From IMG/VR virus record IMGVR_UViG_3300025840_000011: a stretch of 64,000 nt of DNA; one strand, written 5' to 3'. The translations under genes were made by a program, and so were the position numbers. The notes beneath the pieces are model-generated. The model saw only the letters and a program-made list of their open reading frames with translations, had not been told where the DNA came from and made no database searches. Source of the stretch: a virus. Shown piece by piece: positions 1-64,000 of this stretch (its first letter is position 1; every line of letters starts with the position of its first letter).

Positions 1-2
1 CT

Positions 3-686
3 CAAAAGGGTCACGAATACATCACCTTAGTAGATGTATCAAAAGGTAGAGGGCAGGATTATTCTACGTTTAACGTAATCGACATATCGGTCCAACCTTT
101 TAAACAGGTTGCGGTTTATCGCTGTAACACTATATCTCCAATTCTCTTACCCAACTTTATCTATAAGTATTCGAATCTCTACAACAACGCATACGTAGTA
201 ATTGAATCAAATGATGCGGGTTCGGTGGTATGTAATGGATTATATCATGACTTGGAGTATGAGAATGTTCACGTTACCAGTTCAGTAAAAGCGTCTGGTA
301 TTGGTATTGAAATGAACCGTAAGGTCAAACGTCTGGGCTGTTCTGCAATCAAGGACATCCTTGAAAACCGCAAGTTGGAAATTGTTGATGAGAATACCAT
401 ACTAGAGATATCGACGTTCGTATCGAAGGGTCAGTCTTATGAGGCGTCTGAAGGAAACCACGATGATCTCATGATGAACTTAGTACTGTTTGGGTATTTT
501 GTCTCAACGCAATTCTTTGCAGATATGACCGACATCAACATCAAACAGATGTTATTTGAAAGAAGAATGAAGGAGATCGAAGACGATGTACCCCCATTCG
601 GTTTTGTTGATACTGGATTAGAAAATATAGTTGAGGAACCGATTATAGAAAATGAGTGGCAAGTCTGGAAACAGGATAACTGGTGA
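3..686 (+). CDS. gp17: Terminase large subunit, C-terminal nuclease domain (5'-partial)
   Basis: Frame open from window start: ...LVDVSKGRGQDYSTF...VIESND...YEASEGNHDDLMM; RNase H-like T4 gp17 motifs; lies directly upstream of the tail sheath gene. Confidence 0.95.
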   Translation, partial: QKGHEYITLVDVSKGRGQDYSTFNVIDISVQPFKQVAVYRCNTISPILLPNFIYKYSNLYNNAYVVIESNDAGSVVCNGLYHDLEYENVHVTSSVKASGIGIEMNRKVKRLGCSAIKDILENRKLEIVDENTILEISTFVSKGQSYEASEGNHDDLMMNLVLFGYFVSTQFFADMTDINIKQMLFERRMKEIEDDVPPFGFVDTGLENIVEEPIIENEWQVWKQDNW

Positions 687-699
687 AATTCTCCCTTTT

Positions 700-707
700 T
701 ATAAATA
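700..707 (+). promoter_or_regulatory. T4-type late promoter TATAAATA
   Basis: Exact gp55 consensus upstream of gp18. Confidence 0.85.
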
Positions 708-772
708 AAAGTGTTGAATAGACCCGTATCATGTTAAACTCATAATTTGTAAACGAAAAAAGGAAAACAGTC

Positions 773-2611
773 ATGGCATTAACCACACCGTCTGCTTCTC
801 CTGCAATCACAGTCAAAGAGATCGACCTCTCAGGATTCGCTCCTAATGTCACAACTTCGACTGGTGCGTTTGTAGGTAAGTTTCGTTGGGGCCCGGCAGA
901 GGAACGCACACTAGTAGCAGATGAAGCTGGTCTAGTGCAAGTTTTCGCCGCACCTAATGAAGATCATGCGACAGACTTTTTGTCTGCCGTGTACTTTTTA
1001 AAGTACTCAAACTCGTTGTTTGTTGTACGTGGTCACAATGGTTCTAAAAACGCACATTCCGGTTATGCCGCGGATGTGAACACCAGTGACTCCGGAGACA
1101 ACATCGTAGTAAAAAACACTAATCACTTCGATACCACAGTCAAGAGTTCTCTCAATGCATCCACCAATAACTCTGGTGCATTCATTTCGAGATTCCCTGG
1201 CGCTTTGGGTAACGGACTTTCAGTAACATTCTGTCCTGCCGACAGTGCAGATCGTTACTTTAATCAATGGGACTATCGTGGTTCCTTTGACCGTGCACCC
1301 ACTTCAAGTTCTTGGGCGACAGATCGTTCAGGTACTTTGGATGAAATCCACGTTGCGGTTATTGACCGCAAGGGTGAATTCACAGGTACGCCTGGCTCGG
1401 TACTCGAAACCTTCCCACACCTTTCAGTTGCAAAAGGTGCGGTATCTACAGAAGGTGAACCACAGTACGTGGTAGACGCCATCAACCAGTCTTCTGGATA
1501 TATCAGAATGTCTGGTTACTTTGATGGTGACTCTGCATTCTCTTCCACTCTTGCTGGTGGACAGGGTATTGGTCAGTACTGGGGAACCACTCCTGAAGTA
1601 GATTCCGCTACTAACTTTAGTACAGGAACTTCTGGATGGTTGAATTGGGACTCAGACAATAACGCACTCATCAAACTTTCGAATGGTGCAGATGACACTG
1701 ACTTCACCGCTGGTGATATTGGTACTGCATTCGACTTGTTTGAAGATACAGAGAACGTCACAGTAGACTTCCTGATCTCACCTGTAGGTAACGGATCAGT
1801 GAATGACAGTGACGCTGTTACTATTGTCAATGATCTTAACGGTATCGCACAACAGACTCGTAAAGACTGTGTTGTCGTGACTTCACCTAAGCGTAATGAT
1901 ACTGTTGGTGTCGCCGCTGGCACTGCGGTTTCCAATGCGGTTACGTTTGCAAATAGTTTGACAAACTCATCGTACCTAGTAGTCGATAACAACTACCTCA
2001 AGGTTTTCGACAAGTACAATGACAAGTATGTCTTCATTCCTGCTGCATCATCTACTGCTGGTCTTATGGCTGCAACAGATGCGGTGGCCGCTCCTTGGTT
2101 CTCCCCTGCTGGTCAACGTAGAGGTAATTATGTCGGTGTAACCGATCTTGCAATTACTCCTAACAAGACTCAGAGAGATACATTGTATAAGGCGGGTATT
2201 AACCCCATCGCCAACATTCCTGGCGCTGCAATCGTACTCTTCGGGGATAAAACCCATGAGAACAGACCTTCTGCATTCGACAGAATCAACGTTCGTAGAT
2301 TGTTCCTTGCACTGGAGCGTTCAATCGCTGCCGCTGCGAAGAACATCCTGTTTGAATTCAACGACGAGTTTACTCGTGCAGAATTCGTGAACGTTGTCGA
2401 ACCTCTGTTGCGTGAGATCAGGGGTCGAAGAGGTATCACAGACTTCCGTGTTGTATGTGACGAAACAAACAACACGCCCGCTGTGGTCGATAGAAACGAA
2501 TTTGTCGCTTCCATCTTTATCAAACCCGCACGTTCAATCAACTACGTAACACTGAACTTTGTTGCAGTTAGAACGGGTGTCCAGTTTGATGAAGTTGTGG
2601 GTGCGGTCTAA
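773..2611 (+). CDS. gp18: Contractile tail sheath protein
   Basis: N-term SPAITVKEID..GAFVGKFRWGP; C-term WFSPAG, FDRINVRRLF, FEFNDEFTR, IKPARSIN. Confidence 0.97.
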   Translation: MALTTPSASPAITVKEIDLSGFAPNVTTSTGAFVGKFRWGPAEERTLVADEAGLVQVFAAPNEDHATDFLSAVYFLKYSNSLFVVRGHNGSKNAHSGYAADVNTSDSGDNIVVKNTNHFDTTVKSSLNASTNNSGAFISRFPGALGNGLSVTFCPADSADRYFNQWDYRGSFDRAPTSSSWATDRSGTLDEIHVAVIDRKGEFTGTPGSVLETFPHLSVAKGAVSTEGEPQYVVDAINQSSGYIRMSGYFDGDSAFSSTLAGGQGIGQYWGTTPEVDSATNFSTGTSGWLNWDSDNNALIKLSNGADDTDFTAGDIGTAFDLFEDTENVTVDFLISPVGNGSVNDSDAVTIVNDLNGIAQQTRKDCVVVTSPKRNDTVGVAAGTAVSNAVTFANSLTNSSYLVVDNNYLKVFDKYNDKYVFIPAASSTAGLMAATDAVAAPWFSPAGQRRGNYVGVTDLAITPNKTQRDTLYKAGINPIANIPGAAIVLFGDKTHENRPSAFDRINVRRLFLALERSIAAAAKNILFEFNDEFTRAEFVNVVEPLLREIRGRRGITDFRVVCDETNNTPAVVDRNEFVASIFIKPARSINYVTLNFVAVRTGVQFDEVVGAV

Positions 2612-2630
2612 GATAACAGGAGCTTAAGAA

Positions 2631-3158
2631 ATGGCAATTTTAGGAGTAGATGACTTCAAGTCGAAGTTAAGAGGTGGTGGCGCTCGCGCCAACATGTTCA
2701 AGGCGACTGTTAACTTCCCCGCATATGCAGGGGGAGATGTGGAACTCACATCTTTCCTATGTAAGGCGGCACAGTTGCCCGCATCCGAAATGGGGGTTGT
2801 TACAATCCCGTTTCGTGGTAGACAGTTGAAGATCGCCGGTGACCGTACCTTCGGTACGTGGACCGTGACTATCATCAACGATACGGACTTCTTGGTACGT
2901 AACTCACTCGAACAGTGGATGAATGGTATTAATTCTCACCAAGCAAACACTGGTCTTACCAACCCCGTTGACTATCAGGCTGACCTGATCGTTGAACAGT
3001 TGGACAAGGATGGGTCAACTATCAAGACATATAATTTCCGTGGGTGTTTCCCAACTAACGTTGCGGCCATCGACGTGAATTATGAAACAGTAGATGCGAT
3101 TGAGGACTTCACTTGTGAATTCCAAGTCCAGTACTGGGAGTCTAACACTACCAATTAA
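2631..3158 (+). CDS. gp19: Tail tube protein
   Basis: GGARANMF, LCKAAQLP, PFRGRQLKIAGDRTF motifs; synteny. Confidence 0.96.
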   Translation: MAILGVDDFKSKLRGGGARANMFKATVNFPAYAGGDVELTSFLCKAAQLPASEMGVVTIPFRGRQLKIAGDRTFGTWTVTIINDTDFLVRNSLEQWMNGINSHQANTGLTNPVDYQADLIVEQLDKDGSTIKTYNFRGCFPTNVAAIDVNYETVDAIEDFTCEFQVQYWESNTTN

Positions 3159-3164
3159 TGGTGG

Positions 3165-3201
3165 TATAAGTATAGGGTACGGAGGGGTAACTCTCCGTAC
3201 C
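3165..3201 (+). promoter_or_regulatory. Late-promoter variant (TATAAGTA, 3165-3172) followed by a stem-loop (3176-3201)
   Basis: GGTACGGAG...CTCCGTACC inverted repeat between gp19 and gp20. Confidence 0.55.
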
Positions 3202-3228
3202 TTCTTACTATAGTAGAGTTTGGAATAT

Positions 3229-4746
3229 ATGGCAGAGAACAACGGTATCAAACTTTTTGGATTCGAGTTAAAGAGGATCCAGAAGAAAGATAAAGAACAG
3301 GAAAAACTCCCCTCTATTGTCCCAAAACAGGATGATGATGGCGCGGGGTATGTAACTGCCAGTGGAGCCCACTTCGGTCAATATATTGACATGAATGGGA
3401 ACGAAGCGAAAGACAATGCAGAACTCATCAAAAAATATCGTGGTATCGCAGAACATCCTGAAGTAGATGCCGCCATCGAAGATATTGTTAATGAGTCTAT
3501 CAGTGCATCTGATGCAGAGTCATCCGTTGAAATCGTTCTTGATAAGGTAGAGGCACCCGACAGAATTAAGAAACTGATTGTTGAAGAATTTGACAATGTA
3601 TGTTCTATGATGAACTTCAATGATCACGCCCACGATATCTTTAGATCGTGGTACGTTGATGGTCGTATCGTACACCATCTAGTAGTAAACGAATCAAACC
3701 TCAAGGCGGGTATTCAAGAGATCCGGTCAATCGACTCCTCTAAGATCCGCAAAGTAAAAGAGGTCAAATACAAAAAGGATCAAAAGACAGACGCCAAAAT
3801 CGTTGATAGTGTAAATGAGTTTTACATCTATCAAGAGAAGGCGGGTGCGAACCAAGGCATCAAATTGTCTCCGGATTCTGTTTCGTATGTGACTTCGGGT
3901 CTACTTGACCCCTCTCGCAAACGTGTAGTGTCTTATCTACACAAGGCAATTAAACCCGTCAACCAGTTAAGGATGATGGAAGACTCTCTGGTGATCTATC
4001 GTCTCGCACGTGCACCTGAGAGAAGAATTTTCTATATCGACGTTGGTAACCTACCTACGGGTAAGGCAGAACAACACATGAAAGACATCATGTCTCGTTA
4101 TAGAAATAAGTTAGTCTACGATGCAAACACTGGACAGATCAAAGATGATCGTAAACACATGTCCATGTTGGAAGACTTCTGGTTACCTCGTAGAGAGGGT
4201 GGACGTGGTACAGAGATCAGTACCCTGCCTGGCGGGGAGAACCTTGGACAGATAGATGACATCATCTACTTCCAGAAGAAACTGTACCGTTCATTGAATG
4301 TACCTATCAATAGACTGGAACAAGAAGCCCAGTTCTCGTTAGGTCGTTCAACAGAAATCAATAGGGACGAAGTAAAGTTCCAGAAGTTTGTTGATAGACT
4401 TCGCAGACGTTTCTCTATGATGTTCTTGGGCATCATCAAGAAACAACTTGTCCTCAAGGGTATCATCACCGATGAGGATTGGGATGAGTGGAAGAACGAT
4501 ATCGTCATCGACTTTATTCGTGACAACCACTTCACCGAACTTAAGAACGCTGAGTTGTTAAGGGAACGTCTGGATACTATGGACAGAATTACACAGTATG
4601 TTGGTGAATACTTCTCGCGTGAATGGGTAATGAAAAATGTCATGATGATGTCAGATGATGACATCGAACAGATGAAAGATGAGGTCGAATCCGAAAACGA
4701 TAAAGGTGACGGAGGAGAGGCGGACGATGGCGACGAATTCCAGTAA
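3229..4746 (+). CDS. gp20: Portal protein
   Basis: YRLARAPERRIFYIDVGNLP, MLEDFWLPRREGGRGTEISTLPGG; ATG at 3229 preferred over TTG at 3220. Confidence 0.97.
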   Translation: MAENNGIKLFGFELKRIQKKDKEQEKLPSIVPKQDDDGAGYVTASGAHFGQYIDMNGNEAKDNAELIKKYRGIAEHPEVDAAIEDIVNESISASDAESSVEIVLDKVEAPDRIKKLIVEEFDNVCSMMNFNDHAHDIFRSWYVDGRIVHHLVVNESNLKAGIQEIRSIDSSKIRKVKEVKYKKDQKTDAKIVDSVNEFYIYQEKAGANQGIKLSPDSVSYVTSGLLDPSRKRVVSYLHKAIKPVNQLRMMEDSLVIYRLARAPERRIFYIDVGNLPTGKAEQHMKDIMSRYRNKLVYDANTGQIKDDRKHMSMLEDFWLPRREGGRGTEISTLPGGENLGQIDDIIYFQKKLYRSLNVPINRLEQEAQFSLGRSTEINRDEVKFQKFVDRLRRRFSMMFLGIIKKQLVLKGIITDEDWDEWKNDIVIDFIRDNHFTELKNAELLRERLDTMDRITQYVGEYFSREWVMKNVMMMSDDDIEQMKDEVESENDKGDGGEADDGDEFQ

Positions 4747-4842
4747 TGAATTACTTGGAGTGGTTGGCACAGTTCTTTGATTTAAACCATGATGGTCAAG
4801 AAGACCGTCACGATGACTATGAGAAAATAGGAGAACCTGAAG

Positions 4843-5187
4843 ATGAGTGATAACGAAACAGTTGAAGACGTAGTTGATCAAGAGATCCCTACATCTATGC
4901 AACAGGATTTTATTGACATGGTGCAGGCTGGTAACTTCAACAAAGCGAAGGAACAGTTTGACACCATGATGGCGGACAAGATGACTGCACGTCTTGACGC
5001 CGAGAAAGCGGCAGTCGCATCTAGTATCTTTAACTCTGACGAAGACATCGATCTAGAAGACGATGATTTCTTCGATGTAGAAGATGAAGATGAACTGGAT
5101 GAACTCGACGAGTACGAGTTAGAACTCGAAGATGAGGACACCGCTGAACAAGAGGGTAAAGAAATTTATTCTGGTGCAGAAATCTAA
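4843..5187 (+). CDS. Acidic prohead core protein (gp67-like)
   Basis: Very acidic 114-aa protein between portal and protease; SD aggag. Confidence 0.65.
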   Translation: MSDNETVEDVVDQEIPTSMQQDFIDMVQAGNFNKAKEQFDTMMADKMTARLDAEKAAVASSIFNSDEDIDLEDDDFFDVEDEDELDELDEYELELEDEDTAEQEGKEIYSGAEI

Positions 5188-5192
5188 ATTTG

Positions 5193-5200
5193 TATAAATA
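5193..5200 (+). promoter_or_regulatory. Late promoter TATAAATA
   Basis: Exact consensus upstream of the gp21-gp23 operon. Confidence 0.85.
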
Positions 5201-5217
5201 ATAGTCAAGGGAAACTT

Positions 5218-5427
5218 ATGCAAACTTTTTTAGAACTTCGTGAGAAGTTGGGACGAAAACCAACTGGTACTATCGTCTACGATAAAAAAATTAATAAGAT
5301 CCCTGTACAGATTTATAAGGACAATAAAGGGTTCACCGCCTATGTTGATGGCGATAGATTGGACACCTTTAAGTCGCAGAAAGATGCACAGAGGTCCGCA
5401 GAGAACATCGTCAAGGAATTAACCTAA
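5218..5427 (+). CDS. Small prohead core protein (gp68 position)
   Basis: 69 aa, starts MQTFLELRE (capsid-targeting-like leader), translationally coupled to gp21. Confidence 0.6.
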   Translation: MQTFLELREKLGRKPTGTIVYDKKINKIPVQIYKDNKGFTAYVDGDRLDTFKSQKDAQRSAENIVKELT

Positions 5428-6086
5428 TGAAGTTAATCAGCGAATACGTAGAAAACGATCTACAATGTATTGTAGAGAAGAAAGAAGATGGCGCAAAGAA
5501 ATACGTCATCGAAGGTATTTTCGCGCAGGCGGACGCAAAGAATAGAAACGGACGTATCTACCCCAAACCAATTATGGAGAATGCGGTAGGTAAGTACGTA
5601 AAAGAACAAGTATCTAAGAAACGTGCGGTTGGTGAATTGAATCACCCTGAAGGACCGACAGTTAACTTAGACAAAGTTTCTCACCTCATCACTGACCTCA
5701 AGTTTGAGGGGAATGATGTGGTAGGAAAGGCACAAATATTGGATACTCCTATGGGTAAGATCGTTCAAGGTCTTCTTGAGGGTGGTGTTCAACTAGGTGT
5801 GTCAACTCGTGGTATGGGTAGCCTTGAACAACGGAACGGCGCAATGTACGTCAAAGACGATTTTATTCTTAGTACGGTTGACATCGTACAAGATCCATCC
5901 GCACCGGATGCCTTCGTTAATGGAATCATGGAAGGTGTTGATTGGATCTGGAATAACGGCGTTCTAGAAGCTCAGGTAATTGAAAAAATGGAGACTGAAA
6001 TTAAAACTGCTCCGAAGGCGTTTCGTCCTGAAACGCAAATTCGAGAGTTTAAGAATTTCCTCTCGTTAATTAAATCACAATTGTAA
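5427..6086 (+). CDS. gp21: Prohead core protease
   Basis: IEGIFAQAD.KNRNGRIYP, GELNHP, GVSTRGMGS, DIVQDPSAPDAFV. Confidence 0.97.
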   Translation: MKLISEYVENDLQCIVEKKEDGAKKYVIEGIFAQADAKNRNGRIYPKPIMENAVGKYVKEQVSKKRAVGELNHPEGPTVNLDKVSHLITDLKFEGNDVVGKAQILDTPMGKIVQGLLEGGVQLGVSTRGMGSLEQRNGAMYVKDDFILSTVDIVQDPSAPDAFVNGIMEGVDWIWNNGVLEAQVIEKMETEIKTAPKAFRPETQIREFKNFLSLIKSQL

Positions 6087-6096
6087 GGAGTCAATA

Positions 6097-7152
6097 ATGA
6101 CTGAAGAAACTAAAGTCGAAGTTGAACTCCACGATGAAGAAATTAACGATATCGTGGAAGAGACTCTCGAAGAGGCGGCTCCTGCTGCTAAGGGTGCAAA
6201 GGGTGATGAAGGGGCCGTAACGGAACCTGAGTCAATCGCATCTGTAGACAAGGCTGCAGACGCCGTTAAATCGCAAGCTCCTGTTCCGAAAACTAAGGCA
6301 GGTATGATCAATGCTATGTTCACTAAGATGAACGGTATGTCTAAGGCAGAAATGTCTAAGATGTATGCATCATACATGGGTGAAGGTGTTGAAGTTGAAG
6401 AAGGTGCGGAAGAAGTGGTTGCTGAAACCATTGACACTACCGCAGAACTGAACGCATTGGTCGAGTCTGAGGCAACACTCAGTGATGAGTTCAAGGCCAA
6501 GACTGCCGTAATTTTCGAAGCTGCTGTGAAGACGAAACTCTCTGAAGAAGTTGAGAGAATCGAAGATCAGTATAAGAGCGAACTTGCCGAAGAGGTATCC
6601 TCTATTAAAGAAGACCTCGTAGGTAAAGTAGACAGCTACCTCAACTACGTTGTTGAGACTTGGATGGAAGAGAACAAAGTTGCAGTTCAGAACGGTCTCC
6701 GTACTGAAATTGCAGAGACGTTCATGAACAAGATGAAGGATCTATTCGTAGAGTCTTACATCGAAGTTCCTGAGTCCAAGTTGGATCTAGTTGACGAACT
6801 GGCTGAACAGGTTGAAGAGTTGGAAGGAAAACTCAACACTCAAACTGGAGACAACATCAAACTTGCAGAACAACTGGAAGTACTCCAACGTGACGCGATC
6901 ATTGCAGAAGCAACTCGTGGAATGGCAGAGACTCAAGTTGAGAAACTGCGTGGTATGGTAGAGTCTGTAGATTTTGATGACGAAGAGTCTTTCAAAACTA
7001 AAGTTCAGACAGTTAAAGAATCTTTCTTTAAGACAGAAAAACCCGTGGTTAGTGAGGAACTCACCGCCGAAGAACCTGAGACTGAAATCGAAGTTTCTTC
7101 TGTGATGGAACAATACCTCGCTGCCATTAAGAAAACTACTCAATCACAGTAA
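6097..7152 (+). CDS. gp22: Prohead core scaffold protein
   Basis: Acidic coiled-coil; KVDSYLNYVVETW motif; synteny. Confidence 0.93.
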   Translation: MTEETKVEVELHDEEINDIVEETLEEAAPAAKGAKGDEGAVTEPESIASVDKAADAVKSQAPVPKTKAGMINAMFTKMNGMSKAEMSKMYASYMGEGVEVEEGAEEVVAETIDTTAELNALVESEATLSDEFKAKTAVIFEAAVKTKLSEEVERIEDQYKSELAEEVSSIKEDLVGKVDSYLNYVVETWMEENKVAVQNGLRTEIAETFMNKMKDLFVESYIEVPESKLDLVDELAEQVEELEGKLNTQTGDNIKLAEQLEVLQRDAIIAEATRGMAETQVEKLRGMVESVDFDDEESFKTKVQTVKESFFKTEKPVVSEELTAEEPETEIEVSSVMEQYLAAIKKTTQSQ

Positions 7153-7163
7153 GGAATATCTAA

Positions 7164-8498
7164 ATGAACACTAACTCTTACGATCAATTGATCGAAAAGT
7201 GGAGTCCGGTACTGAACGAAGAGTCTGCTGGTGTGATCGCAGATCGTCACCGCAAGGCCGTTACTGCCGCGATTCTTGAAAACCAAGAACGTGCAATGCG
7301 GGAAGACCGCGCTGCATCCGCTGGGTTCCTCACGGAAGCCGCTCCTGCCAACAACACTACCAGTGCATCGAACTGGGATCCTATTCTGATCTCTCTCGTT
7401 CGTCGCGCTATGCCTAACCTCATGGCATATGACGTATGTGGTGTTCAGCCTATGTCTGGACCTACTGGTCTTATTTTCGCCATGAAGTCTCGTTACGGTG
7501 GTGGTTCTACCTCTAACCGTGAAGCACTGTTCAACGAAGCAGAAACCACATTCTCTGGTGACTCTTCTGGTGTTGCTGCTCACGATAGTGACAACGTATC
7601 TGGTTTCAACGGAATCGCACCTTCTGGTGACTCCGCTGATACTCTTCGTGGTACTAATCTCACTGGTCGCCCAATGTCTACTGCTGATGCAGAAGCCCTT
7701 GGTTCTTCTGGTGCAGGTGCTTTCGAAGAGATGGGTTTCACCATCGAAAAGGCCACGGTGACTGCGAAGTCTCGTGCGTTGAAAGCCGAGTACTCACTTG
7801 AACTCGCACAAGACCTGAAGGCGATTCACGGTCTTGACGCAGAGACAGAATTGGCGAACATTCTGTCAACGGAAATCCTCGCGGAAATCAACCGTGAAGT
7901 TATCCGTACCATCAACTCTCAGGCGAAGACGGGTTGTCTTCAGGCAAACGTTACTAAGAACGGTATCTTTAACCTTTCTTCGGACGCTGATGGTCGTTGG
8001 TCTGCTGAGAAGTTCAAGGGTCTGGTTGTACAACTTGACCGCGAAGCGAACGTAATCGCAAAAGAAACTCGTCGCGGTAAGGGTAACGTAATCATCTGTT
8101 CTTCAGATGTTGCGACTGCTCTGTCTGCTTCTGGTATGTTGGATTACACTCCTGCAATGTCTACTCAACTTCAGGTTGATGACACAGGTAACACCTTCGC
8201 TGGTACATTGAACGGACGCATCAAGGTCTACATCGATCCTTATGCACAAACCGACTATGTAACTGTTGGATATAAGGGTACTAACCCTTATGACTCTGGT
8301 GTTTTCTATTGTCCTTACGTTCCTCTGACTATGGTCAAGGCCGTTGGGGAAGACACTTTCCAACCGAAGATCGGTTTCAAGACTCGTTACGGCATGGCTT
8401 CGAATCCTTTCGTGGGTGCAACACCTGCTGACGGTCTCGCTGCTGCTAAGAGTAACCAGTACTACCGTATCTTCCGTGTGGACAACATCCTCACATAA
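7164..8498 (+). CDS. gp23: Major capsid protein
   Basis: LVRRAMPNL, GVQPMSGPTGLIFAM, KSRALKAEYSLELAQDLKAIHGLDAE, QPKIGFKTRYG. Confidence 0.98.
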   Translation: MNTNSYDQLIEKWSPVLNEESAGVIADRHRKAVTAAILENQERAMREDRAASAGFLTEAAPANNTTSASNWDPILISLVRRAMPNLMAYDVCGVQPMSGPTGLIFAMKSRYGGGSTSNREALFNEAETTFSGDSSGVAAHDSDNVSGFNGIAPSGDSADTLRGTNLTGRPMSTADAEALGSSGAGAFEEMGFTIEKATVTAKSRALKAEYSLELAQDLKAIHGLDAETELANILSTEILAEINREVIRTINSQAKTGCLQANVTKNGIFNLSSDADGRWSAEKFKGLVVQLDREANVIAKETRRGKGNVIICSSDVATALSASGMLDYTPAMSTQLQVDDTGNTFAGTLNGRIKVYIDPYAQTDYVTVGYKGTNPYDSGVFYCPYVPLTMVKAVGEDTFQPKIGFKTRYGMASNPFVGATPADGLAAAKSNQYYRIFRVDNILT

Positions 8499-8536
8499 GA
8501 TAAAAAATAAAAAGAAACTCGAAAGAGTCATTTTTT

Positions 8537-8564
8537 GGGGGGACGCTGCAGTCCCCCCTTTTTT
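8537..8564 (+). terminator. Rho-independent terminator after gp23
   Basis: GGGGGGAC-gctgca-GTCCCCCC followed by T6. Confidence 0.9.
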
Positions 8565-8636
8565 ATGCATATATAATAATGGTACGACATGGTAGTCTCC
8601 TAGTGAAAGGAAGCATAACTTAAAGGAGCATGTAGT

Positions 8637-9011
8637 ATGAAATGGTTAATACTAGCGCTAGTGTTGATTCCGTTTTCTGCCCATTCTGAAACGGTAATCA
8701 ATTATGATGATGGATCGACATACACTCTATCCGAAGGCGAGAAAATTTACATCGCCAAACGTAAGTTGTTCACACAGAAAAACTACAATAACGGTAATGT
8801 GTATTTTACACTTCAGAAAGAACATACCAAGAGAGATTATGTTCCCGATCCAGACGGAACCGATGATATGGTAGTGGGTTCTCATGAATGGTGCAAAGCA
8901 TATGTACCGTGGCATGAAGGTCTAACTTTTGATATGATTGCGTGGCAACGTTTCTGTGACACCGATAATGATGGTGACTATGACGAAGACGATGATCGTT
9001 GGAATGAGTAA
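8637..9011 (+). CDS. Secreted hypothetical protein with DxDxDG (EF-hand-like) motif
   Basis: Sec signal MKWLILALVLIPFSAHS; DTDNDGDYD near C-terminus; SD aaggag. Confidence 0.7.
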   Translation: MKWLILALVLIPFSAHSETVINYDDGSTYTLSEGEKIYIAKRKLFTQKNYNNGNVYFTLQKEHTKRDYVPDPDGTDDMVVGSHEWCKAYVPWHEGLTFDMIAWQRFCDTDNDGDYDEDDDRWNE

Positions 9012-9012
9012 T

Positions 9013-9042
9013 AAAAAGGGGACTTAACGTCCCCTCTTTTTT
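9013..9042. terminator. Bidirectional terminator between convergent genes
   Basis: A5-GGGGAC-ttaac-GTCCCC-tc-T6. Confidence 0.8.
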
Positions 9043-9061
9043 AACCAACTGTTGGTTAAAT

Positions 9062-10300
9062 TTAACCAACTGTTAATTGTTGTTTCTGATCTTGTAACAG
9101 TTTCAAACCAACTTCTTTGAATTCGAAACCAGACTTTTCAAAGAAGAACTCTATCATGTTACGGTCTGCAATATACTTTGGCGAACCGATCCATTGATCA
9201 TGGTCAGAGATTTTTGGGTGATAGACGATACACACTGCCTTCGTGTATCCGTGTTCTTGGTGTGCCTCGAAAAAGTTAGACATGAAGGTCTGAAGCGAAC
9301 CACCAGAACCACTTGTGATAACTTCAACAAATGTCTTGCCGTCTTGGTAAGATGGAATGATCTCTTCGTAAAGTTTTTTCTTGTTGGCACCCTCTCTCCA
9401 CTTGATGTGCTTCTGGCCTAGCAAACTCAGTTCTTCGTTCTCGATTGCTTTCTTCGCCTTGTTGATAGCAGAGTTGATTTGACGTTTGGTGATATTGAAC
9501 TTCTCAAGTGCAAGGATCATTGCATCCGAATCAAGATCGATGTTGTGGTTATAGTAGAGACTCTGTGCAATCTTGGAGAAATCGTCAGATTGGTTTACCT
9601 TTGGTTGAATCTTACCTTCCTGAACATTCAACATCATGCCCAAATATTCGATCTCTGAATCTGTCAGACCTTCCCACATTGACAGGGGAACACGAACTAC
9701 CTCAAGAGTAACACCGTGTTTTGAGTCGTTGGTCGCACGGGTAGAGTGGTTACCACCAATACCAGCAGAACCATCAACACCAAAGTCTCGATCACCTTCT
9801 TCAAAATATCCTTCTAAAAGAACCGCCTGAAGTTTTAACTTCTCTGTGTTCCCGTGTTCCTCATCGATAGCGTTCTGGATATTCTGTTTGTGCGTCCAGT
9901 CATCTTCTGCACGTACTTGAATGAAGGTTGTCTTGACAACCTCAGACGCCATCTCCTGTTCACCCTTCATGTTCTTGATCTCTTCTGCGAGAGTCAGAAC
10001 ACGATCCATATCGAACTTCTTACTGGCGGGTGACCCGTTAGACTTATTAAAAAACATCACATTGGATTTTGCATTTGCTTCACTTAACACTCTATATTCC
10101 TCATTTTGCATTGCACCCCAACTACCAGTACGTAGTATCTCGTAGTCAAAGTCATTATAACTCTCTCTCAAGAGTTGGTTAAATTCTTCACATTTGGAAG
10201 AATGGTTATACCCATCTGAGATCAGACCCTTATGGATGCCAACATACATACGTCCGGTTGGACGGTGCGTATATTGGTATAGGTATGCTTCGTATTTCAT
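9062..10300 (-). CDS. GIY-YIG(Seg)-like N-terminal domain protein with a possible ParB/Srx-like central region
   Basis: YLYQYTHRPTGRMYVGIHKG...GYNHSS resembles the Seg-type GIY-YIG; GGNHS resembles a ParB-like motif (weak). Confidence 0.55.
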   Translation of the reverse strand: MKYEAYLYQYTHRPTGRMYVGIHKGLISDGYNHSSKCEEFNQLLRESYNDFDYEILRTGSWGAMQNEEYRVLSEANAKSNVMFFNKSNGSPASKKFDMDRVLTLAEEIKNMKGEQEMASEVVKTTFIQVRAEDDWTHKQNIQNAIDEEHGNTEKLKLQAVLLEGYFEEGDRDFGVDGSAGIGGNHSTRATNDSKHGVTLEVVRVPLSMWEGLTDSEIEYLGMMLNVQEGKIQPKVNQSDDFSKIAQSLYYNHNIDLDSDAMILALEKFNITKRQINSAINKAKKAIENEELSLLGQKHIKWREGANKKKLYEEIIPSYQDGKTFVEVITSGSGGSLQTFMSNFFEAHQEHGYTKAVCIVYHPKISDHDQWIGSPKYIADRNMIEFFFEKSGFEFKEVGLKLLQDQKQQLTVG

Positions 10301-10306
10301 GTTTTA

Positions 10307-10335
10307 ATAATAACAAACTGGACACTATTTGTCAA
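10307..10335 (-). promoter_or_regulatory. Sigma70-type promoter TTGACA-17-TATTAT (leaderless geometry)
   Basis: -10 box ends 7 nt before the ATG at 10300. Confidence 0.75.
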
Positions 10336-11308
10336 GGGCTTTATCCATCTTTTTTGCGAATTCCTCGAAATACTGGTCTTCACTCAGAAGAACCTTGGAG
10401 TAGTTGTTGCGGTACTCTTCCAACTTGTTATCAAAGAAAGTAGGGTCTCGTAACTCTAGGATCTTTTCCTCAAGTTCCTCAAACGTCTGGACTCTCTGCC
10501 AAGGGTCTATGTTATACGTGTTGTCTATGTCATAGTCCTGCCACACAAAGGGGACGATACCAATAGACAACGCCTCTGGATATCGTGACGTAGTGGCGTG
10601 TGGGTCTAACCAGTTGAAACATAGAGTAGACCGTGCGGGTTCTAGTAGAGGATAGAGTTTTCTCCAGTCCTTGATCCACTTGGATTGTCTCTGCACACCC
10701 GAAGGGAATCCGCCGATCATGACGGTAGACAACTGAGACCTATAGATTTTACGGATGGTCTTCTCTCTATCGTTTCCATGTTTCATCCTACCCCAATACC
10801 CAAAGTCCACAGACTTACCTTCGAACATCAAATCGGAGATGGGGTTCTTCAACCTCTGAATGAAGTGATACTTCATACCGTGAATATTTCCACTGAAGTC
10901 TATCTCATCTATGGTCACAAACTTCTTGATGTTTGGCAGGAAACTGCGGTACAGTTCTTCGGTGTCTCCCCTGTCACTACGGAACATCACTACAGTCTTG
11001 CCTTCGAAGTAGGGTGCAATCTTATCAATGTGAGACTGACTCTTCGCCAAGTCTTTGGGGTTCATCTGTAACTCACCGTGATACCGAAACTCACTGTCAC
11101 TTGGTATGACAATAACATCTGCGGACTCAATGGTTTCGGGTGTACGTTTAGGGCGTGTCCCATCAAAGGAACAATTGTACGTATCGTAGTTGTGTTCGGG
11201 GTGCGCCTTCATCCACTTGACGTAGTTCTCGAAGAAACTGTCCAGTACGGTTTCGAGTGGTCCTTCATACTTAACAAAGGATCTCAGTCTTGCGATGGTA
11301 ATGTTCAT
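10325..11308 (-). CDS. T4 beta-glucosyltransferase-like GT-B glycosyltransferase
   Basis: KSVDFGYWGRMKHGNDREK and TTSRYPEALSIGIVPFVWQDYD...VQTFEELEEKILELR align by eye with T4 BGT KTLDVIYGGSFRSGQRESK and ITLRVWETMASDAVMLIDEEFD...VNNRAELIDRVNELK; similar length. Confidence 0.7.
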   Translation of the reverse strand: MNITIARLRSFVKYEGPLETVLDSFFENYVKWMKAHPEHNYDTYNCSFDGTRPKRTPETIESADVIVIPSDSEFRYHGELQMNPKDLAKSQSHIDKIAPYFEGKTVVMFRSDRGDTEELYRSFLPNIKKFVTIDEIDFSGNIHGMKYHFIQRLKNPISDLMFEGKSVDFGYWGRMKHGNDREKTIRKIYRSQLSTVMIGGFPSGVQRQSKWIKDWRKLYPLLEPARSTLCFNWLDPHATTSRYPEALSIGIVPFVWQDYDIDNTYNIDPWQRVQTFEELEEKILELRDPTFFDNKLEEYRNNYSKVLLSEDQYFEEFAKKMDKALDK

Positions 11309-12417
11309 CGTATAATATCAATCTCGTTCATGGTGTCCTGATTCCAGACCTCTAGTTCTGTACGGACACGATTTTCATTTTTCAACTTGTCGTAACGTTT
11401 ACTGGCGAGTTTCTTCCACCACGCGATCACGTTATCTAGTTCAAACCTATCAAAGTTTTCTGCCTTGATCAGGTTATCGGTCCTACCCAATAGAACGTCC
11501 CGCACATTAGAGTAACCATACTCACCCATATAAAAACGTTTCTGTGTAGTCACATCACCCGCAGTCGATATCTTATCAACAAATTTGTTGTACGCCTCCG
11601 TGTCATGATGTTTCAGTGATGCCTTGACGATACTCACCATCTTGGTTTGCATCTTTAGTTTACGGGATGACGCACCCTTGTGCACTAACTCCTCACCACC
11701 GTTCTTCTCAGTAAACCAATCCCTCATCTCTGGATAGAAGTCATCCCCTAGAGTCAACAGGAACTTAGATTGTGTGTCGCCCTTGTACCGTAGATAAGGA
11801 CGCATACCATCATACATCGATGCACCCTTGAGGTTACCATACAACGAGGTGGTTTCAAAGAGACAGAACTCTGTATCATATTTGTCATTCAACATTCTGC
11901 GACTATCATGGGAACAACAGATGGCGGCAAGTAACTTACCACCAAGATAGTTAAACCCAAAGGGTTGGGCGGGTACGATGTTGAACCCCATGATTGCACG
12001 TTTGTTGAATATGTCAAGATCCGGTACACCCCCAAGATACTCGTTCCGTGGTTTGGAATTGATTAGAGGAGATCCAAACCGAATGAACCCACATATGGTG
12101 TTGGTGGTTGTTTCTCTGACTACCATCTTTAATGTCTTGCCAGGCGACTCATCCGGAGAGAACGAGGCAGTCTTTTCAAGTAGGGTGTCAAACAACTCGT
12201 GTGGGATTTGTTGGATACGGAAGTCCATATCTTGGGGGTGCAAATCAAACTGTTGGAACAGGTCATCCTCAACGGACATGCCTGGCAACGGTGCGGGGAT
12301 GTTCCTCACACGTTCGATCTTACGTGCACGGAAATAGTCATCGATACGTTCGAAGTCATCGAAGTAATCCATGAGTTTCCACGCTGCGTGAAATGCGTCT
12401 TTCTTTGATAAAATCAT
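11305..12417 (-). CDS. DUF4338 / DruA-like protein
   Basis: GFIRFGSP, PFGFNYLGGKLLA, ETTSLYG, SMYDG..Y.G.T motifs typical of the DUF4338 family. Confidence 0.65.
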   Translation of the reverse strand: MILSKKDAFHAAWKLMDYFDDFERIDDYFRARKIERVRNIPAPLPGMSVEDDLFQQFDLHPQDMDFRIQQIPHELFDTLLEKTASFSPDESPGKTLKMVVRETTTNTICGFIRFGSPLINSKPRNEYLGGVPDLDIFNKRAIMGFNIVPAQPFGFNYLGGKLLAAICCSHDSRRMLNDKYDTEFCLFETTSLYGNLKGASMYDGMRPYLRYKGDTQSKFLLTLGDDFYPEMRDWFTEKNGGEELVHKGASSRKLKMQTKMVSIVKASLKHHDTEAYNKFVDKISTAGDVTTQKRFYMGEYGYSNVRDVLLGRTDNLIKAENFDRFELDNVIAWWKKLASKRYDKLKNENRVRTELEVWNQDTMNEIDIIR

Positions 12418-12439
12418 ATTGAACCTCTAATCATGTACC

Positions 12440-12468
12440 ATTATATAGCATCCAGACAAGTTTGTCAA
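12440..12468 (-). promoter_or_regulatory. Perfect sigma70 promoter TTGACA-17-TATAAT for the inverted island
   Basis: Reverse-strand consensus upstream of 12417. Confidence 0.85.
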
Positions 12469-12471
12469 GTG

Positions 12472-12479
12472 TATAAATA
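12472..12479 (+). promoter_or_regulatory. Late promoter TATAAATA for gp3
   Basis: Exact consensus, back-to-back with the early promoter. Confidence 0.85.
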
Positions 12480-12501
12480 GAGGTGTACATAGGAGTGACT
12501 C

Positions 12502-13023
12502 ATGGCGAAATCTACCTTAACCGCAAACAAAAACTTTTTACAACCCACAGGGTTTAGAGTAAGCATCGACAACACGTTGTTCGGTAACGTGCAGTTCTTT
12601 GCACAATCCATATCACATCCGGGCGCTTCCACGAACGCAGTCGAGGTTGGTATACCTAGAGTTACTGGAATCCCATTTTCAGGATCTAAGATAACATATT
12701 CTGACCTTACTGTCAACCTTATTCTTGACGAAGACATGCAGTCCTACACAGAACTACAGAAGTGGATGGAGCGTCTGGTCAACGAGAAAGAGGTTAGGCC
12801 AGGCGATAGGTACAGAGGACAGGTCGAGAAGGATGAAACATATTCCGACATCACGGTTACCATCTTGACCAGTCAGAACAACTCAAACTTGCGAATCAGA
12901 TACAACGATGCGATCATCACTAATCTGGGCAGTTTTGAGTTGAACGCAAACGCAAACGATATTACTTACATTCAATTCCCCGCAACCTTCCGGTTCAGGG
13001 ACTTCGAGATCGTCAAACTATAA
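12502..13023 (+). CDS. gp3: Tail completion / sheath terminator protein
   Basis: NFLQPTGF, FFAQS..HPG, L.VN.ILDEDM..Y.E...WM; synteny before uvsY. Confidence 0.85.
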   Translation: MAKSTLTANKNFLQPTGFRVSIDNTLFGNVQFFAQSISHPGASTNAVEVGIPRVTGIPFSGSKITYSDLTVNLILDEDMQSYTELQKWMERLVNEKEVRPGDRYRGQVEKDETYSDITVTILTSQNNSNLRIRYNDAIITNLGSFELNANANDITYIQFPATFRFRDFEIVKL

Positions 13024-13024
13024 C

Positions 13025-13053
13025 TTGACACAACACGACAAAACGGGTATAAT
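13025..13053 (+). promoter_or_regulatory. Perfect sigma70 promoter TTGACA-17-TATAAT
   Basis: Exact consensus. Confidence 0.85.
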
Positions 13054-13056
13054 AAT

Positions 13057-13248
13057 ATGGAAATAAACCCAATAGAACCAGCGTCTATGCCAATGAAGTC
13101 ATGGTGGAACGAGGTACAGACACAAAAGGTTCAAAAGAAATTGGTAGAGGGTGGTACTGCAATGCAATACACCATCTATACATATAACCGATATGGACAA
13201 CTGATAGAGTCTGAGGTGAGGGTTCAACAACTTGATATGAGGGCATAG
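13057..13248 (+). CDS. Hypothetical protein
   Basis: 63-aa ORF abutting uvsY; start uncertain. Confidence 0.55.
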   Translation: MEINPIEPASMPMKSWWNEVQTQKVQKKLVEGGTAMQYTIYTYNRYGQLIESEVRVQQLDMRA

Positions 13249-13695
13249 ATGCTAGACCTTGATAATATTTTGAAAGAGTGGGCAGAAGACTGTAAGATCC
13301 CCCAACACCAACTAGATGAAACATCCCGTAACACACCTAGTCTACACGCAAAGTACTTGCAGTACCTATCTTTGACTAAATTGAACCTGAAGAGGGCAGA
13401 ACACTCTCAGAAGGATCTACTCAAAGACAAGTGGTTGTACTACAACGGTAAGATGGATGAGGAAACTCTTCAGTCTAAGAACTGGCATCCGGACCCCTTT
13501 GACGGATTGAAGATTATGAAAGGTGACATGAACTATTACTATGACTCCGATCCTGAGATTCAGAAGTCCGAAGAAAAAATCGTTTACCTTAAAACGATTA
13601 TAGATACTCTGGTCGAGATAGTCGATAGTCTGAAGTGGAGACACCAGACCGTGAAGAACATTATTGAGTGGAGAAAGTTCGATGCCGGAGGTTAA
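13249..13695 (+). CDS. uvsY: Recombination mediator UvsY
   Basis: P.LHAKYL, KWLYYNGK, IKN.IEW.KF-like C-terminus; synteny. Confidence 0.9.
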   Translation: MLDLDNILKEWAEDCKIPQHQLDETSRNTPSLHAKYLQYLSLTKLNLKRAEHSQKDLLKDKWLYYNGKMDEETLQSKNWHPDPFDGLKIMKGDMNYYYDSDPEIQKSEEKIVYLKTIIDTLVEIVDSLKWRHQTVKNIIEWRKFDAGG

Positions 13696-13697
13696 TC

Positions 13698-13847
13698 GTG
13701 GCGAAGAATTCTAACGTCATTACCAAGAAGGTTATTAATGACGTACACCGCAAGGGTACGTCTATTGGTAATGGTAAAGTCAAGCGCAGTTCCATGAACA
13801 AGGATAAGAAACGTTCCTTCAAGAAGTATCGCGGTCAAGGACGATAG
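13698..13847 (+). CDS. Small basic protein (49 aa, ends KKYRGQGR)
   Basis: GTG start with SD ggagg; fills the uvsY-uvsW gap; not in the ORF track. Confidence 0.7.
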   Translation: MAKNSNVITKKVINDVHRKGTSIGNGKVKRSSMNKDKKRSFKKYRGQGR

Positions 13848-13850
13848 TTC

Positions 13851-15329
13851 ATGGAAAGTACCATTCGTATTCGGATGTTAGATCATTCGAGAATGGCGGT
13901 TGAGTCTAACCCCGCACAACAACAGGAACTAAGAGATTACTTCTCTTTCTTCGTTCCGGGCTATCGGTTCATGCCTGCATTTAAACGCAAGGTGTGGGAC
14001 GGTAAGGTGCGTCTATATAATCAAGTAAAACGAGAGATACATGTTGGTCTGTATCACCAACTCCGCAAATTTTGTGCAGACCGCATGTACCCTCTCCAGA
14101 TCGTAGAGAATAAAAAATACGGCATTCCCAATGCCAAGAATAAGATTGATCATCAAGGACTAGTCAAGTTTCTTGGGTCATTACAAACCCCGTTCGAGCC
14201 CCGTGACTATCAGTACGATGCGATAACACACGCCATCGAAAACAAGCGGGCCATTCTTCTATCCCCCACAGGTTCGGGTAAGTCGTTCATCATCTATAAT
14301 ACGATGAGGTGGTTCCTTGACAATCACGAAGGCAAGGTTCTTATTGTTGTACCAACAACGTCTCTGGTAGAACAGATGCATCAGGACTTTGCGGACTATG
14401 GTTATGAGTCAGATTTGATTCATAAAATATACAGTGGTAAAGATAAAGAAACAAATAAACGTATTATCATCTCAACATGGCAGTCTATCTACAAGTTGGG
14501 TTCAGAATGGTTCGAACAGTTTCCTTGTATATTCGGAGATGAAGTCCATTTATTCAAGGCAAAATCCTTATCCACTCTCATGGACAAGTGCAGAAATGCG
14601 GAGTATCGTTTTGGGACAACAGGTACACTGGATGGTACTGAGACTAATAAGTTGGTACTAGAAGGATTGTTTGGTCCGGTCTTCAAGGTCACCACTACAG
14701 TACAGTTACAGGAAGACAACACACTTGCAGACCTAGACATCAAGGTCATACTCATGCGTTATCACAACGATGAGTGCCATAAGATGAAGGGTAAAACCTA
14801 TCAGGAAGAAATTGAATATATAGTAACGAACGAGAAAAGAAATAAGTTCATCACGAAGTTGTCCCTTGATCAAGAGGGGAACACTCTGGTACTATTTCAA
14901 TTCGTTGAAAAACATGGAAAGGTTTTGTATGACCTTATCCGTGACTCTGCCGACGAGAACCGAAAAGTATTCTATGTGTCCGGTGAAGTGGCAGCCAATG
15001 ACCGTGAACAGATCCGTGGGATCGTCGAGAAACAGAAAGATGCAATCATCGTGGCAAGCCTTGGAACTTTTTCTACTGGGATTAATATTCGGAATCTGCA
15101 TAATATTGTATTCGCTTCTCCAAGTAAATCTCAGATTAAGGTTCTTCAATCTATCGGAAGAGGGTTACGAAAAAGTGACAATGGGGTTGCTACTAAGCTT
15201 TATGATCTATCAGATGATCTACATTGTAGAGGCTACAAGAACTTTACTCTAAAACATTCCGCCGAAAGAATAAAGATATATACTAGAGAAGGGTTTAAAT
15301 ACAAAGTGTACCCGATTAGTTTGAGATGA
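13851..15329 (+). CDS. uvsW: SF2 DNA helicase UvsW
   Basis: SPTGSGKS, GDEVH, GTTGT, QSIGRGLR. Confidence 0.95.
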   Translation: MESTIRIRMLDHSRMAVESNPAQQQELRDYFSFFVPGYRFMPAFKRKVWDGKVRLYNQVKREIHVGLYHQLRKFCADRMYPLQIVENKKYGIPNAKNKIDHQGLVKFLGSLQTPFEPRDYQYDAITHAIENKRAILLSPTGSGKSFIIYNTMRWFLDNHEGKVLIVVPTTSLVEQMHQDFADYGYESDLIHKIYSGKDKETNKRIIISTWQSIYKLGSEWFEQFPCIFGDEVHLFKAKSLSTLMDKCRNAEYRFGTTGTLDGTETNKLVLEGLFGPVFKVTTTVQLQEDNTLADLDIKVILMRYHNDECHKMKGKTYQEEIEYIVTNEKRNKFITKLSLDQEGNTLVLFQFVEKHGKVLYDLIRDSADENRKVFYVSGEVAANDREQIRGIVEKQKDAIIVASLGTFSTGINIRNLHNIVFASPSKSQIKVLQSIGRGLRKSDNGVATKLYDLSDDLHCRGYKNFTLKHSAERIKIYTREGFKYKVYPISLR

Positions 15330-15703
15330 GAACAATGATAAGACAAGTAAAGTTGGTTTCTGGAGAGGAACTTGTTTGCGAGGTACTTCATGATTCGGTG
15401 GATGAACAGTCCGACGAAATTATAATTCGTCACGCCTTAAAAATCGTGTCTAAAATTCATAATGGTTACAAGTATTACACCTTCAAACCATTCATGGTTT
15501 TTTCCGATACTAAGGACTCTCTGACTATGTTGCGAGACGGTGCGATCATCTCGTACACAATTCCTCATGATACCCTTATCGCGGAATACAGAGAAGCCTT
15601 GTCTCAGATTAACGACGAGGTAGAAGAGGATCTTTCGATGCCGAAGTTTTCGGGAGACTCAGACTCTAATGTTGTCGCATTCAAAAAACCTACCCATCAC
15701 TAG
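15326..15703 (+). CDS. Conserved hypothetical protein (Sm-like fold likely)
   Basis: QVKLVSGEELVCEV N-terminus typical of the post-uvsW gene of T4-like phages. Confidence 0.6.
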   Translation: MRTMIRQVKLVSGEELVCEVLHDSVDEQSDEIIIRHALKIVSKIHNGYKYYTFKPFMVFSDTKDSLTMLRDGAIISYTIPHDTLIAEYREALSQINDEVEEDLSMPKFSGDSDSNVVAFKKPTHH

Positions 15704-15754
15704 GGTATATTCCCCCCGCACTTAGTGGCTTTAGTTTAACATGAGATACGTGAT

Positions 15755-16219
15755 TTGTCAAGAAGAATTATCAGAAATTTTATAAAAGAGGAAGACCTAC
15801 CCGAAGTACTCGACTTCGCAAACTCTCTCCCTTACTATAGAGATCGTGATCTGCCTGGCGAAGCGGGTGAGGCGGTGCGTCAAGGTGTTTTTAAGTTTAC
15901 GGGAAAACGGACAGAAAGCGTCCATACAATATGTGACATAGGAACGGACATATATAACGCAACGGGATTAAGACCAACACGTCTCTACTTCCACTGGCAT
16001 GATGCGGATCCTGAGTGGACACCGAAAATCCACGCAGACCTGTCAATGAGTGGAGTGATCTACCTTATAGGTGGTGAAGGATGTGGTACGGAAATCGATG
16101 GTGTGGTTGAAGAGTTCGAAGTTGGAAAGTTGGTTATGTACGATGGCAGAACCCCACATAGACCTCAAGGGTTTCCCGTCGATAGGTTGGTAATTACATT
16201 TTTTATAGGTGAAGAATAA
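15755..16219 (+). CDS. 2OG-Fe(II) oxygenase-like protein
   Basis: IHAD...SGVIYL...GT...H...R.VITFF (HxD...H...R). Confidence 0.7.
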   Translation: MSRRIIRNFIKEEDLPEVLDFANSLPYYRDRDLPGEAGEAVRQGVFKFTGKRTESVHTICDIGTDIYNATGLRPTRLYFHWHDADPEWTPKIHADLSMSGVIYLIGGEGCGTEIDGVVEEFEVGKLVMYDGRTPHRPQGFPVDRLVITFFIGEE

Positions 16220-16662
16220 TGACAGTTGGATTTACTGCATCGACATTTGATCTCTTACATGCGGGTCACGTCTCCATGTTGAGAGAGGCGAAGGAACAGT
16301 GTGACTACTTGATCTGTGGTCTACAGGTTGATCCCTCTTTGGATAGACCTGAGAAGAACAAACCCGTTCAGACCTTGGTCGAGAGGTACACGCAACTGGC
16401 GGGTATCAAGTACGTCGATGAGATCATTCCCTACCAGACCGAAGAAGACCTTGAAGACATTCTTAAGATGGTCAACATCGATCTCCGCATCATAGGATCG
16501 GAGTACAAAGACAAGACCTTCACAGGAAGAGCCACGTGCGCCGCGCGAGGGATTGAAATCTATTTTAACAAGAGGGACCATAGGTTCTCCACTAGTGACT
16601 TAAGAAGAAGAGTCAGTGCGAGCGAATATGGTCTTGACAACCCACCCCTTGATGTAATATAA
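16219..16662 (+). CDS. Glycerol-3-phosphate cytidylyltransferase-like (TagD family)
   Basis: STFDLLHAGH (HxGH), R.H.FSTS. Confidence 0.85.
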   Translation: MTVGFTASTFDLLHAGHVSMLREAKEQCDYLICGLQVDPSLDRPEKNKPVQTLVERYTQLAGIKYVDEIIPYQTEEDLEDILKMVNIDLRIIGSEYKDKTFTGRATCAARGIEIYFNKRDHRFSTSDLRRRVSASEYGLDNPPLDVI

Positions 16663-16663
16663 T
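16634..16663 (+). promoter_or_regulatory. Sigma70 promoter TTGACA-18-TATAAT upstream of gp55
   Basis: Consensus hexamers. Confidence 0.7.
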
Positions 16664-16689
16664 ACGTTAAATTGAATTAGGAGTATTTA

Positions 16690-17292
16690 ATGGCAACCGC
16701 AAAAGTGAAACCCAAGGAAAGACCGCATTACGTGAACAACAAAGAGTTCTCTGCGGCAGTAGTCGAGTACTGTAAGGAGGTTGGAGTATGTAGGGAGAAG
16801 GGAGAAAAAGTTCCAATCGTTCCCAACTACATCGCTTCTTGTTTCCTGAAGATTGCGGAGGGGTTGTCACATAAGTCTAACTTCGTCCGTTACACCTATC
16901 GGGAAGAGATGGTTATGGACGCTGTGGAGAACTGTCTCAAGGCGATTGAGAACTACAACATTGAGACCGCAACTCGTACAGGTAACCCGAACGCATTCGC
17001 ATACTTCACACAGATTTCTTGGTATGCGTTTCTTCGTCGTATTGCACGTGAGAAGAAACAACAGGACATCAAACTAAAGTACATCTCCGAAGCGGGTGTC
17101 GAACAGTTCCTTGATCAACAGGAAGGTGACCCCGAATGGCAACACGTTGTACCTTTTATCGATGTGTTGCGTAATCGAATCGACGCCGTGAAGGAGTCGG
17201 ATGCGGAGTTCAAAGAGTACGTTGAAGAAGAGAAGAAACGTAAGAGACGGACTGTCAAGGTCGATTCAGACCTGTCGGATTTCCTTGTATAA
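16690..17292 (+). CDS. gp55: Late-transcription sigma factor
   Basis: HYVNNKEF, IAEGLSHKSNF..YTYREEM..D, NPNAFAYFTQI...AF.RRI..EKKQ. Confidence 0.95.
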   Translation: MATAKVKPKERPHYVNNKEFSAAVVEYCKEVGVCREKGEKVPIVPNYIASCFLKIAEGLSHKSNFVRYTYREEMVMDAVENCLKAIENYNIETATRTGNPNAFAYFTQISWYAFLRRIAREKKQQDIKLKYISEAGVEQFLDQQEGDPEWQHVVPFIDVLRNRIDAVKESDAEFKEYVEEEKKRKRRTVKVDSDLSDFLV

Positions 17293-17297
17293 AACAC

Positions 17298-17326
17298 TTG
17301 ACATCCTTTGCATATTCTGGTAATAT
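17298..17326 (+). promoter_or_regulatory. Sigma70 promoter TTGACA-17-TAATAT
   Basis: Upstream of the small ORF and gp47. Confidence 0.7.
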
Positions 17327-17335
17327 AGGTTAATT

Positions 17336-17455
17336 ATGTGGACATATGAATGTAGCGCAGGGACATACAGAGAAGAGTCCCTGCACAAATTACTGTGGAT
17401 AATTTTTAAACATCGTCTTCATCATCTAGTGGAAGACGGGAGGTTCTCTGATTAG
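17336..17455 (+). CDS. Small hypothetical protein (39 aa)
   Basis: MWTYECSAG...GRFSD; stop overlaps the gp47 GTG. Confidence 0.5.
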   Translation: MWTYECSAGTYREESLHKLLWIIFKHRLHHLVEDGRFSD

Positions 17456-18513
17456 TGAAGGTTGCCATCTTAAACGATACCCATGCGGGTATTCGTAACT
17501 CATCTGATATTTTTATGTCGTACCAAGAACGCTTCTACTCAGAAGTGTTCTTTCCATATCTGCTAGAAAATGACATCAAACAGATCCTACACCTTGGAGA
17601 CTACTACGATAACCGTAAGACAGTCAACTTCAAGGCGTTGAACCATAACCGCAAAATCTTTCTAGAGAAATTGCGGGAGTATGGTATCACTATGGATATC
17701 ATTCCGGGCAACCATGACACCTACTACAAGAACACCAACGATCTGAATTCGTTGAAAGAGTTGTTGGGTCACTACATGAATGAAGTCAACGTTATCATGG
17801 AACCTACCGTGGTTAAATACGACACTTTAGATGTCGCATTAATCCCTTGGATTAACCCTGAGAATGAGGAAGCAACACTCAAGTTTCTTTCGAAGTGCAA
17901 GGCGCCTGTCGTAGGTGCACACCTAGAACTGGTCGGGTTCGATATGCAACGTGGTATGCCCTGTCACGATGGTATGTCACCTAAACACTTCGAGAACTTT
18001 GAGATGGTGTTGTCTGGTCACTTCCATGCAAAATCGTCACAGGGAAATGTTCACTATCTGGGTTCTCAGATGGAGTTCTTTTGGAACGATTGCAATGACA
18101 AGAAGTACTTCCACATTCTTGATACTGAAACAAGAGAACTTACTCCGGTACACAATCCTATCACCATCTACGAGAAGGTGTATTACGATGCCGACAAGAT
18201 GCGTAAGTTCCAAGACCTACGATATCTTGATAATAAATTCGTTAAGTTGATCGTAGTGAAGAAGGGCGACACCTATGATTTCGAACGGTTCGTAGACCGC
18301 ATCCAGAATCAGAAGATACACGAACTCAAGATCGTTGAGGACTTCAAAGAGTTCATTGGTGAGAATGTGGGTGACCACAACATCACTATTGACGATACCG
18401 AAACTTTGGTGTATAATTATATCGACAACGTGCAGACCGATCTGGACAAGTCGAGAATCAAAAGAGAGATATCTGTGTTGATGACAGAGGCACAATCAAT
18501 GGAGGTAGTATAG
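17455..18513 (+). CDS. gp47: Recombination endonuclease subunit (Mre11/SbcD-like)
   Basis: DTH, GDYYD, GNHD, SGHFH metallophosphoesterase motifs. Confidence 0.95.
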   Translation: MKVAILNDTHAGIRNSSDIFMSYQERFYSEVFFPYLLENDIKQILHLGDYYDNRKTVNFKALNHNRKIFLEKLREYGITMDIIPGNHDTYYKNTNDLNSLKELLGHYMNEVNVIMEPTVVKYDTLDVALIPWINPENEEATLKFLSKCKAPVVGAHLELVGFDMQRGMPCHDGMSPKHFENFEMVLSGHFHAKSSQGNVHYLGSQMEFFWNDCNDKKYFHILDTETRELTPVHNPITIYEKVYYDADKMRKFQDLRYLDNKFVKLIVVKKGDTYDFERFVDRIQNQKIHELKIVEDFKEFIGENVGDHNITIDDTETLVYNYIDNVQTDLDKSRIKREISVLMTEAQSMEVV

Positions 18514-18662
18514 TGGGTAAGGGATCCAAACCAAGACCTATCAAAGATCGGAAACAGTTCAATGATAACTGGGACCGCATATTCAAAGGACAGACGCAAC
18601 AACCCAAAGGCGTCGATCAAGAAAAACTCAAAGAACAGGCGCAAGATCCAAAAAACGGTTGA
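18513..18662 (+). CDS. Small hypothetical protein (49 aa, MGKGSKPRP...NWDRIF)
   Basis: GTG overlapping the gp47 stop, SD ggagg. Confidence 0.6.
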   Translation: MGKGSKPRPIKDRKQFNDNWDRIFKGQTQQPKGVDQEKLKEQAQDPKNG

Positions 18663-18687
18663 CAAGACCTGTTTGGGATAGTATAAT
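18659..18687 (+). promoter_or_regulatory. Perfect sigma70 promoter TTGACA-17-TATAAT (leaderless geometry for gp46)
   Basis: -10 ends 7 nt before ATG 18694. Confidence 0.85.
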
Positions 18688-18693
18688 TGACCT

Positions 18694-20418
18694 ATGATTA
18701 AATTCGAAAAGATCCGGTGGAAAAATTTCCTTTCCACTGGGAATAACTTTACGGAAATAGATTTCCAATCTACCCCTACCACTCTAGTGGTGGGTCACAA
18801 CGGCGCGGGTAAGTCAACACTACTCGACGCTCTCAGTTTTGGATTGTTCGGTAAACCACACCGTAAGATATCCAAGCCTCAACTTATCAATTCCATCAAC
18901 GGAAAGGGTACACTAGTTGAGGTCTTTTTCTCAGTCGGCTCTGTTAGGTATAAGGTACTCCGTGGTATCAAACCCAACAAGTTTGAGATATGGTGCAACG
19001 ATAACATGTTGAACCAGAGTTCTCACGCCAAGGAATACCAACAGATCCTTGAGACGAATATCCTTAAACTGAACCACAAGTCGTTCCACCAGATCGTTGT
19101 ACTGGGTTCGTCTTCGTTCGTACCGTTTATGCAACTTCCGGCAAACTCTCGTAGAGATGTAATCGAAGACCTACTTGACATCAACATGTTCTCCAAGATG
19201 AACACAATTCTGAAAGAGAAGATGTCTATACTCAAGGAAAACATCCGTGAGAATGGACACGCCATTGAGGTGGTCAAGACTAAGATCAACGCACAGAAGA
19301 AGTATCTGCGAGATTTGTCGGCGCTAAACACCGCACACCGTAAGGAGAAAGAAGAATCAATCTCAACCCTTCTTAAGGAGATTAGTGAACTCCAAGACTT
19401 TAACGATAAGAACATGCAAGATGCAATGGATCGTTCTATGTCAGTGGCTTCCAAATTGCAGAAGGTTCAGACATCACGTGAGAAGTTACTTGAGTATCAA
19501 TCAACGTTCAAGTCTCAGATCAAGTCCGTAGTGAAGGAGGCGAAGTTCTTTGAAGACAACTCTGTCTGTCCTACGTGTGATCAAGATATTGCGGATGATC
19601 TGCGTGAGACTAAAAAGAATGATGCGAACAAACGTGCAAAGGATCTCAGTGAGGCGATGGGTAAGTCTGACTCTCAGATGAAAGAGTTTGATGATCAACT
19701 CGTTGAACTGCAAAAGGAGTTGGAGTCTGCCCGTGTACTACAGAATGAGGTTAACAATAACAACCAGACCATCACCAGACTTAACCAACAGATAGAACGC
19801 ATCCGTGCAGAGATCGATAACTTGGGAGATAACACTGGTGACCTCAAGGATGCAAACGATGAACTCCAAACTCTGAACAAGGACTTAGAGTCAAAACAAG
19901 ATGAGAAGTATCGTATGCACGAGGACTACTCGTATCAACAGATCAACGCTGAACTTCTTAAGGATACGGGGATCAAAACCAAGATTATCAAACAGTACCT
20001 TCCGGTCATTAACCAACTGACCAACCAGTACTTACAAATCTTAGACTTCTTTGTTCACTTCGATCTGGACGAGAGTTTCAACGAGACTATCCGTTCGCGT
20101 TTTCGTGACAGTTTCTCTTATGACTCTTTCTCTGAGGGGGAGAAACAACGTATAGACTTGTCCCTACTATTTACGTGGAGACAAGTGGCGAAGATGAAAA
20201 ACAGTGTTGCGACTAACCTACTCATCCTTGACGAGACTTTCGATTCTTCTTTGGACGATGATGGTGTAGACAACCTAATGAAGATCATACACACTCTGGG
20301 TGAAGAGACCAACGTGTTTGTTATCTCACACAAGGCGGAACTGGAAGACGCTGCGTTTCAACGCAGGATTGAATTCGTCAAAGAGAAGAACTTCAGTAAG
20401 ATGAAAGAAGCCGCATGA
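18694..20418 (+). CDS. gp46: Recombination ATPase subunit (Rad50/SbcC-like)
   Basis: GHNGAGKST, CPTC zinc hook, FSEGEKQR, LILDE. Confidence 0.96.
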   Translation: MIKFEKIRWKNFLSTGNNFTEIDFQSTPTTLVVGHNGAGKSTLLDALSFGLFGKPHRKISKPQLINSINGKGTLVEVFFSVGSVRYKVLRGIKPNKFEIWCNDNMLNQSSHAKEYQQILETNILKLNHKSFHQIVVLGSSSFVPFMQLPANSRRDVIEDLLDINMFSKMNTILKEKMSILKENIRENGHAIEVVKTKINAQKKYLRDLSALNTAHRKEKEESISTLLKEISELQDFNDKNMQDAMDRSMSVASKLQKVQTSREKLLEYQSTFKSQIKSVVKEAKFFEDNSVCPTCDQDIADDLRETKKNDANKRAKDLSEAMGKSDSQMKEFDDQLVELQKELESARVLQNEVNNNNQTITRLNQQIERIRAEIDNLGDNTGDLKDANDELQTLNKDLESKQDEKYRMHEDYSYQQINAELLKDTGIKTKIIKQYLPVINQLTNQYLQILDFFVHFDLDESFNETIRSRFRDSFSYDSFSEGEKQRIDLSLLFTWRQVAKMKNSVATNLLILDETFDSSLDDDGVDNLMKIIHTLGEETNVFVISHKAELEDAAFQRRIEFVKEKNFSKMKEAA

Positions 20419-21017
20419 GTGTTAACATAATCGATGACTTCTATGATCCGGAAACTCTGAACGAGATTTCCAGTTACCTCAATGGGATCCTGTATTCAAA
20501 ACAGGATGAAGTCCATCTGTTCTCGTGTAACATGGTTTTATGGGATGATGGACTATACAGACACCAGAACGGTAGTGATCTTGAAGCGCCTCCTTTAGTA
20601 CTCATTCACTACCCCCAAGCACATGGTGAAAGAGGTAAAATAATCCATGACCTCATAAAAGAAAAGACTAATGAAAGGGTCAAAGAGTTTGGGTTGAGGT
20701 GTCAAGACGTAACAGGTCCAATGTTTCATATCTGGACCCCACAGTCTTACATCAACTGGCATAACGACTTTAGGCCTGGGGTTGAATCAGAACAGAGACA
20801 TGGGGCGGCAACAATTTATTTAAATCGTGAATGGGCCCTTGACAAAGGGGGTGAGTTTTTGTATAATGATGATGCAGCTGACTTGAATAACGTTAAACGT
20901 GTCACGCCCGCAGAAAATCGTGCAGTTGTATTGGACGGTTGGGCGAGACACAAAACAACTCCGGTTGCACCGGAAAACATTAGGAAGTCATTACAAATTT
21001 GGTTAACCAAAATCTAA
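20415..21017 (+). CDS. 2OG-Fe(II) oxygenase (prolyl-hydroxylase-like)
   Basis: INWHND, TIYLN..W...GGEF, H.TTPV...RKS. Confidence 0.85.
   Translation: MSVNIIDDFYDPETLNEISSYLNGILYSKQDEVHLFSCNMVLWDDGLYRHQNGSDLEAPPLVLIHYPQAHGERGKIIHDLIKEKTNERVKEFGLRCQDVTGPMFHIWTPQSYINWHNDFRPGVESEQRHGAATIYLNREWALDKGGEFLYNDDAADLNNVKRVTPAENRAVVLDGWARHKTTPVAPENIRKSLQIWLTKI
20839..20867 (+). promoter_or_regulatory. Intragenic perfect sigma70 promoter TTGACA-17-TATAAT, upstream of gp45
   Basis: Exact consensus inside the oxygenase CDS. Confidence 0.75.
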
Positions 21018-21029
21018 GCGGAGTATATA

Positions 21030-21707
21030 ATGGAACTAACTGATCGTACTATGCAAGTACTTAAAAATTATGCAAACATCAACCCGAACATTGTGATCAG
21101 TGCGGGTAAACAATTGAAGACTGTTTCTATTGCAAGGAACGTCTTCTCTAAGACTACCCTTGAGGAAGAGTTTCCCCAAGAGTTTGGTATCTACGATTTG
21201 AATGAGTTTCTTGGTGTTCTCTCTCTGGTAGAGAAACCCAACATCAAGTTCGAGAAGGATTACCTTGTCGTGGGCGATCACACTGGTCGTTCTCGTATCA
21301 AGTATTTTCTTTCCGATCCGGATCTATTGACTACTCCTTCCAAGGACATCATTATGCCCGAAGCGGAAGTTAAGTTTTCACTAGATAATGACACGTTGAA
21401 TCGAATCAAACGTGCTGCTGCGACATTGGGTCACAATGAGATTTCTATCACACCACAGAGTGGTTCAGTACAAATCTCTGTTGTTGATTCTAAGGACGCA
21501 ACCTCGAATGCGTTTTCGATTGACGTGGAAGGTTCGTATCAAGAAGGAGTTGATTTCAACTTTATTCTGAATGTGAACAACCTCAAGATTGTTAGTGAGG
21601 ACTATGATGTCAGTATCTCTTCGAAACTGATCTCACGGTTCGCATCAAAACAGTCAGAGATTGAGTACTATATTGCACTTGAAAAATCATCTAACTACGG
21701 AGCTTAA
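21030..21707 (+). CDS. gp45: Sliding clamp
   Basis: LKNYANIN, FGIYDLNEFL, Y.IALE C-terminus. Confidence 0.95.
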   Translation: MELTDRTMQVLKNYANINPNIVISAGKQLKTVSIARNVFSKTTLEEEFPQEFGIYDLNEFLGVLSLVEKPNIKFEKDYLVVGDHTGRSRIKYFLSDPDLLTTPSKDIIMPEAEVKFSLDNDTLNRIKRAAATLGHNEISITPQSGSVQISVVDSKDATSNAFSIDVEGSYQEGVDFNFILNVNNLKIVSEDYDVSISSKLISRFASKQSEIEYYIALEKSSNYGA

Positions 21708-21710
21708 AAG

Positions 21711-21935
21711 ATGGCAAAGACAGAGACCGCCGCACCGGCACAAGACCACTCTCAGGTCTATGAATTGAGTAATCGGGTCGCACGATCCACTATCGCAGTG
21801 ATTGATACTGTGGTTCAACGTGGGGGTTTTAAGGGTGAAGAACTCTCAACCATTGGTCAGTTGCGTGACCAAGCGGTTCAGGTTATTCAACTTGCAGAGG
21901 CGTTTCAGTCAGAAGAGACTGGTGAAACGAAGTAA
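21711..21935 (+). CDS. Conserved hypothetical protein
   Basis: 74 aa; IDTVVQRGGFKGEEL..IG.LRD. Confidence 0.7.
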   Translation: MAKTETAAPAQDHSQVYELSNRVARSTIAVIDTVVQRGGFKGEELSTIGQLRDQAVQVIQLAEAFQSEETGETK

Positions 21936-21941
21936 CCCTCT

Positions 21942-22018
21942 GGGATCGTAGCTCAACTGGATAGAGCGACGGCCTTCTAAGCCGTAGGTTAAAGGTTCGA
22001 GTCCTTTCGGTCCCGCCA
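21942..22018 (+). tRNA. tRNA-Arg (anticodon TCT)
   Basis: Acceptor GGGATCG/CGGTCCC, D-arm GCTC/GAGC, anticodon arm ACGGC-ctTCTaa-GCCGT, GGTTCGA T-loop, encoded CCA. Confidence 0.96.
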
Positions 22019-22031
22019 ATTTGAAAGGAAG

Positions 22032-22721
22032 ATGATGGACACGGTGATCTTTATTCCTGCAAGGCTGGGGAGTAAAAGACTCATCCATAAACCACTTACC
22101 AAATTGGGGGGTGTACCTCTGGTAAGACGTGTTGCGGAGGCTTGCGAAAAGTCTGGATATCCGGTTGTGGTATTGACAGACAGTAAAAGAGTCGCGGATT
22201 GTGTAAAGGGTTTTGAGGTTGTAATTGATAGTCAACACTATCATAACGGTACGGAAAGATGTGCCTCCGCTTCATACTTTCCTATGTTGGAACCCTACAA
22301 GTACATCATCAATGTCCAAGGAGACATGCCTGATGTTACCACTAACATGATTGAGACTCTGGCGCATGGTCTTCGTAACGATGAGTGGGATGTCTGTACT
22401 CTTTACACCAAGATGACAGAAGAGGAACAGTCGAACCGTAACAATGTGAAGATGGTACATAACCAAGAACTCGCACACTGGTTCGCTCGTGACATAACTT
22501 ACGGTGTACGTCACCTTGGTGTATATGGATACTCTCAACCAACCTTAAGAGAGTATGGAAACTGGGATGTTAGTCTGTATGAAGAAATTGAGAGTTTGGA
22601 ACAACTTCGATGGATTGAAAATGAAGTTGAGATTGGTGTATACGAAACTCAGTTTGATGGTATGGAGATTAACACAGTGGGTGACGTACATTCTTGGCAT
22701 ATGAGGAATAAGTTGGTATGA
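22032..22721 (+). CDS. kdsB: CMP-Kdo synthetase (3-deoxy-manno-octulosonate cytidylyltransferase)
   Basis: IPARLGSKRL..KPL, GTERC, INVQGD.P, HLGVYGY, ESLEQLRW. Confidence 0.92.
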   Translation: MMDTVIFIPARLGSKRLIHKPLTKLGGVPLVRRVAEACEKSGYPVVVLTDSKRVADCVKGFEVVIDSQHYHNGTERCASASYFPMLEPYKYIINVQGDMPDVTTNMIETLAHGLRNDEWDVCTLYTKMTEEEQSNRNNVKMVHNQELAHWFARDITYGVRHLGVYGYSQPTLREYGNWDVSLYEEIESLEQLRWIENEVEIGVYETQFDGMEINTVGDVHSWHMRNKLV

Positions 22722-23500
22722 GAATTATTGCAGGCCCATGCCAGTTCGAGTCGTTCGATATGGCACGTGAAGTTGCAGAACACTGCAAAGGTATCTGTGA
22801 CGAATATGGTATTGAGTACTACTTCAAGGCGTCCTTTGACAAAGCGAACCGTAGTAAAGGGACGAGTGCAAGGGGTGTAGGACTGAAACAATGTATGGAT
22901 CATTTCTGGAGATTGAAGGCAGAAATTCCTGAGTTGAAGACACTAACCGATGTACATGAGACTCATCAAGTCTATAACATCGCGTCAGAACATGATGAAT
23001 GTGTGGATGTCCTACAGATCCCTGCCCTCTTATCAAGACAGACGGATTTGATCAAAGCCGCATCTCTCAGTGGTAAGATCGTTAATATCAAGAAGGGTCA
23101 GTTCATGTCTCCCTATGATTGTCAAGATGTCTTGGACAAGGCGTCCGGTGCAAGGGAAGTTTGGTTGACAGAACGGGGAACTTCTTTTGGTTACAACAGA
23201 TTGGTGGTGGACTTCGTGGGTCTCAACTACATGATCAATAACTACCCCGATGTGGTGTTTGACGTGACTCACTCTATCCAAAACCCCGCAAAGGTGGAGA
23301 CTTCGGATAGGTCCGCCATCACCCCTCTCGCCTGCGCGGCCGCCGCAATGGGGGTCCAGAACTTCTTTTTTGAGGTACATCCGGACCCCGATAACGCAAA
23401 ATCTGATGGACCCAACTCTCTCCATCTATCTGATTTTAAACAACTTGTCTGTTCTCTTGAAAAAATTTCAAAAAAACGCTTGACTTTTCTTGCGGAGTAG
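22718..23500 (+). CDS. kdsA: Kdo-8-phosphate synthase
   Basis: IAGPC, KASFDKANRS, TDVHE, QIPA, NIKKGQF, ERGTSFGY, DVTHS, EVHPDP..A.SDG. Confidence 0.94.
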   Translation: MRIIAGPCQFESFDMAREVAEHCKGICDEYGIEYYFKASFDKANRSKGTSARGVGLKQCMDHFWRLKAEIPELKTLTDVHETHQVYNIASEHDECVDVLQIPALLSRQTDLIKAASLSGKIVNIKKGQFMSPYDCQDVLDKASGAREVWLTERGTSFGYNRLVVDFVGLNYMINNYPDVVFDVTHSIQNPAKVETSDRSAITPLACAAAAMGVQNFFFEVHPDPDNAKSDGPNSLHLSDFKQLVCSLEKISKKRLTFLAE

Positions 23501-23508
23501 GTTATAGT
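23480..23508 (+). promoter_or_regulatory. Early promoter TTGACT-17-TATAGT with A-tract UP element
   Basis: Shares an 18/19-nt core with the promoter at 52530. Confidence 0.75.
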
Positions 23509-23539
23509 GTATATGTAATTTGGTGAGAGAGGACTGGTT

Positions 23540-23707
23540 ATGAAACCGATGCACATGGTGAAGTCAATATCTGAGAAGGAGCTCGCGATGCTCCAACGGA
23601 TCTGGACTCAGAATGAGAAGAAGATCAACGAACTTCTTAATCATCAACAAGAGATCGATAAGTTGTTTGACAAGATCGATCAAGGTAAAGTGTTAATCGG
23701 AGGCTAA
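23540..23707 (+). CDS. Small hypothetical protein (55 aa)
   Basis: SD gagga, ATG 23540, helical sequence; not in the ORF track. Confidence 0.6.
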   Translation: MKPMHMVKSISEKELAMLQRIWTQNEKKINELLNHQQEIDKLFDKIDQGKVLIGG

Positions 23708-23709
23708 TT

Positions 23710-24201
23710 ATGAAACTTGTAATCTTCACCCAAATCAAAGAGAACTACGGCGCCCATGCATGGGACGGTAAGGGCGAATGCCCGCAGCGCTGGAAGTTCA
23801 AGGGTGGTAACACCATTATAGTCCGTGATATCACTGTAGATCAGGCGATGAAATTGAGAACGGGTATCCCTACTCTGACGGCTCTCATCGAAGAGAACAA
23901 TGAGTACTTCGAAGAGTACATCTTGGACTGGGATATCATGGACGATTGCGTGGGAGATCCAATCGAAGATTGGGATTCACCCATCGAATACTCGTGGGGT
24001 GGTGACCGTTGGTTGGCCCAGCGGGTAGTTGATAACACCAAAGACGGTGGTTACTATCGTTATGAGATTGCGTCCGCAAAAGAGACGTGGATCCCAATGG
24101 AAGGTGGCGAAAAGTCCGACTTCAAGGTCGAGTACACCATGCGTAATGGTGATGTTCTAAACTACGAGGAGTTGCAACAGTTTTTTAGTGAGGCATCGTG
24201 A
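23710..24201 (+). CDS. Hypothetical protein
   Basis: 163-aa ORF, SD ggagg; ENYGAH.WDG.GECPQ.WKFKGG. Confidence 0.75.
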   Translation: MKLVIFTQIKENYGAHAWDGKGECPQRWKFKGGNTIIVRDITVDQAMKLRTGIPTLTALIEENNEYFEEYILDWDIMDDCVGDPIEDWDSPIEYSWGGDRWLAQRVVDNTKDGGYYRYEIASAKETWIPMEGGEKSDFKVEYTMRNGDVLNYEELQQFFSEAS

Positions 24202-24212
24202 AGGTTTGAAGT

Positions 24213-24836
24213 ATGCGAACTGGTTATCAAGTAGCTACCGTGGGTGCACTATTTGCATCTATACTGAGTTTTGAATATTATTTAATAGATTCGGTTTCGA
24301 CTAGACTGGATAGTCTGGAAGAAGTCATCTCCACTAATGCGGCTTCCGCATCCTCACTCTCTCTCGAAACGGAGGCGATTGGTGGAGATGACATTTATTC
24401 TGAACGAGACCTTGAGTGTCTCGCACTCAACGCTTACTTTGAGTCGTTGAATGAACCCACCGCTGGTAAGATTGGAGTGACACACGTTGTCTTAAATCGT
24501 GTAGAGAGTGCACGGTTCCCCAACACAGTTTGTGGTGTGATCTATCAAGGTCAGACATATACGACACCGGACGGGAGACGTATGCCTCTCCGCAACAGGT
24601 GTCAATTCAGTTGGTATTGTGACGGTAGATCCGACATACCAAGGGCATGGAAAAGGTACACTGAAATATACCAACTTGTCGCAAAGGTCGCAACAGATCG
24701 TGCACAAGGTGTTGGTAACGACATCACGAAGGGTAGTTTATTCTACCATGCTGATTACGTTGATCCCCACTGGAACAGACGTATGAACCGTGAGGTCCAA
24801 TTGGGTAGACATATATTCTACACAATGGACAGTTAA
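24213..24836 (+). CDS. Cell wall hydrolase (SleB/CwlJ, Hydrolase_2 family)
   Basis: CLALNAYFE, V..VVLNRV....FP.TVCGV.YQ, CQFSWYCDG, FYHADYV.P.W, GRHIFY. Confidence 0.9.
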   Translation: MRTGYQVATVGALFASILSFEYYLIDSVSTRLDSLEEVISTNAASASSLSLETEAIGGDDIYSERDLECLALNAYFESLNEPTAGKIGVTHVVLNRVESARFPNTVCGVIYQGQTYTTPDGRRMPLRNRCQFSWYCDGRSDIPRAWKRYTEIYQLVAKVATDRAQGVGNDITKGSLFYHADYVDPHWNRRMNREVQLGRHIFYTMDS

Positions 24837-24875
24837 CCCAAGACTATATACACACACAAACTAAGGAGGTTTGAT

Positions 24876-25139
24876 ATGGAACTAAATGCTCTCGGCATTA
24901 TCGCAATCGTGTTTGTTGCAGTCGTATTTGTCCTTGTTACGAAAGCCGCAAATAATGCGGAAGATCGACTTGAAGAGGTAGATGGTGAACCAGCTTTTGA
25001 TTTACCACCTAAACCCTTAGAAGATATGACGAAGGCCGAACTTCTGGAGGTTGCAGATGAATGCAACATCGCAGGAGTCAGATCCCGAATGCGAAAAGCA
25101 GAAGTATTCGAACTCGTTCGCAAAAATTTTGGTGTTTAA
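24876..25139 (+). CDS. Small membrane-anchored protein with Rho-N/HEH-like motif
   Basis: N-terminal TM segment; LEDMTKAELLEVA....I.G.....KAE. Confidence 0.65.
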   Translation: MELNALGIIAIVFVAVVFVLVTKAANNAEDRLEEVDGEPAFDLPPKPLEDMTKAELLEVADECNIAGVRSRMRKAEVFELVRKNFGV

Positions 25140-25140
25140 G

Positions 25141-25167
25141 AAAGGGGGCGAATGCCCCCTTCTTTTT
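25141..25167 (+). terminator. Rho-independent terminator
   Basis: AAGGGGGC-gaat-GCCCCCTT followed by a T-tract. Confidence 0.8.
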
Positions 25168-25168
25168 C

Positions 25169-25197
25169 TTGACAGATTGTACCGTATGGTGTACAAT
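25169..25197 (+). promoter_or_regulatory. Sigma70 promoter TTGACA-17-TACAAT for gp44
   Basis: Near consensus. Confidence 0.8.
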
Positions 25198-25223
25198 GTG
25201 ATTTTTATTATGGAGAAACCTAT

Positions 25224-26162
25224 ATGCGTGATGAATTCCTCTGGGTTGAGAAGTATCGTCCTCGAACTGTCTCTGACACGATCCTTCCGTCTGAACTCAA
25301 ACAAGTATTTACCAAGGTAGTTGCGGGCGGTGAAATTCCTAACATGTTGTTCTCTGGCACTGCTGGTACTGGTAAGACCACTGTCGCACGTGCAATATGT
25401 GATGAACTTGGACTCGATTACATCGTCATCAATGGTAGCGAGGAGGGGAACATCGATACCCTTCGTGGGAAGATTAAACAGTTTGCATCTTCCATATCTC
25501 TGAGTGGTGGGTACAAGGTTGTCATTCTAGACGAGGCAGATTACCTCAATCCTCAATCAACACAACCCGCACTCCGTGGGTTCATCGAAGAGTTCTCTTC
25601 TAACTGTCGGTTCATCCTGACCTGTAACTTCAAGAACCGTGTCATCGAACCCCTACACTCTCGTTGTTCTAATTACGAGTTTAACTTCAACAAGAAGGTT
25701 CAGGCGCAACTCTGTTCGGAGTTCATGAGACGTGCGGATGATATCCTCAAGACTGAGGGTGTCGCCTATAACAAGGATACTCTCGCACAAGTTATCATGC
25801 GTCACTCTCCAGACTGGAGACGTGTACTCAATGAGTTGCAACGTCACTCTATCTCTGGTCAACTGGAAACTACAGTTATCATTAATGACGCAAATGAGAA
25901 CTACAGTCTCTTGTTCCGTTCCCTCAAAGAGAAGAACTTCAAGACCATGCGGTCATGGGTGGTCAACAACATGGACGTAGAACCCGCCGCAGTGTTTCGT
26001 GGGATCTATGACTTGATGAACGAATATGTTGCACCACAGTCTATTCCACAACTCGTATTGATCCTCGCTGATTATCAATACAAGAATGCGTTCGTGGCAG
26101 ATCATGAACTTAACCTAGTCGCCTGTATGACTGAGATCATGGCAAACGTGGAGATTAAATGA
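25224..26162 (+). CDS. gp44: Clamp loader ATPase subunit
   Basis: LWVEKYRP, GTAGTGKTT, ILDEAD, PLHSRC. Confidence 0.96.
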   Translation: MRDEFLWVEKYRPRTVSDTILPSELKQVFTKVVAGGEIPNMLFSGTAGTGKTTVARAICDELGLDYIVINGSEEGNIDTLRGKIKQFASSISLSGGYKVVILDEADYLNPQSTQPALRGFIEEFSSNCRFILTCNFKNRVIEPLHSRCSNYEFNFNKKVQAQLCSEFMRRADDILKTEGVAYNKDTLAQVIMRHSPDWRRVLNELQRHSISGQLETTVIINDANENYSLLFRSLKEKNFKTMRSWVVNNMDVEPAAVFRGIYDLMNEYVAPQSIPQLVLILADYQYKNAFVADHELNLVACMTEIMANVEIK

Positions 26163-26419
26163 TGAGTAAAGATCGATTTGATTTAGAACAATCTATCATG
26201 GAATGTTGGAATGTCACCGAAGATATTAATATGGTGACCGAACATTTTATGGACAGTCCTAAGTGGGAACATATACCACCTGATGTTGCGGATGCTATGT
26301 GTAACAAGTATCTTGGTATCAAGGAACTTTATGAGATTCGTTTTCAAAGGTTGTGGGATACCTTTACAGAATGTTTCGATCTAGATAGGAATTCTAGAGG
26401 AGAGAATCTACGTGAGTAA
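26159..26419 (+). CDS. Hypothetical protein
   Basis: 86-aa ORF overlapping both neighbours; DRFDLEQ.IM.CW. Confidence 0.65.
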   Translation: MMSKDRFDLEQSIMECWNVTEDINMVTEHFMDSPKWEHIPPDVADAMCNKYLGIKELYEIRFQRLWDTFTECFDLDRNSRGENLRE

Positions 26420-26834
26420 GTTTGATAGAAATTTGCACTGGACAACGGAGTGGAGTGAGAAAGTCTTATTGGGTATTATAGGTACACTCACCTTTGGCGC
26501 TGCAATACAATACCTGTATGGTATGTACATGAACCTGTCAATTGAACTGTCAGATCTGTTCATGTTGTTTATCTACGCAGAGGTTCTAGGTATGGTTGGT
26601 GCGTTCTATAGTACTACACGTATTCCCGTAACCCTACCTATCATTATTGCGATTACCGCACTGTGTCGATTAATCATCCTACATAGTAAGGAGATGCAGG
26701 AGATGCAACTACTCGCTGAGGGTGGGGCGATTCTAATTCTATCTGCTGCGGCATACTTGATGTCACTAAAGGACAAACTCAGTTTAGAAAAGATGAGGAT
26801 TCGTGATGGACAAGATGAAGAGAATTTGGTTTAA
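26412..26834 (+). CDS. PsiE-family (phosphate-starvation-inducible) membrane protein
   Basis: Four TM segments; DL..LFIY.E...MV..F....RIPV.LPI.IAITAL.RLII. Confidence 0.8.
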   Translation: MSKFDRNLHWTTEWSEKVLLGIIGTLTFGAAIQYLYGMYMNLSIELSDLFMLFIYAEVLGMVGAFYSTTRIPVTLPIIIAITALCRLIILHSKEMQEMQLLAEGGAILILSAAAYLMSLKDKLSLEKMRIRDGQDEENLV

Positions 26835-26964
26835 GGCTCTTGGAGAAAAGTCTGGGAGTACAGACGAAGAATCGGATGCAGTCGCTTGGGTGAGAACCAT
26901 CCTAATACTGCAAGCCGTTGCGACTAACTGTTTCATTATAAGTGGAGTGTTAAGACATTGGTAG
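26806..26964 (+). CDS. Small membrane protein (52 aa)
   Basis: RIWFKALGEKSG...ESDAVAWVRT...RHW; SD gagga. Confidence 0.6.
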   Translation: MDKMKRIWFKALGEKSGSTDEESDAVAWVRTILILQAVATNCFIISGVLRHW

Positions 26965-27386
26965 AAGATAAGAAAGGGTTTAGTCCCCAAGAAGACGTTG
27001 ATGTCTTCATGATGGCGGCAGAACAACCCATGCGGTATGAGTTACCCCAAAACCCTGAGATGATGTTCGAAGAGGATCAGTCTAGACTCTACATGGATCT
27101 GGTTGAAGAAGAGTTCAATGAAATCAAAGAAGCGTTTGCGAATCAAGACATCGTTGAGGTTGCGGATGGTATCGCAGATACGGTGTGGGTATTGATGGGT
27201 TTATCCAGTACTCTGGGTATAGATTTCTATAAAGTGTGGGAGGCGGTATTCCAATCCAACATGAGTAAAGTGGTCGAAGGTAAGTTGATTAAAAATCCCG
27301 AAACTGGTAAAGTCATGAAACCGGATAGTTACTTCCCCCCGAAGATAAGGGAGGCGTTGGGTCTTGAAGAAGAGACACCTGACTAA
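26958..27386 (+). CDS. MazG-like all-alpha NTP pyrophosphohydrolase
   Basis: L..EE..E...EVAD..AD, V..SNMSK, GKV.KP..Y.PP. Confidence 0.85.
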   Translation: MVEDKKGFSPQEDVDVFMMAAEQPMRYELPQNPEMMFEEDQSRLYMDLVEEEFNEIKEAFANQDIVEVADGIADTVWVLMGLSSTLGIDFYKVWEAVFQSNMSKVVEGKLIKNPETGKVMKPDSYFPPKIREALGLEEETPD

Positions 27387-27567
27387 GGCAGTAACTTGGA
27401 GGATAATCGCTAGTACTACAACCGCATTGATTGCATGGATGTTCGGTCTACCCCCGTCCGCAATCGGAGCGGTATTCTTTGTAGACCTAGTATTAAAATT
27501 CGGATTGTACTACGGACACGAACGTGTTTGGTATAAGTACATAAGATATGGAGTGGAAGAAAAATGA
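27364..27567 (+). CDS. DUF2061-like small membrane protein
   Basis: KA.TWRI.A, LYY.HERVW. Confidence 0.75.
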   Translation: MKKRHLTKAVTWRIIASTTTALIAWMFGLPPSAIGAVFFVDLVLKFGLYYGHERVWYKYIRYGVEEK

Positions 27568-27986
27568 ATAAGTGGGATGCTGCTCATATGACCTCTGCGG
27601 AAGTCTACGCAAACCTTTCGTCTGCAAGACGGGCGAAGGTTGGTTGTGTTATTGTGAAGGACAACCGCATCGTGTCTATCGGGTATAATGGTATGCCTAG
27701 TGGTTGGGATAATAACTGTGAGTATGGTCTTGATGCAGAACCGACGATCCTGAGAACCAAACCCGAAGTGTTACATGCAGAGACCAATGCAATTGCAAAG
27801 GTCGCCCGTAGTAACGAGTCTTGTGAAAACGCATCCTTGTATACTACGGTTGCCCCCTGTTTGGACTGTGCAAAACTTATCTACCAGTCTGGAATATCGA
27901 AAGTGTTTTGGAGAAACGAGTATCCACGTGGAGAACTGGGTCTAAAGTTTCTTTCAAAGTGTGATATAGAAGTAACCCAAATATGA
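27564..27986 (+). CDS. cd: dCMP deaminase
   Basis: VG..IV, GYNG.P.G, HAE.NAI, PCxxC. Confidence 0.93.
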   Translation: MNKWDAAHMTSAEVYANLSSARRAKVGCVIVKDNRIVSIGYNGMPSGWDNNCEYGLDAEPTILRTKPEVLHAETNAIAKVARSNESCENASLYTTVAPCLDCAKLIYQSGISKVFWRNEYPRGELGLKFLSKCDIEVTQI

Positions 27987-28744
27987 CAACCGCAGATGAT
28001 TTATATGCAAAAGAACTGAGAAAGGTTCTGCGGCATCGCCTCAGGGGAACGATGACCCCCATAGAAAATGTCTTGTACTTCCCAAACAACATCGATGTTA
28101 GGATATGTCCTAAGAATGGTATGAGTAGTTTGAAGTGGGCTATGTTGTATGTCTACGGTGTCCCACAAGATCAGTCTGATCGTGTGAGTCTGACTATGGG
28201 TACGAAAGTTTGGAGGATGGAAGATATTAAGAAACATGGACATAAACCAGACTTACCTTTTCGTAAGGACAGTTACAAAACTTGTGTTTCAAGAGATCCC
28301 ATCAAAAGGTTCATGTCCGCATGTGAGTATATCAAGACTGAGTATGCGAGCTCGGCGGAGATGTTGTCAACTTCGAAGTCATTAACTGTCGAACAACTAG
28401 AACGTTTGTCGAGACTCTCAGATGTAAACCCACTTCCAGATTCTTTGGATGATATTATAGACGGTGTGTGGACTGGTGAAATACATAACTCACACTTCTT
28501 TACGCAGACATACTTTCACGGTAACCGTGGTCAGTATAACAAGATTTGGAGTATGAGTGATTTCAAACGGATGATGGAATGGCTCAGAACCGAAACCAAG
28601 TGCAGTAGAAAGATTGATAAGATACATTCGAACTATACATCCGGTCAATGGTTTGGAGGCGTTGAACTCTTGACACCAGACCAGAAAAAACGTATAATGC
28701 GTATTTACGAAGAGGATTATGATTATGGATGGACAGAAGATTAG
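27983..28744 (+). CDS. Sulfotransferase-family protein
   Basis: PKNG.SSLK (5'-PSB), RDP..RF.S (3'-PB), HF.TQ, Y.ED. Confidence 0.75.
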   Translation: MTTADDLYAKELRKVLRHRLRGTMTPIENVLYFPNNIDVRICPKNGMSSLKWAMLYVYGVPQDQSDRVSLTMGTKVWRMEDIKKHGHKPDLPFRKDSYKTCVSRDPIKRFMSACEYIKTEYASSAEMLSTSKSLTVEQLERLSRLSDVNPLPDSLDDIIDGVWTGEIHNSHFFTQTYFHGNRGQYNKIWSMSDFKRMMEWLRTETKCSRKIDKIHSNYTSGQWFGGVELLTPDQKKRIMRIYEEDYDYGWTED

Positions 28745-29117
28745 TCCGTTTGATTTCTTGAATAGTATCAACACTACCAAGAAAAACCTCATGATAGGAA
28801 CAGACGAAGAGAAGCAGTACGTACCCTTCGTAGTAAACCGTACACTGTCGTACTTTCAAGACACGGTTGGTCTTGCGAATGCGATGAACATTCACCATCA
28901 TATTGACAACCGTCTACAATATGACTTTTTTATAAATATCGTTAGGAAACGAAAACGTTTCTCTAAGTGGGTTAAACCAACCACTTACAATGACGTGGAA
29001 GTAATCAAAGAGTATTATGGCTACAACGATGAGAAAGCCCGCCAAGTAATACCCTTACTGTCTTCCCAACAACTAGAGTTTATAAAAAATAAGGTGAATA
29101 AAGGTGGAAGAAAATAA
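28728..29117 (+). CDS. gp62: Clamp loader small subunit
   Basis: PFDFLNSIN, Y.PF.VNR.LS, RKRKRFSKW, KEYYGY. Confidence 0.92.
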   Translation, partial: DGQKISPFDFLNSINTTKKNLMIGTDEEKQYVPFVVNRTLSYFQDTVGLANAMNIHHHIDNRLQYDFFINIVRKRKRFSKWVKPTTYNDVEVIKEYYGYNDEKARQVIPLLSSQQLEFIKNKVNKGGRK

Positions 29118-29514
29118 GTTAGTCGAATGGAATCCAACGAAAATGTTGGAAGTCACTCTGAGGGAACCAGATGACTTTTTGAAAGTGAGAGAAACCTTGA
29201 CCCGCATTGGAGTAGCGTCTCGTAAAGAAAAGAGGTTGTTTCAGTCCTGCCACATTCTACACAAACAGGGTAGGTACTTTATCGTACATTTCAAGGAACT
29301 GTTTATGTTAGACGGTAAGAAGTCTAATCTAGAGTTGACAGACGTGCAACGAAGAAACACAATCGCAACTCTATTGCAGGACTGGGGACTCGTAGATATT
29401 CACAACAGGGAAGTCGCACAAGATTGTGCACCAATGAGACAGATCAAAATTATTGGTTTTAAGGATAAGGACGAATGGGAGTTGTGTCCTAAGTACAATA
29501 TCGGAAACAAGTAA
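29104..29514 (+). CDS. regA: Translational repressor RegA
   Basis: DDFLKVRETLTRIG, QSCHILHKQGRYFIVHFKELF.LDG, KYNIG. Confidence 0.96.
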   Translation: MEENKLVEWNPTKMLEVTLREPDDFLKVRETLTRIGVASRKEKRLFQSCHILHKQGRYFIVHFKELFMLDGKKSNLELTDVQRRNTIATLLQDWGLVDIHNREVAQDCAPMRQIKIIGFKDKDEWELCPKYNIGNK

Positions 29515-29627
29515 TGGGATTAGTTGGCCTGTTGGCGGTGTTCATGTGTCCTATGGTGTTTGGTGGAATAACCTTCTACTACTCATGGAAGGTCGTACAT
29601 GAAAGAGAGTATGGTAATGAAAGTTGA
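29514..29627 (+). CDS. Small membrane peptide (37 aa)
   Basis: Coupled to the regA stop (TAATG); hydrophobic. Confidence 0.45.
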   Translation: MGLVGLLAVFMCPMVFGGITFYYSWKVVHEREYGNES

Positions 29628-30156
29628 TATATTTGAGGGTAAGGATGAGTACATTGCATCTAAAACCCCGTTCTTTGGTAAGTTGGATGAGGGTCTCGCT
29701 GAGGCGTATGACTGGAACCAACATATGGATCTGTTAGACTGGCATCCTCAAGAAATGATAGATTCTAACAGTACGAAGTTCCGTATTGGTCTTAACAGTT
29801 TTCATCTGAGACCTTCCGCTCCTGAATTTGCAAAAGAGATTGTCGATCAGATGACTGAGACTTTCTCTCTGCATGGAGACAAAAGAAAAATCACCAACAT
29901 TGCGTTTACTGGATTCGGTCAAGAGTCGGATAGTTATCCTTGGCATAAGGATTCTATGGACGTGTTTTTAGTACAAGTTATTGGAACCGTGGGACTTCGT
30001 GTCGAAGGACACAACAACGATGAGGAGTTCGACTTCTCGCCTGGCGATTACGTCTGGTTACCAAGAGGAACCCATCACCAAGTTCTTCCAAGAACAAGTC
30101 GTTGTACGTTCTCGTTCGGTGTAGAAGGGGATCCGGACCCAGCGATATACTTTTAG
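29617..30156 (+). CDS. JmjC/cupin oxygenase (YcfD/RoxA-like)
   Basis: WHKD.MDVFLVQV.G, PGD.V.LPRGT.H. Confidence 0.8.
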   Translation: MKVDIFEGKDEYIASKTPFFGKLDEGLAEAYDWNQHMDLLDWHPQEMIDSNSTKFRIGLNSFHLRPSAPEFAKEIVDQMTETFSLHGDKRKITNIAFTGFGQESDSYPWHKDSMDVFLVQVIGTVGLRVEGHNNDEEFDFSPGDYVWLPRGTHHQVLPRTSRCTFSFGVEGDPDPAIYF

Positions 30157-30728
30157 TAATCCGATCCGTCTGGGTTTATCGTTTTGTGAACAAACGCGAT
30201 AGACGGTACTACTACCCTATCTAGTACACGAAGTCTGACTGTATCCGTGTCGGTGTCCGAATCGTTGACGGGAGTTGTTGGTATACTGTGTGTACTATCC
30301 GAATCGACTAATGTCAATAAGTGAGGCGCTCCAACAATAGTGAAGTCCGAATCGGTAGTAGTAATATAAACTGCACCGTCTACTATATTTGTCAAAGAAT
30401 CATATCCACCACCCTGTAGAGTAAGCGTTCCACCATTCTCGTCTTTTGTTCCCGTTATAATGGTTCCTGTCTTACCACTAAAGGTTATTGTATCGGATAT
30501 CACCTGAACACCATTAATATCGACATTGACCCAACCCATTTGACGGGGTACTGCAACTTGGATGGGAGGATTTTGCCAAGACATAGTTCCCTTGTCAGAA
30601 TCCCACATAAGAGACTTACCTTTACCAGTTGAGCCCGGACTACTGTCTAGTGCGTAAAGGGATGCACCACTATCCACTAGACCATGCATGTTATTGAATG
30701 TATATTTTTTCGGTTGGGGCATTGACAA
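30153..30728 (-). CDS. Hypothetical, probably virion-associated, Thr/Asp/Ser-rich protein
   Basis: Only long ORF in the gap; late-like ACTAAATA on the minus strand at 30761-30768; repeated DSD. Confidence 0.6.
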   Translation of the reverse strand: MSMPQPKKYTFNNMHGLVDSGASLYALDSSPGSTGKGKSLMWDSDKGTMSWQNPPIQVAVPRQMGWVNVDINGVQVISDTITFSGKTGTIITGTKDENGGTLTLQGGGYDSLTNIVDGAVYITTTDSDFTIVGAPHLLTLVDSDSTHSIPTTPVNDSDTDTDTVRLRVLDRVVVPSIAFVHKTINPDGSDY

Positions 30729-30750
30729 AAAATCCTCGTTGTGTTATAGT
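30722..30750 (+). promoter_or_regulatory. Sigma70 promoter TTGACA-17-TATAGT upstream of hsp20
   Basis: Near consensus. Confidence 0.7.
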
Positions 30751-30834
30751 TTTGCAATACTATTTAGTATATATAGCAGTGTACATGCGGATAGTCCGGT
30801 GTACATTAGTCTTGCTTAAAAAAGGAGATACAAC

Positions 30835-31251
30835 ATGACTAATCTTAAAGCGAATACGCTCTTCCCTCGTGCATCTTTTGTGGGGTTTGACCACCTGTTT
30901 CAAGAACTTGATTGGGTTGCCAAACACGCTACTGATACGTACCCACCTCACAATATAGTGAAGGTATCTGATGACGATTATCTAATCGAAGTCGCATGTG
31001 CAGGGTTTACTTTGGACGATTTGGAGATCGAACAGGACGAACGGACATTGACCGTAACTGGTCAACAGGAAGTTCCTGCTGAACGTGAATACCTACATAA
31101 AGGTATCTCGCAGAAGAAGTTCAAGAGAGTGTTTAGACTGTCAGAATACGTCTTTGTTGACGGTGCTTCTTTGACGGACGGAATCCTGTCTATCCAGTTG
31201 AAGTTTGAACTTCCCGAAGAGAAGAGACCTCGTAAGATCGATATTTCATAA
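30835..31251 (+). CDS. Small heat-shock protein (Hsp20/IbpA-like)
   Basis: GFD.LF, YPPHNI, IEVA.AGF, YLHKGIS...F.R.F.L, DGIL.I.L...PEEK.PR.I.I. Confidence 0.95.
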   Translation: MTNLKANTLFPRASFVGFDHLFQELDWVAKHATDTYPPHNIVKVSDDDYLIEVACAGFTLDDLEIEQDERTLTVTGQQEVPAEREYLHKGISQKKFKRVFRLSEYVFVDGASLTDGILSIQLKFELPEEKRPRKIDIS

Positions 31252-31270
31252 ATCTAACGAGGAGAAAATT

Positions 31271-31363
31271 ATGAAAACTGACCTAGTAGAACGGGTCGGT
31301 GAGGCAGTGATGTGTTTGTGGGTAGTCGCAATCATGGTCACGGCTTTCCAGCCCCTAGTATAA
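31271..31363 (+). CDS. Small membrane peptide (30 aa)
   Basis: Strong SD gaggag; followed by a hairpin at 31371-31390. Confidence 0.5.
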   Translation: MKTDLVERVGEAVMCLWVVAIMVTAFQPLV

Positions 31364-31400
31364 AAAGACAGGGGGGTGAAAGTCCCCCCACTCGTGAGGA

Positions 31401-32201
31401 ATGATGAAGGTATACCAAATTGTAATGAAGGGTGATGAGAGATCGGAGAAGTACGCCGAACTCAGTAAGTTATCTTTTCAGAACCTTATAGATGATGGCA
31501 CGTTGGACTGGAACGTGTTTGATGCGATCACTCCAGAACACCCTGACTTCGAAGAACACGTTGCGAAGTACGATTGGAGACCATCCCTCGCCAGACTGGA
31601 TGCGGGGAAACAACCTCAAGATCATTCCCCAACAGAGAAAGCGGGAATGTGTTCTCACTGGGAGTTGATGCGTCAACAAGGTGCAACCGGAGAACGGTTC
31701 CTAGTTATGGAACATGATACGTATCTATGGCCTCAACATGAAAACGAATTCCGCAACCTACTCACGTACATTCACGCAAAAAATATAATCTACGCAAACA
31801 TAGGTTTGTTCATGGGGTGTTATACCTTCAAACCGTTTTGTGCAGCGTGGCAGTACAGACTACTAACCGAACAAAAGTTCTGGATTAACTGTGGTCCTTA
31901 TGGTGTACTAGAGAGACTATTCAAGAACTACGTTGATCACTTCTTGTCAAAACAAGATAAGAGTCGTATACCTGAGAACTACATCATCCACCCTTGGTCT
32001 AACGGAGACACCTTGTATTTTGGTAGAGACATACATTTACCATACAATCACCGTGACCCCGATCCAATGCAGTCAGTCAAAAACCCGACAACGCAGATGG
32101 TGTCTAAGTCTCTCGCCGTGACTCAGGACCATCATGGTTATCCAGACATACACATAGAACAACCTTGGACTCGTTCAGATCAATTTAAAGTTATCCCTTG
32201 A
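31401..32201 (+). CDS. GT25-like glycosyltransferase
   Basis: FDAITP, E.AG..SH..L, FLVMEHD resemble LPS GT25 (LgtB/Lex2) motifs. Confidence 0.7.
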   Translation: MMKVYQIVMKGDERSEKYAELSKLSFQNLIDDGTLDWNVFDAITPEHPDFEEHVAKYDWRPSLARLDAGKQPQDHSPTEKAGMCSHWELMRQQGATGERFLVMEHDTYLWPQHENEFRNLLTYIHAKNIIYANIGLFMGCYTFKPFCAAWQYRLLTEQKFWINCGPYGVLERLFKNYVDHFLSKQDKSRIPENYIIHPWSNGDTLYFGRDIHLPYNHRDPDPMQSVKNPTTQMVSKSLAVTQDHHGYPDIHIEQPWTRSDQFKVIP

Positions 32202-32227
32202 CAGAAGACGCCCTACTGTTATATAAT
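32198..32227 (+). promoter_or_regulatory. Sigma70 promoter TTGACA-18-TATAAT for gp43
   Basis: Consensus hexamers. Confidence 0.75.
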
Positions 32228-32253
32228 ACAACCCTACTGAAAAAAGGCGCACC

Positions 32254-34737
32254 ATGAATCAACCAATGTTTTACACTTCCGTGGTCCGGTACGGCAGTAA
32301 CATCCTGTTCCGTGGGTTTGCGGAGAACGGAAAAAAACTTCAAACCAAAGTCCCCTACAAACCTACCCTGTACGTGCAGTCCGACAAGAGACAATCGGGG
32401 TGGAAGGCGATTGACGGTACTTCTGTCGAACCTCTCAAGTTTGACTCCATGAAGGAGGCGACTGAGTTCCAGAAACGTTACGAGGACGTACCCAACTTCA
32501 AGGTCTACGGGATGAACAACTTCGTGTCTCAGTTCATTGCAGACATGTTCCCTACCCCTATCGAATTCAACCGTGACTGGATCGATGTGTGCACCATCGA
32601 CATTGAGGTCGCATCTGACGAAGGGTTCCCCGAACCCGACAAGGCAGATCATCCGGTCATCGCCATCACTATCAAGAACCCCAACGGTCCCTATCGCGTC
32701 TGGGGTCTGTATGACTACAATGCGGGTGAGGATGTGATCTACGAGAAGTGCGACTCCGAAGCGCAACTCCTCATGAAGTTCGTCGATCACTGGTTCCGTA
32801 ACCAACCCGACATCGTGACCGGATGGAACACACGATTCTTCGACATTCCCTATCTGGTCAACCGTATTGGTAAAACCATTGGCGCGGACATGGTGAAGAA
32901 ACTTTCACCGTGGGGTCTGGTACGTGAAGGTAACGTAACCATCAACGGAAAGAAACAACAGGAGTACACCCTCGAAGGTATCCAACACCTCGACTATCTA
33001 GAAATCTTCAAGAAGTTCACCTACAACACTCTGGGTCAACAGGAGTCCTATCGACTGGACCACATCGCCCACGTAGTACTGGGTGAGGGTAAACTATCCT
33101 ACGAAGAACACGGTACACTGTACTCCCTGTACAAGACTGACTTCCAGAAGTTCATTGACTACAACATCAAGGACGTGGAACTGGTCGAGAAACTCGACGA
33201 GAAACTTGACCTGATCTCTCTGGTCCTGACCATGGCGTATCGCGGTGGTGTGAACTACAACGACACGATGGGGACCACAAACATCTGGGACACCATCATC
33301 TACCGCATCTTGAACGAACAGAAAGTTGCAGTACCACCCAAGGTCGAGAAGGTCAAGACATCGTATCCAGGCGGATACGTCAAGGAACCTCAAGTCGGTT
33401 CCCATGACTGGGTGACATCGTTCGACTTGAACTCACTGTACCCGAACATCATTGTCCAGTACAACATGTCACCTGAGACTGTCCTTGATGGTTTCTACAA
33501 TGACGTGTCCGTGGACGCATTCCTTTCCGGCGACATCGATGTGTCCGGTAGTCCTTTCTCTGTCGCACCTACCGGAATTAAGTTTACTCACGAACGTGAG
33601 GGTGTGATCCCCAACATCATTAAGAAATACTATGACGAACGCCGTGTGGTCAAGAAGGAGATGTTGCGACTACAACAAGAATACCAGAACAATCCCACAC
33701 GGGAACTGGACAACAAGATCACGTCACTGAACAACCAACAGATGGCGATCAAGATTCTGATGAACTCACTCTACGGTGCGTTGGGTAATCGGTGGTTCCG
33801 ATACTTTGACCAACGTGTTGCGGAGTCGATCACCCTTGCGGGACAACTCGCAATCAAGTGGGCGGAACGTGCGGTCAACGATGAGATGCAAAAACTTCTC
33901 AAGACGGAAGAAGACTACGTTGTTGCAATTGACACCGACTCTGTTTACATTCGGATGGGTGATCTTGTTGACAAGTTCAACCCGAAGGATCCTGTAAAGT
34001 TCCTTGACAAGATTTGTTCCGAACACTTCGAGAAAGTATTGTCTAAATCCTATGCGGAGATGGCGAGAGTCACCAGTGCAATGGTCAACCGTATGGAGAT
34101 GGGACGCGAGGTAATCGCAGACCGTGGTATCTGGATGGCGAAGAAACGTTACATCCTCAACGTGCACAACAACGAGGGTGTGCAGTACGCACAACCCAAA
34201 CTCAAGTTGATGGGTATCGAAGCGGTCAAGTCATCTACGCCTCAGGTTGTGCGTGACAAGTTTCAAGAAATCTTTCGGGTCATCATAGAAGGTACTGAGT
34301 CAGACACACAGTCCTTTATTGGGAACTTTAAGACCCAATTTGGGACTCTTCCTCCCGAAGACGTGTCGTTCCCTCGTGGGGTTTCGGAGATCACCAAGTG
34401 GCAGGATCGACAGACCGTCTACAAGAAGGGTTGTCCTATCCACGTGCGTGGTGCACTGGTCTACAACGATACGGTTAAGAAGAACGCACTTGACAAGAGG
34501 TACGTCTACGTCCAGAACGGAGAGAAGATCAAGTTCGTCTACCTGAAGATGCCCAACCGTCTGGGTGAGAACGTGGTGTCGTTCCCCTTGAACCTACCCA
34601 AGGAGTTCGGGTTGCATGACTTCATCGACTATGACATGATGTTCCGGAAGACGTTCCTAGATCCTCTCGAACCAATCCTTGATGCAGTCGGGTGGGCGGC
34701 AGAACCACGTGCAACCCTAGAAGACTTTTTCTCTTGA
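32254..34737 (+). CDS. gp43: Family B DNA polymerase
   Basis: DIE (ExoI), [16 protein letters not shown]...NS.YG, DTDS, KKRY. Confidence 0.98.
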
Positions 34738-34763
34738 CAGAAACCGCGAAGATTTGTTATGAT
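34734..34763 (+). promoter_or_regulatory. Sigma70 promoter TTGACA-18-(TGn)TATGAT (leaderless geometry)
   Basis: -10 ends 7 nt before ATG 34770. Confidence 0.7.
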
Positions 34764-34769
34764 GTGTCT

Positions 34770-35708
34770 ATGTTTGAACTAACACTATTCCGCAATCAGT
34801 TTGATAACAAGACTCACAATCGGGTCCAGTTCGATTCGTGGGATAAATTTGTTAAGTGGTTGTATCGCATATCACAAGTGAAAGGAGAGAAGGGTGGAAA
34901 TAATTCTAGTCCTCTTATTAGTCCTGCTGTTTTCGAAATGGGTTCGAAACGTTCTAATAAATCTACTAGTCATTGGGGTGGTTGGTGCGCTGTTGATGTT
35001 GATGATCACAATTTTGGTGTGGATCTTTCAACCCTTGAGCGAAGACTGCAAGATCAATTCGGAGGATACGACTATGTTGTGTACAATACTGCGTCAAGTA
35101 GATCAGACAACCTCAAGTTTCGGATCGTCTTCCGACTCGACGAACCCGTCGAAAACGAAAGGATCAAATCCTTCTGGTATGCTCTGAATACAGAACTAGG
35201 TGAGATCGGAGATCCTCAGACAAAAGACCTTGCACGTATGTACTATGTGCCGGCGCAGTATCCTAACGCAACATCTTTCTTCTTTGCGAACTCTGGTTCT
35301 GCACTCAACGTATCTGAGTTGATTGCAAAACATCCTTACCACGAGAAGACAGGTAATTCTTTCCTAGATAGATTACCAGAAAGTTTACAGAAGGCAGTGA
35401 TAGAACATCGTAAGTCCCAACTGGACAACACTAACATAGTATGGACATCGTATCACGATTGTCCGTTCTGGCCTAAGTCGTTAGGTGCGGAATATATACA
35501 GATCAGTGGTACAGGTTGGTATCACAAAATGTATCAGATCATGGTCGCTGTTGCGGGCCGCGCAACAGAAAGTAACTATCCCATAACTGCACAACAGATT
35601 GCGGATATGTGTAAACAGTTCGACGCTGAAACTGGTAACTGGTACGAGAACAGACCTCTCATTGTAGAGGCCGACAGAGCATTGGAGTACATTTACCGAA
35701 ATGGATAA
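34770..35708 (+). CDS. Primase-polymerase (AEP-like) protein with PriCT-like C-terminus
   Basis: SPA.F, AVDVD (DxD), T.SS....KFRIVF.L..PV, D..TKD.ARMYYVP. Confidence 0.7.
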   Translation: MFELTLFRNQFDNKTHNRVQFDSWDKFVKWLYRISQVKGEKGGNNSSPLISPAVFEMGSKRSNKSTSHWGGWCAVDVDDHNFGVDLSTLERRLQDQFGGYDYVVYNTASSRSDNLKFRIVFRLDEPVENERIKSFWYALNTELGEIGDPQTKDLARMYYVPAQYPNATSFFFANSGSALNVSELIAKHPYHEKTGNSFLDRLPESLQKAVIEHRKSQLDNTNIVWTSYHDCPFWPKSLGAEYIQISGTGWYHKMYQIMVAVAGRATESNYPITAQQIADMCKQFDAETGNWYENRPLIVEADRALEYIYRNG

Positions 35709-36699
35709 TAAAAGAATATTAGTCACCGGAGCTGCAGGGTTCATAGGATCTCAGTTGTGTCTAAGACTCACAGGAATGGGTCATGATGTTATTGGATGCG
35801 ATAACTGGAACAGTCATCTCTATGATCCTTGGTTGAAAGTTAAAAGACATACTAACTTTGGTATGCAGATCATGGACATGGACATACGTGATGAACTGAT
35901 GCTGGGTAACCTTTTAAACGATCAACGTTTGATACCGGATGTTGTGGGCGAACCCTTTGACTATGTTATACATCTCGCCGCACACGCAGGGGTGCGTGAC
36001 TCGTTTGGGAAAGAATCAGAGTATCACTCAAACAACATTGATGGTACACAGAACCTAATTAATCTGTTCGAAAACTACAGTCCCCAAACAAAATTCATCT
36101 ATGCATCTACCAGTTCTGTATATGGAGGAACTCCTATTTCAGAGAATGGGTGGAAGGAAGACTTTGTTCAGGCGCACCAACTTAACGCCTATGCATATAC
36201 CAAATACATCAACGAGTGTCAGTTCGGAATTTCCAAGTTGTTTAGTACAGGACTACGTTTCTTTACCGTGTACGGACCTTGGGGTAGACCAGACATGGCA
36301 CTCTTCCAATTTACGAAATCAACCCTTGACGGAACGCCAATAAAGGTGTATAATTATGGGGATATGAAGCGGGACTTCACCTACATCGATGATATCCTTG
36401 ACGGGATCTGCATCGTTTTGGCGAACGTGGAATCTGGAGTCATTCCCAATAATGAGATATTTAATATTGGTAGAGGCGAACAGGTTCAACTGATGGACTT
36501 CATCTCAGAGATTGAGAAGAACGTTGGTAAGGAAGTTACGAAGGAGATGGTTGCGAAACATCCCGCCGATACAAAAGAGACGTGGAGTAACACAGACAAA
36601 CTTCAAAAACTAGGATATACACCGAAGGTCAGTATTGCAGAAGGTGTTGCAAAATTCTATGAGTGGTACAAAAATTTTTATGACGTAGAGGAGACATAA
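35701..36699 (+). CDS. NAD-dependent epimerase (UDP-glucuronate 4-epimerase-like)
   Basis: VTGAAGFIG, HLAA.AGVR.S, YxxxK, LRFFTVYGPWGRPDMA, RDFTYIDD. Confidence 0.92.
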   Translation: MDNKRILVTGAAGFIGSQLCLRLTGMGHDVIGCDNWNSHLYDPWLKVKRHTNFGMQIMDMDIRDELMLGNLLNDQRLIPDVVGEPFDYVIHLAAHAGVRDSFGKESEYHSNNIDGTQNLINLFENYSPQTKFIYASTSSVYGGTPISENGWKEDFVQAHQLNAYAYTKYINECQFGISKLFSTGLRFFTVYGPWGRPDMALFQFTKSTLDGTPIKVYNYGDMKRDFTYIDDILDGICIVLANVESGVIPNNEIFNIGRGEQVQLMDFISEIEKNVGKEVTKEMVAKHPADTKETWSNTDKLQKLGYTPKVSIAEGVAKFYEWYKNFYDVEET

Positions 36700-36701
36700 T
36701 A

Positions 36702-37733
36702 ATGGCAGATAATTTTGATGACTTTGTTCCGAAGACTTCGGACGGTCCATCTCAGGCAGACAAACAGAAACCTATTAGTCCGGATAACCCTTTCAAGTTG
36801 GGTATTGTCGGTCATGGGTTTGTAGGTAAGGCAGTAGAGTATGCATTCCTACATCCACTAGTGGACTTGCAGATTGCAGATCCAAAGTATGGTCCAGAGG
36901 CATCCATCGATGCGATGGTTGAGTTCGAACCACACTGTGTGTTTGTGTGTGCACCCACACCCATGAACCCCGACAGTGGATTTGTTGATGCATCTATCGT
37001 AGAGGATGCGGTACTCAAACTGATCGAACACACCGAGTCTCTTGTTGTTGTCAAATCAACAATCACTCCGGACGTTATTGATCGACTCTACAACTCTATG
37101 TTTGAGGACGGTATTGATCGTTTCGTGTACAACCCTGAGTTCCTTACGGAGAAGTCGGCAGAGGAACAGTTTGTAAATGCAGAGTTCCACGTACTTGGTG
37201 GTAGTGAACGTGCAACTGCCGAACTGGTAGAAATCTATGACGTGTTCAGTCTGTGTAAGTCTAACGAGTACTTCCGCATGGCGGCCGCAGAGGCATCGTT
37301 CGTGAAGTATGCAATCAACACTTACCTTGCAACTAAGGTTACCTTCTTTAACCAACTGTATGACCTGATCAATGCGTGGGGTTGTTCTTACAACATCGTT
37401 ACACGTGCGGTTGGCCGAGATCCTCGTGTTGGTGTTGGACACACCCGTGTGCCGGGTTATGACCGCAAACGTGGGTTTGGTGGTGCATGTTTACCCAAGG
37501 ATGCAACCGCATTCTTAAAGTTCTCTGAGGCAGAGGACCAAGAGGGTAACAAGATTAGTTTCGATTTAATCGAAAAAGTCCTTGACATAAACAGCCGATA
37601 TCGTGCATACTATGAGCTAGATGAACGAGAGAAAGCGAACAATATTACTTTTGGAGATGTGAATAATGAGCGTGATGGACAAACTGAAGAAGAACTCGAA
37701 GATCAAGACAACGGAGGTACTGTCGGAGAGTAA
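36702..37733 (+). CDS. UDP-glucose/GDP-mannose dehydrogenase family protein (short form)
   Basis: GHGFVG, VKST, NPEFL, K...N..LA.K..F.N, GFGGACLPKD; appears to lack the C-terminal UDP-binding domain. Confidence 0.88.
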   Translation: MADNFDDFVPKTSDGPSQADKQKPISPDNPFKLGIVGHGFVGKAVEYAFLHPLVDLQIADPKYGPEASIDAMVEFEPHCVFVCAPTPMNPDSGFVDASIVEDAVLKLIEHTESLVVVKSTITPDVIDRLYNSMFEDGIDRFVYNPEFLTEKSAEEQFVNAEFHVLGGSERATAELVEIYDVFSLCKSNEYFRMAAAEASFVKYAINTYLATKVTFFNQLYDLINAWGCSYNIVTRAVGRDPRVGVGHTRVPGYDRKRGFGGACLPKDATAFLKFSEAEDQEGNKISFDLIEKVLDINSRYRAYYELDEREKANNITFGDVNNERDGQTEEELEDQDNGGTVGE

Positions 37734-38721
37734 GTTCTTCACTGAGAAAGATATGGTCCCAACCAACGTTCCTATGGTGAACGTTGCACTATCCGGATCT
37801 GTCAACGGTGGAGTTACGCCAGGCCTTACGGTACTTGCGGGTCCATCCAAACACTTCAAGACCTCATTCGCCTTGTTGATGGCGGGTGCATATCTGGAGG
37901 CAAAGAAAGATGCGGTATTACTATTCTATGATAGTGAGTTCGGTTCCCCCCAATCTTATTTCCAACAGTTTGGAATTGACACTGATCGGGTGCTTCACAC
38001 TCCTATCACGAATGTAGAAGAACTCAAGTTTGACTTGATCAGTCAACTCGAAGAGTTGGATCGCAACGATGATGTAATCGTAGTGATCGACTCAATCGGT
38101 AACCTTGCATCCAAGAAAGAACTTGAGGATGCAATCAACGAGAAGTCTGTTGCAGACATGTCACGTGCGAAGGCACTGAAGGGTCTGTTCCGTATGTGTA
38201 CACCATACCTCGCAATGAAGAACATTCCTATGTTGGCGGTGAACCATACGTACAAAGAGATCGGTCTCTTCCCCAAAGATATTGTGGGTGGTGGTACTGG
38301 TATCTATTACAGTGCAGACAACATCTGGATCCTTGGACGCCAACAGGATAAAGTTGGTACAGAGATCAAGGGTTACCACTTTGTGATCAATGTGGAGAAG
38401 AGTCGATATGTTAAAGAAAAGTCTAAGATTCCTATTTCTGTGTCTTGGGAAGGTGGTGTACAGCGTTATAGCGGTCTTCTGGATGCTGCTCTTGTTGGTG
38501 GTTATGTCACTAAGCCTAGTAATGGTTGGTATTGTCGCGTTGATAGAGAAACTGGAGAGTTACTTGACCCGAAGGTTCGTCTGACTCAAACTCTGGAAGA
38601 AGAGTTCTGGACTCCGATCTTTGAGTTCACAGACTTCGCAGACTTCCTAGAGAAACAGTACAAGATTGGACTACCTCAACAGGTTGATATGGATGCGATA
38701 GTCGATGCCGAAGAAACTTAA
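37666..38721 (+). CDS. uvsX: RecA-like recombinase
   Basis: GPSKHFKT, YDSEFG, DSIGNLAS.KE, ADMSRAK. Confidence 0.96.
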   Translation: MSVMDKLKKNSKIKTTEVLSESKFFTEKDMVPTNVPMVNVALSGSVNGGVTPGLTVLAGPSKHFKTSFALLMAGAYLEAKKDAVLLFYDSEFGSPQSYFQQFGIDTDRVLHTPITNVEELKFDLISQLEELDRNDDVIVVIDSIGNLASKKELEDAINEKSVADMSRAKALKGLFRMCTPYLAMKNIPMLAVNHTYKEIGLFPKDIVGGGTGIYYSADNIWILGRQQDKVGTEIKGYHFVINVEKSRYVKEKSKIPISVSWEGGVQRYSGLLDAALVGGYVTKPSNGWYCRVDRETGELLDPKVRLTQTLEEEFWTPIFEFTDFADFLEKQYKIGLPQQVDMDAIVDAEET

Positions 38722-39025
38722 TGTAGATAAGGTCTCTGAGGGGATTGATTATAAGTTGATCCCCGTCGAAGACTCTCCTAATGATCAGGCGTGGGACATA
38801 CGTATTCTACGTGGTGATTTCACTGAAACCGTTATTCGTTATGGAAATGTTGCATTCAATGAAATTCAGGATTGCCTTACATTCAATTATAAGGTGGTAT
38901 TCTCACCTGATCCTTTATTGACATCTGATGACATTCAACTTCAGGAATATGCAGCAGACATTCTGGAGGACATTCTAGAAACCGCCTTCAATGAAGGGTG
39001 GGCAATCGCACAGCCGAGGACTTGA
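38705..39025 (+). CDS. Conserved protein (gp40 head-vertex chaperone position)
   Basis: Lies between uvsX and gp41 as in T4; YGNV.F...LTFNY. Confidence 0.55.
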   Translation: MPKKLNVDKVSEGIDYKLIPVEDSPNDQAWDIRILRGDFTETVIRYGNVAFNEIQDCLTFNYKVVFSPDPLLTSDDIQLQEYAADILEDILETAFNEGWAIAQPRT

Positions 39026-40416
39026 TGGATATAAACCTAGAACAAACTATACTTCGCAACTTAGTAACGAATGATGAGTATGCGAGGAAGGTTGCAGCAT
39101 TCGTATCACCGGACTATTTCGAAGGGGTCTATCGTAATCTCTTCAAAGAGTTCACCAAGTTCATTGCCAAGTACAACAAACTTCCGACTATGGAATCCTT
39201 CAAGATTGAGATCGATGAGGGTGACCGACTGTCGGATGAACAGTACCGACATGCAATGGAGATTTTGCCCAACATCTTTTCTTTTGAAGAGGTAGACGTA
39301 AATTGGTTGGTTGACCGTACAGAGAAGTGGTGTCAAGACCGTGCGGTATTCAATGCAGTCATGGAGTCTATATCCGTAATTGATGGTAAACACAAAACAC
39401 TAAGTAAGAATGCGATACCGGAGATCCTGAGTAAGGCGCTCGCAGTTAGTTTCGATACCAATATTGGACACGACTATATTGAAAACGTAGACCAACGATA
39501 TGAGTTCTACCACCAGAAAGAAGAAAGACTTCCGTTCGATCTGGAATACTTTAATTCCATCACTAAGGGTGGTCTACCTAATAAGACCCTCAACATTGCA
39601 CTTGCAGGTACGGGTGTCGGTAAAAGTCTTTTCATGTGTCATTGTGCTGGAGCTTCCTTGTCTCAGGGAAAAAATGTCCTTTACATCACTATGGAGATGG
39701 CTGAAGAACGAATCGCGGAACGTATCGATGCGAATCTACTCAACGTAGCGATTGACCAGTTAGAGAACATGTCGAAGGATATGTTCCGTGATCGGGTTGG
39801 AGAACTCGCACGTAAGACTCAGGGTAAGTTGATAATCAAGGAGTACCCTACCGGACAGGCGAACACTTCACACTTCCGTGCTTTGTTGAACGAACTGAAA
39901 CTGAAGAAGAAGTTTACTCCGGATATTGTCTTCATCGATTACTTGAACATCTGCGCCTCTTCTCGTATGAAGGGTATGGGTGGTGCAATTAACTCTTACT
40001 CTTATATCAAGAGTATTGCAGAAGAGATCCGTGGACTGGCAGTGGAGTTCAATGTTCCTATCGTCTCTGCAACTCAGACTACACGATCTGGTTACTCAAA
40101 CGATGATGTGGGTCTCGAAGATACCTCTGAGTCTTTTGGTCTACCCGCAACCGCAGACTTCATGTTCGCTCTGATCTCTAACACTGAACTAAACTCTCAG
40201 GGTAAGATCCTCGTAAAACAGTTGAAGAACCGTTACAACGATCCCACAGTGAATCAGAAATTTGTTGTAGGGGTTGACAGATCGAAAATGAGACTGTATG
40301 ATTGTGAACAGTCTTCGGAAGAAGAAGGTGAAGTAGTAGATGACCGTCCAGCGTTTGACAAGTCATCTGCGGGAGAACGTCTCAGTGCCGAGAGGTTCAA
40401 TTTATTTAAGGTATAA
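39025..40416 (+). CDS. gp41: Replicative helicase
   Basis: AGTGVGKS, IKEYPT, DYLNI, IAEE.RGLA, SESFGLP.TAD, KQLKNRY. Confidence 0.97.
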   Translation: MDINLEQTILRNLVTNDEYARKVAAFVSPDYFEGVYRNLFKEFTKFIAKYNKLPTMESFKIEIDEGDRLSDEQYRHAMEILPNIFSFEEVDVNWLVDRTEKWCQDRAVFNAVMESISVIDGKHKTLSKNAIPEILSKALAVSFDTNIGHDYIENVDQRYEFYHQKEERLPFDLEYFNSITKGGLPNKTLNIALAGTGVGKSLFMCHCAGASLSQGKNVLYITMEMAEERIAERIDANLLNVAIDQLENMSKDMFRDRVGELARKTQGKLIIKEYPTGQANTSHFRALLNELKLKKKFTPDIVFIDYLNICASSRMKGMGGAINSYSYIKSIAEEIRGLAVEFNVPIVSATQTTRSGYSNDDVGLEDTSESFGLPATADFMFALISNTELNSQGKILVKQLKNRYNDPTVNQKFVVGVDRSKMRLYDCEQSSEEEGEVVDDRPAFDKSSAGERLSAERFNLFKV

Positions 40417-40419
40417 ATC

Positions 40420-40599
40420 ATGTTTGACAATTGGGAAATTGCAGTGGTCGCCACATTCTTGTTGTGGGCGAGTCACACTATAGGTTACCGATCCGGAATC
40501 AAAGCCGGCACTCTCATTGGAATTGAGAACGCACTACAATGGTTGCACGATAATGACTGTCTCGACAAAGACAAGGTTGACTGGGATGACCTCACTTAG
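40420..40599 (+). CDS. Small membrane protein (59 aa)
   Basis: MFDNWEIAVVATFLLW...; fills the gap after gp41. Confidence 0.55.
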   Translation: MFDNWEIAVVATFLLWASHTIGYRSGIKAGTLIGIENALQWLHDNDCLDKDKVDWDDLT

Positions 40600-41137
40600 A
40601 GAACTTATCAAGGTATACGATAATGTTCTCAATGAAGATGTATGTGCACGTTACGTAAGAATTTTCAAGAACAATAAGAAATCGGTCACGTCTTACAAGA
40701 CTGGTGGTTACCACTTTGACCAATTGGACCTGAACGAGAGCGTTCCTTCTGAGTGCCAGTACGTCTACACCAAACTGTTACCCATCTATAGAAGTTATAT
40801 TCAAGAGTGTGGTGCGGAGAACTATCTAAAGGTGACAGCGATGGAGGCGTTGCGTATAAAGAAGTACGCAAAGAAATCCACTCAGGAGTTTCAAACCCAC
40901 GTTGACGTTACGGATTATCCGACAGCTCGTAGAGCGGCTGTCGCAATCATATACCTTAACAACAACGATGGTTCAACTATGTTCCCCGCATTAGATGTTG
41001 ACGGGGGTGATTTAGAAATCAGACCAAAGACCGGACGTGTCGTTGTCTTCCCACCCATGTGGATGTTTCCCCATGCAGGACTGACACCTAATGATCACGA
41101 TAAGTACATCATGATGACATGTCTACATTACCAATAA
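40586..41137 (+). CDS. 2OG-Fe(II) oxygenase
   Basis: RIKKY, HVD, IIYLN, FPPMWMFPHAG..P....KY. Confidence 0.88.
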   Translation: MTSLRELIKVYDNVLNEDVCARYVRIFKNNKKSVTSYKTGGYHFDQLDLNESVPSECQYVYTKLLPIYRSYIQECGAENYLKVTAMEALRIKKYAKKSTQEFQTHVDVTDYPTARRAAVAIIYLNNNDGSTMFPALDVDGGDLEIRPKTGRVVVFPPMWMFPHAGLTPNDHDKYIMMTCLHYQ

Positions 41138-41147
41138 GGAGAGTAAA

Positions 41148-41837
41148 ATGAGTGAGGTTAACCTTGTGGGTCTCACTACTCCTAGTGCTAGCACTGGGTG
41201 TCACACGGCGGAGGAGTTGGTTGCATACGCCGCAAGAGTTTCAAACCCGATCAATCAGAACAACGCATTGACCGCACCGAAACTTCTGAAGTATCTGATC
41301 AAACATAAACACTGGTCTCCCTTCGAGATGGTGTCAGTAACGATGGAGATCAAGACAACACGTGACATTTCACGTCAGATTGTTCGACACCGTTCGTTTT
41401 CATTCCAAGAGTTCTCTCAACGGTATGCGGAGAGTGACACCTTTAATCTACGAGAGGCGAGGTTGCAAGATCCTAAGAACCGACAGAACTCTATCGAACT
41501 GGATGACATTGATGATTTTGGAAAGGGTGGTAACAAGACCCCTAATGAACGACTCTACGAACAGTGGAACATGAAACAGTCCGAAGTTATCAACAAGGCG
41601 AGACAGGCGTATGAGTGGGCCCTGAACCAAGGTATTGCAAAGGAACAGGCCCGTGCGGTATTACCGGAGGGTAACACTAAGACAACTTTGTACATGTCCG
41701 GTACTCTGAGGTCTTGGATCCATTACTGTGATCTACGCATGGCGAATGGTACTCAGAAAGAACACATCGATATTGCGAAAAAGGCATGGGCGGTAATCGG
41801 TGCACACTTTCCATCTGTAGTGGAGGCGTTAGACTAA
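41148..41837 (+). CDS. thyX: Flavin-dependent thymidylate synthase
   Basis: H.SPFE, RHRSFSFQEFSQRY signature, AR.VLP. Confidence 0.96.
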   Translation: MSEVNLVGLTTPSASTGCHTAEELVAYAARVSNPINQNNALTAPKLLKYLIKHKHWSPFEMVSVTMEIKTTRDISRQIVRHRSFSFQEFSQRYAESDTFNLREARLQDPKNRQNSIELDDIDDFGKGGNKTPNERLYEQWNMKQSEVINKARQAYEWALNQGIAKEQARAVLPEGNTKTTLYMSGTLRSWIHYCDLRMANGTQKEHIDIAKKAWAVIGAHFPSVVEALD

Positions 41838-41948
41838 TGGAACAATTTGCCGGTTGGATGTTTTTGATTACGTTGGCGATTGTCAATACTGTTGTGTACA
41901 TGTTGATAGATGGTTATTTCAAAGGTGACATCGAAGGAGTTAAGGACG

Positions 41949-42125
41949 ATGATATATACGACGAAAGTATTTGAAGACAGCGATGGATATCAATGTTTGG
42001 AATTTTCTGATGAGATGATGGAAGCGCTCGATTTGAAAGTTGGTGACCAGATCGTTTGGGAACAAAATAAGATTACTGGTCAGTGGAGTTTTAGGAAACA
42101 AGATGGAAGTTCAGATACGGAATAA
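41949..42125 (+). CDS. AbrB/MazE-like small protein
   Basis: LEFSDEMMEALDLKVGD.I.W pattern. Confidence 0.5.
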   Translation: MIYTTKVFEDSDGYQCLEFSDEMMEALDLKVGDQIVWEQNKITGQWSFRKQDGSSDTE

Positions 42126-42768
42126 AGACTTTCTCGCAACCCTCAACCATTTCAAAGATGAGTTCTTTAAGGTTGACGGGTACGAGGATCCAAAGTACTT
42201 CATGTACTCTTCTGAAGAGGACAGACAAAACGGACAGTACCTTACAAGCGAAGAGTTCTTGAGAGAGGTTTCTCTTAAGGGTGATCCTGTAGGTCCGCCA
42301 GATAGACACTATGCACAACCGATTGCGTCTATGGTACGAAGGGATCCGGAAGTCTGGAGTTCGTACATGAATATGGTCAAGTACGAGTTCGCATCTGAGA
42401 TAGGGGCGCACACCAGTGCACTGTTGTCGTATTACCCGCCAGGCGGTTTCGTAGGTTGGCATACCAACTGGGACGCTACCGCATATCAAGTTCTGTTCAC
42501 TTGGTCTGAGGGTGATGGTTACTTCACTTATTATGATATCAAGAAAGATGAAGTGGTGACCATACCAGACGTACCAGGCTGGCAGTGCAGACACTATTAC
42601 TTTGGACCCAAAGAGGAACCTGATAATTTGTGTTGGCACGCCGCATATGCAGGGGGTAAACGGATTACCCTCGCATATAAATTCTGTGGGTATGGTGAAA
42701 ATGATCCTCGTGATGAGAAGGCGAGACAGTTACGTGACATGTTAATTGAGGAGATTGAGAGTGATTAA
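42103..42768 (+). CDS. Cupin/2OG-Fe(II)-like protein (HxN variant)
   Basis: YYPPGGFVGWHTN, WHAA....R.TLA. Confidence 0.65.
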   Translation: MEVQIRNKDFLATLNHFKDEFFKVDGYEDPKYFMYSSEEDRQNGQYLTSEEFLREVSLKGDPVGPPDRHYAQPIASMVRRDPEVWSSYMNMVKYEFASEIGAHTSALLSYYPPGGFVGWHTNWDATAYQVLFTWSEGDGYFTYYDIKKDEVVTIPDVPGWQCRHYYFGPKEEPDNLCWHAAYAGGKRITLAYKFCGYGENDPRDEKARQLRDMLIEEIESD

Positions 42769-44215
42769 TCGGAGTTTACTTCGAGAACAACTTCTGGTTA
42801 GAAACGTCCATAGGGGACGTGCTAGTGAACACAACAAAGAAGAGTTTGTCGAACTAATTGATAAGTGGAAGTGCTATCTCCATAACGAGGTGGGTATCCA
42901 GAAGGGTGACATATGTGCGATTGGTTGTGTCACCAACAAAACAAATTTTCACGCCTTTGTTTTTGCACTTGCAGAACTGGGTGTTGTTATGTTTCCGGGC
43001 CACCTGCCTTGGAACAGAGACATCCTAGTTGATGGTGCAATCCCTCTTCTCAAACCTGAACTACTTGTGATAGATGAAGAGGCTTCTCGCATGTGTGAGG
43101 GTATCATACCTGACTACCTTGTACATGAAATGGAGAGTTACGGTAACACTGGGTGTCTGATTAACATCGATGATGTTGACCTAGACTCTTATGAAGGGGG
43201 TGAAGTGCCTGGCATCTTATCCGGACCCCATGATCTTCTATACATCTCGTATGATGACGGACTGGAAGATGACAGTTTCAATTTCAGGTACTACACACAT
43301 AAAGAGGTCGCCGCACTCTCTGCACGTAACGGTGCAATATTTAATCTAAAAGACACTCGTGCAATCCACACCTTCAATTTCATTCACGCAGAATCTTTCA
43401 TGACGTATTTCCTACCGGCTTACATCTACTGTACGGAACATCTGTTAATGAATTTCTGGGACAGGTTGTCCATGTGGAACCCCGTGTTCACAAACTTTGT
43501 TGTGTCTGTCATGGAGGAAGAGGGTAAGAAACAAGTCATGATCAAGAACGAGGAGACCCTTGAAAACATGGTCGCTCGTATGTCTAAAAAATCTAGGAGA
43601 GATGTGACATTCATTTACCCCTATGGTGAGTTCACGGAGAACCTACACCGTATTATAAAGAAGTGGGATCTAAGAGTTGCGATCCTAAGTGGAGAAAAGA
43701 GGGCGCAGGCGTTTAATCTGTTCTGCAAGGTGGTTGACAAAAAGACACCGTTCGAAGAGGGTAACGTAGGAAAACCCCTTGACAACTTCTATAATATTTT
43801 GTATAATGAAAGGGAAAAGGTCGCACTGGTTCGTGCAAAACCGTGTAGAGAATTCGTGCAACTTTCTCATTTTTATGACAAGAACGAGGCGGGTGAGTAC
43901 ATTCGGTTACATAGAGTGTTCAAGAACCCGTACTCAAGACCAGTGAAGGAGATTCTGGGTCATGAGAACTTCGACATACTATCCAAGTACGGTAGAAACT
44001 ACTTGGTTGTATACGAAGACTTTACCGCCGAAGAGAACGAGAAACTCTCTGACCTTCGGTATTTTAAGGATATCGTACACCAGTCTAGGGAAGCGTTTTG
44101 TCTCGACAATCTAAGATGTCGATACTGGCACAACCTGAAGAGTCAACTGGAGTATGGTTTCGATGATTATGAAACTGATAGATTGAGGTATAGAGATGTC
44201 GAAAAAGAAGGATAG
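42761..44215 (+). CDS. Degenerate adenylate-forming (ANL/AMP-binding) enzyme-like protein
   Basis: GIQKGD..AI...FALAELG.V resembles the ANL N-terminus; the TSGTTG.PK loop is not conserved. Confidence 0.45.
   Translation: MINRSLLREQLLVRNVHRGRASEHNKEEFVELIDKWKCYLHNEVGIQKGDICAIGCVTNKTNFHAFVFALAELGVVMFPGHLPWNRDILVDGAIPLLKPELLVIDEEASRMCEGIIPDYLVHEMESYGNTGCLINIDDVDLDSYEGGEVPGILSGPHDLLYISYDDGLEDDSFNFRYYTHKEVAALSARNGAIFNLKDTRAIHTFNFIHAESFMTYFLPAYIYCTEHLLMNFWDRLSMWNPVFTNFVVSVMEEEGKKQVMIKNEETLENMVARMSKKSRRDVTFIYPYGEFTENLHRIIKKWDLRVAILSGEKRAQAFNLFCKVVDKKTPFEEGNVGKPLDNFYNILYNEREKVALVRAKPCREFVQLSHFYDKNEAGEYIRLHRVFKNPYSRPVKEILGHENFDILSKYGRNYLVVYEDFTAEENEKLSDLRYFKDIVHQSREAFCLDNLRCRYWHNLKSQLEYGFDDYETDRLRYRDVEKEG
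43779..43807 (+). promoter_or_regulatory. Intragenic perfect sigma70 promoter TTGACA-17-TATAAT
   Basis: Exact consensus inside the CDS. Confidence 0.7.
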
Positions 44216-44729
44216 AAGTGGTAGGGGTAGTATTGATGACATCACTCCAGAAGAGTGGAACGAGATGGCCCGTAAACATAGGGAAGAGAAGTTTGGAAAG
44301 AAGGAGGACACTATTAAAGTAGATGGTATAACTGTTGATACTGTGCCCCTAGACTTTACAACTAGTATCGGAAATCCCTACACACTTGACTATGGGGACG
44401 CCACTACAGTAACCCTGACTGTTACTGATGATGACTATGGCAGCGTTGAACATCGTCCGGACTATAAGTTCCGTGAGGATGAGTTGATCAAGGAATTTAA
44501 AGAGTACATCGATAGTACGTACAGCGCCCACTATTGTCAGTCCGGTATCCAGTCAAGTGAGGTTATCATTGACAGGGGAAGAGGTATGGGTTTCTTTCTA
44601 GGTAACGTGGATAAATACAACAGTCGCTACGGTAATAAGGGTGATGTATCTGATCACCGCAAAGACCTAATGAAAGTATTGCACTACGCACTACTGGCGT
44701 TGTATGTTCACGATCTAGAAAATGGATAA
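44196..44729 (+). CDS. Conserved phage protein (DUF3310-like C-terminal domain)
   Basis: TY..HY, GF..GN..KY..RYG.K....DL.K..HY. Confidence 0.7.
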   Translation: MSKKKDRSGRGSIDDITPEEWNEMARKHREEKFGKKEDTIKVDGITVDTVPLDFTTSIGNPYTLDYGDATTVTLTVTDDDYGSVEHRPDYKFREDELIKEFKEYIDSTYSAHYCQSGIQSSEVIIDRGRGMGFFLGNVDKYNSRYGNKGDVSDHRKDLMKVLHYALLALYVHDLENG

Positions 44730-44732
44730 TTT

Positions 44733-45500
44733 ATGTTACTAGTCAATGGTTGCAGTTTTACATATGGGGATGAGTTGGAGGGTTGTAATGATGACCCCCC
44801 TACTCACTGGCCTAGAAACTGGGCAAGTAAGTTAAGTAATCATCTTGGTTTTGAGGAACCACCAGTAAATCTTGCAACCTGTGGCGGAGGTAACGAAAAG
44901 ATTTTCCGTGATCTCACAGTGTACCTTGCGGATGCACAGGCGGGAAAGAGAACCATGCCCACTCACATTGTGGTTATGTGGTCTGGGTTTACTCGACATG
45001 AGGTCGCTGAGTCCAGAGAGGTTCACAACGAAAAGTGGTTGAACATAAAACGATATGATGACATGACCCAATATTCTCCGGAGAGAATCGATATTCTTGA
45101 CGAGAGTAAGTGGGGTGCGATGTACATGTATATCCATAAGGGTCATGAACCAAGAACCGATATTCTACACACCCTTACTTTCATGTTAAGTCTACAAAAC
45201 ACATGTGATACTCTTGGTATTAAATTGATTCAAGGCGCTTTCCATAAGATGATGTATGATATGATGATCTACATGACTCAGGAAAATGGACGAGATAAAA
45301 TTTTTCGCAATTGGCAGAAACAGTGTAATGAACATCTGGGTAGACTAAAGAAAGAGTCTAGGATTGGAATGGGACATTGGAAAGACCTCTACACTCTCGC
45401 CAAAGAGAACTATACGATCCACGAACACAATCATCCAGACGAAGACGCACATACAGAGTATTCGACTCTTTTATATCACATCTTCGAACAAATGGAATAA
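44733..45500 (+). CDS. SGNH/GDSL hydrolase-like protein
   Basis: NGCSFTYG (block I), NLA..G.GN, VMWS...R, HP...AH. Confidence 0.7.
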   Translation: MLLVNGCSFTYGDELEGCNDDPPTHWPRNWASKLSNHLGFEEPPVNLATCGGGNEKIFRDLTVYLADAQAGKRTMPTHIVVMWSGFTRHEVAESREVHNEKWLNIKRYDDMTQYSPERIDILDESKWGAMYMYIHKGHEPRTDILHTLTFMLSLQNTCDTLGIKLIQGAFHKMMYDMMIYMTQENGRDKIFRNWQKQCNEHLGRLKKESRIGMGHWKDLYTLAKENYTIHEHNHPDEDAHTEYSTLLYHIFEQME

Positions 45501-45526
45501 TCGTTCAAATTTAAAAATCTCAAAAG

Positions 45527-45571
45527 ACTAAATACAGGCATACTATGGGGGTGTCAATTAAATGACACCCC
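45527..45571 (+). promoter_or_regulatory. Late-like promoter ACTAAATA plus 5' hairpin heading cassette copy 1
   Basis: ACTAAATA at 45527-45534; GGGGTGTCA/TGACACCCC stem at 45548-45571. Confidence 0.55.
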
Positions 45572-45595
45572 AACTAATTGGAAAAGGAATATGGT

Positions 45596-46171
45596 ATGCG
45601 CTTAGTAATTAGCAGCGTGGTGTTACTTACATCATTAATTTTTGGAGTCGCAGTCAATGCACAGGACGCTGACGAAACTCCGACTCAAACAGTTGAACCT
45701 ATCATAACTGAGAGTACCGTTACTACCAACGGTAAAACGACTACTATTCTCAGATCACCCCCTGCCTCTGCGATCACCCCGACAATCAACACGTCGAACT
45801 CAGACTTGTGTACCTTTGGAGTTGCGGGTGCAATTCAAACTCAGATTCTTGGTGTCTCTACAGGTACTCAGGTAACGGATGAAAATTGTGAGAGGTTAAA
45901 GAATGCAAAGACGCTCTATGATATGGGAATGAAAGTGGCCGCCGTGTCGGTTATGTGCCAAGACGAAAGAGTCTTTGATGCAATGATGCACGCCGGAACA
46001 CCGTGTCCATATGATGGTCTAATAGGTCCAGCGGCAAAGGCGGCGTGGGAAATCAACGAAGAGGAACAACCCAATGCAGAAGACTACGACAAAGGGTTTA
46101 CAAATGACAAGAAAACCTTACTGGGCGCTGGTGGTGTCCTTAGTATTCTTCTCATGCTTCTGGTCATCTAA
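45596..46171 (+). CDS. Cassette 1 gene A: exported Cys-containing protein with C-terminal hydrophobic anchor
   Basis: Signal peptide ending AVNA; PPASAI.P...DLC...NCERLK...MCQD...GTPCP; ends GAGGVLSILLMLLVI. Confidence 0.8.
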   Translation: MRLVISSVVLLTSLIFGVAVNAQDADETPTQTVEPIITESTVTTNGKTTTILRSPPASAITPTINTSNSDLCTFGVAGAIQTQILGVSTGTQVTDENCERLKNAKTLYDMGMKVAAVSVMCQDERVFDAMMHAGTPCPYDGLIGPAAKAAWEINEEEQPNAEDYDKGFTNDKKTLLGAGGVLSILLMLLVI

Positions 46172-47000
46172 CGTACATGCACAAACCGTTTTCGGGACAA
46201 CCGGAAATGCGGCGCAAGATGGTCTTACATGGGTAATGACCAACGTCCTGCCTCAACAGACAGGACTTACAGTTAATGGTGTTGTGTACAGATACACAAC
46301 CATAAAGAACCCCGAAGACGATATGATCGTCTACGTGCAGAACGAGGATGCGGAGAACGAAGGTCAATACATTTTTCGATCCGCAGACGATTGGTCTGGA
46401 TTGCCAGGCAGTTCGATAAGGAGATTGGTTCCTGTCTCTAACATACCTCGAAGTAGGTGGGGAGACGGATCTATTGTTGTGGAAGGTGAAGGTAAAGTAA
46501 CGGATCCTACTGTCCTCTACAACTATCAGTACGATCCTTGTTTTGGTGTAACTGATAGACCGGAGTGCCCGAATTATATTCCGTCCACTCCAACCGTACC
46601 GGAAATTGTAGCGTATGATCCAATGGACGATCAGTTCGTACAAGAAGAACTGGAAAAAGAAACTGAAACTAAAGATGAGGAGGAAGAAGAGAGAGATAGA
46701 GAACAGATTGAGGAGGGTGGTGAATCAAAACCAAACCTGAGAAGGAAATCCCTCGAAGAGATGTTAGGTATTGTTGAGAGGTCACTTATCGCGTCCGCTG
46801 ACCAACAGATACACAACCAACTACTCTTACTAAACTTCGTACCAACTTTTTATTATGATACACTCCCCGACACTAAATACGAGGAGACCATAACTCTACA
46901 GGATGCGAATTTACCTGACAATACTAACGGGTATCGTGTAAACTTTGCCCAAGACCAACTACATCAAGAGATGGTCAATCTACAGTATGAACAACCATAA
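46104..47000 (+). CDS. Cassette 1 gene B: exported protein (beta-rich N-domain, acidic linker)
   Basis: Signal ending VHA; Y.YD.C....P.CP; paralogue at 60230. Confidence 0.8.
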   Translation: MTRKPYWALVVSLVFFSCFWSSNVHAQTVFGTTGNAAQDGLTWVMTNVLPQQTGLTVNGVVYRYTTIKNPEDDMIVYVQNEDAENEGQYIFRSADDWSGLPGSSIRRLVPVSNIPRSRWGDGSIVVEGEGKVTDPTVLYNYQYDPCFGVTDRPECPNYIPSTPTVPEIVAYDPMDDQFVQEELEKETETKDEEEEERDREQIEEGGESKPNLRRKSLEEMLGIVERSLIASADQQIHNQLLLLNFVPTFYYDTLPDTKYEETITLQDANLPDNTNGYRVNFAQDQLHQEMVNLQYEQP

Positions 47001-47013
47001 AAAGGAACATTAA

Positions 47014-47517
47014 ATGTTAAAGAAAGTACTACCATTAACGGCGTTGTCTCTTGTTCTCGCAACAAGTGCGAATGCAACTAATGTCGATATCACGGGTACT
47101 GTAGATTCTAAGTGTGTGGTGACAACAGACACTCTAGGTGTCTTTGGAAACCCGACACCAAGTACACTCAGTACTGACGCAGTTGACGGGGGTGTTGAAC
47201 CCATCGTTCGCTACGATGTTATTCAGGCTGATTATTACAAGGCGACAATAACAACTCCAGACCAATTCGTTGAGAGTCCTGCTTTGGACGATGTTGTGAC
47301 TTGGAGTGGAACAGTTTCGGTCAGTGAAGTTTCGGATCCCGCGATGGCGGCATACGACACTGAGAAGAGACTCTACAACAACGTAACAGAAATCGATCTA
47401 ACGGTTGCAGGAAGTACTTGGTTCAAAGTATCTTCAGAAGCCGACTATGGATTTGACAAGGCATTACCCGCTGGTATCTATCGTGCGACAGTACAGGCGG
47501 AGTGTATCGCAATCTAA
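47014..47517 (+). CDS. Cassette 1 gene C: pilin/fimbrial-subunit-like exported protein
   Basis: Signal ending ANA; I.G.V.SKC N-terminal strand; C-terminal P.G.Y.A.V.A.C strand; about 145-aa mature beta protein. Confidence 0.6.
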   Translation: MLKKVLPLTALSLVLATSANATNVDITGTVDSKCVVTTDTLGVFGNPTPSTLSTDAVDGGVEPIVRYDVIQADYYKATITTPDQFVESPALDDVVTWSGTVSVSEVSDPAMAAYDTEKRLYNNVTEIDLTVAGSTWFKVSSEADYGFDKALPAGIYRATVQAECIAI

Positions 47518-47895
47518 ATGATACGTTTTATTATGTTATTGACAGGATTGTTCTTGAGTGGGTCAGCGATGGCCCACTCTTGGACACCAACATATCCAAA
47601 ACTCGAAAGAAGTTTTGTTGAGAATGTGATGCAGACTGAGATGTTACTGATCAATCGAAGAAGTGATGTTGAGTTCTTCGAGATTAGTGTTTACGACTCT
47701 GAGTGGAACCCCGTGAAATTCGCCACGAGCGAAAAGATAATTAGGGTTCCTTACTTAGAGAGAAGAGAAGTAATGGTGTATATCCGACAACAAGATGTTG
47801 GTATTGCAGATTACATATGTACAAAAACTAAAATTGTCAGACAAAGGACTACCGGAACGTCCGTGTCTTCTAGGATATGTTCGAGATTGAAATGA
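47518..47895 (+). CDS. Cassette 1 gene D: periplasmic chaperone-like (single PapD-N-like Ig domain)
   Basis: Signal ending AMA; H.WTPTYPK, L.N.R.DV.FFEI.VYD, ICT/ICS Cys pair. Confidence 0.55.
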   Translation: MIRFIMLLTGLFLSGSAMAHSWTPTYPKLERSFVENVMQTEMLLINRRSDVEFFEISVYDSEWNPVKFATSEKIIRVPYLERREVMVYIRQQDVGIADYICTKTKIVRQRTTGTSVSSRICSRLK

Positions 47896-48389
47896 AAAAA
47901 TTACTCGTTATTGTAGCGTTATTGTTTTCTGCTGAGACCGCAGCGCAGGATTCTATACCCGCAACAACCACTACAACAATAATTGAGAGAGCGCCCACTA
48001 GTAACAGCGCGAGTTCTCTCAATCTTAATATGCCCAACTCTCCCCAAAGTTTTCAACAGGACCGTGTACGTGCAGGAGACTTCGAGTGTTCTGCCGCGAT
48101 TGGTTCTGCAACAAATCTAGAGTTTGGTGTGGTGGGTATCCTCAATCAGGATGACCCTTACTACGGAACTTACTATGGTACGGACATAGGTCCACCCACG
48201 AGATTTGGAAATCAAGCGTTCACACGAGACGTGGGTGTTTACGCACGGATCAATATTCCTATCGGTGCACCAAAAGAGAGACCCAACTGTAACTTGTTAT
48301 ACAAACTAGAGTTGGAGAAGAAACGACTAGAGGTCTTAAGACTACAACAGGAACTACAAAACTTACGCAACTTGCAATTCGAAGAATAA
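47892..48389 (+). CDS. Cassette 1 gene E: exported protein with amphipathic beta-hairpin and C-terminal coiled coil
   Basis: ECSAAIGS..N.EFGVVGI...D.GVY.RI.IPIG...NC..LY.LELEKKRLE. Confidence 0.75.
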   Translation: MKKLLVIVALLFSAETAAQDSIPATTTTTIIERAPTSNSASSLNLNMPNSPQSFQQDRVRAGDFECSAAIGSATNLEFGVVGILNQDDPYYGTYYGTDIGPPTRFGNQAFTRDVGVYARINIPIGAPKERPNCNLLYKLELEKKRLEVLRLQQELQNLRNLQFEE

Positions 48390-48429
48390 TAAATACAGTT
48401 AAACTAACTACCAAAAAGAGAATAATAAT

Positions 48430-48897
48430 ATGGTAGAACTAGCTGTCGCGGTGCAAGTCGCTGGTGCCGCATATAATGCAATTAAGGGAGCAGTGGAAAA
48501 GGGTAGGGAAGCCCAAGATATGATTGGCGCGTTCGGAAAGTTTTTCGATTCTATGGACGCAGTGAGTGAAGCAAACATCAAGAACCAATCTACCGCAGGA
48601 GTTCAGAAACTTTTTAGTGGTAACAGTGTAGAGGCGCAGGCGTTGGAGATCACCGCCGCGAAACACAAGATTGCATGGATGGAAAAAGAACTCAGAGAGT
48701 ACCTGATCTATTCCGGACAAGGCGCCTTCTACGAAGACATGATGGAAGAACGCAAAAGGATACGAAGGTATCGTCAGAACGAAATGCGTAGGAAGGCGCA
48801 GGCCAAGGCGTTCTGGATTGATGTTGCGGCGCTTGTTTTTGGTATAGGAATAAGTATATTTGTGATCACAGGACTCATCACAGTAATCGTAAGTTAA
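48430..48897 (+). CDS. Cassette 1 gene F: helical protein with C-terminal TM segment
   Basis: SVEAQAL, E.EL.EYL.Y.GQ..FY.DM..ER; paralogue at 62470. Confidence 0.8.
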   Translation: MVELAVAVQVAGAAYNAIKGAVEKGREAQDMIGAFGKFFDSMDAVSEANIKNQSTAGVQKLFSGNSVEAQALEITAAKHKIAWMEKELREYLIYSGQGAFYEDMMEERKRIRRYRQNEMRRKAQAKAFWIDVAALVFGIGISIFVITGLITVIVS

Positions 48898-48906
48898 GGA
48901 TAACAG

Positions 48907-49386
48907 ATGGCAGAATTTGAATTCGCGGGAATGACCTTCAGAGGTGGTAGGATAATGGTTATCCTCACCGCCCTGTCAACCTTGGGTGGTGCATCTTGGG
49001 GTGCATTTGAGTTCTATAAAGACTACATGGATATGAAAGAGATCATTGCGAACATCGATACCACAGAGATTGAGAACCGCAATAGACTAATCGAGCAGAA
49101 GTTAGACGATGCGTTGATTCAAGTTGACGCCGCAGTAGACTATTCCAGAACTATCAAGAACGACTTACGAGACGATTTCAATCGCATGGAACGCAACGTT
49201 GACCGTGTGGAGGATCAAGGGAGAACTCTAGAAACCGTAGTTGAAGATATGATAGATAGGGCTGACGAACGATTTGATACCAAACGAGATGCACTCGTTG
49301 TGGATACTGATCGTAAACTTCAACAGGTAGAGGAAAGACTCGACGCAAAAATACAGGCGTTTTTAGATAATCCTTTATCAAATTAG
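48907..49386 (+). CDS. Cassette 1 gene G: N-terminal TM plus coiled-coil protein
   Basis: MAEFEFAGMTFRGG..LSTLGG..WGAFEFY...LDNPL; paralogue at 63224. Confidence 0.8.
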   Translation: MAEFEFAGMTFRGGRIMVILTALSTLGGASWGAFEFYKDYMDMKEIIANIDTTEIENRNRLIEQKLDDALIQVDAAVDYSRTIKNDLRDDFNRMERNVDRVEDQGRTLETVVEDMIDRADERFDTKRDALVVDTDRKLQQVEERLDAKIQAFLDNPLSN

Positions 49387-49389
49387 GTC

Positions 49390-49418
49390 TTGACAAAAAT
49401 GAAAAATCGTGTTATAAT
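49390..49418 (+). promoter_or_regulatory. Perfect sigma70 promoter TTGACA-17-TATAAT
   Basis: Exact consensus overlapping the start of the lipoprotein gene. Confidence 0.75.
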
Positions 49419-49773
49419 CTTAGCTAGCTTGCTGGGGATGAGTATACTCAGCGGTTGTGCATCACTCTACGACGATAATGAGTCGTATCAAGCGGTAGAA
49501 CTCTACCACAACATCAATAATCTAGAATGTAGTGACGAAGGTCTCGCAATAGAACAAGCGGCGATTATCGATGATAACGTTGACTGGTTGATTGCGTACT
49601 CCGAACTCAAAGGATCCCGTGATGTTAATAACCTTTTACTACTTATGAAAACCACAACGGAACCCCTCGCGGCGCGAGAATCGATGTCACCTACATATTG
49701 TGGACTGAAGAAAACTTTATTGCAGGAACAGAGTCGTGACGTTGGAACGGCGATCCTACGGAGAAACAAATGA
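49399..49773 (+). CDS. Putative lipoprotein
   Basis: MKNRVIILASLLGMSILSG-C lipobox. Confidence 0.65.
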   Translation: MKNRVIILASLLGMSILSGCASLYDDNESYQAVELYHNINNLECSDEGLAIEQAAIIDDNVDWLIAYSELKGSRDVNNLLLLMKTTTEPLAARESMSPTYCGLKKTLLQEQSRDVGTAILRRNK

Positions 49774-50006
49774 GTCCAGAACTACAAGAAATTAAACGGC
49801 AAGCAGAAGACCAAGACATGTCTAGACTGGCCCTGTTAGTCCAGTCCACCACAGTCGAGTACGAGTCGGGTAACCTGACCAAGGAAGAGTTCTTTGAGAT
49901 CCTCGAAGACATCAAGACCACTCAGGAGATTGCAGAACAGTCCAACTCCATGATCTGGAGAAACCGACTGATTTTGGCGATCTCAACCCTCATGTCCTTG
50001 TACTGA
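49770..50006 (+). CDS. Hypothetical protein
   Basis: 78-aa ORF coupled to the lipoprotein gene. Confidence 0.65.
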   Translation: MSPELQEIKRQAEDQDMSRLALLVQSTTVEYESGNLTKEEFFEILEDIKTTQEIAEQSNSMIWRNRLILAISTLMSLY

Positions 50007-50037
50007 AAATAAATTTAACTTTTTTTCGAAAAAAGTA

Positions 50038-50066
50038 TTGACAATCTCTGCCTAGTGTAGTATTAT
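50038..50066 (+). promoter_or_regulatory. Early promoter TTGACA-17-TATTAT with AT-rich UP element
   Basis: Near consensus; upstream A/T tracts. Confidence 0.8.
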
Positions 50067-50116
50067 ACATACATAACTGAGGAGATAGTCTTCTCAGAAC
50101 TTTGGAGAAATATATT

Positions 50117-51091
50117 ATGTCGCATGAAGTCGAAACTATGGCATACGCAGGTGCAGTCCCTTGGCATGGTCTTGGTGTACCAGTATCTAACGATCTCACT
50201 CCCGCACAGATGATGCAGAAGGCTGGTCTTGACTGGACAGTCGAGAAGGTTCCTACCTATGCACGTGTGGGTGACACGGTTCTGTCGCAAATTGAAATCC
50301 CGACAGGTGTCGAGGCTCTTGTTCGTTCTTCGGACAACAAGGTTCTGACTCAGGTTGGTGAGAACTGGAACCCCGTCCAGAACGAAGAAGCGTTTGAATT
50401 CTTCTCTGAGTACGTTCTTGCTGGTGACATGGAAATGCACACCGCTGGTTCACTGAAGGGTGGACAGATGGTTTGGGCACTCGCCAAGATCAAGGAGTCG
50501 TTCGATATCCTTGGTGGTGATCAGGTTGACTCCTACCTTCTCTTCTCTAACCCTCACCAGTACGGTAAGTCGATTGACGTTCGGTTCACTCCGATTCGTG
50601 TGGTCTGCAACAACACTCTTACCATGTCGCTGGGTCAGCAGGTTGCAAACTCCTGCAAGATGAACCACCGTTCTGAGTTTAACCCTCAGAAGGTTAAGGA
50701 AGCTCTGGGTATCGCCCACGAGAAGTTTGATCAGTACAAAGAGATGGCAGAGTTCCTCGCAAAGAGGCGGTTCACTATGGACTCTCTGATCCAGTACTAC
50801 AACGAAGTCTTCCCACGTACTTACACTGGTAAGAAGTCTCCGGACAATGTACAACAGTTCGAAGACCTAACTACGAACGCGAAGAAGGCGTTTGAGGTTC
50901 TAGAGACTCAGCCTGGTGCGGAGTTCGCGGAAGGTTCATGGTGGCAGGCACTTAACAGTGTCACCTACTTGACCGATCACATTATGGGTCGAGAGGCAGA
51001 CTCACGTTTGACCTCTGCATGGTTTGGTTCTAACCAGACTCGTAAACAACGTGCGGTTGAAAAGGCGGTGGAGTTCGCAGTAGCCGCTTAA
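50117..51091 (+). CDS. DUF932 / TIGR03299-type phage-plasmid protein
   Basis: PWHGLG, AGLDW.V, VQN.EAF.F, TAGSL.GG, TPIRVVCNNTL. Confidence 0.88.
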   Translation: MSHEVETMAYAGAVPWHGLGVPVSNDLTPAQMMQKAGLDWTVEKVPTYARVGDTVLSQIEIPTGVEALVRSSDNKVLTQVGENWNPVQNEEAFEFFSEYVLAGDMEMHTAGSLKGGQMVWALAKIKESFDILGGDQVDSYLLFSNPHQYGKSIDVRFTPIRVVCNNTLTMSLGQQVANSCKMNHRSEFNPQKVKEALGIAHEKFDQYKEMAEFLAKRRFTMDSLIQYYNEVFPRTYTGKKSPDNVQQFEDLTTNAKKAFEVLETQPGAEFAEGSWWQALNSVTYLTDHIMGREADSRLTSAWFGSNQTRKQRAVEKAVEFAVAA

Positions 51092-51180
51092 CAGTTTGTG
51101 GGTACGGCCCTCTGGTAACAGGGGGCCTCAACCGGACGCTTGGGACATGCAAACCCTGTCACCCTACCCACTTTTTATTC

Positions 51181-51255
51181 GCCGGAGTAGCACAACGGTA
51201 GTGCAACTGATTTGTAATCAGTAGGTTGAGGGTTCGATTCCTTTCTCCGGCACCA
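51181..51255 (+). tRNA. tRNA-Thr (anticodon TGT)
   Basis: Acceptor GCCGGAG/CTCCGGC, anticodon arm ACTGA-ttTGTaa-TCAGT, GGTTCGA T-loop, ACCA end. Confidence 0.95.
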
Positions 51256-51270
51256 TATGAGATTGATGTG

Positions 51271-51555
51271 ATGAACCAAGACATACTATCACAAGCAAGG
51301 CGTTTTTATCATCATGTGGTCAATGGCGGTAAGTTGAAACCTGAAGATGTTTCTTACATGGTATCTGCTCTTGAGGAAGCCTACGAAGACCACGCACTGA
51401 CATTTGAAGAATGGTTAGATGAAATAGAATGCTACTCGACACGTCGAGAACGCCTAGGTGAAGAACTGCCTGTATCAGATGCATTGATAAAATGGCTACG
51501 AGCCGCCTATGAAGTAGGATACGAACAAGGAAAGAAAGATGACCTTACCAACTGA
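51271..51555 (+). CDS. Hypothetical protein
   Basis: ORF after the tRNA; ATG 51271. Confidence 0.6.
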   Translation: MNQDILSQARRFYHHVVNGGKLKPEDVSYMVSALEEAYEDHALTFEEWLDEIECYSTRRERLGEELPVSDALIKWLRAAYEVGYEQGKKDDLTN

Positions 51556-51727
51556 AAGAACCAATGCAGTATTGAGAACAGAGAAGTTCCTATTAGACCT
51601 CTGCAATCCCAAGGCTACACCTAGAGTTCCACGAGCAGTGAGGCAAGAGGCAGGCAGACTGCTAAAACACTATCCCAGCAAATATGATATGGAAGAAATG
51701 GAGGGACGTTTTGAATATAAAACATGA
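51539..51727 (+). CDS. Small conserved phage protein
   Basis: MTLP.ERT.AV...FL..L...TPRVP..VR..A..LL.HYP. Confidence 0.7.
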   Translation: MTLPTERTNAVLRTEKFLLDLCNPKATPRVPRAVRQEAGRLLKHYPSKYDMEEMEGRFEYKT

Positions 51728-52328
51728 ACCTATTTTTAACACTGATGCTATGGCAGAACACTATTCTAAAAAAGACGGTGTAGCTGTTAAGTATGTTTGC
51801 ACAAGTGCACTGGGCGGTGAAGCACAGGCTATGGATATTTTCTATCGTGATACTCCTCATCCTCAATTTGGTAATCGCTACTTTGGTATGTTTATTGACA
51901 CAGAGGATCGTGTGATGATCACCAATGCAGATCGTATCGAGGGTGCAGAGTTTGCCATGATCGAGGATGGCGAAGGTAACCTACATTACAGTGCTCATCG
52001 ACATGACTGCAAAATGATCGGTGACAACATGATTGATGGTGGCAGAGCATACATTCGCTCAAGCGGTGATGTTGTATTGTACAAAATTCGTGATGGTGAG
52101 ATTGTAAAAATGGAAGATCGGACCAGTTCTAAGTTACCGACAATCATTGCGGTGAACGATAGATTGAATGAGGTCATGGTCGAGGAACTTGATGGATCTT
52201 ACAATAGATACAAAAAAGTCTTGACAATGTGGTCTCACTTCTGTATCATAGAAAAATGTGAGATGGAAGTTGAATCGGGGTCGCCCTGTAACTGGTGTGG
52301 TCTCACAGAGAATCAACAATACGATTAA
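51711..52328 (+). CDS. Hypothetical protein
   Basis: TTG start with SD ggagg; S.HRHD....IDGGR.Y.R motif. Confidence 0.65.
   Translation: MNIKHEPIFNTDAMAEHYSKKDGVAVKYVCTSALGGEAQAMDIFYRDTPHPQFGNRYFGMFIDTEDRVMITNADRIEGAEFAMIEDGEGNLHYSAHRHDCKMIGDNMIDGGRAYIRSSGDVVLYKIRDGEIVKMEDRTSSKLPTIIAVNDRLNEVMVEELDGSYNRYKKVLTMWSHFCIIEKCEMEVESGSPCNWCGLTENQQYD
52221..52249 (+). promoter_or_regulatory. Sigma70 promoter TTGACA-17-TATCAT
   Basis: Near consensus with A-tract. Confidence 0.6.
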
Positions 52329-52345
52329 CACTCTAGTACGGAGAT

Positions 52346-52534
52346 ATGAAAATGAGTGAAGTACGTACCGTTCGTGACATCGAAATCGATATCGCATGGG
52401 CTCAGAATGAGTTGGACGATATCCAGAACGGAGACCTTCTGGGTCTGGGGATGGTTCGGAAGCGCCGTAAGGAGCTCCAAAATCTGGTCAAATCCTTGTT
52501 CAAGGAGCGAAATGTTTTGAAAAAAAGTTCTTGA
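52346..52534 (+). CDS. Hypothetical protein
   Basis: 62 aa, SD ggag. Confidence 0.6.
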   Translation: MKMSEVRTVRDIEIDIAWAQNELDDIQNGDLLGLGMVRKRRKELQNLVKSLFKERNVLKKSS

Positions 52535-52559
52535 CATTTCTTGCGGAGGCTGGTATTAT
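52531..52559 (+). promoter_or_regulatory. Early promoter TTGACA-17-TATTAT with UP element
   Basis: Near consensus; core shared with 23480. Confidence 0.8.
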
Positions 52560-52591
52560 AGGTACTGAAATGGTGATTCGAGAGGAATCTA

Positions 52592-53179
52592 ATGTCACAA
52601 ATCGAGTACAAAACCTACCTTCTCAAATTCAAAAAGAAACAGAACAAGGGTGCACGGGGTACTAGAGACTCCGAACGTGCCAAGACTTATGAGTCTGAGT
52701 GGGCGTTCCAACGTCAATTCAATGTCCCCAAATTCAATGACATTAAAGAGGCGCAGAAGTACGCTAAGAAAATCTACAAGTCTAAGACTTGGCAGAAACT
52801 CTGGTCCACGCATATCAATGAGGATGTGACTCGACTGTTCGCCTCTAACCCTCCGGTTGTTGCGAAACTCCGTAGTTCGGGTCGGGGTACTTCTGGTTGG
52901 ACTAACGGACATACCGTTACCCTAGATACCAAATGCGGTTTGGACGTTTACGTCTTGTTACACGAGTTGACTCACTGTCTGGGTAACATGCATCACGGAC
53001 GATCTTTCCGGAAAGACTTACTCTCTCTGGTTTCTAGGTTCCTTGGTAGAGACGCCGCGAAGATCCTGAAGGGTGAGTTCAGGAAACGTAAACTCGCTTG
53101 TGGTGAGGAACGTAAACCCCTCAGTTACGAACAGTGGATGTCTGCAAGACAACGTATGGAGAAAATACGTAATGGATGA
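52592..53179 (+). CDS. SprT-like zincin metalloprotease
   Basis: LLHELTH....HHG..F. Confidence 0.7.
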   Translation: MSQIEYKTYLLKFKKKQNKGARGTRDSERAKTYESEWAFQRQFNVPKFNDIKEAQKYAKKIYKSKTWQKLWSTHINEDVTRLFASNPPVVAKLRSSGRGTSGWTNGHTVTLDTKCGLDVYVLLHELTHCLGNMHHGRSFRKDLLSLVSRFLGRDAAKILKGEFRKRKLACGEERKPLSYEQWMSARQRMEKIRNG

Positions 53180-53477
53180 GAAGGAATTCGCGCCAGAAGA
53201 ACTGGCGAATTCAAAAAGAATATTTAAGTCCGCTACACCGAAGGGTGGATTTGACTGGTACATTAAATGGTTCGCAACCGTAATGATACTCTCAGCGGTC
53301 ACTATCAGATCGACTGGTATACCGGAGTTGCAGATTTACGATATGGCGTTCTCTTGGGTTGGTGCAATTGGGTGGTTTGTAGTTTCCTACATATGGCAGG
53401 ATAGGGCACTTATACTACTCAACGGAGTGATGGGTGTCCTGTTGTTCTCTGGACTGATACGTTACTTCGTAAATTAG
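53172..53477 (+). CDS. Small membrane protein
   Basis: DWYIKW.AT, three TM segments, W.DRALI.LN. Confidence 0.7.
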   Translation: MDEKEFAPEELANSKRIFKSATPKGGFDWYIKWFATVMILSAVTIRSTGIPELQIYDMAFSWVGAIGWFVVSYIWQDRALILLNGVMGVLLFSGLIRYFVN

Positions 53478-53483
53478 GAAAAA

Positions 53484-53756
53484 ATGGTAATGAATGTTGA
53501 ACTGAACGTTGAAGTGACACCTTGGTTTGATGAAAAGGGTGTTCTTACTAGTCTCTATATTGGAGACGCATGTGAACCTGCCTATGAGGGACACACTCCA
53601 TACAAAGATCTTGTCAAACAGAATCTATTCTGTTATACTGTGTTAGGAAAGATTCCCCCTGAACATTTTGATGAGGTCGAAGAGTTCGTGCGGGAACTGG
53701 AGAAGGCGGCCAAGTACGCACGTAAACAAATGGAAAAGATGAAAGAAGATGTTTGA
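53484..53756 (+). CDS. Hypothetical protein
   Basis: 90-aa ORF, SD agga. Confidence 0.6.
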   Translation: MVMNVELNVEVTPWFDEKGVLTSLYIGDACEPAYEGHTPYKDLVKQNLFCYTVLGKIPPEHFDEVEEFVRELEKAAKYARKQMEKMKEDV

Positions 53757-54423
53757 ACACGTATCAGTTGAATTGAAAGAGATGGAAGCGGTCACTACCG
53801 AAGAGGGTCGTAAGTATCAGACTCCCGAAGGTATTAACCTCCCATCCATTACTACCGTCCTGAGTATTCTCTCACGGGACGGTATTGCCGCATGGCGTAA
53901 ACGTGTAGGTGAGGAAGAGGCTAATCGAATCTCTCGTGTTGCTTCTACTCGTGGTACTAAGGTACACGAAATCATAGAGAAGTACATTAACAACGAGGAG
54001 GATTTTAAAGATGGATACACACCAGATATTATTTCCAGTTTTCTTGACCTTAAGTCCATTCTTGATGATCGTATTGGCAGAGTATTTGCACAGGAAGCAC
54101 CTCTTTACTCCAATCATCTTGGCGTTGCTGGTAGGGTTGACTGTGTGGCTGAGTTTGACGGTACAATTTCTATTATAGACTTCAAGACTTCTCGTAAGAA
54201 GAAGTTCCCGTCCATGATCAAGAACTACTTCATGCAAGAATCTGCCTACGCAATCATGTGGGAAGAACGTACTGGTCAACCCATCACTCAGTTGGTCACC
54301 ATTATTGCAGTAGATGATAATCCGCCTCAGGTGTTTATCGAACACCGTGACAACTGGGTACGCCCTCTCAAAGAAACCATTGAACAGTGGAACGAGGAAA
54401 ATTCGACTTTACAATTCTTATAA
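53749..54423 (+). CDS. PD-(D/E)xK exonuclease
   Basis: PSITTVL, RGT..H, AGRVD, IIDFKTS, Q..AY. Confidence 0.88.
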   Translation: MFEHVSVELKEMEAVTTEEGRKYQTPEGINLPSITTVLSILSRDGIAAWRKRVGEEEANRISRVASTRGTKVHEIIEKYINNEEDFKDGYTPDIISSFLDLKSILDDRIGRVFAQEAPLYSNHLGVAGRVDCVAEFDGTISIIDFKTSRKKKFPSMIKNYFMQESAYAIMWEERTGQPITQLVTIIAVDDNPPQVFIEHRDNWVRPLKETIEQWNEENSTLQFL

Positions 54424-54436
54424 ATAGTGTTATAGT
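54408..54436 (+). promoter_or_regulatory. Nested promoters: TTTACA-17-TATAGT with late TATAAATA (54419-54426) in the spacer
   Basis: Both elements are visible in the sequence. Confidence 0.65.
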
Positions 54437-54465
54437 TTTTGTTAAACACTAACGGAATAAGTCGT

Positions 54466-55779
54466 ATGTTAAGATTTTCTAGTTTCGAAGAACTCTCAGA
54501 GTCGAAGTTGACCTTCGGCGAAATCGTGCGGGACGATAGGGCGTTTCGTCTAGAATTGTTTTTGCGTAAGTACAAAGGTAACGAACCTTTCGAACTGACC
54601 GATGGTAGTCAAGTCACTCTCCAGTATGATGCCGCAATTGAAAAGGCGTTGAGGGCGGGAGACGCAAAGACAGGTAACAAGATTGGTCTCATGACCAACA
54701 CCGGACAGAAGATTGCGTTCGGTAGTCTCGCAAAGACTCAGGAGTTTGGTGGTGGTCGTGGTTCCGGCGGTGGATCAGACAATACCCGTGCAACCGAATC
54801 CGCACAGTGCGTTTACCTTCAGGCCATCTGGGATGATCCCTCAACCAAATTCTCTCCGGACGATATCCGCAACGCATACAAGAAAACTTTCACAGACGCT
54901 ACCTTGGAAGATGTTTTGTTGGGTGACAATAATTGGATTGGTTCATCGATTGAGATTGCGAGGATCCTCTACAGGGTTTTGAAGAGACAAGGAACCTACA
55001 GTTTTCACCGTGGGTCCGACTGGGTTGATTCCCTTGAGAACAAGTTCAAGGCGTTGAACCGTCAAGAGAAATTATTTCAGAACGTCAATAAGTGGACTCC
55101 CGCCGACATCTGGTTGGTAAAAAAAGGTAAAGAAGGTGCGTATGACATAGACGGTTGTGATTCTATCAACGCACTCAACCAAGTACTTCTACAGGCGTTC
55201 AAAGAACGTGACATTATTGGGGTGTCACTCAAAACCACCGCTGGTGGTAAACCTAGACTTGCACAAGTCAACTACAAGAAACCATTCAAACCACCCGTCT
55301 TCCAGTCTGTCTCTTATAACAAGCGCGGAGACTTCTTCAAGTCAAAGGACGGATATCTGTTCGGACAGGGTGGTGTTGAGATTCAGTTCCGCACCTTCCC
55401 CACGTTCCAGTGTGAGGTCATCGGTAAGAAAGCAAAACACGGTAAGGTATCCCACGGTGGGATTGACTCCGCACTCTATGCAACTACACGTAATAAGACT
55501 GAGGCTCGAAAGACTCTAGAGGCAGAGATTAAGAAAGACCGTGAGGGGTTCTTGGATAAGTTCTACGGATTCTATTCCGGTGAGGTAACCAACCCCGTTG
55601 ACCGACAGGAGTTCTCGAAGAAACTGGCCAGTAAGAATGTCGAATGGTTGGTTTCTAAATATTACGTAACAACGATTTTTACCATGATCAAAGGACGTGA
55701 ACAAGACTTTATGTCGAGTCTATATCGTGTTGCCAAATCAGAATCAGCAGATTCTGCCGTCCACTTAAAGGTAATGTAA
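54466..55779 (+). CDS. Restriction-endonuclease-fold (PD-(D/E)xK-like) protein
   Basis: T...ES.QC, KWTPADIW, IIGVSLK; N-terminal MLRFSSFEELSE leader. Confidence 0.55.
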   Translation: MLRFSSFEELSESKLTFGEIVRDDRAFRLELFLRKYKGNEPFELTDGSQVTLQYDAAIEKALRAGDAKTGNKIGLMTNTGQKIAFGSLAKTQEFGGGRGSGGGSDNTRATESAQCVYLQAIWDDPSTKFSPDDIRNAYKKTFTDATLEDVLLGDNNWIGSSIEIARILYRVLKRQGTYSFHRGSDWVDSLENKFKALNRQEKLFQNVNKWTPADIWLVKKGKEGAYDIDGCDSINALNQVLLQAFKERDIIGVSLKTTAGGKPRLAQVNYKKPFKPPVFQSVSYNKRGDFFKSKDGYLFGQGGVEIQFRTFPTFQCEVIGKKAKHGKVSHGGIDSALYATTRNKTEARKTLEAEIKKDREGFLDKFYGFYSGEVTNPVDRQEFSKKLASKNVEWLVSKYYVTTIFTMIKGREQDFMSSLYRVAKSESADSAVHLKVM

Positions 55780-55780
55780 C

Positions 55781-56629
55781 ATGGCACAATACTCAGTAAA
55801 CAGAAACACACATCACAACACATCAAACAGTGACTTACATGAAATCATGTTGTTGGCTGATCAGGACGGCAACATTATCAATACGTTTGGTGTTGCATCG
55901 AATATTCCTATTGCAGGTGGACTCGTTGATGGGTATAGTGCAATACATAAGTTTGGTAGAAATCCAAATGTAGGAAACATACCAGAAACTATTTGGATGC
56001 ACGGAGGACTTTATAGTTATCTTGATGTTGGTTCTGATAGTACAATTTATGCATATAGCGCAAGCTCTGACGATGGTCCTGGCAATCCTGGTGCTCACAC
56101 GATTACTGTTCAAGGTTTAGATAATGATTTCAATCTAATTGAAGAAACGATTACTGTAAATGGTGCAGCTTCTACTGCTTCATTCCTAAGAGTTTATAGA
56201 GCATTTGTTGCGACTGCTGGGGCGTTAAGGGCAAATGATGGTAATGTTCTTATATCCACCGCCGCGGCTGGAGGTGGTACAGTTCTTGCTGATATTGGCG
56301 TTATTGGTACAGGAACAACTACTGGTTTGGGTCAAACTCAACTTGCACTTTATACAATACCAGCTGGAAAAACTGGTTATCTCACTACTTGGAACATCGG
56401 TGTAGCACCAATGAATAATGCTGTCACAGTGACTTTAAAAGCAAGAGAACTAGATGGTGATGCACCATTTAGATCAAAGGATATTGTTGATATCGTAGGT
56501 GGATATACTACTCAGAATTATTCAATTCCCTTGCGTTTTCCAGAAAAAACTGATATTGAAGTGAGAGGAACTGGTGACACTGGTTCAGTTATTTCATCTT
56601 CTTTTGATGTTATACTAGTAGATAACTAA
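55781..56629 (+). CDS. Putative virion structural protein (beta-rich, Gly/Thr/Ala-rich)
   Basis: HKFG.N, GA.TITVQGLD, F.RV.RA.V, YT.PAGKT.Y, EKTDIEVR. Confidence 0.6.
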   Translation: MAQYSVNRNTHHNTSNSDLHEIMLLADQDGNIINTFGVASNIPIAGGLVDGYSAIHKFGRNPNVGNIPETIWMHGGLYSYLDVGSDSTIYAYSASSDDGPGNPGAHTITVQGLDNDFNLIEETITVNGAASTASFLRVYRAFVATAGALRANDGNVLISTAAAGGGTVLADIGVIGTGTTTGLGQTQLALYTIPAGKTGYLTTWNIGVAPMNNAVTVTLKARELDGDAPFRSKDIVDIVGGYTTQNYSIPLRFPEKTDIEVRGTGDTGSVISSSFDVILVDN

Positions 56630-56657
56630 ATGTTATATGCATATAGCCAAACAATCC

Positions 56658-56686
56658 TTTACTTTTGTGTTCAGATATAGTACAAT
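56658..56686 (+). promoter_or_regulatory. Sigma70 promoter TTTACT-17-TACAAT (leaderless geometry)
   Basis: -10 ends 7 nt before ATG 56693. Confidence 0.55.
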
Positions 56687-56692
56687 GCGCGT

Positions 56693-57928
56693 ATGAAATC
56701 GTTTATGACACATCAAATGCTCTCTGAGGCGAAGAACACTCACATGACTCACATCGAGGATAAAGTCCTCTATGGGGGAGTTGAGGGAACTCGTCAGGCG
56801 ATCAACGCACTTCGTTCCCTGCGCGATATGCTTGCTGGCAAACATAAGGGCGATATCTCCGTCAAGTGGGACGGTGCTCCTGCTATCTTCGCAGGCATTG
56901 ATCCTCGGGACGGTAAGTTCTTCGTGGCGAAGAAGGGTATCTTCAACAAAAACCCCAAAGTATACAAGACGAAAGCAGATGTAGACGCTGACACTTCCGG
57001 TGACTTGAATGTAAAACTCAACGCTGCACTTGAGGAACTCCCTGCTCTTGGCATCAAGGGTGTCATACAGGGCGACTTCTTGTTTGGTCCTGGAGATGTA
57101 GCGACCAAGAATATTGGTGGCGATGCTTATGTTACGTTCCACCCCAACACGATCGTGTATGCCTTGCCTACTGGTAGTGCTGCGGCGAAAGAAGTGAAGA
57201 CTGCTCGTATCGGTATTGTATGGCATACAACATACACTGGTGATACGTTTGAAAGTATGCGAGCATCATTCGGCGTCAACGTTGGTGCTCTGAAGAACAG
57301 TCGTAAGGTTTGGAGTCAAGATGCTATGCTTCGTGACGTGACGACTGCTACTTTGACTGCTGCCAAAACTAAAGAAGTGACCGAATACCTTTCAACTGCT
57401 GGTAAAATATTCCAGAAGATTGCTGGCAGCACCCTTCGGCAACTTGAGGCGAACCAAGAACTCGCTCAGTTGATTGAACAGTTTAACAACACGTTCGTCC
57501 GTAAGGGTATGGTGATACAAGACTCGCGGCGACACGTGATTGCACTACAACGTTGGTTGCGCACGAAGTACAAAGCAGAGATGGATAAGCGATCCACGGA
57601 GCGTGGTAAGAAGGCACAAAAAGAAAAACTCAACAAAATTATGGCGTTCTTCTCGAAGCAAAACACCGCATCATTAATCGCTATGTTCGAATTGCAAAAG
57701 AATATTGTATTGGCGAAACTGATCCTTATAAATAAACTCAATGCCCTTGCGAATATAAGCACTTTTGTTAAAACGCGGAAGGGTTACAAGGTAACAGGTC
57801 AAGAAGGATTTGTTGCTATCGACAAACTTGGTGGTGATGCGGTGAAGTTAGTTGATCGTATGGAATTTTCATATAACAACTTTTCACCAGATATATTAAA
57901 AGGATGGGATAAACCTAGTAGGAATTAA
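56693..57928 (+). CDS. Conserved T4-like protein (DUF6267-like) with ligase-type nucleotidyltransferase motifs
   Basis: KNTHMTHIED, VKWDGAPA (KxDG), QGD, EGFV, VKLVDR. Confidence 0.65.
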   Translation: MKSFMTHQMLSEAKNTHMTHIEDKVLYGGVEGTRQAINALRSLRDMLAGKHKGDISVKWDGAPAIFAGIDPRDGKFFVAKKGIFNKNPKVYKTKADVDADTSGDLNVKLNAALEELPALGIKGVIQGDFLFGPGDVATKNIGGDAYVTFHPNTIVYALPTGSAAAKEVKTARIGIVWHTTYTGDTFESMRASFGVNVGALKNSRKVWSQDAMLRDVTTATLTAAKTKEVTEYLSTAGKIFQKIAGSTLRQLEANQELAQLIEQFNNTFVRKGMVIQDSRRHVIALQRWLRTKYKAEMDKRSTERGKKAQKEKLNKIMAFFSKQNTASLIAMFELQKNIVLAKLILINKLNALANISTFVKTRKGYKVTGQEGFVAIDKLGGDAVKLVDRMEFSYNNFSPDILKGWDKPSRN

Positions 57929-57930
57929 AC

Positions 57931-58425
57931 GTGCCTAAACCACTTTCATTTAAAGATTTTCTCGTGGTCGACTATGCTCCAGGAATGGGTGAGTATATCA
58001 ACTATCAAGCGGCCAAACGCAAAAAGCAGCAAGGTGCTGGCAGCAATGCCGAGTATGCTTCTTACCAACCTGAAGGTGAGAAGATAGAAGAAGCACTGAC
58101 TCATGCTCAGCGTATTAAGAAACGTCAGATGATGAAGAAGATGAAGGGACGTATTAAAATTGGAAGACTTCGTGCACTAAAAAGAACTCCAACAATGGAC
58201 GTTATCAAGAGACGTGCAAAGAAGAAAGCGAGATTGCTCATGCTCAAGAAATTGACTAGGGGCAAGTCGAAGCAAGATATGAGTTTCGCTATGCGCCAGT
58301 CATACGAAAAGAAACTTGACAAGATGAAACCTCGCTTAGATCGTATTGCCAGAAGGTTAATCCCCGACGTTAGAAAAGCAGATCGTGAGAGAAAGAAGGC
58401 AGCATCTGCTGCTAAAAATAAATAA
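57931..58425 (+). CDS. Highly basic hypothetical protein
   Basis: K/R-rich after IEEAL; probably nucleic-acid binding. Confidence 0.7.
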   Translation: MPKPLSFKDFLVVDYAPGMGEYINYQAAKRKKQQGAGSNAEYASYQPEGEKIEEALTHAQRIKKRQMMKKMKGRIKIGRLRALKRTPTMDVIKRRAKKKARLLMLKKLTRGKSKQDMSFAMRQSYEKKLDKMKPRLDRIARRLIPDVRKADRERKKAASAAKNK

Positions 58426-58445
58426 TGTAGTCGTAGGGAGACGAC

Positions 58446-59573
58446 ATGATTAAGTCGTTTAATGACTATCTGGTAGAAGAAGCAAAGGTCGCTTATTTTA
58501 CCTTCGGTCGTATGAATCCTCCAACCTCTGGTCATCAGAAGTTGTTAGACATGCTCGCAAAAAATGCGGGCAAAAATCCTTATTTCGTTTTCCTATCTCA
58601 GTCACAAGACGCCAAGAAAAATCCACTCGACTACAGCGCGAAGGTAAAGCATGTTCGTAAGATGTTTCCTCGTCACGCTCGTCGAGTTTTGATCAACAAG
58701 AAAGTCCGCACTGCCTTTGATGCAGCATCATACCTGTATGAGCAAGGTTTTAAAAACTTGGTCATGGTTGTTGGTTCTGACCGTGTTCGAGAGTTTACGA
58801 CATTGCTAGAAAAGTATAATGGTGTGAAGGGTAAGCATGGATTTTACAACTTCAAAAACATCCAAGTAGTTTCTGCTGGAGCACGCGATCCTGACGCCGA
58901 AGGTGTAGAGGGTATGTCTGCTTCTAAACTCCGTGCGTTCGCAGCGGATAATGACTTCGCAGGTTTCTCTCAGGGTCTAGGATCTATGAGTAACAAAGAC
59001 GCGAAGAAGTTGTTTGTTGATGTACGCAACGGTATGGGCATCAAAGAAGAAACTGTGTTCAAACGCCACGTAGAACTTGACCCTGTGTCGGAGACTCGTG
59101 AGAAGTTTGTAAAGGGTGAGTTGTTTGAAGTTGGTGATCAGGTTGTAGTAAAAGAATCTGAAGAAGTTGGCACCATCACTCATCTAGGCAGCAACTATGT
59201 TATCGTCCAACTGGGCGAGGATAAAGTTGTGCGCAAATGGTTAGACGCCATTGAAAAGTTAGATGAATATGTGTCCAGCGCAGAGTTTGTTCCGTCACCC
59301 ACTGGTGGCAAGAAATATGCGACACTCAACATGCGCGAAGAACCTAAAACTCCTCAAGACCCTGACATTAAAGATCGCAAGGGTTCCCAACCAAAAGCAT
59401 ACCATAAAGGTTTAAGCAAGTCGATGAAACGTCGTCGTGATGCTCAATTTAAGAAGCAGACTAAAATGTCAGACTCAGATCCAAAGGCATACAAACCTGC
59501 TCCTGGCGACAAAACAACTAAAACTAAACCGTCAAAATACACGAAAGCGTTTTCTAAGATGTACGGCGACTAA
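58446..59573 (+). CDS. Cytidylyltransferase/NMNAT-PPAT-like nucleotidyltransferase
   Basis: FGRMNPPTSGH, VGSDR, SAG.RDPD...GMSAS. Confidence 0.85.
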   Translation: MIKSFNDYLVEEAKVAYFTFGRMNPPTSGHQKLLDMLAKNAGKNPYFVFLSQSQDAKKNPLDYSAKVKHVRKMFPRHARRVLINKKVRTAFDAASYLYEQGFKNLVMVVGSDRVREFTTLLEKYNGVKGKHGFYNFKNIQVVSAGARDPDAEGVEGMSASKLRAFAADNDFAGFSQGLGSMSNKDAKKLFVDVRNGMGIKEETVFKRHVELDPVSETREKFVKGELFEVGDQVVVKESEEVGTITHLGSNYVIVQLGEDKVVRKWLDAIEKLDEYVSSAEFVPSPTGGKKYATLNMREEPKTPQDPDIKDRKGSQPKAYHKGLSKSMKRRRDAQFKKQTKMSDSDPKAYKPAPGDKTTKTKPSKYTKAFSKMYGD

Positions 59574-59576
59574 ATA
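59569..59576 (+). promoter_or_regulatory. Late-like promoter ACTAAATA upstream of cassette copy 2
   Basis: Same octamer as upstream of copy 1. Confidence 0.45.
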
Positions 59577-59697
59577 TTCGTGGTCTCCGTTATGTGCTTG
59601 ACCTGACGTTCCTGTTTTATTTCCTTTTGTAATTACGAATAATACTATGCAAATCTGATTTGATTTGTTGGACAAAACTACATTAGGAAATGGTAAA

Positions 59698-60303
59698 ATG
59701 GATAAACTGGACGCAAGTCTATGGCGCATTATCTGTGCCGCCATATTAGTAGTAACATTAGCAGTTGTTGCATCAGAGGCGATATCGCAAGATGAAAACC
59801 AACCGCTTGATGATGTTATTAGAACCGAGTCGGTCACTAACAGTACAGTGACTACGAACGGCAACACAACCACAACACTGAAGTCTCCACCTGCTTCAGC
59901 AATCACTCCTACTATAAACACTTCCAACTCCGACCTCTGTACGTTCGGAGTTGCTGGTGCAGTACAAACGCAGATTCTTGGTATCTCTACTGGTACACAG
60001 TTTACTGATGAAAACTGTGAACGTCTCAAGAACGCAAAGACCTTGTACGATATGGGTATGAAAGTTGCAGCAGTATCAATGATGTGTCAGGATGAAAGAG
60101 TGTTTAAGGCAATGATGAATGCTGGAACACCTTGTCCTTATGACGGACTTATTGGTGATCAGGCAAGAGCAGCGTGGTTAGCAGAAGGTAACACAGTAGA
60201 AGAAAACGTAAAACCAGAGGAAGGATTGGATGAAACGGATAAGACTGTCGCAGCTGCTAGTGGCGGCATTGCTAGTTTGCTTGCCCTCTTACTCTTACTC
60301 TGA
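59698..60303 (+). CDS. Cassette 2 gene A (paralogue of 45596)
   Basis: Near-identical core SPPASAITPTINTSNSDLC...GTPCPYDGLIG; ends SGGIASLLALLLLL. Confidence 0.85.
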   Translation: MDKLDASLWRIICAAILVVTLAVVASEAISQDENQPLDDVIRTESVTNSTVTTNGNTTTTLKSPPASAITPTINTSNSDLCTFGVAGAVQTQILGISTGTQFTDENCERLKNAKTLYDMGMKVAAVSMMCQDERVFKAMMNAGTPCPYDGLIGDQARAAWLAEGNTVEENVKPEEGLDETDKTVAAASGGIASLLALLLLL

Positions 60304-61114
60304 GCAAGTATTCGGCACCACAACCAATGCGGCGAGTTCTGGATATAACTGGGTTATGTCCAATGTCTTGCCTCAGGCGACAGGGTTGACTGTCAGTAAT
60401 GTGATATACAGATACACTACAGTGAAAGATCCTGATGATCCTATGTTGGTGCACGTTTCTAACGAAAATCCTATAGACGGTGGATATACATTTAGAAGTA
60501 CTGATGACTGGACTGGAATACCAGGAAATACAATAAACAGAGTTATACCGATATCGCAAATACCTATCGAGTATTGGGGGGATGGAAGTATTGAGTGGGA
60601 AGGCAAAGGGAGAGTTGATGACCCTTTTGTGGTATACACTTATCAATATGACACCTGCTATGATCCACAAGCAGATCCGGATTGCCCAGGATACAAACCC
60701 GAGATACCTGATATACCACCCGTCCCAGATGTTGCTGATCCTCTTAATGACCAGTTTGTACAAGATGAGTTAGATCGCGAAATGATGCTTCGCGATGAAG
60801 ACGAAGAAGAAAAACAAAGAGCAAAACTTGCAGATGCTGAAGAGGAAGAAGAAGACGTAGACCTAGAAACTGTGCTGGGTATAGTTGGGCGTTCGCTACA
60901 AGGCGCAGAGGATACTGCTAAGCACAATCAGGTCATGGCGTTAAGTCAGTTTTCTCAACAATATTTCCAACAGTTGCCTGATGGTGTTATAGAGGACACT
61001 GTTGTGTTAAAAGATTCTAGACTCCCGAGGAATAATCGGGGTCGTAGACTACAGTTTGCGCAAGACTTACTTCATGATAAATTAGTAAAATCTCAATATA
61101 GAGGAGAACAGTAA
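60230..61114 (+). CDS. Cassette 2 gene B (paralogue of 46104)
   Basis: VFGTT.NAA, WVM.NVLPQ.TGLTV, FRS.DDW.G.PG, FAQD.LH. Confidence 0.85.
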   Translation: MKRIRLSQLLVAALLVCLPSYSYSEQVFGTTTNAASSGYNWVMSNVLPQATGLTVSNVIYRYTTVKDPDDPMLVHVSNENPIDGGYTFRSTDDWTGIPGNTINRVIPISQIPIEYWGDGSIEWEGKGRVDDPFVVYTYQYDTCYDPQADPDCPGYKPEIPDIPPVPDVADPLNDQFVQDELDREMMLRDEDEEEKQRAKLADAEEEEEDVDLETVLGIVGRSLQGAEDTAKHNQVMALSQFSQQYFQQLPDGVIEDTVVLKDSRLPRNNRGRRLQFAQDLLHDKLVKSQYRGEQ

Positions 61115-61611
61115 TGTTCAAAAAGACGTTGGCATTGTGTGTATCGCTCGCAGCGATGAATGCATATGCTGTAGACACACCGATCATTGGGCAGGTAGAG
61201 TCTAAGTGTGTGGTGACAACTGATAAGCAGGGTGTTTATGGAAACCCGAGTGCTAGCATTCTCAGTACTGATGCAGCAGACGGTGGAGTAGAACCTGTTG
61301 TGCGATTCGATGTTGTCCTCGCTGAAGCATACAAGGCAGTGATTGCTCATCCGATTTCATTCTCACAAAGTCCACAGTTGAACGACGTTGTCAACTGGAC
61401 TGGATCAACTTCTGTAGAAGCAGTCTCTGACGCTGGTATGTCAGCATACGACACTTCTAAAGTTGAATACGATAATGTGACAGAAGTCGATCTTGATATC
61501 GCTGGCAGCACTTGGTTCAAGGTAAGTTCTGAAGCAGATTACGGTTTTAATAAGGCACTCCCAGGAGGCACTTATACTGCAATCGTAGAAGCGAACTGCA
61601 TAGCACTATAA
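61114..61611 (+). CDS. Cassette 2 gene C, pilin-like (paralogue of 47014)
   Basis: SKCVVTTD..GV.GNP, GGVEP.VR.DV, AGSTWFKVSSEADYG..KALP.G.Y.A.V.A.CIA. Confidence 0.65.
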   Translation: MFKKTLALCVSLAAMNAYAVDTPIIGQVESKCVVTTDKQGVYGNPSASILSTDAADGGVEPVVRFDVVLAEAYKAVIAHPISFSQSPQLNDVVNWTGSTSVEAVSDAGMSAYDTSKVEYDNVTEVDLDIAGSTWFKVSSEADYGFNKALPGGTYTAIVEANCIAL

Positions 61612-61614
61612 ACT

Positions 61615-61989
61615 ATGCGCTTCGTTATGGCGGTAATCGGGTGTCTGCTGTGTGCGCAAGTTTATGCTCACCAGTGGACGCCCACATATCCCAAGGTAAC
61701 TGGTTCATTTGTTCCTGGGATCTATCAAGCAAAGATGTACTTGTGGAATAGTCGAAAGGATGTTTCATATTATACATTTGAAGTGTTTGATGAAGATTTT
61801 CTACCTGTACCATTCGCAACAGCAGATAGGACGGTACAGTTAGATTATTTGAAAAAGAAAGAAGTGGTAATTTATTTTAGAGAGGCAGACTACCTTCGTT
61901 CAGTTTATATTTGTAGTCGGTCTATGATTTTACAGGGGGACGTAAGTAGAACGGTTGTGTCCTCGAGGATATGTTCGAAAATACGATGA
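61615..61989 (+). CDS. Cassette 2 gene D, chaperone-like (paralogue of 47518)
   Basis: HQWTPTYPK, N.R.DV, FAT, VSSRICSK. Confidence 0.6.
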   Translation: MRFVMAVIGCLLCAQVYAHQWTPTYPKVTGSFVPGIYQAKMYLWNSRKDVSYYTFEVFDEDFLPVPFATADRTVQLDYLKKKEVVIYFREADYLRSVYICSRSMILQGDVSRTVVSSRICSKIR

Positions 61990-62468
61990 AAAGATTATTG
62001 TTGTTTTTATTTTTAGTTTCTGGTTCGGCATATGGACAGAGCAACGGGATAAACCTTGCGATACCGCAAAGTCCCCAGTCCTTCCAATCAGATAGAGTTA
62101 GAGCAGGTGACGTCGAATGCTCAGCGGCGATCGGGTCATCTACAAACGTAGAGTTTGGGGTTGTTGGTATATTAAACCAAGAAGATCCAATTTACAACCT
62201 TGCTTCGCAAGATCCATATATGATGAACCGATATAATACAGGTGAGTTCTTGCGAGACATTGGTGTGTATGGGAAGATTACTATCCCTATCGGCGCACCT
62301 AAGCAAAGGTTGAATTGTAATGCGTTATATCAGTTAGAGTTAGAAAAGAAGCGATTGGAAGTTATGAAACTACAGCAGGAAATAGTAAACCTGCGTCAGT
62401 TAAAGTTTGAAGGGTCTGGAATACCGACAGCACCGAACTTGATGGCAGGACCACCAAGAGAGGAATAA
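61986..62468 (+). CDS. Cassette 2 gene E (paralogue of 47892)
   Basis: SPQSFQ.DRVRAGD.ECSAAIGS, EFGVVGILNQ, IPIGAPK. Confidence 0.8.
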   Translation: MKRLLLFLFLVSGSAYGQSNGINLAIPQSPQSFQSDRVRAGDVECSAAIGSSTNVEFGVVGILNQEDPIYNLASQDPYMMNRYNTGEFLRDIGVYGKITIPIGAPKQRLNCNALYQLELEKKRLEVMKLQQEIVNLRQLKFEGSGIPTAPNLMAGPPREE

Positions 62469-62469
62469 A

Positions 62470-62931
62470 ATGATAGAAGTAGCAGCAGCGTTGTCAATGG
62501 CAGGCTCTGCTTTTAAAATGCTAAAAGGGGCAATTGAACAGGGACGTGAAGTACAAGATATGTACGCGCAGTTTGCTCAGTTTTTTGACGCGAAGGAATC
62601 GCTCGCAGAGGCAGATCAACATGCAAAGAATCCATCGATGGTGGGTTCACTTTTTGGTGGCAGCAGTGTTGAAGCGCAGGCACTACAGGTTACTGCTGCT
62701 CGTCATAAAATTAAACAACTAGAAAAAGAGTTGTACGAATATTTGTTGTACACTGGTCAACAACAATTCTACGATGATATGATGAAAGAAAGGCGAGTTA
62801 TTCGTCAGCGTAGAATAGAGGCAGCACAAGCAGCTGCTCGGAAAAAAGCAAACATAATAGACGGCATCGCAATAGTTTTGTTTTTATGTTTTTCTGGTGC
62901 TATGATTGCCGGATTCGTGAGTGTCTTATGA
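62470..62931 (+). CDS. Cassette 2 gene F (paralogue of 48430)
   Basis: SVEAQAL..TAA.HKI; C-terminal TM. Confidence 0.8.
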   Translation: MIEVAAALSMAGSAFKMLKGAIEQGREVQDMYAQFAQFFDAKESLAEADQHAKNPSMVGSLFGGSSVEAQALQVTAARHKIKQLEKELYEYLLYTGQQQFYDDMMKERRVIRQRRIEAAQAAARKKANIIDGIAIVLFLCFSGAMIAGFVSVL

Positions 62932-63062
62932 TAAAGACTGAGATCACACAGAATGGCATCAGATATATTGTATATGATAATAATGATCGTATCGTCGTTA
63001 TTACGTCTGATAGAAAACTCGCTCAAAAATTATGGGAGAAGAAAAGGGATGCGCAGAGGTAA
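62928..63062 (+). CDS. Small hypothetical protein (44 aa) inserted in copy 2
   Basis: ATGA overlap with gene F; YIVYD.N.RIV.IT. Confidence 0.5.
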   Translation: MIKTEITQNGIRYIVYDNNDRIVVITSDRKLAQKLWEKKRDAQR

Positions 63063-63237
63063 GAAAACTGATATAATTGATTATATCGACATTCGTATTT
63101 CACAACTCGCTTCTGATATGCACAAAGCGAAAGACGAATACGACAAGCAATGGTATAATCGTATCATTCAAGAACTCAGTTGGGCAAGGTCGCAAGATCA
63201 CAACTGTTACATGGGAGAAAACAATGGCGGAGTTTGA
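63049..63237 (+). CDS. Small hypothetical protein (62 aa) inserted in copy 2
   Basis: MRRGK...D..WYNRIIQEL.W. Confidence 0.55.
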   Translation: MRRGKKTDIIDYIDIRISQLASDMHKAKDEYDKQWYNRIIQELSWARSQDHNCYMGENNGGV

Positions 63238-63703
63238 ATTCGCTGGCATGACGTTCCGTGGTGGTAAGATAGTGGTGCTGATCACTGCTCTATCTACACT
63301 CGGCGGTGGCGCATGGGGTGCGTTTGAATTTTATAACGACTACCGTAACATGAAAGCACAGATAACAAGTTACGTTGCTCCTGATCTTTCTCATATTGAT
63401 CAAGAGTTGGCAGTACAGAAAGAAACTATGGCATCTGTAGAGGCGAGTTTATCTGCCCTCGCTCTAAAGATTGATGCCTTGAAATCAGATTTGAGTAATG
63501 ACATGGATAAGGTTGAAGCACTTGCTCGTCGCGTAGACGATTCAACTGCAACTACCCAACGCGAATTACGAGATGACGTTTATGAGATTGAGATTCGAGT
63601 AAACGAAAGGATGAGGACTTTGGATAAAGACCTGCGAGATGCGCGCAAAGATCTCGAAGAGAAGATTCAGATTATCCTCGACAATCCACTCAATAATCCG
63701 TAG
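63224..63703 (+). CDS. Cassette 2 gene G (paralogue of 48907)
   Basis: MAEFEFAGMTFRGG...LDNPL; SD ggag. Confidence 0.8.
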   Translation: MAEFEFAGMTFRGGKIVVLITALSTLGGGAWGAFEFYNDYRNMKAQITSYVAPDLSHIDQELAVQKETMASVEASLSALALKIDALKSDLSNDMDKVEALARRVDDSTATTQRELRDDVYEIEIRVNERMRTLDKDLRDARKDLEEKIQIILDNPLNNP

Positions 63704-63711
63704 GAGGGGGC

Positions 63712-64000
63712 ATGGAACCTGAAAAGAAAATAGTACAACTAGAACTTGAAGTTGATACTACCATGGTTGATAGTAGCAAGAATCCATATCAAAACTGGAT
63801 ACACTTGGCACGAGCAGTAGATTCATGGCGAATCTTTCCTCGTTTGTTTTTATCAGTATACATATTCCTACTGTATAAAACGGTGCTCTGGTATATGGAT
63901 CTAGCAGAACCAAGTATGGAGCAGTCTGGTTTAATATCAGTCATCGTAGGTGCAGGTGCAGCGTGGTTTGGTTTGTACGCTGGAACGCACAAAGAAAATA
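63712..64000 (+). CDS. Two-TM membrane protein, holin-like (3'-partial)
   Basis: SD ggagg; DSWRIFPRLF...W.M.L..P...QSGL.S..VGAGAAWFGLY. Confidence 0.6.
   Translation, partial: MEPEKKIVQLELEVDTTMVDSSKNPYQNWIHLARAVDSWRIFPRLFLSVYIFLLYKTVLWYMDLAEPSMEQSGLISVIVGAGAAWFGLYAGTHKEN

Follow-up and report, generated by a model that had tools for sequence, protein, structure and literature searches.

Two copies of a seven-gene cassette on one marine phage contig are probably united by an assembly cross-join within a shared mosaic gene

RESULTS AND DISCUSSION

The stretch of 64,000 nucleotides analyzed here (the window; IMG/VR record IMGVR_UViG_3300025840_000011) carries two intact copies of a seven-gene cassette (Table 1), and the presence of both copies on one contig is probably the result of a cross-join during assembly and not of a duplication within a genome. 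Copy 2 is proposed to represent the single orthologous cassette, at insertion site S2, of another marine T4-like phage, Y', present alongside X, and the contig would thus comprise a full 152,244-nt turn of phage X, bearing copy 1 only, followed by 16 kb of the Y' right arm. The assembler would have crossed from one genome to the other via an exact repeat of approximately 0.5 kb inside gene S (approximately positions 55865 to 56370), which is common to an X variant and Y'.

Table 1. Features of the window discussed in the text (secretion and membrane assignments are predictions)
Feature	Coordinates	Strand	Description
Copy 1 cassette (A to G)	45596..49386	+	Resident in phage X, site S1
Gene S	55781..56629	+	282 aa, phrog_8198; GCT/AGC-normal mosaic gene, common to otherwise dissimilar phages
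Right arm YR' of Y'	56630..64000	+	DUF6267 ligase-like gene, 164-aa gene, nucleotidyltransferase gene, copy 2, membrane gene
Copy 2 gene A	59698..60303	+	201 aa; signal peptide, Thr-rich linker, conserved 4-Cys core, C-terminal TM anchor
Copy 2 gene B	60230..61114	+	294 aa; secreted beta-rich domain, Pro-rich/acidic linker, C-terminal conserved QY motif
Copy 2 gene C	61114..61611	+	165 aa; secreted, pilin-like; Cys32 and Cys162 invariant
Copy 2 gene D	61615..61989	+	124 aa; small, secreted; predicted partner of C
Copy 2 gene E	61986..62468	+	160 aa; secreted; conserved Cys pair, C-terminal coiled coil
Copy 2 gene F	62470..62931	+	153 aa; helical; TM-like C-terminal segment 126-153
Two small ORFs, F-G spacer	62928-63062 (44 aa), 63049-63237 (62 aa)	+	Public gene calls in near-identical contigs
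Copy 2 gene G	63224..63703	+	159 aa; TM-like N-terminal segment 16-34, coiled coil, C-terminal DNPL motif
Two-TM membrane protein gene	63712..64000	+	97-100 aa in relatives; phrog_10198, E 1.5e-20

Comparison of the two cassette copies

An earlier note, made from the nucleotide sequence alone, had described seven genes in identical order in both copies, and homologous open reading frames (ORFs) were indeed recovered from both regions; a tblastn search of the window with the cassette proteins returned exactly two loci (E 1e-30 to 1e-80). Global alignment of the two copies gave amino acid identities of 62, 49, 62, and 60% for A, B, C, and E, respectively (for E, over aligned columns), and of 40, 46, and 38 to 41% for D, F, and G; across all comparisons made, identity spanned 38 to 65%. 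The gene A core, which the note had judged by eye to differ at about 10 of about 105 residues, differs at 12 of 111, and 54 of the 93 identical degenerate residues of this core are specified by a different codon, in agreement with the heavily changed synonymous sites that had been described. Between the copies pS is saturated (0.67 to 0.86), with pN at 0.25 to 0.44. The changes in signal peptides and linkers, the two extra small ORFs between copy 2 genes F and G, and the lipoprotein-type ORF (127 aa) following copy 1 are likewise evident from the sequence. The “holin-like” gene downstream of copy 2 does encode two hydrophobic segments, the term being applicable to its architecture only. The GCT contrast noted between the copies amounts to 8.4 (copy 1) versus 22.5 (copy 2) GCT+AGC per kb, and an abrupt compositional switch occurs at 55.75 kb, from 6.2 per kb in 9001 to 55752 to 22.8 per kb in 55753 to 64000.

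Phage X is a circle with a single cassette

Phage X, which harbors copy 1 as its single cassette, has been assembled independently several times as a circle of 152,244 nt. In ERZ27275059:k141_294139 (152,385 nt), the gene located at 16690 to 17292 of the window is found at record positions 715 to 1317, exactly as predicted for an end overlap of 141 nt, thus giving a genome of 152,244 nt; the same length is obtained by adding a gap of 4,267 nt to the 147,977 nt of ERZ27275070:k141_70077, while other X assemblies measure 152,385, 151,998, 151,699, and 151,606 nt. The X-specific right arm (XR) proceeds from S through a 213-aa gene, DUF6267 (407 aa), a 149-aa gene, a 496-aa nucleotidyltransferase gene, DUF5824, and a 549-aa gene and on to the ribonucleotide reductase (RNR) region. 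This arm contains no cassette and is GCT/AGC depleted (3 to 7 GCT+AGC per kb), and copy 2 is absent from the complete X circles. All but one of the long X contigs with an identifiable arm after S run into XR, the exception being L215 (161,440 nt, corresponding to the circle plus 393 plus 8,803 nt), which leaves S into a third arm.

The right arm carrying copy 2 probably belongs to phage Y'

YR' is 99.6 to 99.97% identical to four contigs (L210 to L213), all of which begin at 56320 to 56763, and 96.6% identical to the Y1 contigs, which bear a G011-type left flank contiguous with the right arm and carry the S2 cassette only. All 11 contigs encoding the exact 411-aa DUF6267 protein of this arm begin inside S, at 56311 to 56486, and no contig was found that joins a Y-type left flank through S to YR' at 99% identity or above. 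The composition of YR' (approximately 23 GCT+AGC per kb) displays no amelioration: it contains 171 GCT/AGC words versus 169 in the related contig L004, with seven lineage-specific losses and seven gains. A 31.6-kb Y' contig, which is GCT/AGC normal, extends beyond nrdB into Y-type genes, and its longest exact run in common with X is 14 nt. Contigs of X and Y' co-occur in samples 3300006810, ERZ27275008, and ERZ27275070.

Gene S as the probable junction

Gene S is most likely the point at which the assembly switches genomes. When compared with the X contig L214, the window displays 2 mismatches in 37014 to 55869 and 59 in 55870 to 56630, after which no similarity is apparent; from 55865 to 56065, the window matches at every position the Y'-type contig L250, in which a G011-like flank (92 to 100% amino acid identity) precedes the S allele. 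Several contigs are interrupted in or close to S: L216 ends at 55991 (55865 + 126), L230 starts at 55729 (55870 - 141), L217 ends at 55869, and the window's own contig starts at the window equivalent of 56244 (56371 - 127), with position 56371 being one at which the window differs from every other S allele covering it. As the distance separating these ends from polymorphic sites in S is k-1 or k bases, an exact repeat of approximately 0.5 kb common to X and Y' is indicated.

Gene S is also a naturally exchanged mosaic gene of dissimilar, co-occurring phages. It is found in different contexts in several phages, its alleles in X-type genomes are mosaic, and the forks at 55870 are preceded by an X-specific 141-mer upstream. 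The exact match between X and Y' at 55865 to 55869 is just 5 bases long, and L216, which derives from another sample, follows the window's path from X into S; natural recombination inside S therefore certainly occurs, and real molecules exist in which the X left arm runs into the initial portion of the S allele seen in the window.

An over-length contig holding both alternative arms

The contig from which the window derives is longer than the closed X genome and contains both alternative arms, XR and YR', at one locus: XR stands at its beginning, a complete circuit of X follows, and the sequence then passes into the Y' arm, which has normal GCT/AGC content and bears copy 2. All short words of two XR proteins, P0001 and P0002 (95/95 and 110/110), were matched within the window's own genome record, in stretches whose ends precede the window by 91,718 and 89,827 letters. 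The spacing between these stretches (1,891 nt) is the same as in L228, and the interval separating the XR stretch from the end of S measures 146,455 nt, with the circle length predicting 146,456 nt. Other contigs of a comparable cross-joined kind are L240, in which the reciprocal join is represented (a Y-type left flank followed by S and XR), L229, where a GCT/AGC-normal left flank is followed by the same two elements, and the over-length L215. The earlier note had named an origin of the two halves from different co-assembled genomes as the finding that would overturn its reading, and at the level of independent assemblies this is what was observed; for the source sample, the pairing of left flank and right arm across the repeat is something that we infer. 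It must be weighed against a cross-join that paired reads may have backed the join in an assembler of the metaSPAdes type and that a crossover in S running on into YR' is mechanistically possible. The total length and start position of the contig, moreover, depend in part on previously noted coordinates, with which two sequence look-ups agreed.

Such a crossover is at the center of the principal alternative, which we consider improbable, if worthy of attention, and by which the X left arm with copy 1 is naturally joined via S to the Y' right arm with copy 2. The recombinant would have arisen during coinfection, when homologous recombination took place within the S segment common to both phages, and would coexist with X, the contig representing both haplotype arms. 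The standing of S as a proven site of natural recombination, its varied contexts, and the paths of the window and L216 from the X left arm into a Y-like S segment are all consistent with this possibility, and GCT/AGC-normal islands within depleted DNA elsewhere in the window (6 to 9 kb and 51 to 52 kb) imply that imports into X do occur. However, the link between the X left arm and YR' is present in no contig but that of the window, the exact copy 1 and copy 2 C proteins being found in 82 and 97 blocks, respectively, of the public contig index, and the long X contigs with an identifiable arm after S, save for L215, continue to XR. Moreover, for at least 31 kb YR' does not return to sequence resembling X, and within this stretch no other exact X/Y' run exceeds 14 nt, and the second crossover required for a viable circular map has no visible substrate in that interval. 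That the contig exceeds one genome and holds XR too, and that the Y' arm has undergone no GCT/AGC loss, similarly argue against a natural recombinant.

Lineage, distribution, and selection

The cross-join reading is in accordance with the phylogeny of the cassette, for which the earlier note had suggested a comparison of sister copies versus separate clades. The gene C tree separates the two copies, with copy 1 grouping in the starred S1 clade (95) and copy 2 in a different starred clade, S2+S3 (99), and the union of copy 1 and copy 2 was rejected by the AU test (p = 2e-77). Copy 1 occupies the same site, S1, as in 21 related loci and displays no differences from the cassette of the independently assembled X circle L214, while the copy 2 cassette is 99.6 to 100% identical to those of Y' contigs. 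Duplication within a genome followed by divergence, with the paralogues retained for different specificities, would accommodate the identical gene order and intactness of the copies, yet it is contradicted by their placement, not as closest relatives, in different well-populated clades, by the near or complete identity of each copy to cassettes elsewhere (for copy 1, in X circles devoid of copy 2), and by the sharply unlike word usage of the two regions, and it can be regarded as having next to no likelihood.

In related marine T4-like phages, the seven-gene cassette is present at no fewer than four different sites, at one copy per genome, and each of the 15 long related contigs checked contains one cassette, one of these contigs being rated 100% complete. 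Relative to S1-type genomes, site S2 consists of the cassette and the two-TM gene inserted between the nucleotidyltransferase and DUF5824 genes. Copy 2 differs from the cassette of L004 by 83 synonymous and 18 nonsynonymous substitutions (dN/dS 0.06), with dN/dS values of 0.08 and 0.085 obtained against L003 and L005, respectively. The purifying selection that the earlier note had proposed for both copies holds in each lineage, but it does not extend to evidence that one genome holds both, as the signal derives from single-cassette phages and is therefore uninformative on co-residence. Similarly, the proposal that copy 2 came from a relative by recombination is upheld as regards its separate lineage, whereas the join itself is probably one of assembly. 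No evidence was found that one compact genome keeps two operons, and the suggestion of two specificities is consequently without footing.

Had a duplication been accepted, it would suggest that phages retain a pair of envelope system variants directed at different hosts or subunits; because the join is probably one of assembly, this contig does not warrant such a conclusion. The same caution applies to its other apparent duplicates, such as the two pairs of DUF6267 ligase-like and nucleotidyltransferase genes at the contig start and at 56.7 to 59.6 kb, and the GCT/AGC switch at 55.75 kb should not be taken as a recent import into a purged genome. If the natural recombinant were real, it would stand alone among the genomes checked in having two cassettes and would offer a natural test for distinct cassette specificities. 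The cassette as a single-copy module, S as a mosaic gene, and the true X genome as a 152,244-nt circle remain useful outcomes.

Predicted products and possible role of the cassette

The cassette proteins are predicted from their sequences to be Sec exported, with A, F, and G being membrane anchored and B, C, D, and E periplasmic. Copy 2 A matches phrog_20531 (E 1e-17) and belongs to a family of 1666 clusters at 50% identity; its core is modeled as a beta-hairpin and four helices (mean pLDDT 73), and a fold search with this model gave no match (top Z 2.9). Gene B, for which 20 columns are invariant in the family alignment (A2), has no sequence match in Pfam or PDB, while E (alignment A3, 38 sequences) has none in PDB. 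Gene F was found in only 22 of approximately 93 related loci, and family scans with G returned coiled-coil noise only. The F-G spacer of copy 2 is 295 nt long, as opposed to 43 to 114 nt in most relatives, and the small ORFs are absent from L006, L013, L015, L019, L024, L071, and L143, whose spacers fall within the latter range; conservation of the second small ORF is 100% in L005 and 79% in L009 and L010. The two-TM membrane gene accompanies the cassette at site S2.

Docking of copy 2 D with copy 2 C was predicted with an ipSAE of 0.79, the best of three controls scoring 0.00; of 80 solved complexes, 58 attained the mark applied, compared with 2 of 110 mismatched pairs. The predicted contacts involve D residues 107 to 122 and C residues 29 to 36 and 152 to 165, with at least 97% of contacts agreeing between runs and a partner pLDDT of at least 88, although part of the score may come from resemblance to solved chaperone-subunit complexes. 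By this model, D would hold the pilin-like C protein through insertion of its C-terminal strand between the first and last strands of C. The most likely role of the cassette, which we put forward with low confidence, is the formation of an envelope-located complex in the infected cell, serving, for example, in exclusion or envelope remodeling.

Comparison with known systems

The cassette resembles chaperone-usher pilus systems (FimC-FimA and Caf1M-Caf1) in that C is predicted to be secreted, is approximately 145 aa in length, and possesses N- and C-terminal cysteines, and in the modeled placement of a D strand between the first and last strands of C. It differs in that D is a single domain of approximately 105 aa when mature and not a two-domain PapD-like chaperone; D has no Pfam or NCBIfam match (PF00345 and PF02753 being the PapD-like families), C likewise attains no family in either database, its similarity to FimF (E 0.066) falling far short of the FimF cutoff, and no usher (PF00577) was detected in the cassette proteins and neighbors scanned (Pfam, NCBIfam, and PHROGs). 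A likeness to two-component spanins (lambda Rz/Rz1 and T4 PseT.3/PseT.2) is apparent in the i-spanin-like arrangement of G, with a predicted N-terminal TM segment and periplasmic coiled coil, and in the lipoprotein gene which follows copy 1. Y', however, has its own match to PF26831 (Phage_T4_Spanin) a few kilobases downstream, and G is therefore ruled out as the lysis spanin.

The location of the cassette at variable sites, with the genes flanking the insertion points conserved, is reminiscent of modular exchange in the hyperplastic regions of T4-like phages, although the cassette borders yielded no homing endonuclease, integrase, or repeat. Finally, the contig shares with repeat-induced chimeric contigs of short-read metagenome assemblies its excess length, its possession of both alternative arms, a switch within an exact repeat, contig ends at k-distances in many samples, and reciprocal joins in other assemblies. 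The repeat in this instance is not an insertion sequence (IS) element or rRNA gene but a naturally exchanged mosaic phage gene, which renders real recombinants at S plausible.

Two cassettes in two clades

The co-occurrence of two complete cassettes within a single contig is probably the result of an assembly cross-join, at gene S, of two marine T4-like phages: phage X, which carries copy 1, and phage Y', which carries copy 2. The window belongs to an uncultured marine T4-like myovirus and has genes for a tail sheath, portal, major head protein, family B DNA polymerase, gp46-like nuclease and DnaB-type helicase.

Features of the window, contexts of the cassette in related phages and gene order of the X arm
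Feature	Coordinates	Description
Copy 1	45596-49386	Cassette, genes A to G
Gene S	55781-56629	282 aa, phrog_8198
YR'	56630-64000	Right arm of Y' within the window
DUF6267 ligase-like and nucleotidyltransferase pair	56693-59573	YR' version
Copy 2	59698-63703	Cassette, genes A to G
GCT/AGC-normal islands	6001-9000; 51001-52000	16-21 words per kb
Site S1		3' of the homologue of 44733-45500; 5' of a lipoprotein gene and DUF932
Site S2		3' of the nucleotidyltransferase 58446-59573; followed by a small membrane gene
Other cassette sites		At least two further contexts
XR after S		213-aa gene, DUF6267 (407 aa), 149-aa gene, 496-aa nucleotidyltransferase, DUF5824, 549-aa gene, RNR

The earlier note had described, from the sequence alone, two cassettes of identical gene order which share a nearly unchanged gene A core but differ heavily at synonymous sites, in their GCT content and, in copy 2, by two extra small ORFs and a downstream membrane gene, a description which is upheld throughout. 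Seven homologous ORFs (A to G) are present at both locations, and their products share 38-65% amino acid identity, varying with gene and method. Synonymous differences are saturated (pS, 0.67-0.86; pN, 0.25-0.44), and the gene A core differs at 12 of 111 residues, with a different codon at 54 of its 93 identical degenerate positions. The two additional ORFs of copy 2, absent in most relatives, lie inside a 295-nt F-G spacer, the membrane gene 3' of this copy specifies a small protein with two transmembrane segments and no known function assigned, and GCT plus AGC words number 8.4 per kb in copy 1 versus 22.5 per kb in copy 2.

IMG/VR searches that used the two gene C sequences as queries retrieved 93 loci, in which the cassette occupies several sites, differing among phages. 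Copy 1 groups with S1 loci in a starred clade of the gene C tree, while copy 2 groups with S2 and S3 loci in a second, separate starred clade; a topology joining the two copies was rejected by the AU test (P = 2e-77, computed without three rows identical to copy 2). Gene C occurred exactly once in each of 15 long relatives examined. Cassette composition is itself variable: gene F was identified at just 22 of about 93 loci (L001 to L093), gene G directly follows gene E in locus L077, and the small-ORF insert between F and G is restricted to some members of the S2 and S3 clade.

The further claim that both copies are under purifying selection holds for the copy 2 lineage, for which dN/dS against close relatives is 0.06-0.14, a signal that comes from single-cassette phages. 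It does not extend to co-residence of the two copies, copy 1 being identical to the cassette of the X circles.

Phage X, phage Y' and their arms

The frequency of GCT and AGC words changes at 55.75 kb, from 6.2 per kb over positions 9001 to 55752 to 22.8 per kb over positions 55753 to 64000. Starting at position 56615, the window shares 93-97% identity with three IMG/VR contigs (L001, L003 and L004), whose upstream genes retain synteny with the window at just 35-45% protein identity. L143, to which the left part is most closely related, has a cassette at S1 and lacks one 3' of its nucleotidyltransferase. The right part contains 171 GCT/AGC words versus 169 in L004, and amelioration of the Y' arm was rejected, as its seven lineage-specific losses are balanced by seven gains; judged by word content, the right part bears no sign of past residence in a purged genome. 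Two GCT/AGC-normal islands, one in the head-gene region and the other within the depleted 9- to 55-kb background, may represent other recently exchanged segments.

The exact copy 1 C protein was found in 82 index blocks, contigs of 50-200 kb being present in 20 of these, and X contigs are 99.7-99.99% identical to the window from position 37014 on. Contig L214 differs from the window by 2 mismatches up to position 55869 and by 59 over positions 55870 to 56630, beyond which similarity ceases; after S, phage X proceeds into its own arm, XR, from which the cassette is absent and in which GCT plus AGC words number 3-7 per kb. In a contig of 152,385 nt, the window gene at 16690-17292 was located at positions 715 to 1317, as predicted for a 141-nt end overlap, and the X genome is, therefore, a circle of 152,244 nt. 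A second X contig yields the same length (147,977 nt plus a 4,267-nt gap), and four further X assemblies measure 151.6-152.4 kb. Near-identical assemblies of phage X, to which window positions 1 to 56629 and XR (L228 and L240) belong, were obtained from at least five ENA and JGI samples, which indicates an abundant and nearly clonal population.

The contig containing the window also holds XR. All short words of the XR proteins P0001 and P0002 (95/95 and 110/110, respectively) were matched in stretches of the window's own genome, ending 91,718 and 89,827 letters upstream of the window; their spacing of 1,891 nt is that observed in X contig L228, and the distance from the XR stretch to the end of S is 146,455 nt, versus 146,456 nt predicted by the circle. 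These look-ups, together with the distance match, place XR first, followed by the whole X circle, the X left arm, S and YR' with copy 2. Because both arms are thus present, each YR' gene with an XR homologue appears "duplicated," and the cassette is not the only such case. The DUF6267 ligase-like and nucleotidyltransferase pair likewise occurs twice, its XR version in the first 4.3 kb of the contig; this repeat has the same cause as that of the cassette and is not a duplication.

Contigs sharing 99.6-99.97% identity with the right part of the window all start within or just past S (positions 56320 to 56763), and the 11 contigs encoding the exact DUF6267-411 protein all start at positions 56311 to 56486. 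The longest of these (31.6 kb) is GCT/AGC normal from end to end and passes nrdB into genes absent from X, including those for a lysozyme and a carbamoyltransferase. A second crossover at nrdB, by which the Y' arm would rejoin X, was rejected, the longest exact run shared by X and Y' in this contig being no more than 14 nt. Contig L250, which was identified with a 40-mer of the window's S allele and shares its sample of origin with the 31.6-kb contig, possesses a left flank with 92-100% protein identity to the Y-type flank of contig G011, and this flank leads into an S allele identical to that of the window over positions 55865 to 56065. In the related Y1 contigs (L204 to L209 and G011), a Y-type left flank and right arm are contiguous, and the cassette is present at S2 only.

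Gene S as the point of joining

Gene S has no Pfam match and forms a GCT/AGC-normal island within the purged genome of X; it is a hub of natural recombination, and assemblies repeatedly break there. It has many mosaic alleles, which share 92-98% identity and exact stretches as long as 200 nt, and it occurs in differing contexts in dissimilar phages (L214, L215, L229, L230, L231, L240 and L250), following a DUF6267 gene in L229. No record of the window's exact S protein exists in the contig index, and a 40-mer from its mid-part (positions 56210 to 56249) had no exact match among viral contigs.

Contig L216 ends at 55991 (55865 + 126) and L217 at 55869, and the MEGAHIT contig from which L230 derives has its start at 55729 (55870 - 141). 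The start of the window's contig was placed at 56244 (56371 - 127), a lead consistent with the look-ups, and at position 56371 the window differs from all other S alleles covering this site. Such k-mer-spaced contig ends delimit an exact repeat, at approximately 55865 to 56370, common to an X variant and Y'. This repeat possesses two entries (the X or Y left flank) and two exits (XR or YR'), and of its two possible traversals the window represents one.

Three further contigs switch exactly at S, between GCT/AGC-normal and depleted phage DNA or into a third arm, and are probably cross-joined assemblies as well. L240 (JGI 3300025610 Ga0208149_1000057) consists of a Y left flank, S and XR, the reciprocal join; L229 (ERZ27275074:k141_236907) combines a GCT/AGC-normal left flank with S and XR; and L215 (ERZ27275019:k141_461919), of 161,440 nt, comprises the X circle plus 393 nt and 8,803 nt of another arm.

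It is unlikely that the contig represents a natural recombinant, in which a crossover in S runs on into YR' to produce a true two-cassette phage. While natural recombination inside S is real, and X-specific sequence joined to a Y-like S segment recurs in another sample (L216), the X-to-YR' join was present in no other contig, complete X circles continue into XR, comparison of 31.6 kb of the Y' arm with X revealed no substrate for a second crossover, and the contig is itself over-length. Only five bases (55865-69) match exactly between X and Y', and a join of X to a Y-like S must, therefore, exist in reads. A literature search on chimeric phage contigs returned nothing specific to this case. 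In-genome duplication is scarcely credible as the source of copies which, on their gene C sequences, are not sisters.

Cassette proteins and comparison with known systems

Searches of Pfam, NCBIfam and PADLOC with the nine ORFs of copy 2, the adjacent membrane gene, S and the lipoprotein downstream of copy 1 returned only sub-threshold or coiled-coil noise, and PHROGs scans assigned families of unknown function only. Neither cassette was matched by megablast against 50,697 phage records, while tblastn of A detected the A core only, in pelagiphages, roseophages and Ralstonia phage RSP15. The family to which A belongs is very large and unannotated (>8000 word-index matches; 1666 clusters at 50% identity in a full scan). 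The full-length AlphaFold model of A is poor (pLDDT, 61), and the core, modeled from a deeper alignment (pLDDT, 73), is predicted to form a beta-hairpin and four helices, for which Foldseek gave no match at E <= 0.001 and VIA-align gave Z <= 2.9. PDB profile searches with A, B and E produced nothing meaningful, and kinship between A and E was rejected, their hhalign likeness being limited to signal peptides. No TATAAATA late-promoter motif is located directly 5' of either cassette, and nothing of note emerged from the scans for sigma-70 promoters and terminators.

The C and D proteins of copy 2 form a predicted complex (score, 0.79; best of three controls, 0.00), with contact agreement between runs of at least 97% and partner pLDDT of at least 88; the docking mark is one which 58 of 80 solved complexes attained, as did 2 of 110 mismatched pairs. 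G is not the lysis spanin, because Y' harbors a separate T4-type spanin gene. As a tentative working guess, the cassette might specify an envelope complex in the infected cell.

The cassette differs from chaperone-usher systems in having neither an usher nor a PapD-like chaperone. In the predicted C-D model, the C-terminal strand of D contacts the first and last strands of C, a placement which resembles donor-strand complementation, although the docking pass may partly reflect likeness to solved complexes. Pelagiphages carry an A-B-G(-F)-like set. In the cultured Pelagibacter phage Mosig (L202) and HTVC115P (L203), which are myo- and podoviruses, this set is reduced, C, D and E being absent, and comprises an A-like four-cysteine protein, a large secreted B-like protein bearing an acidic linker (in HTVC115P with a C-terminal QY motif) and a G-like transmembrane/coiled-coil protein, which in Mosig ends in NPL and is accompanied by an F-like gene. 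Mosig and HTVC115P could serve as experimental models.
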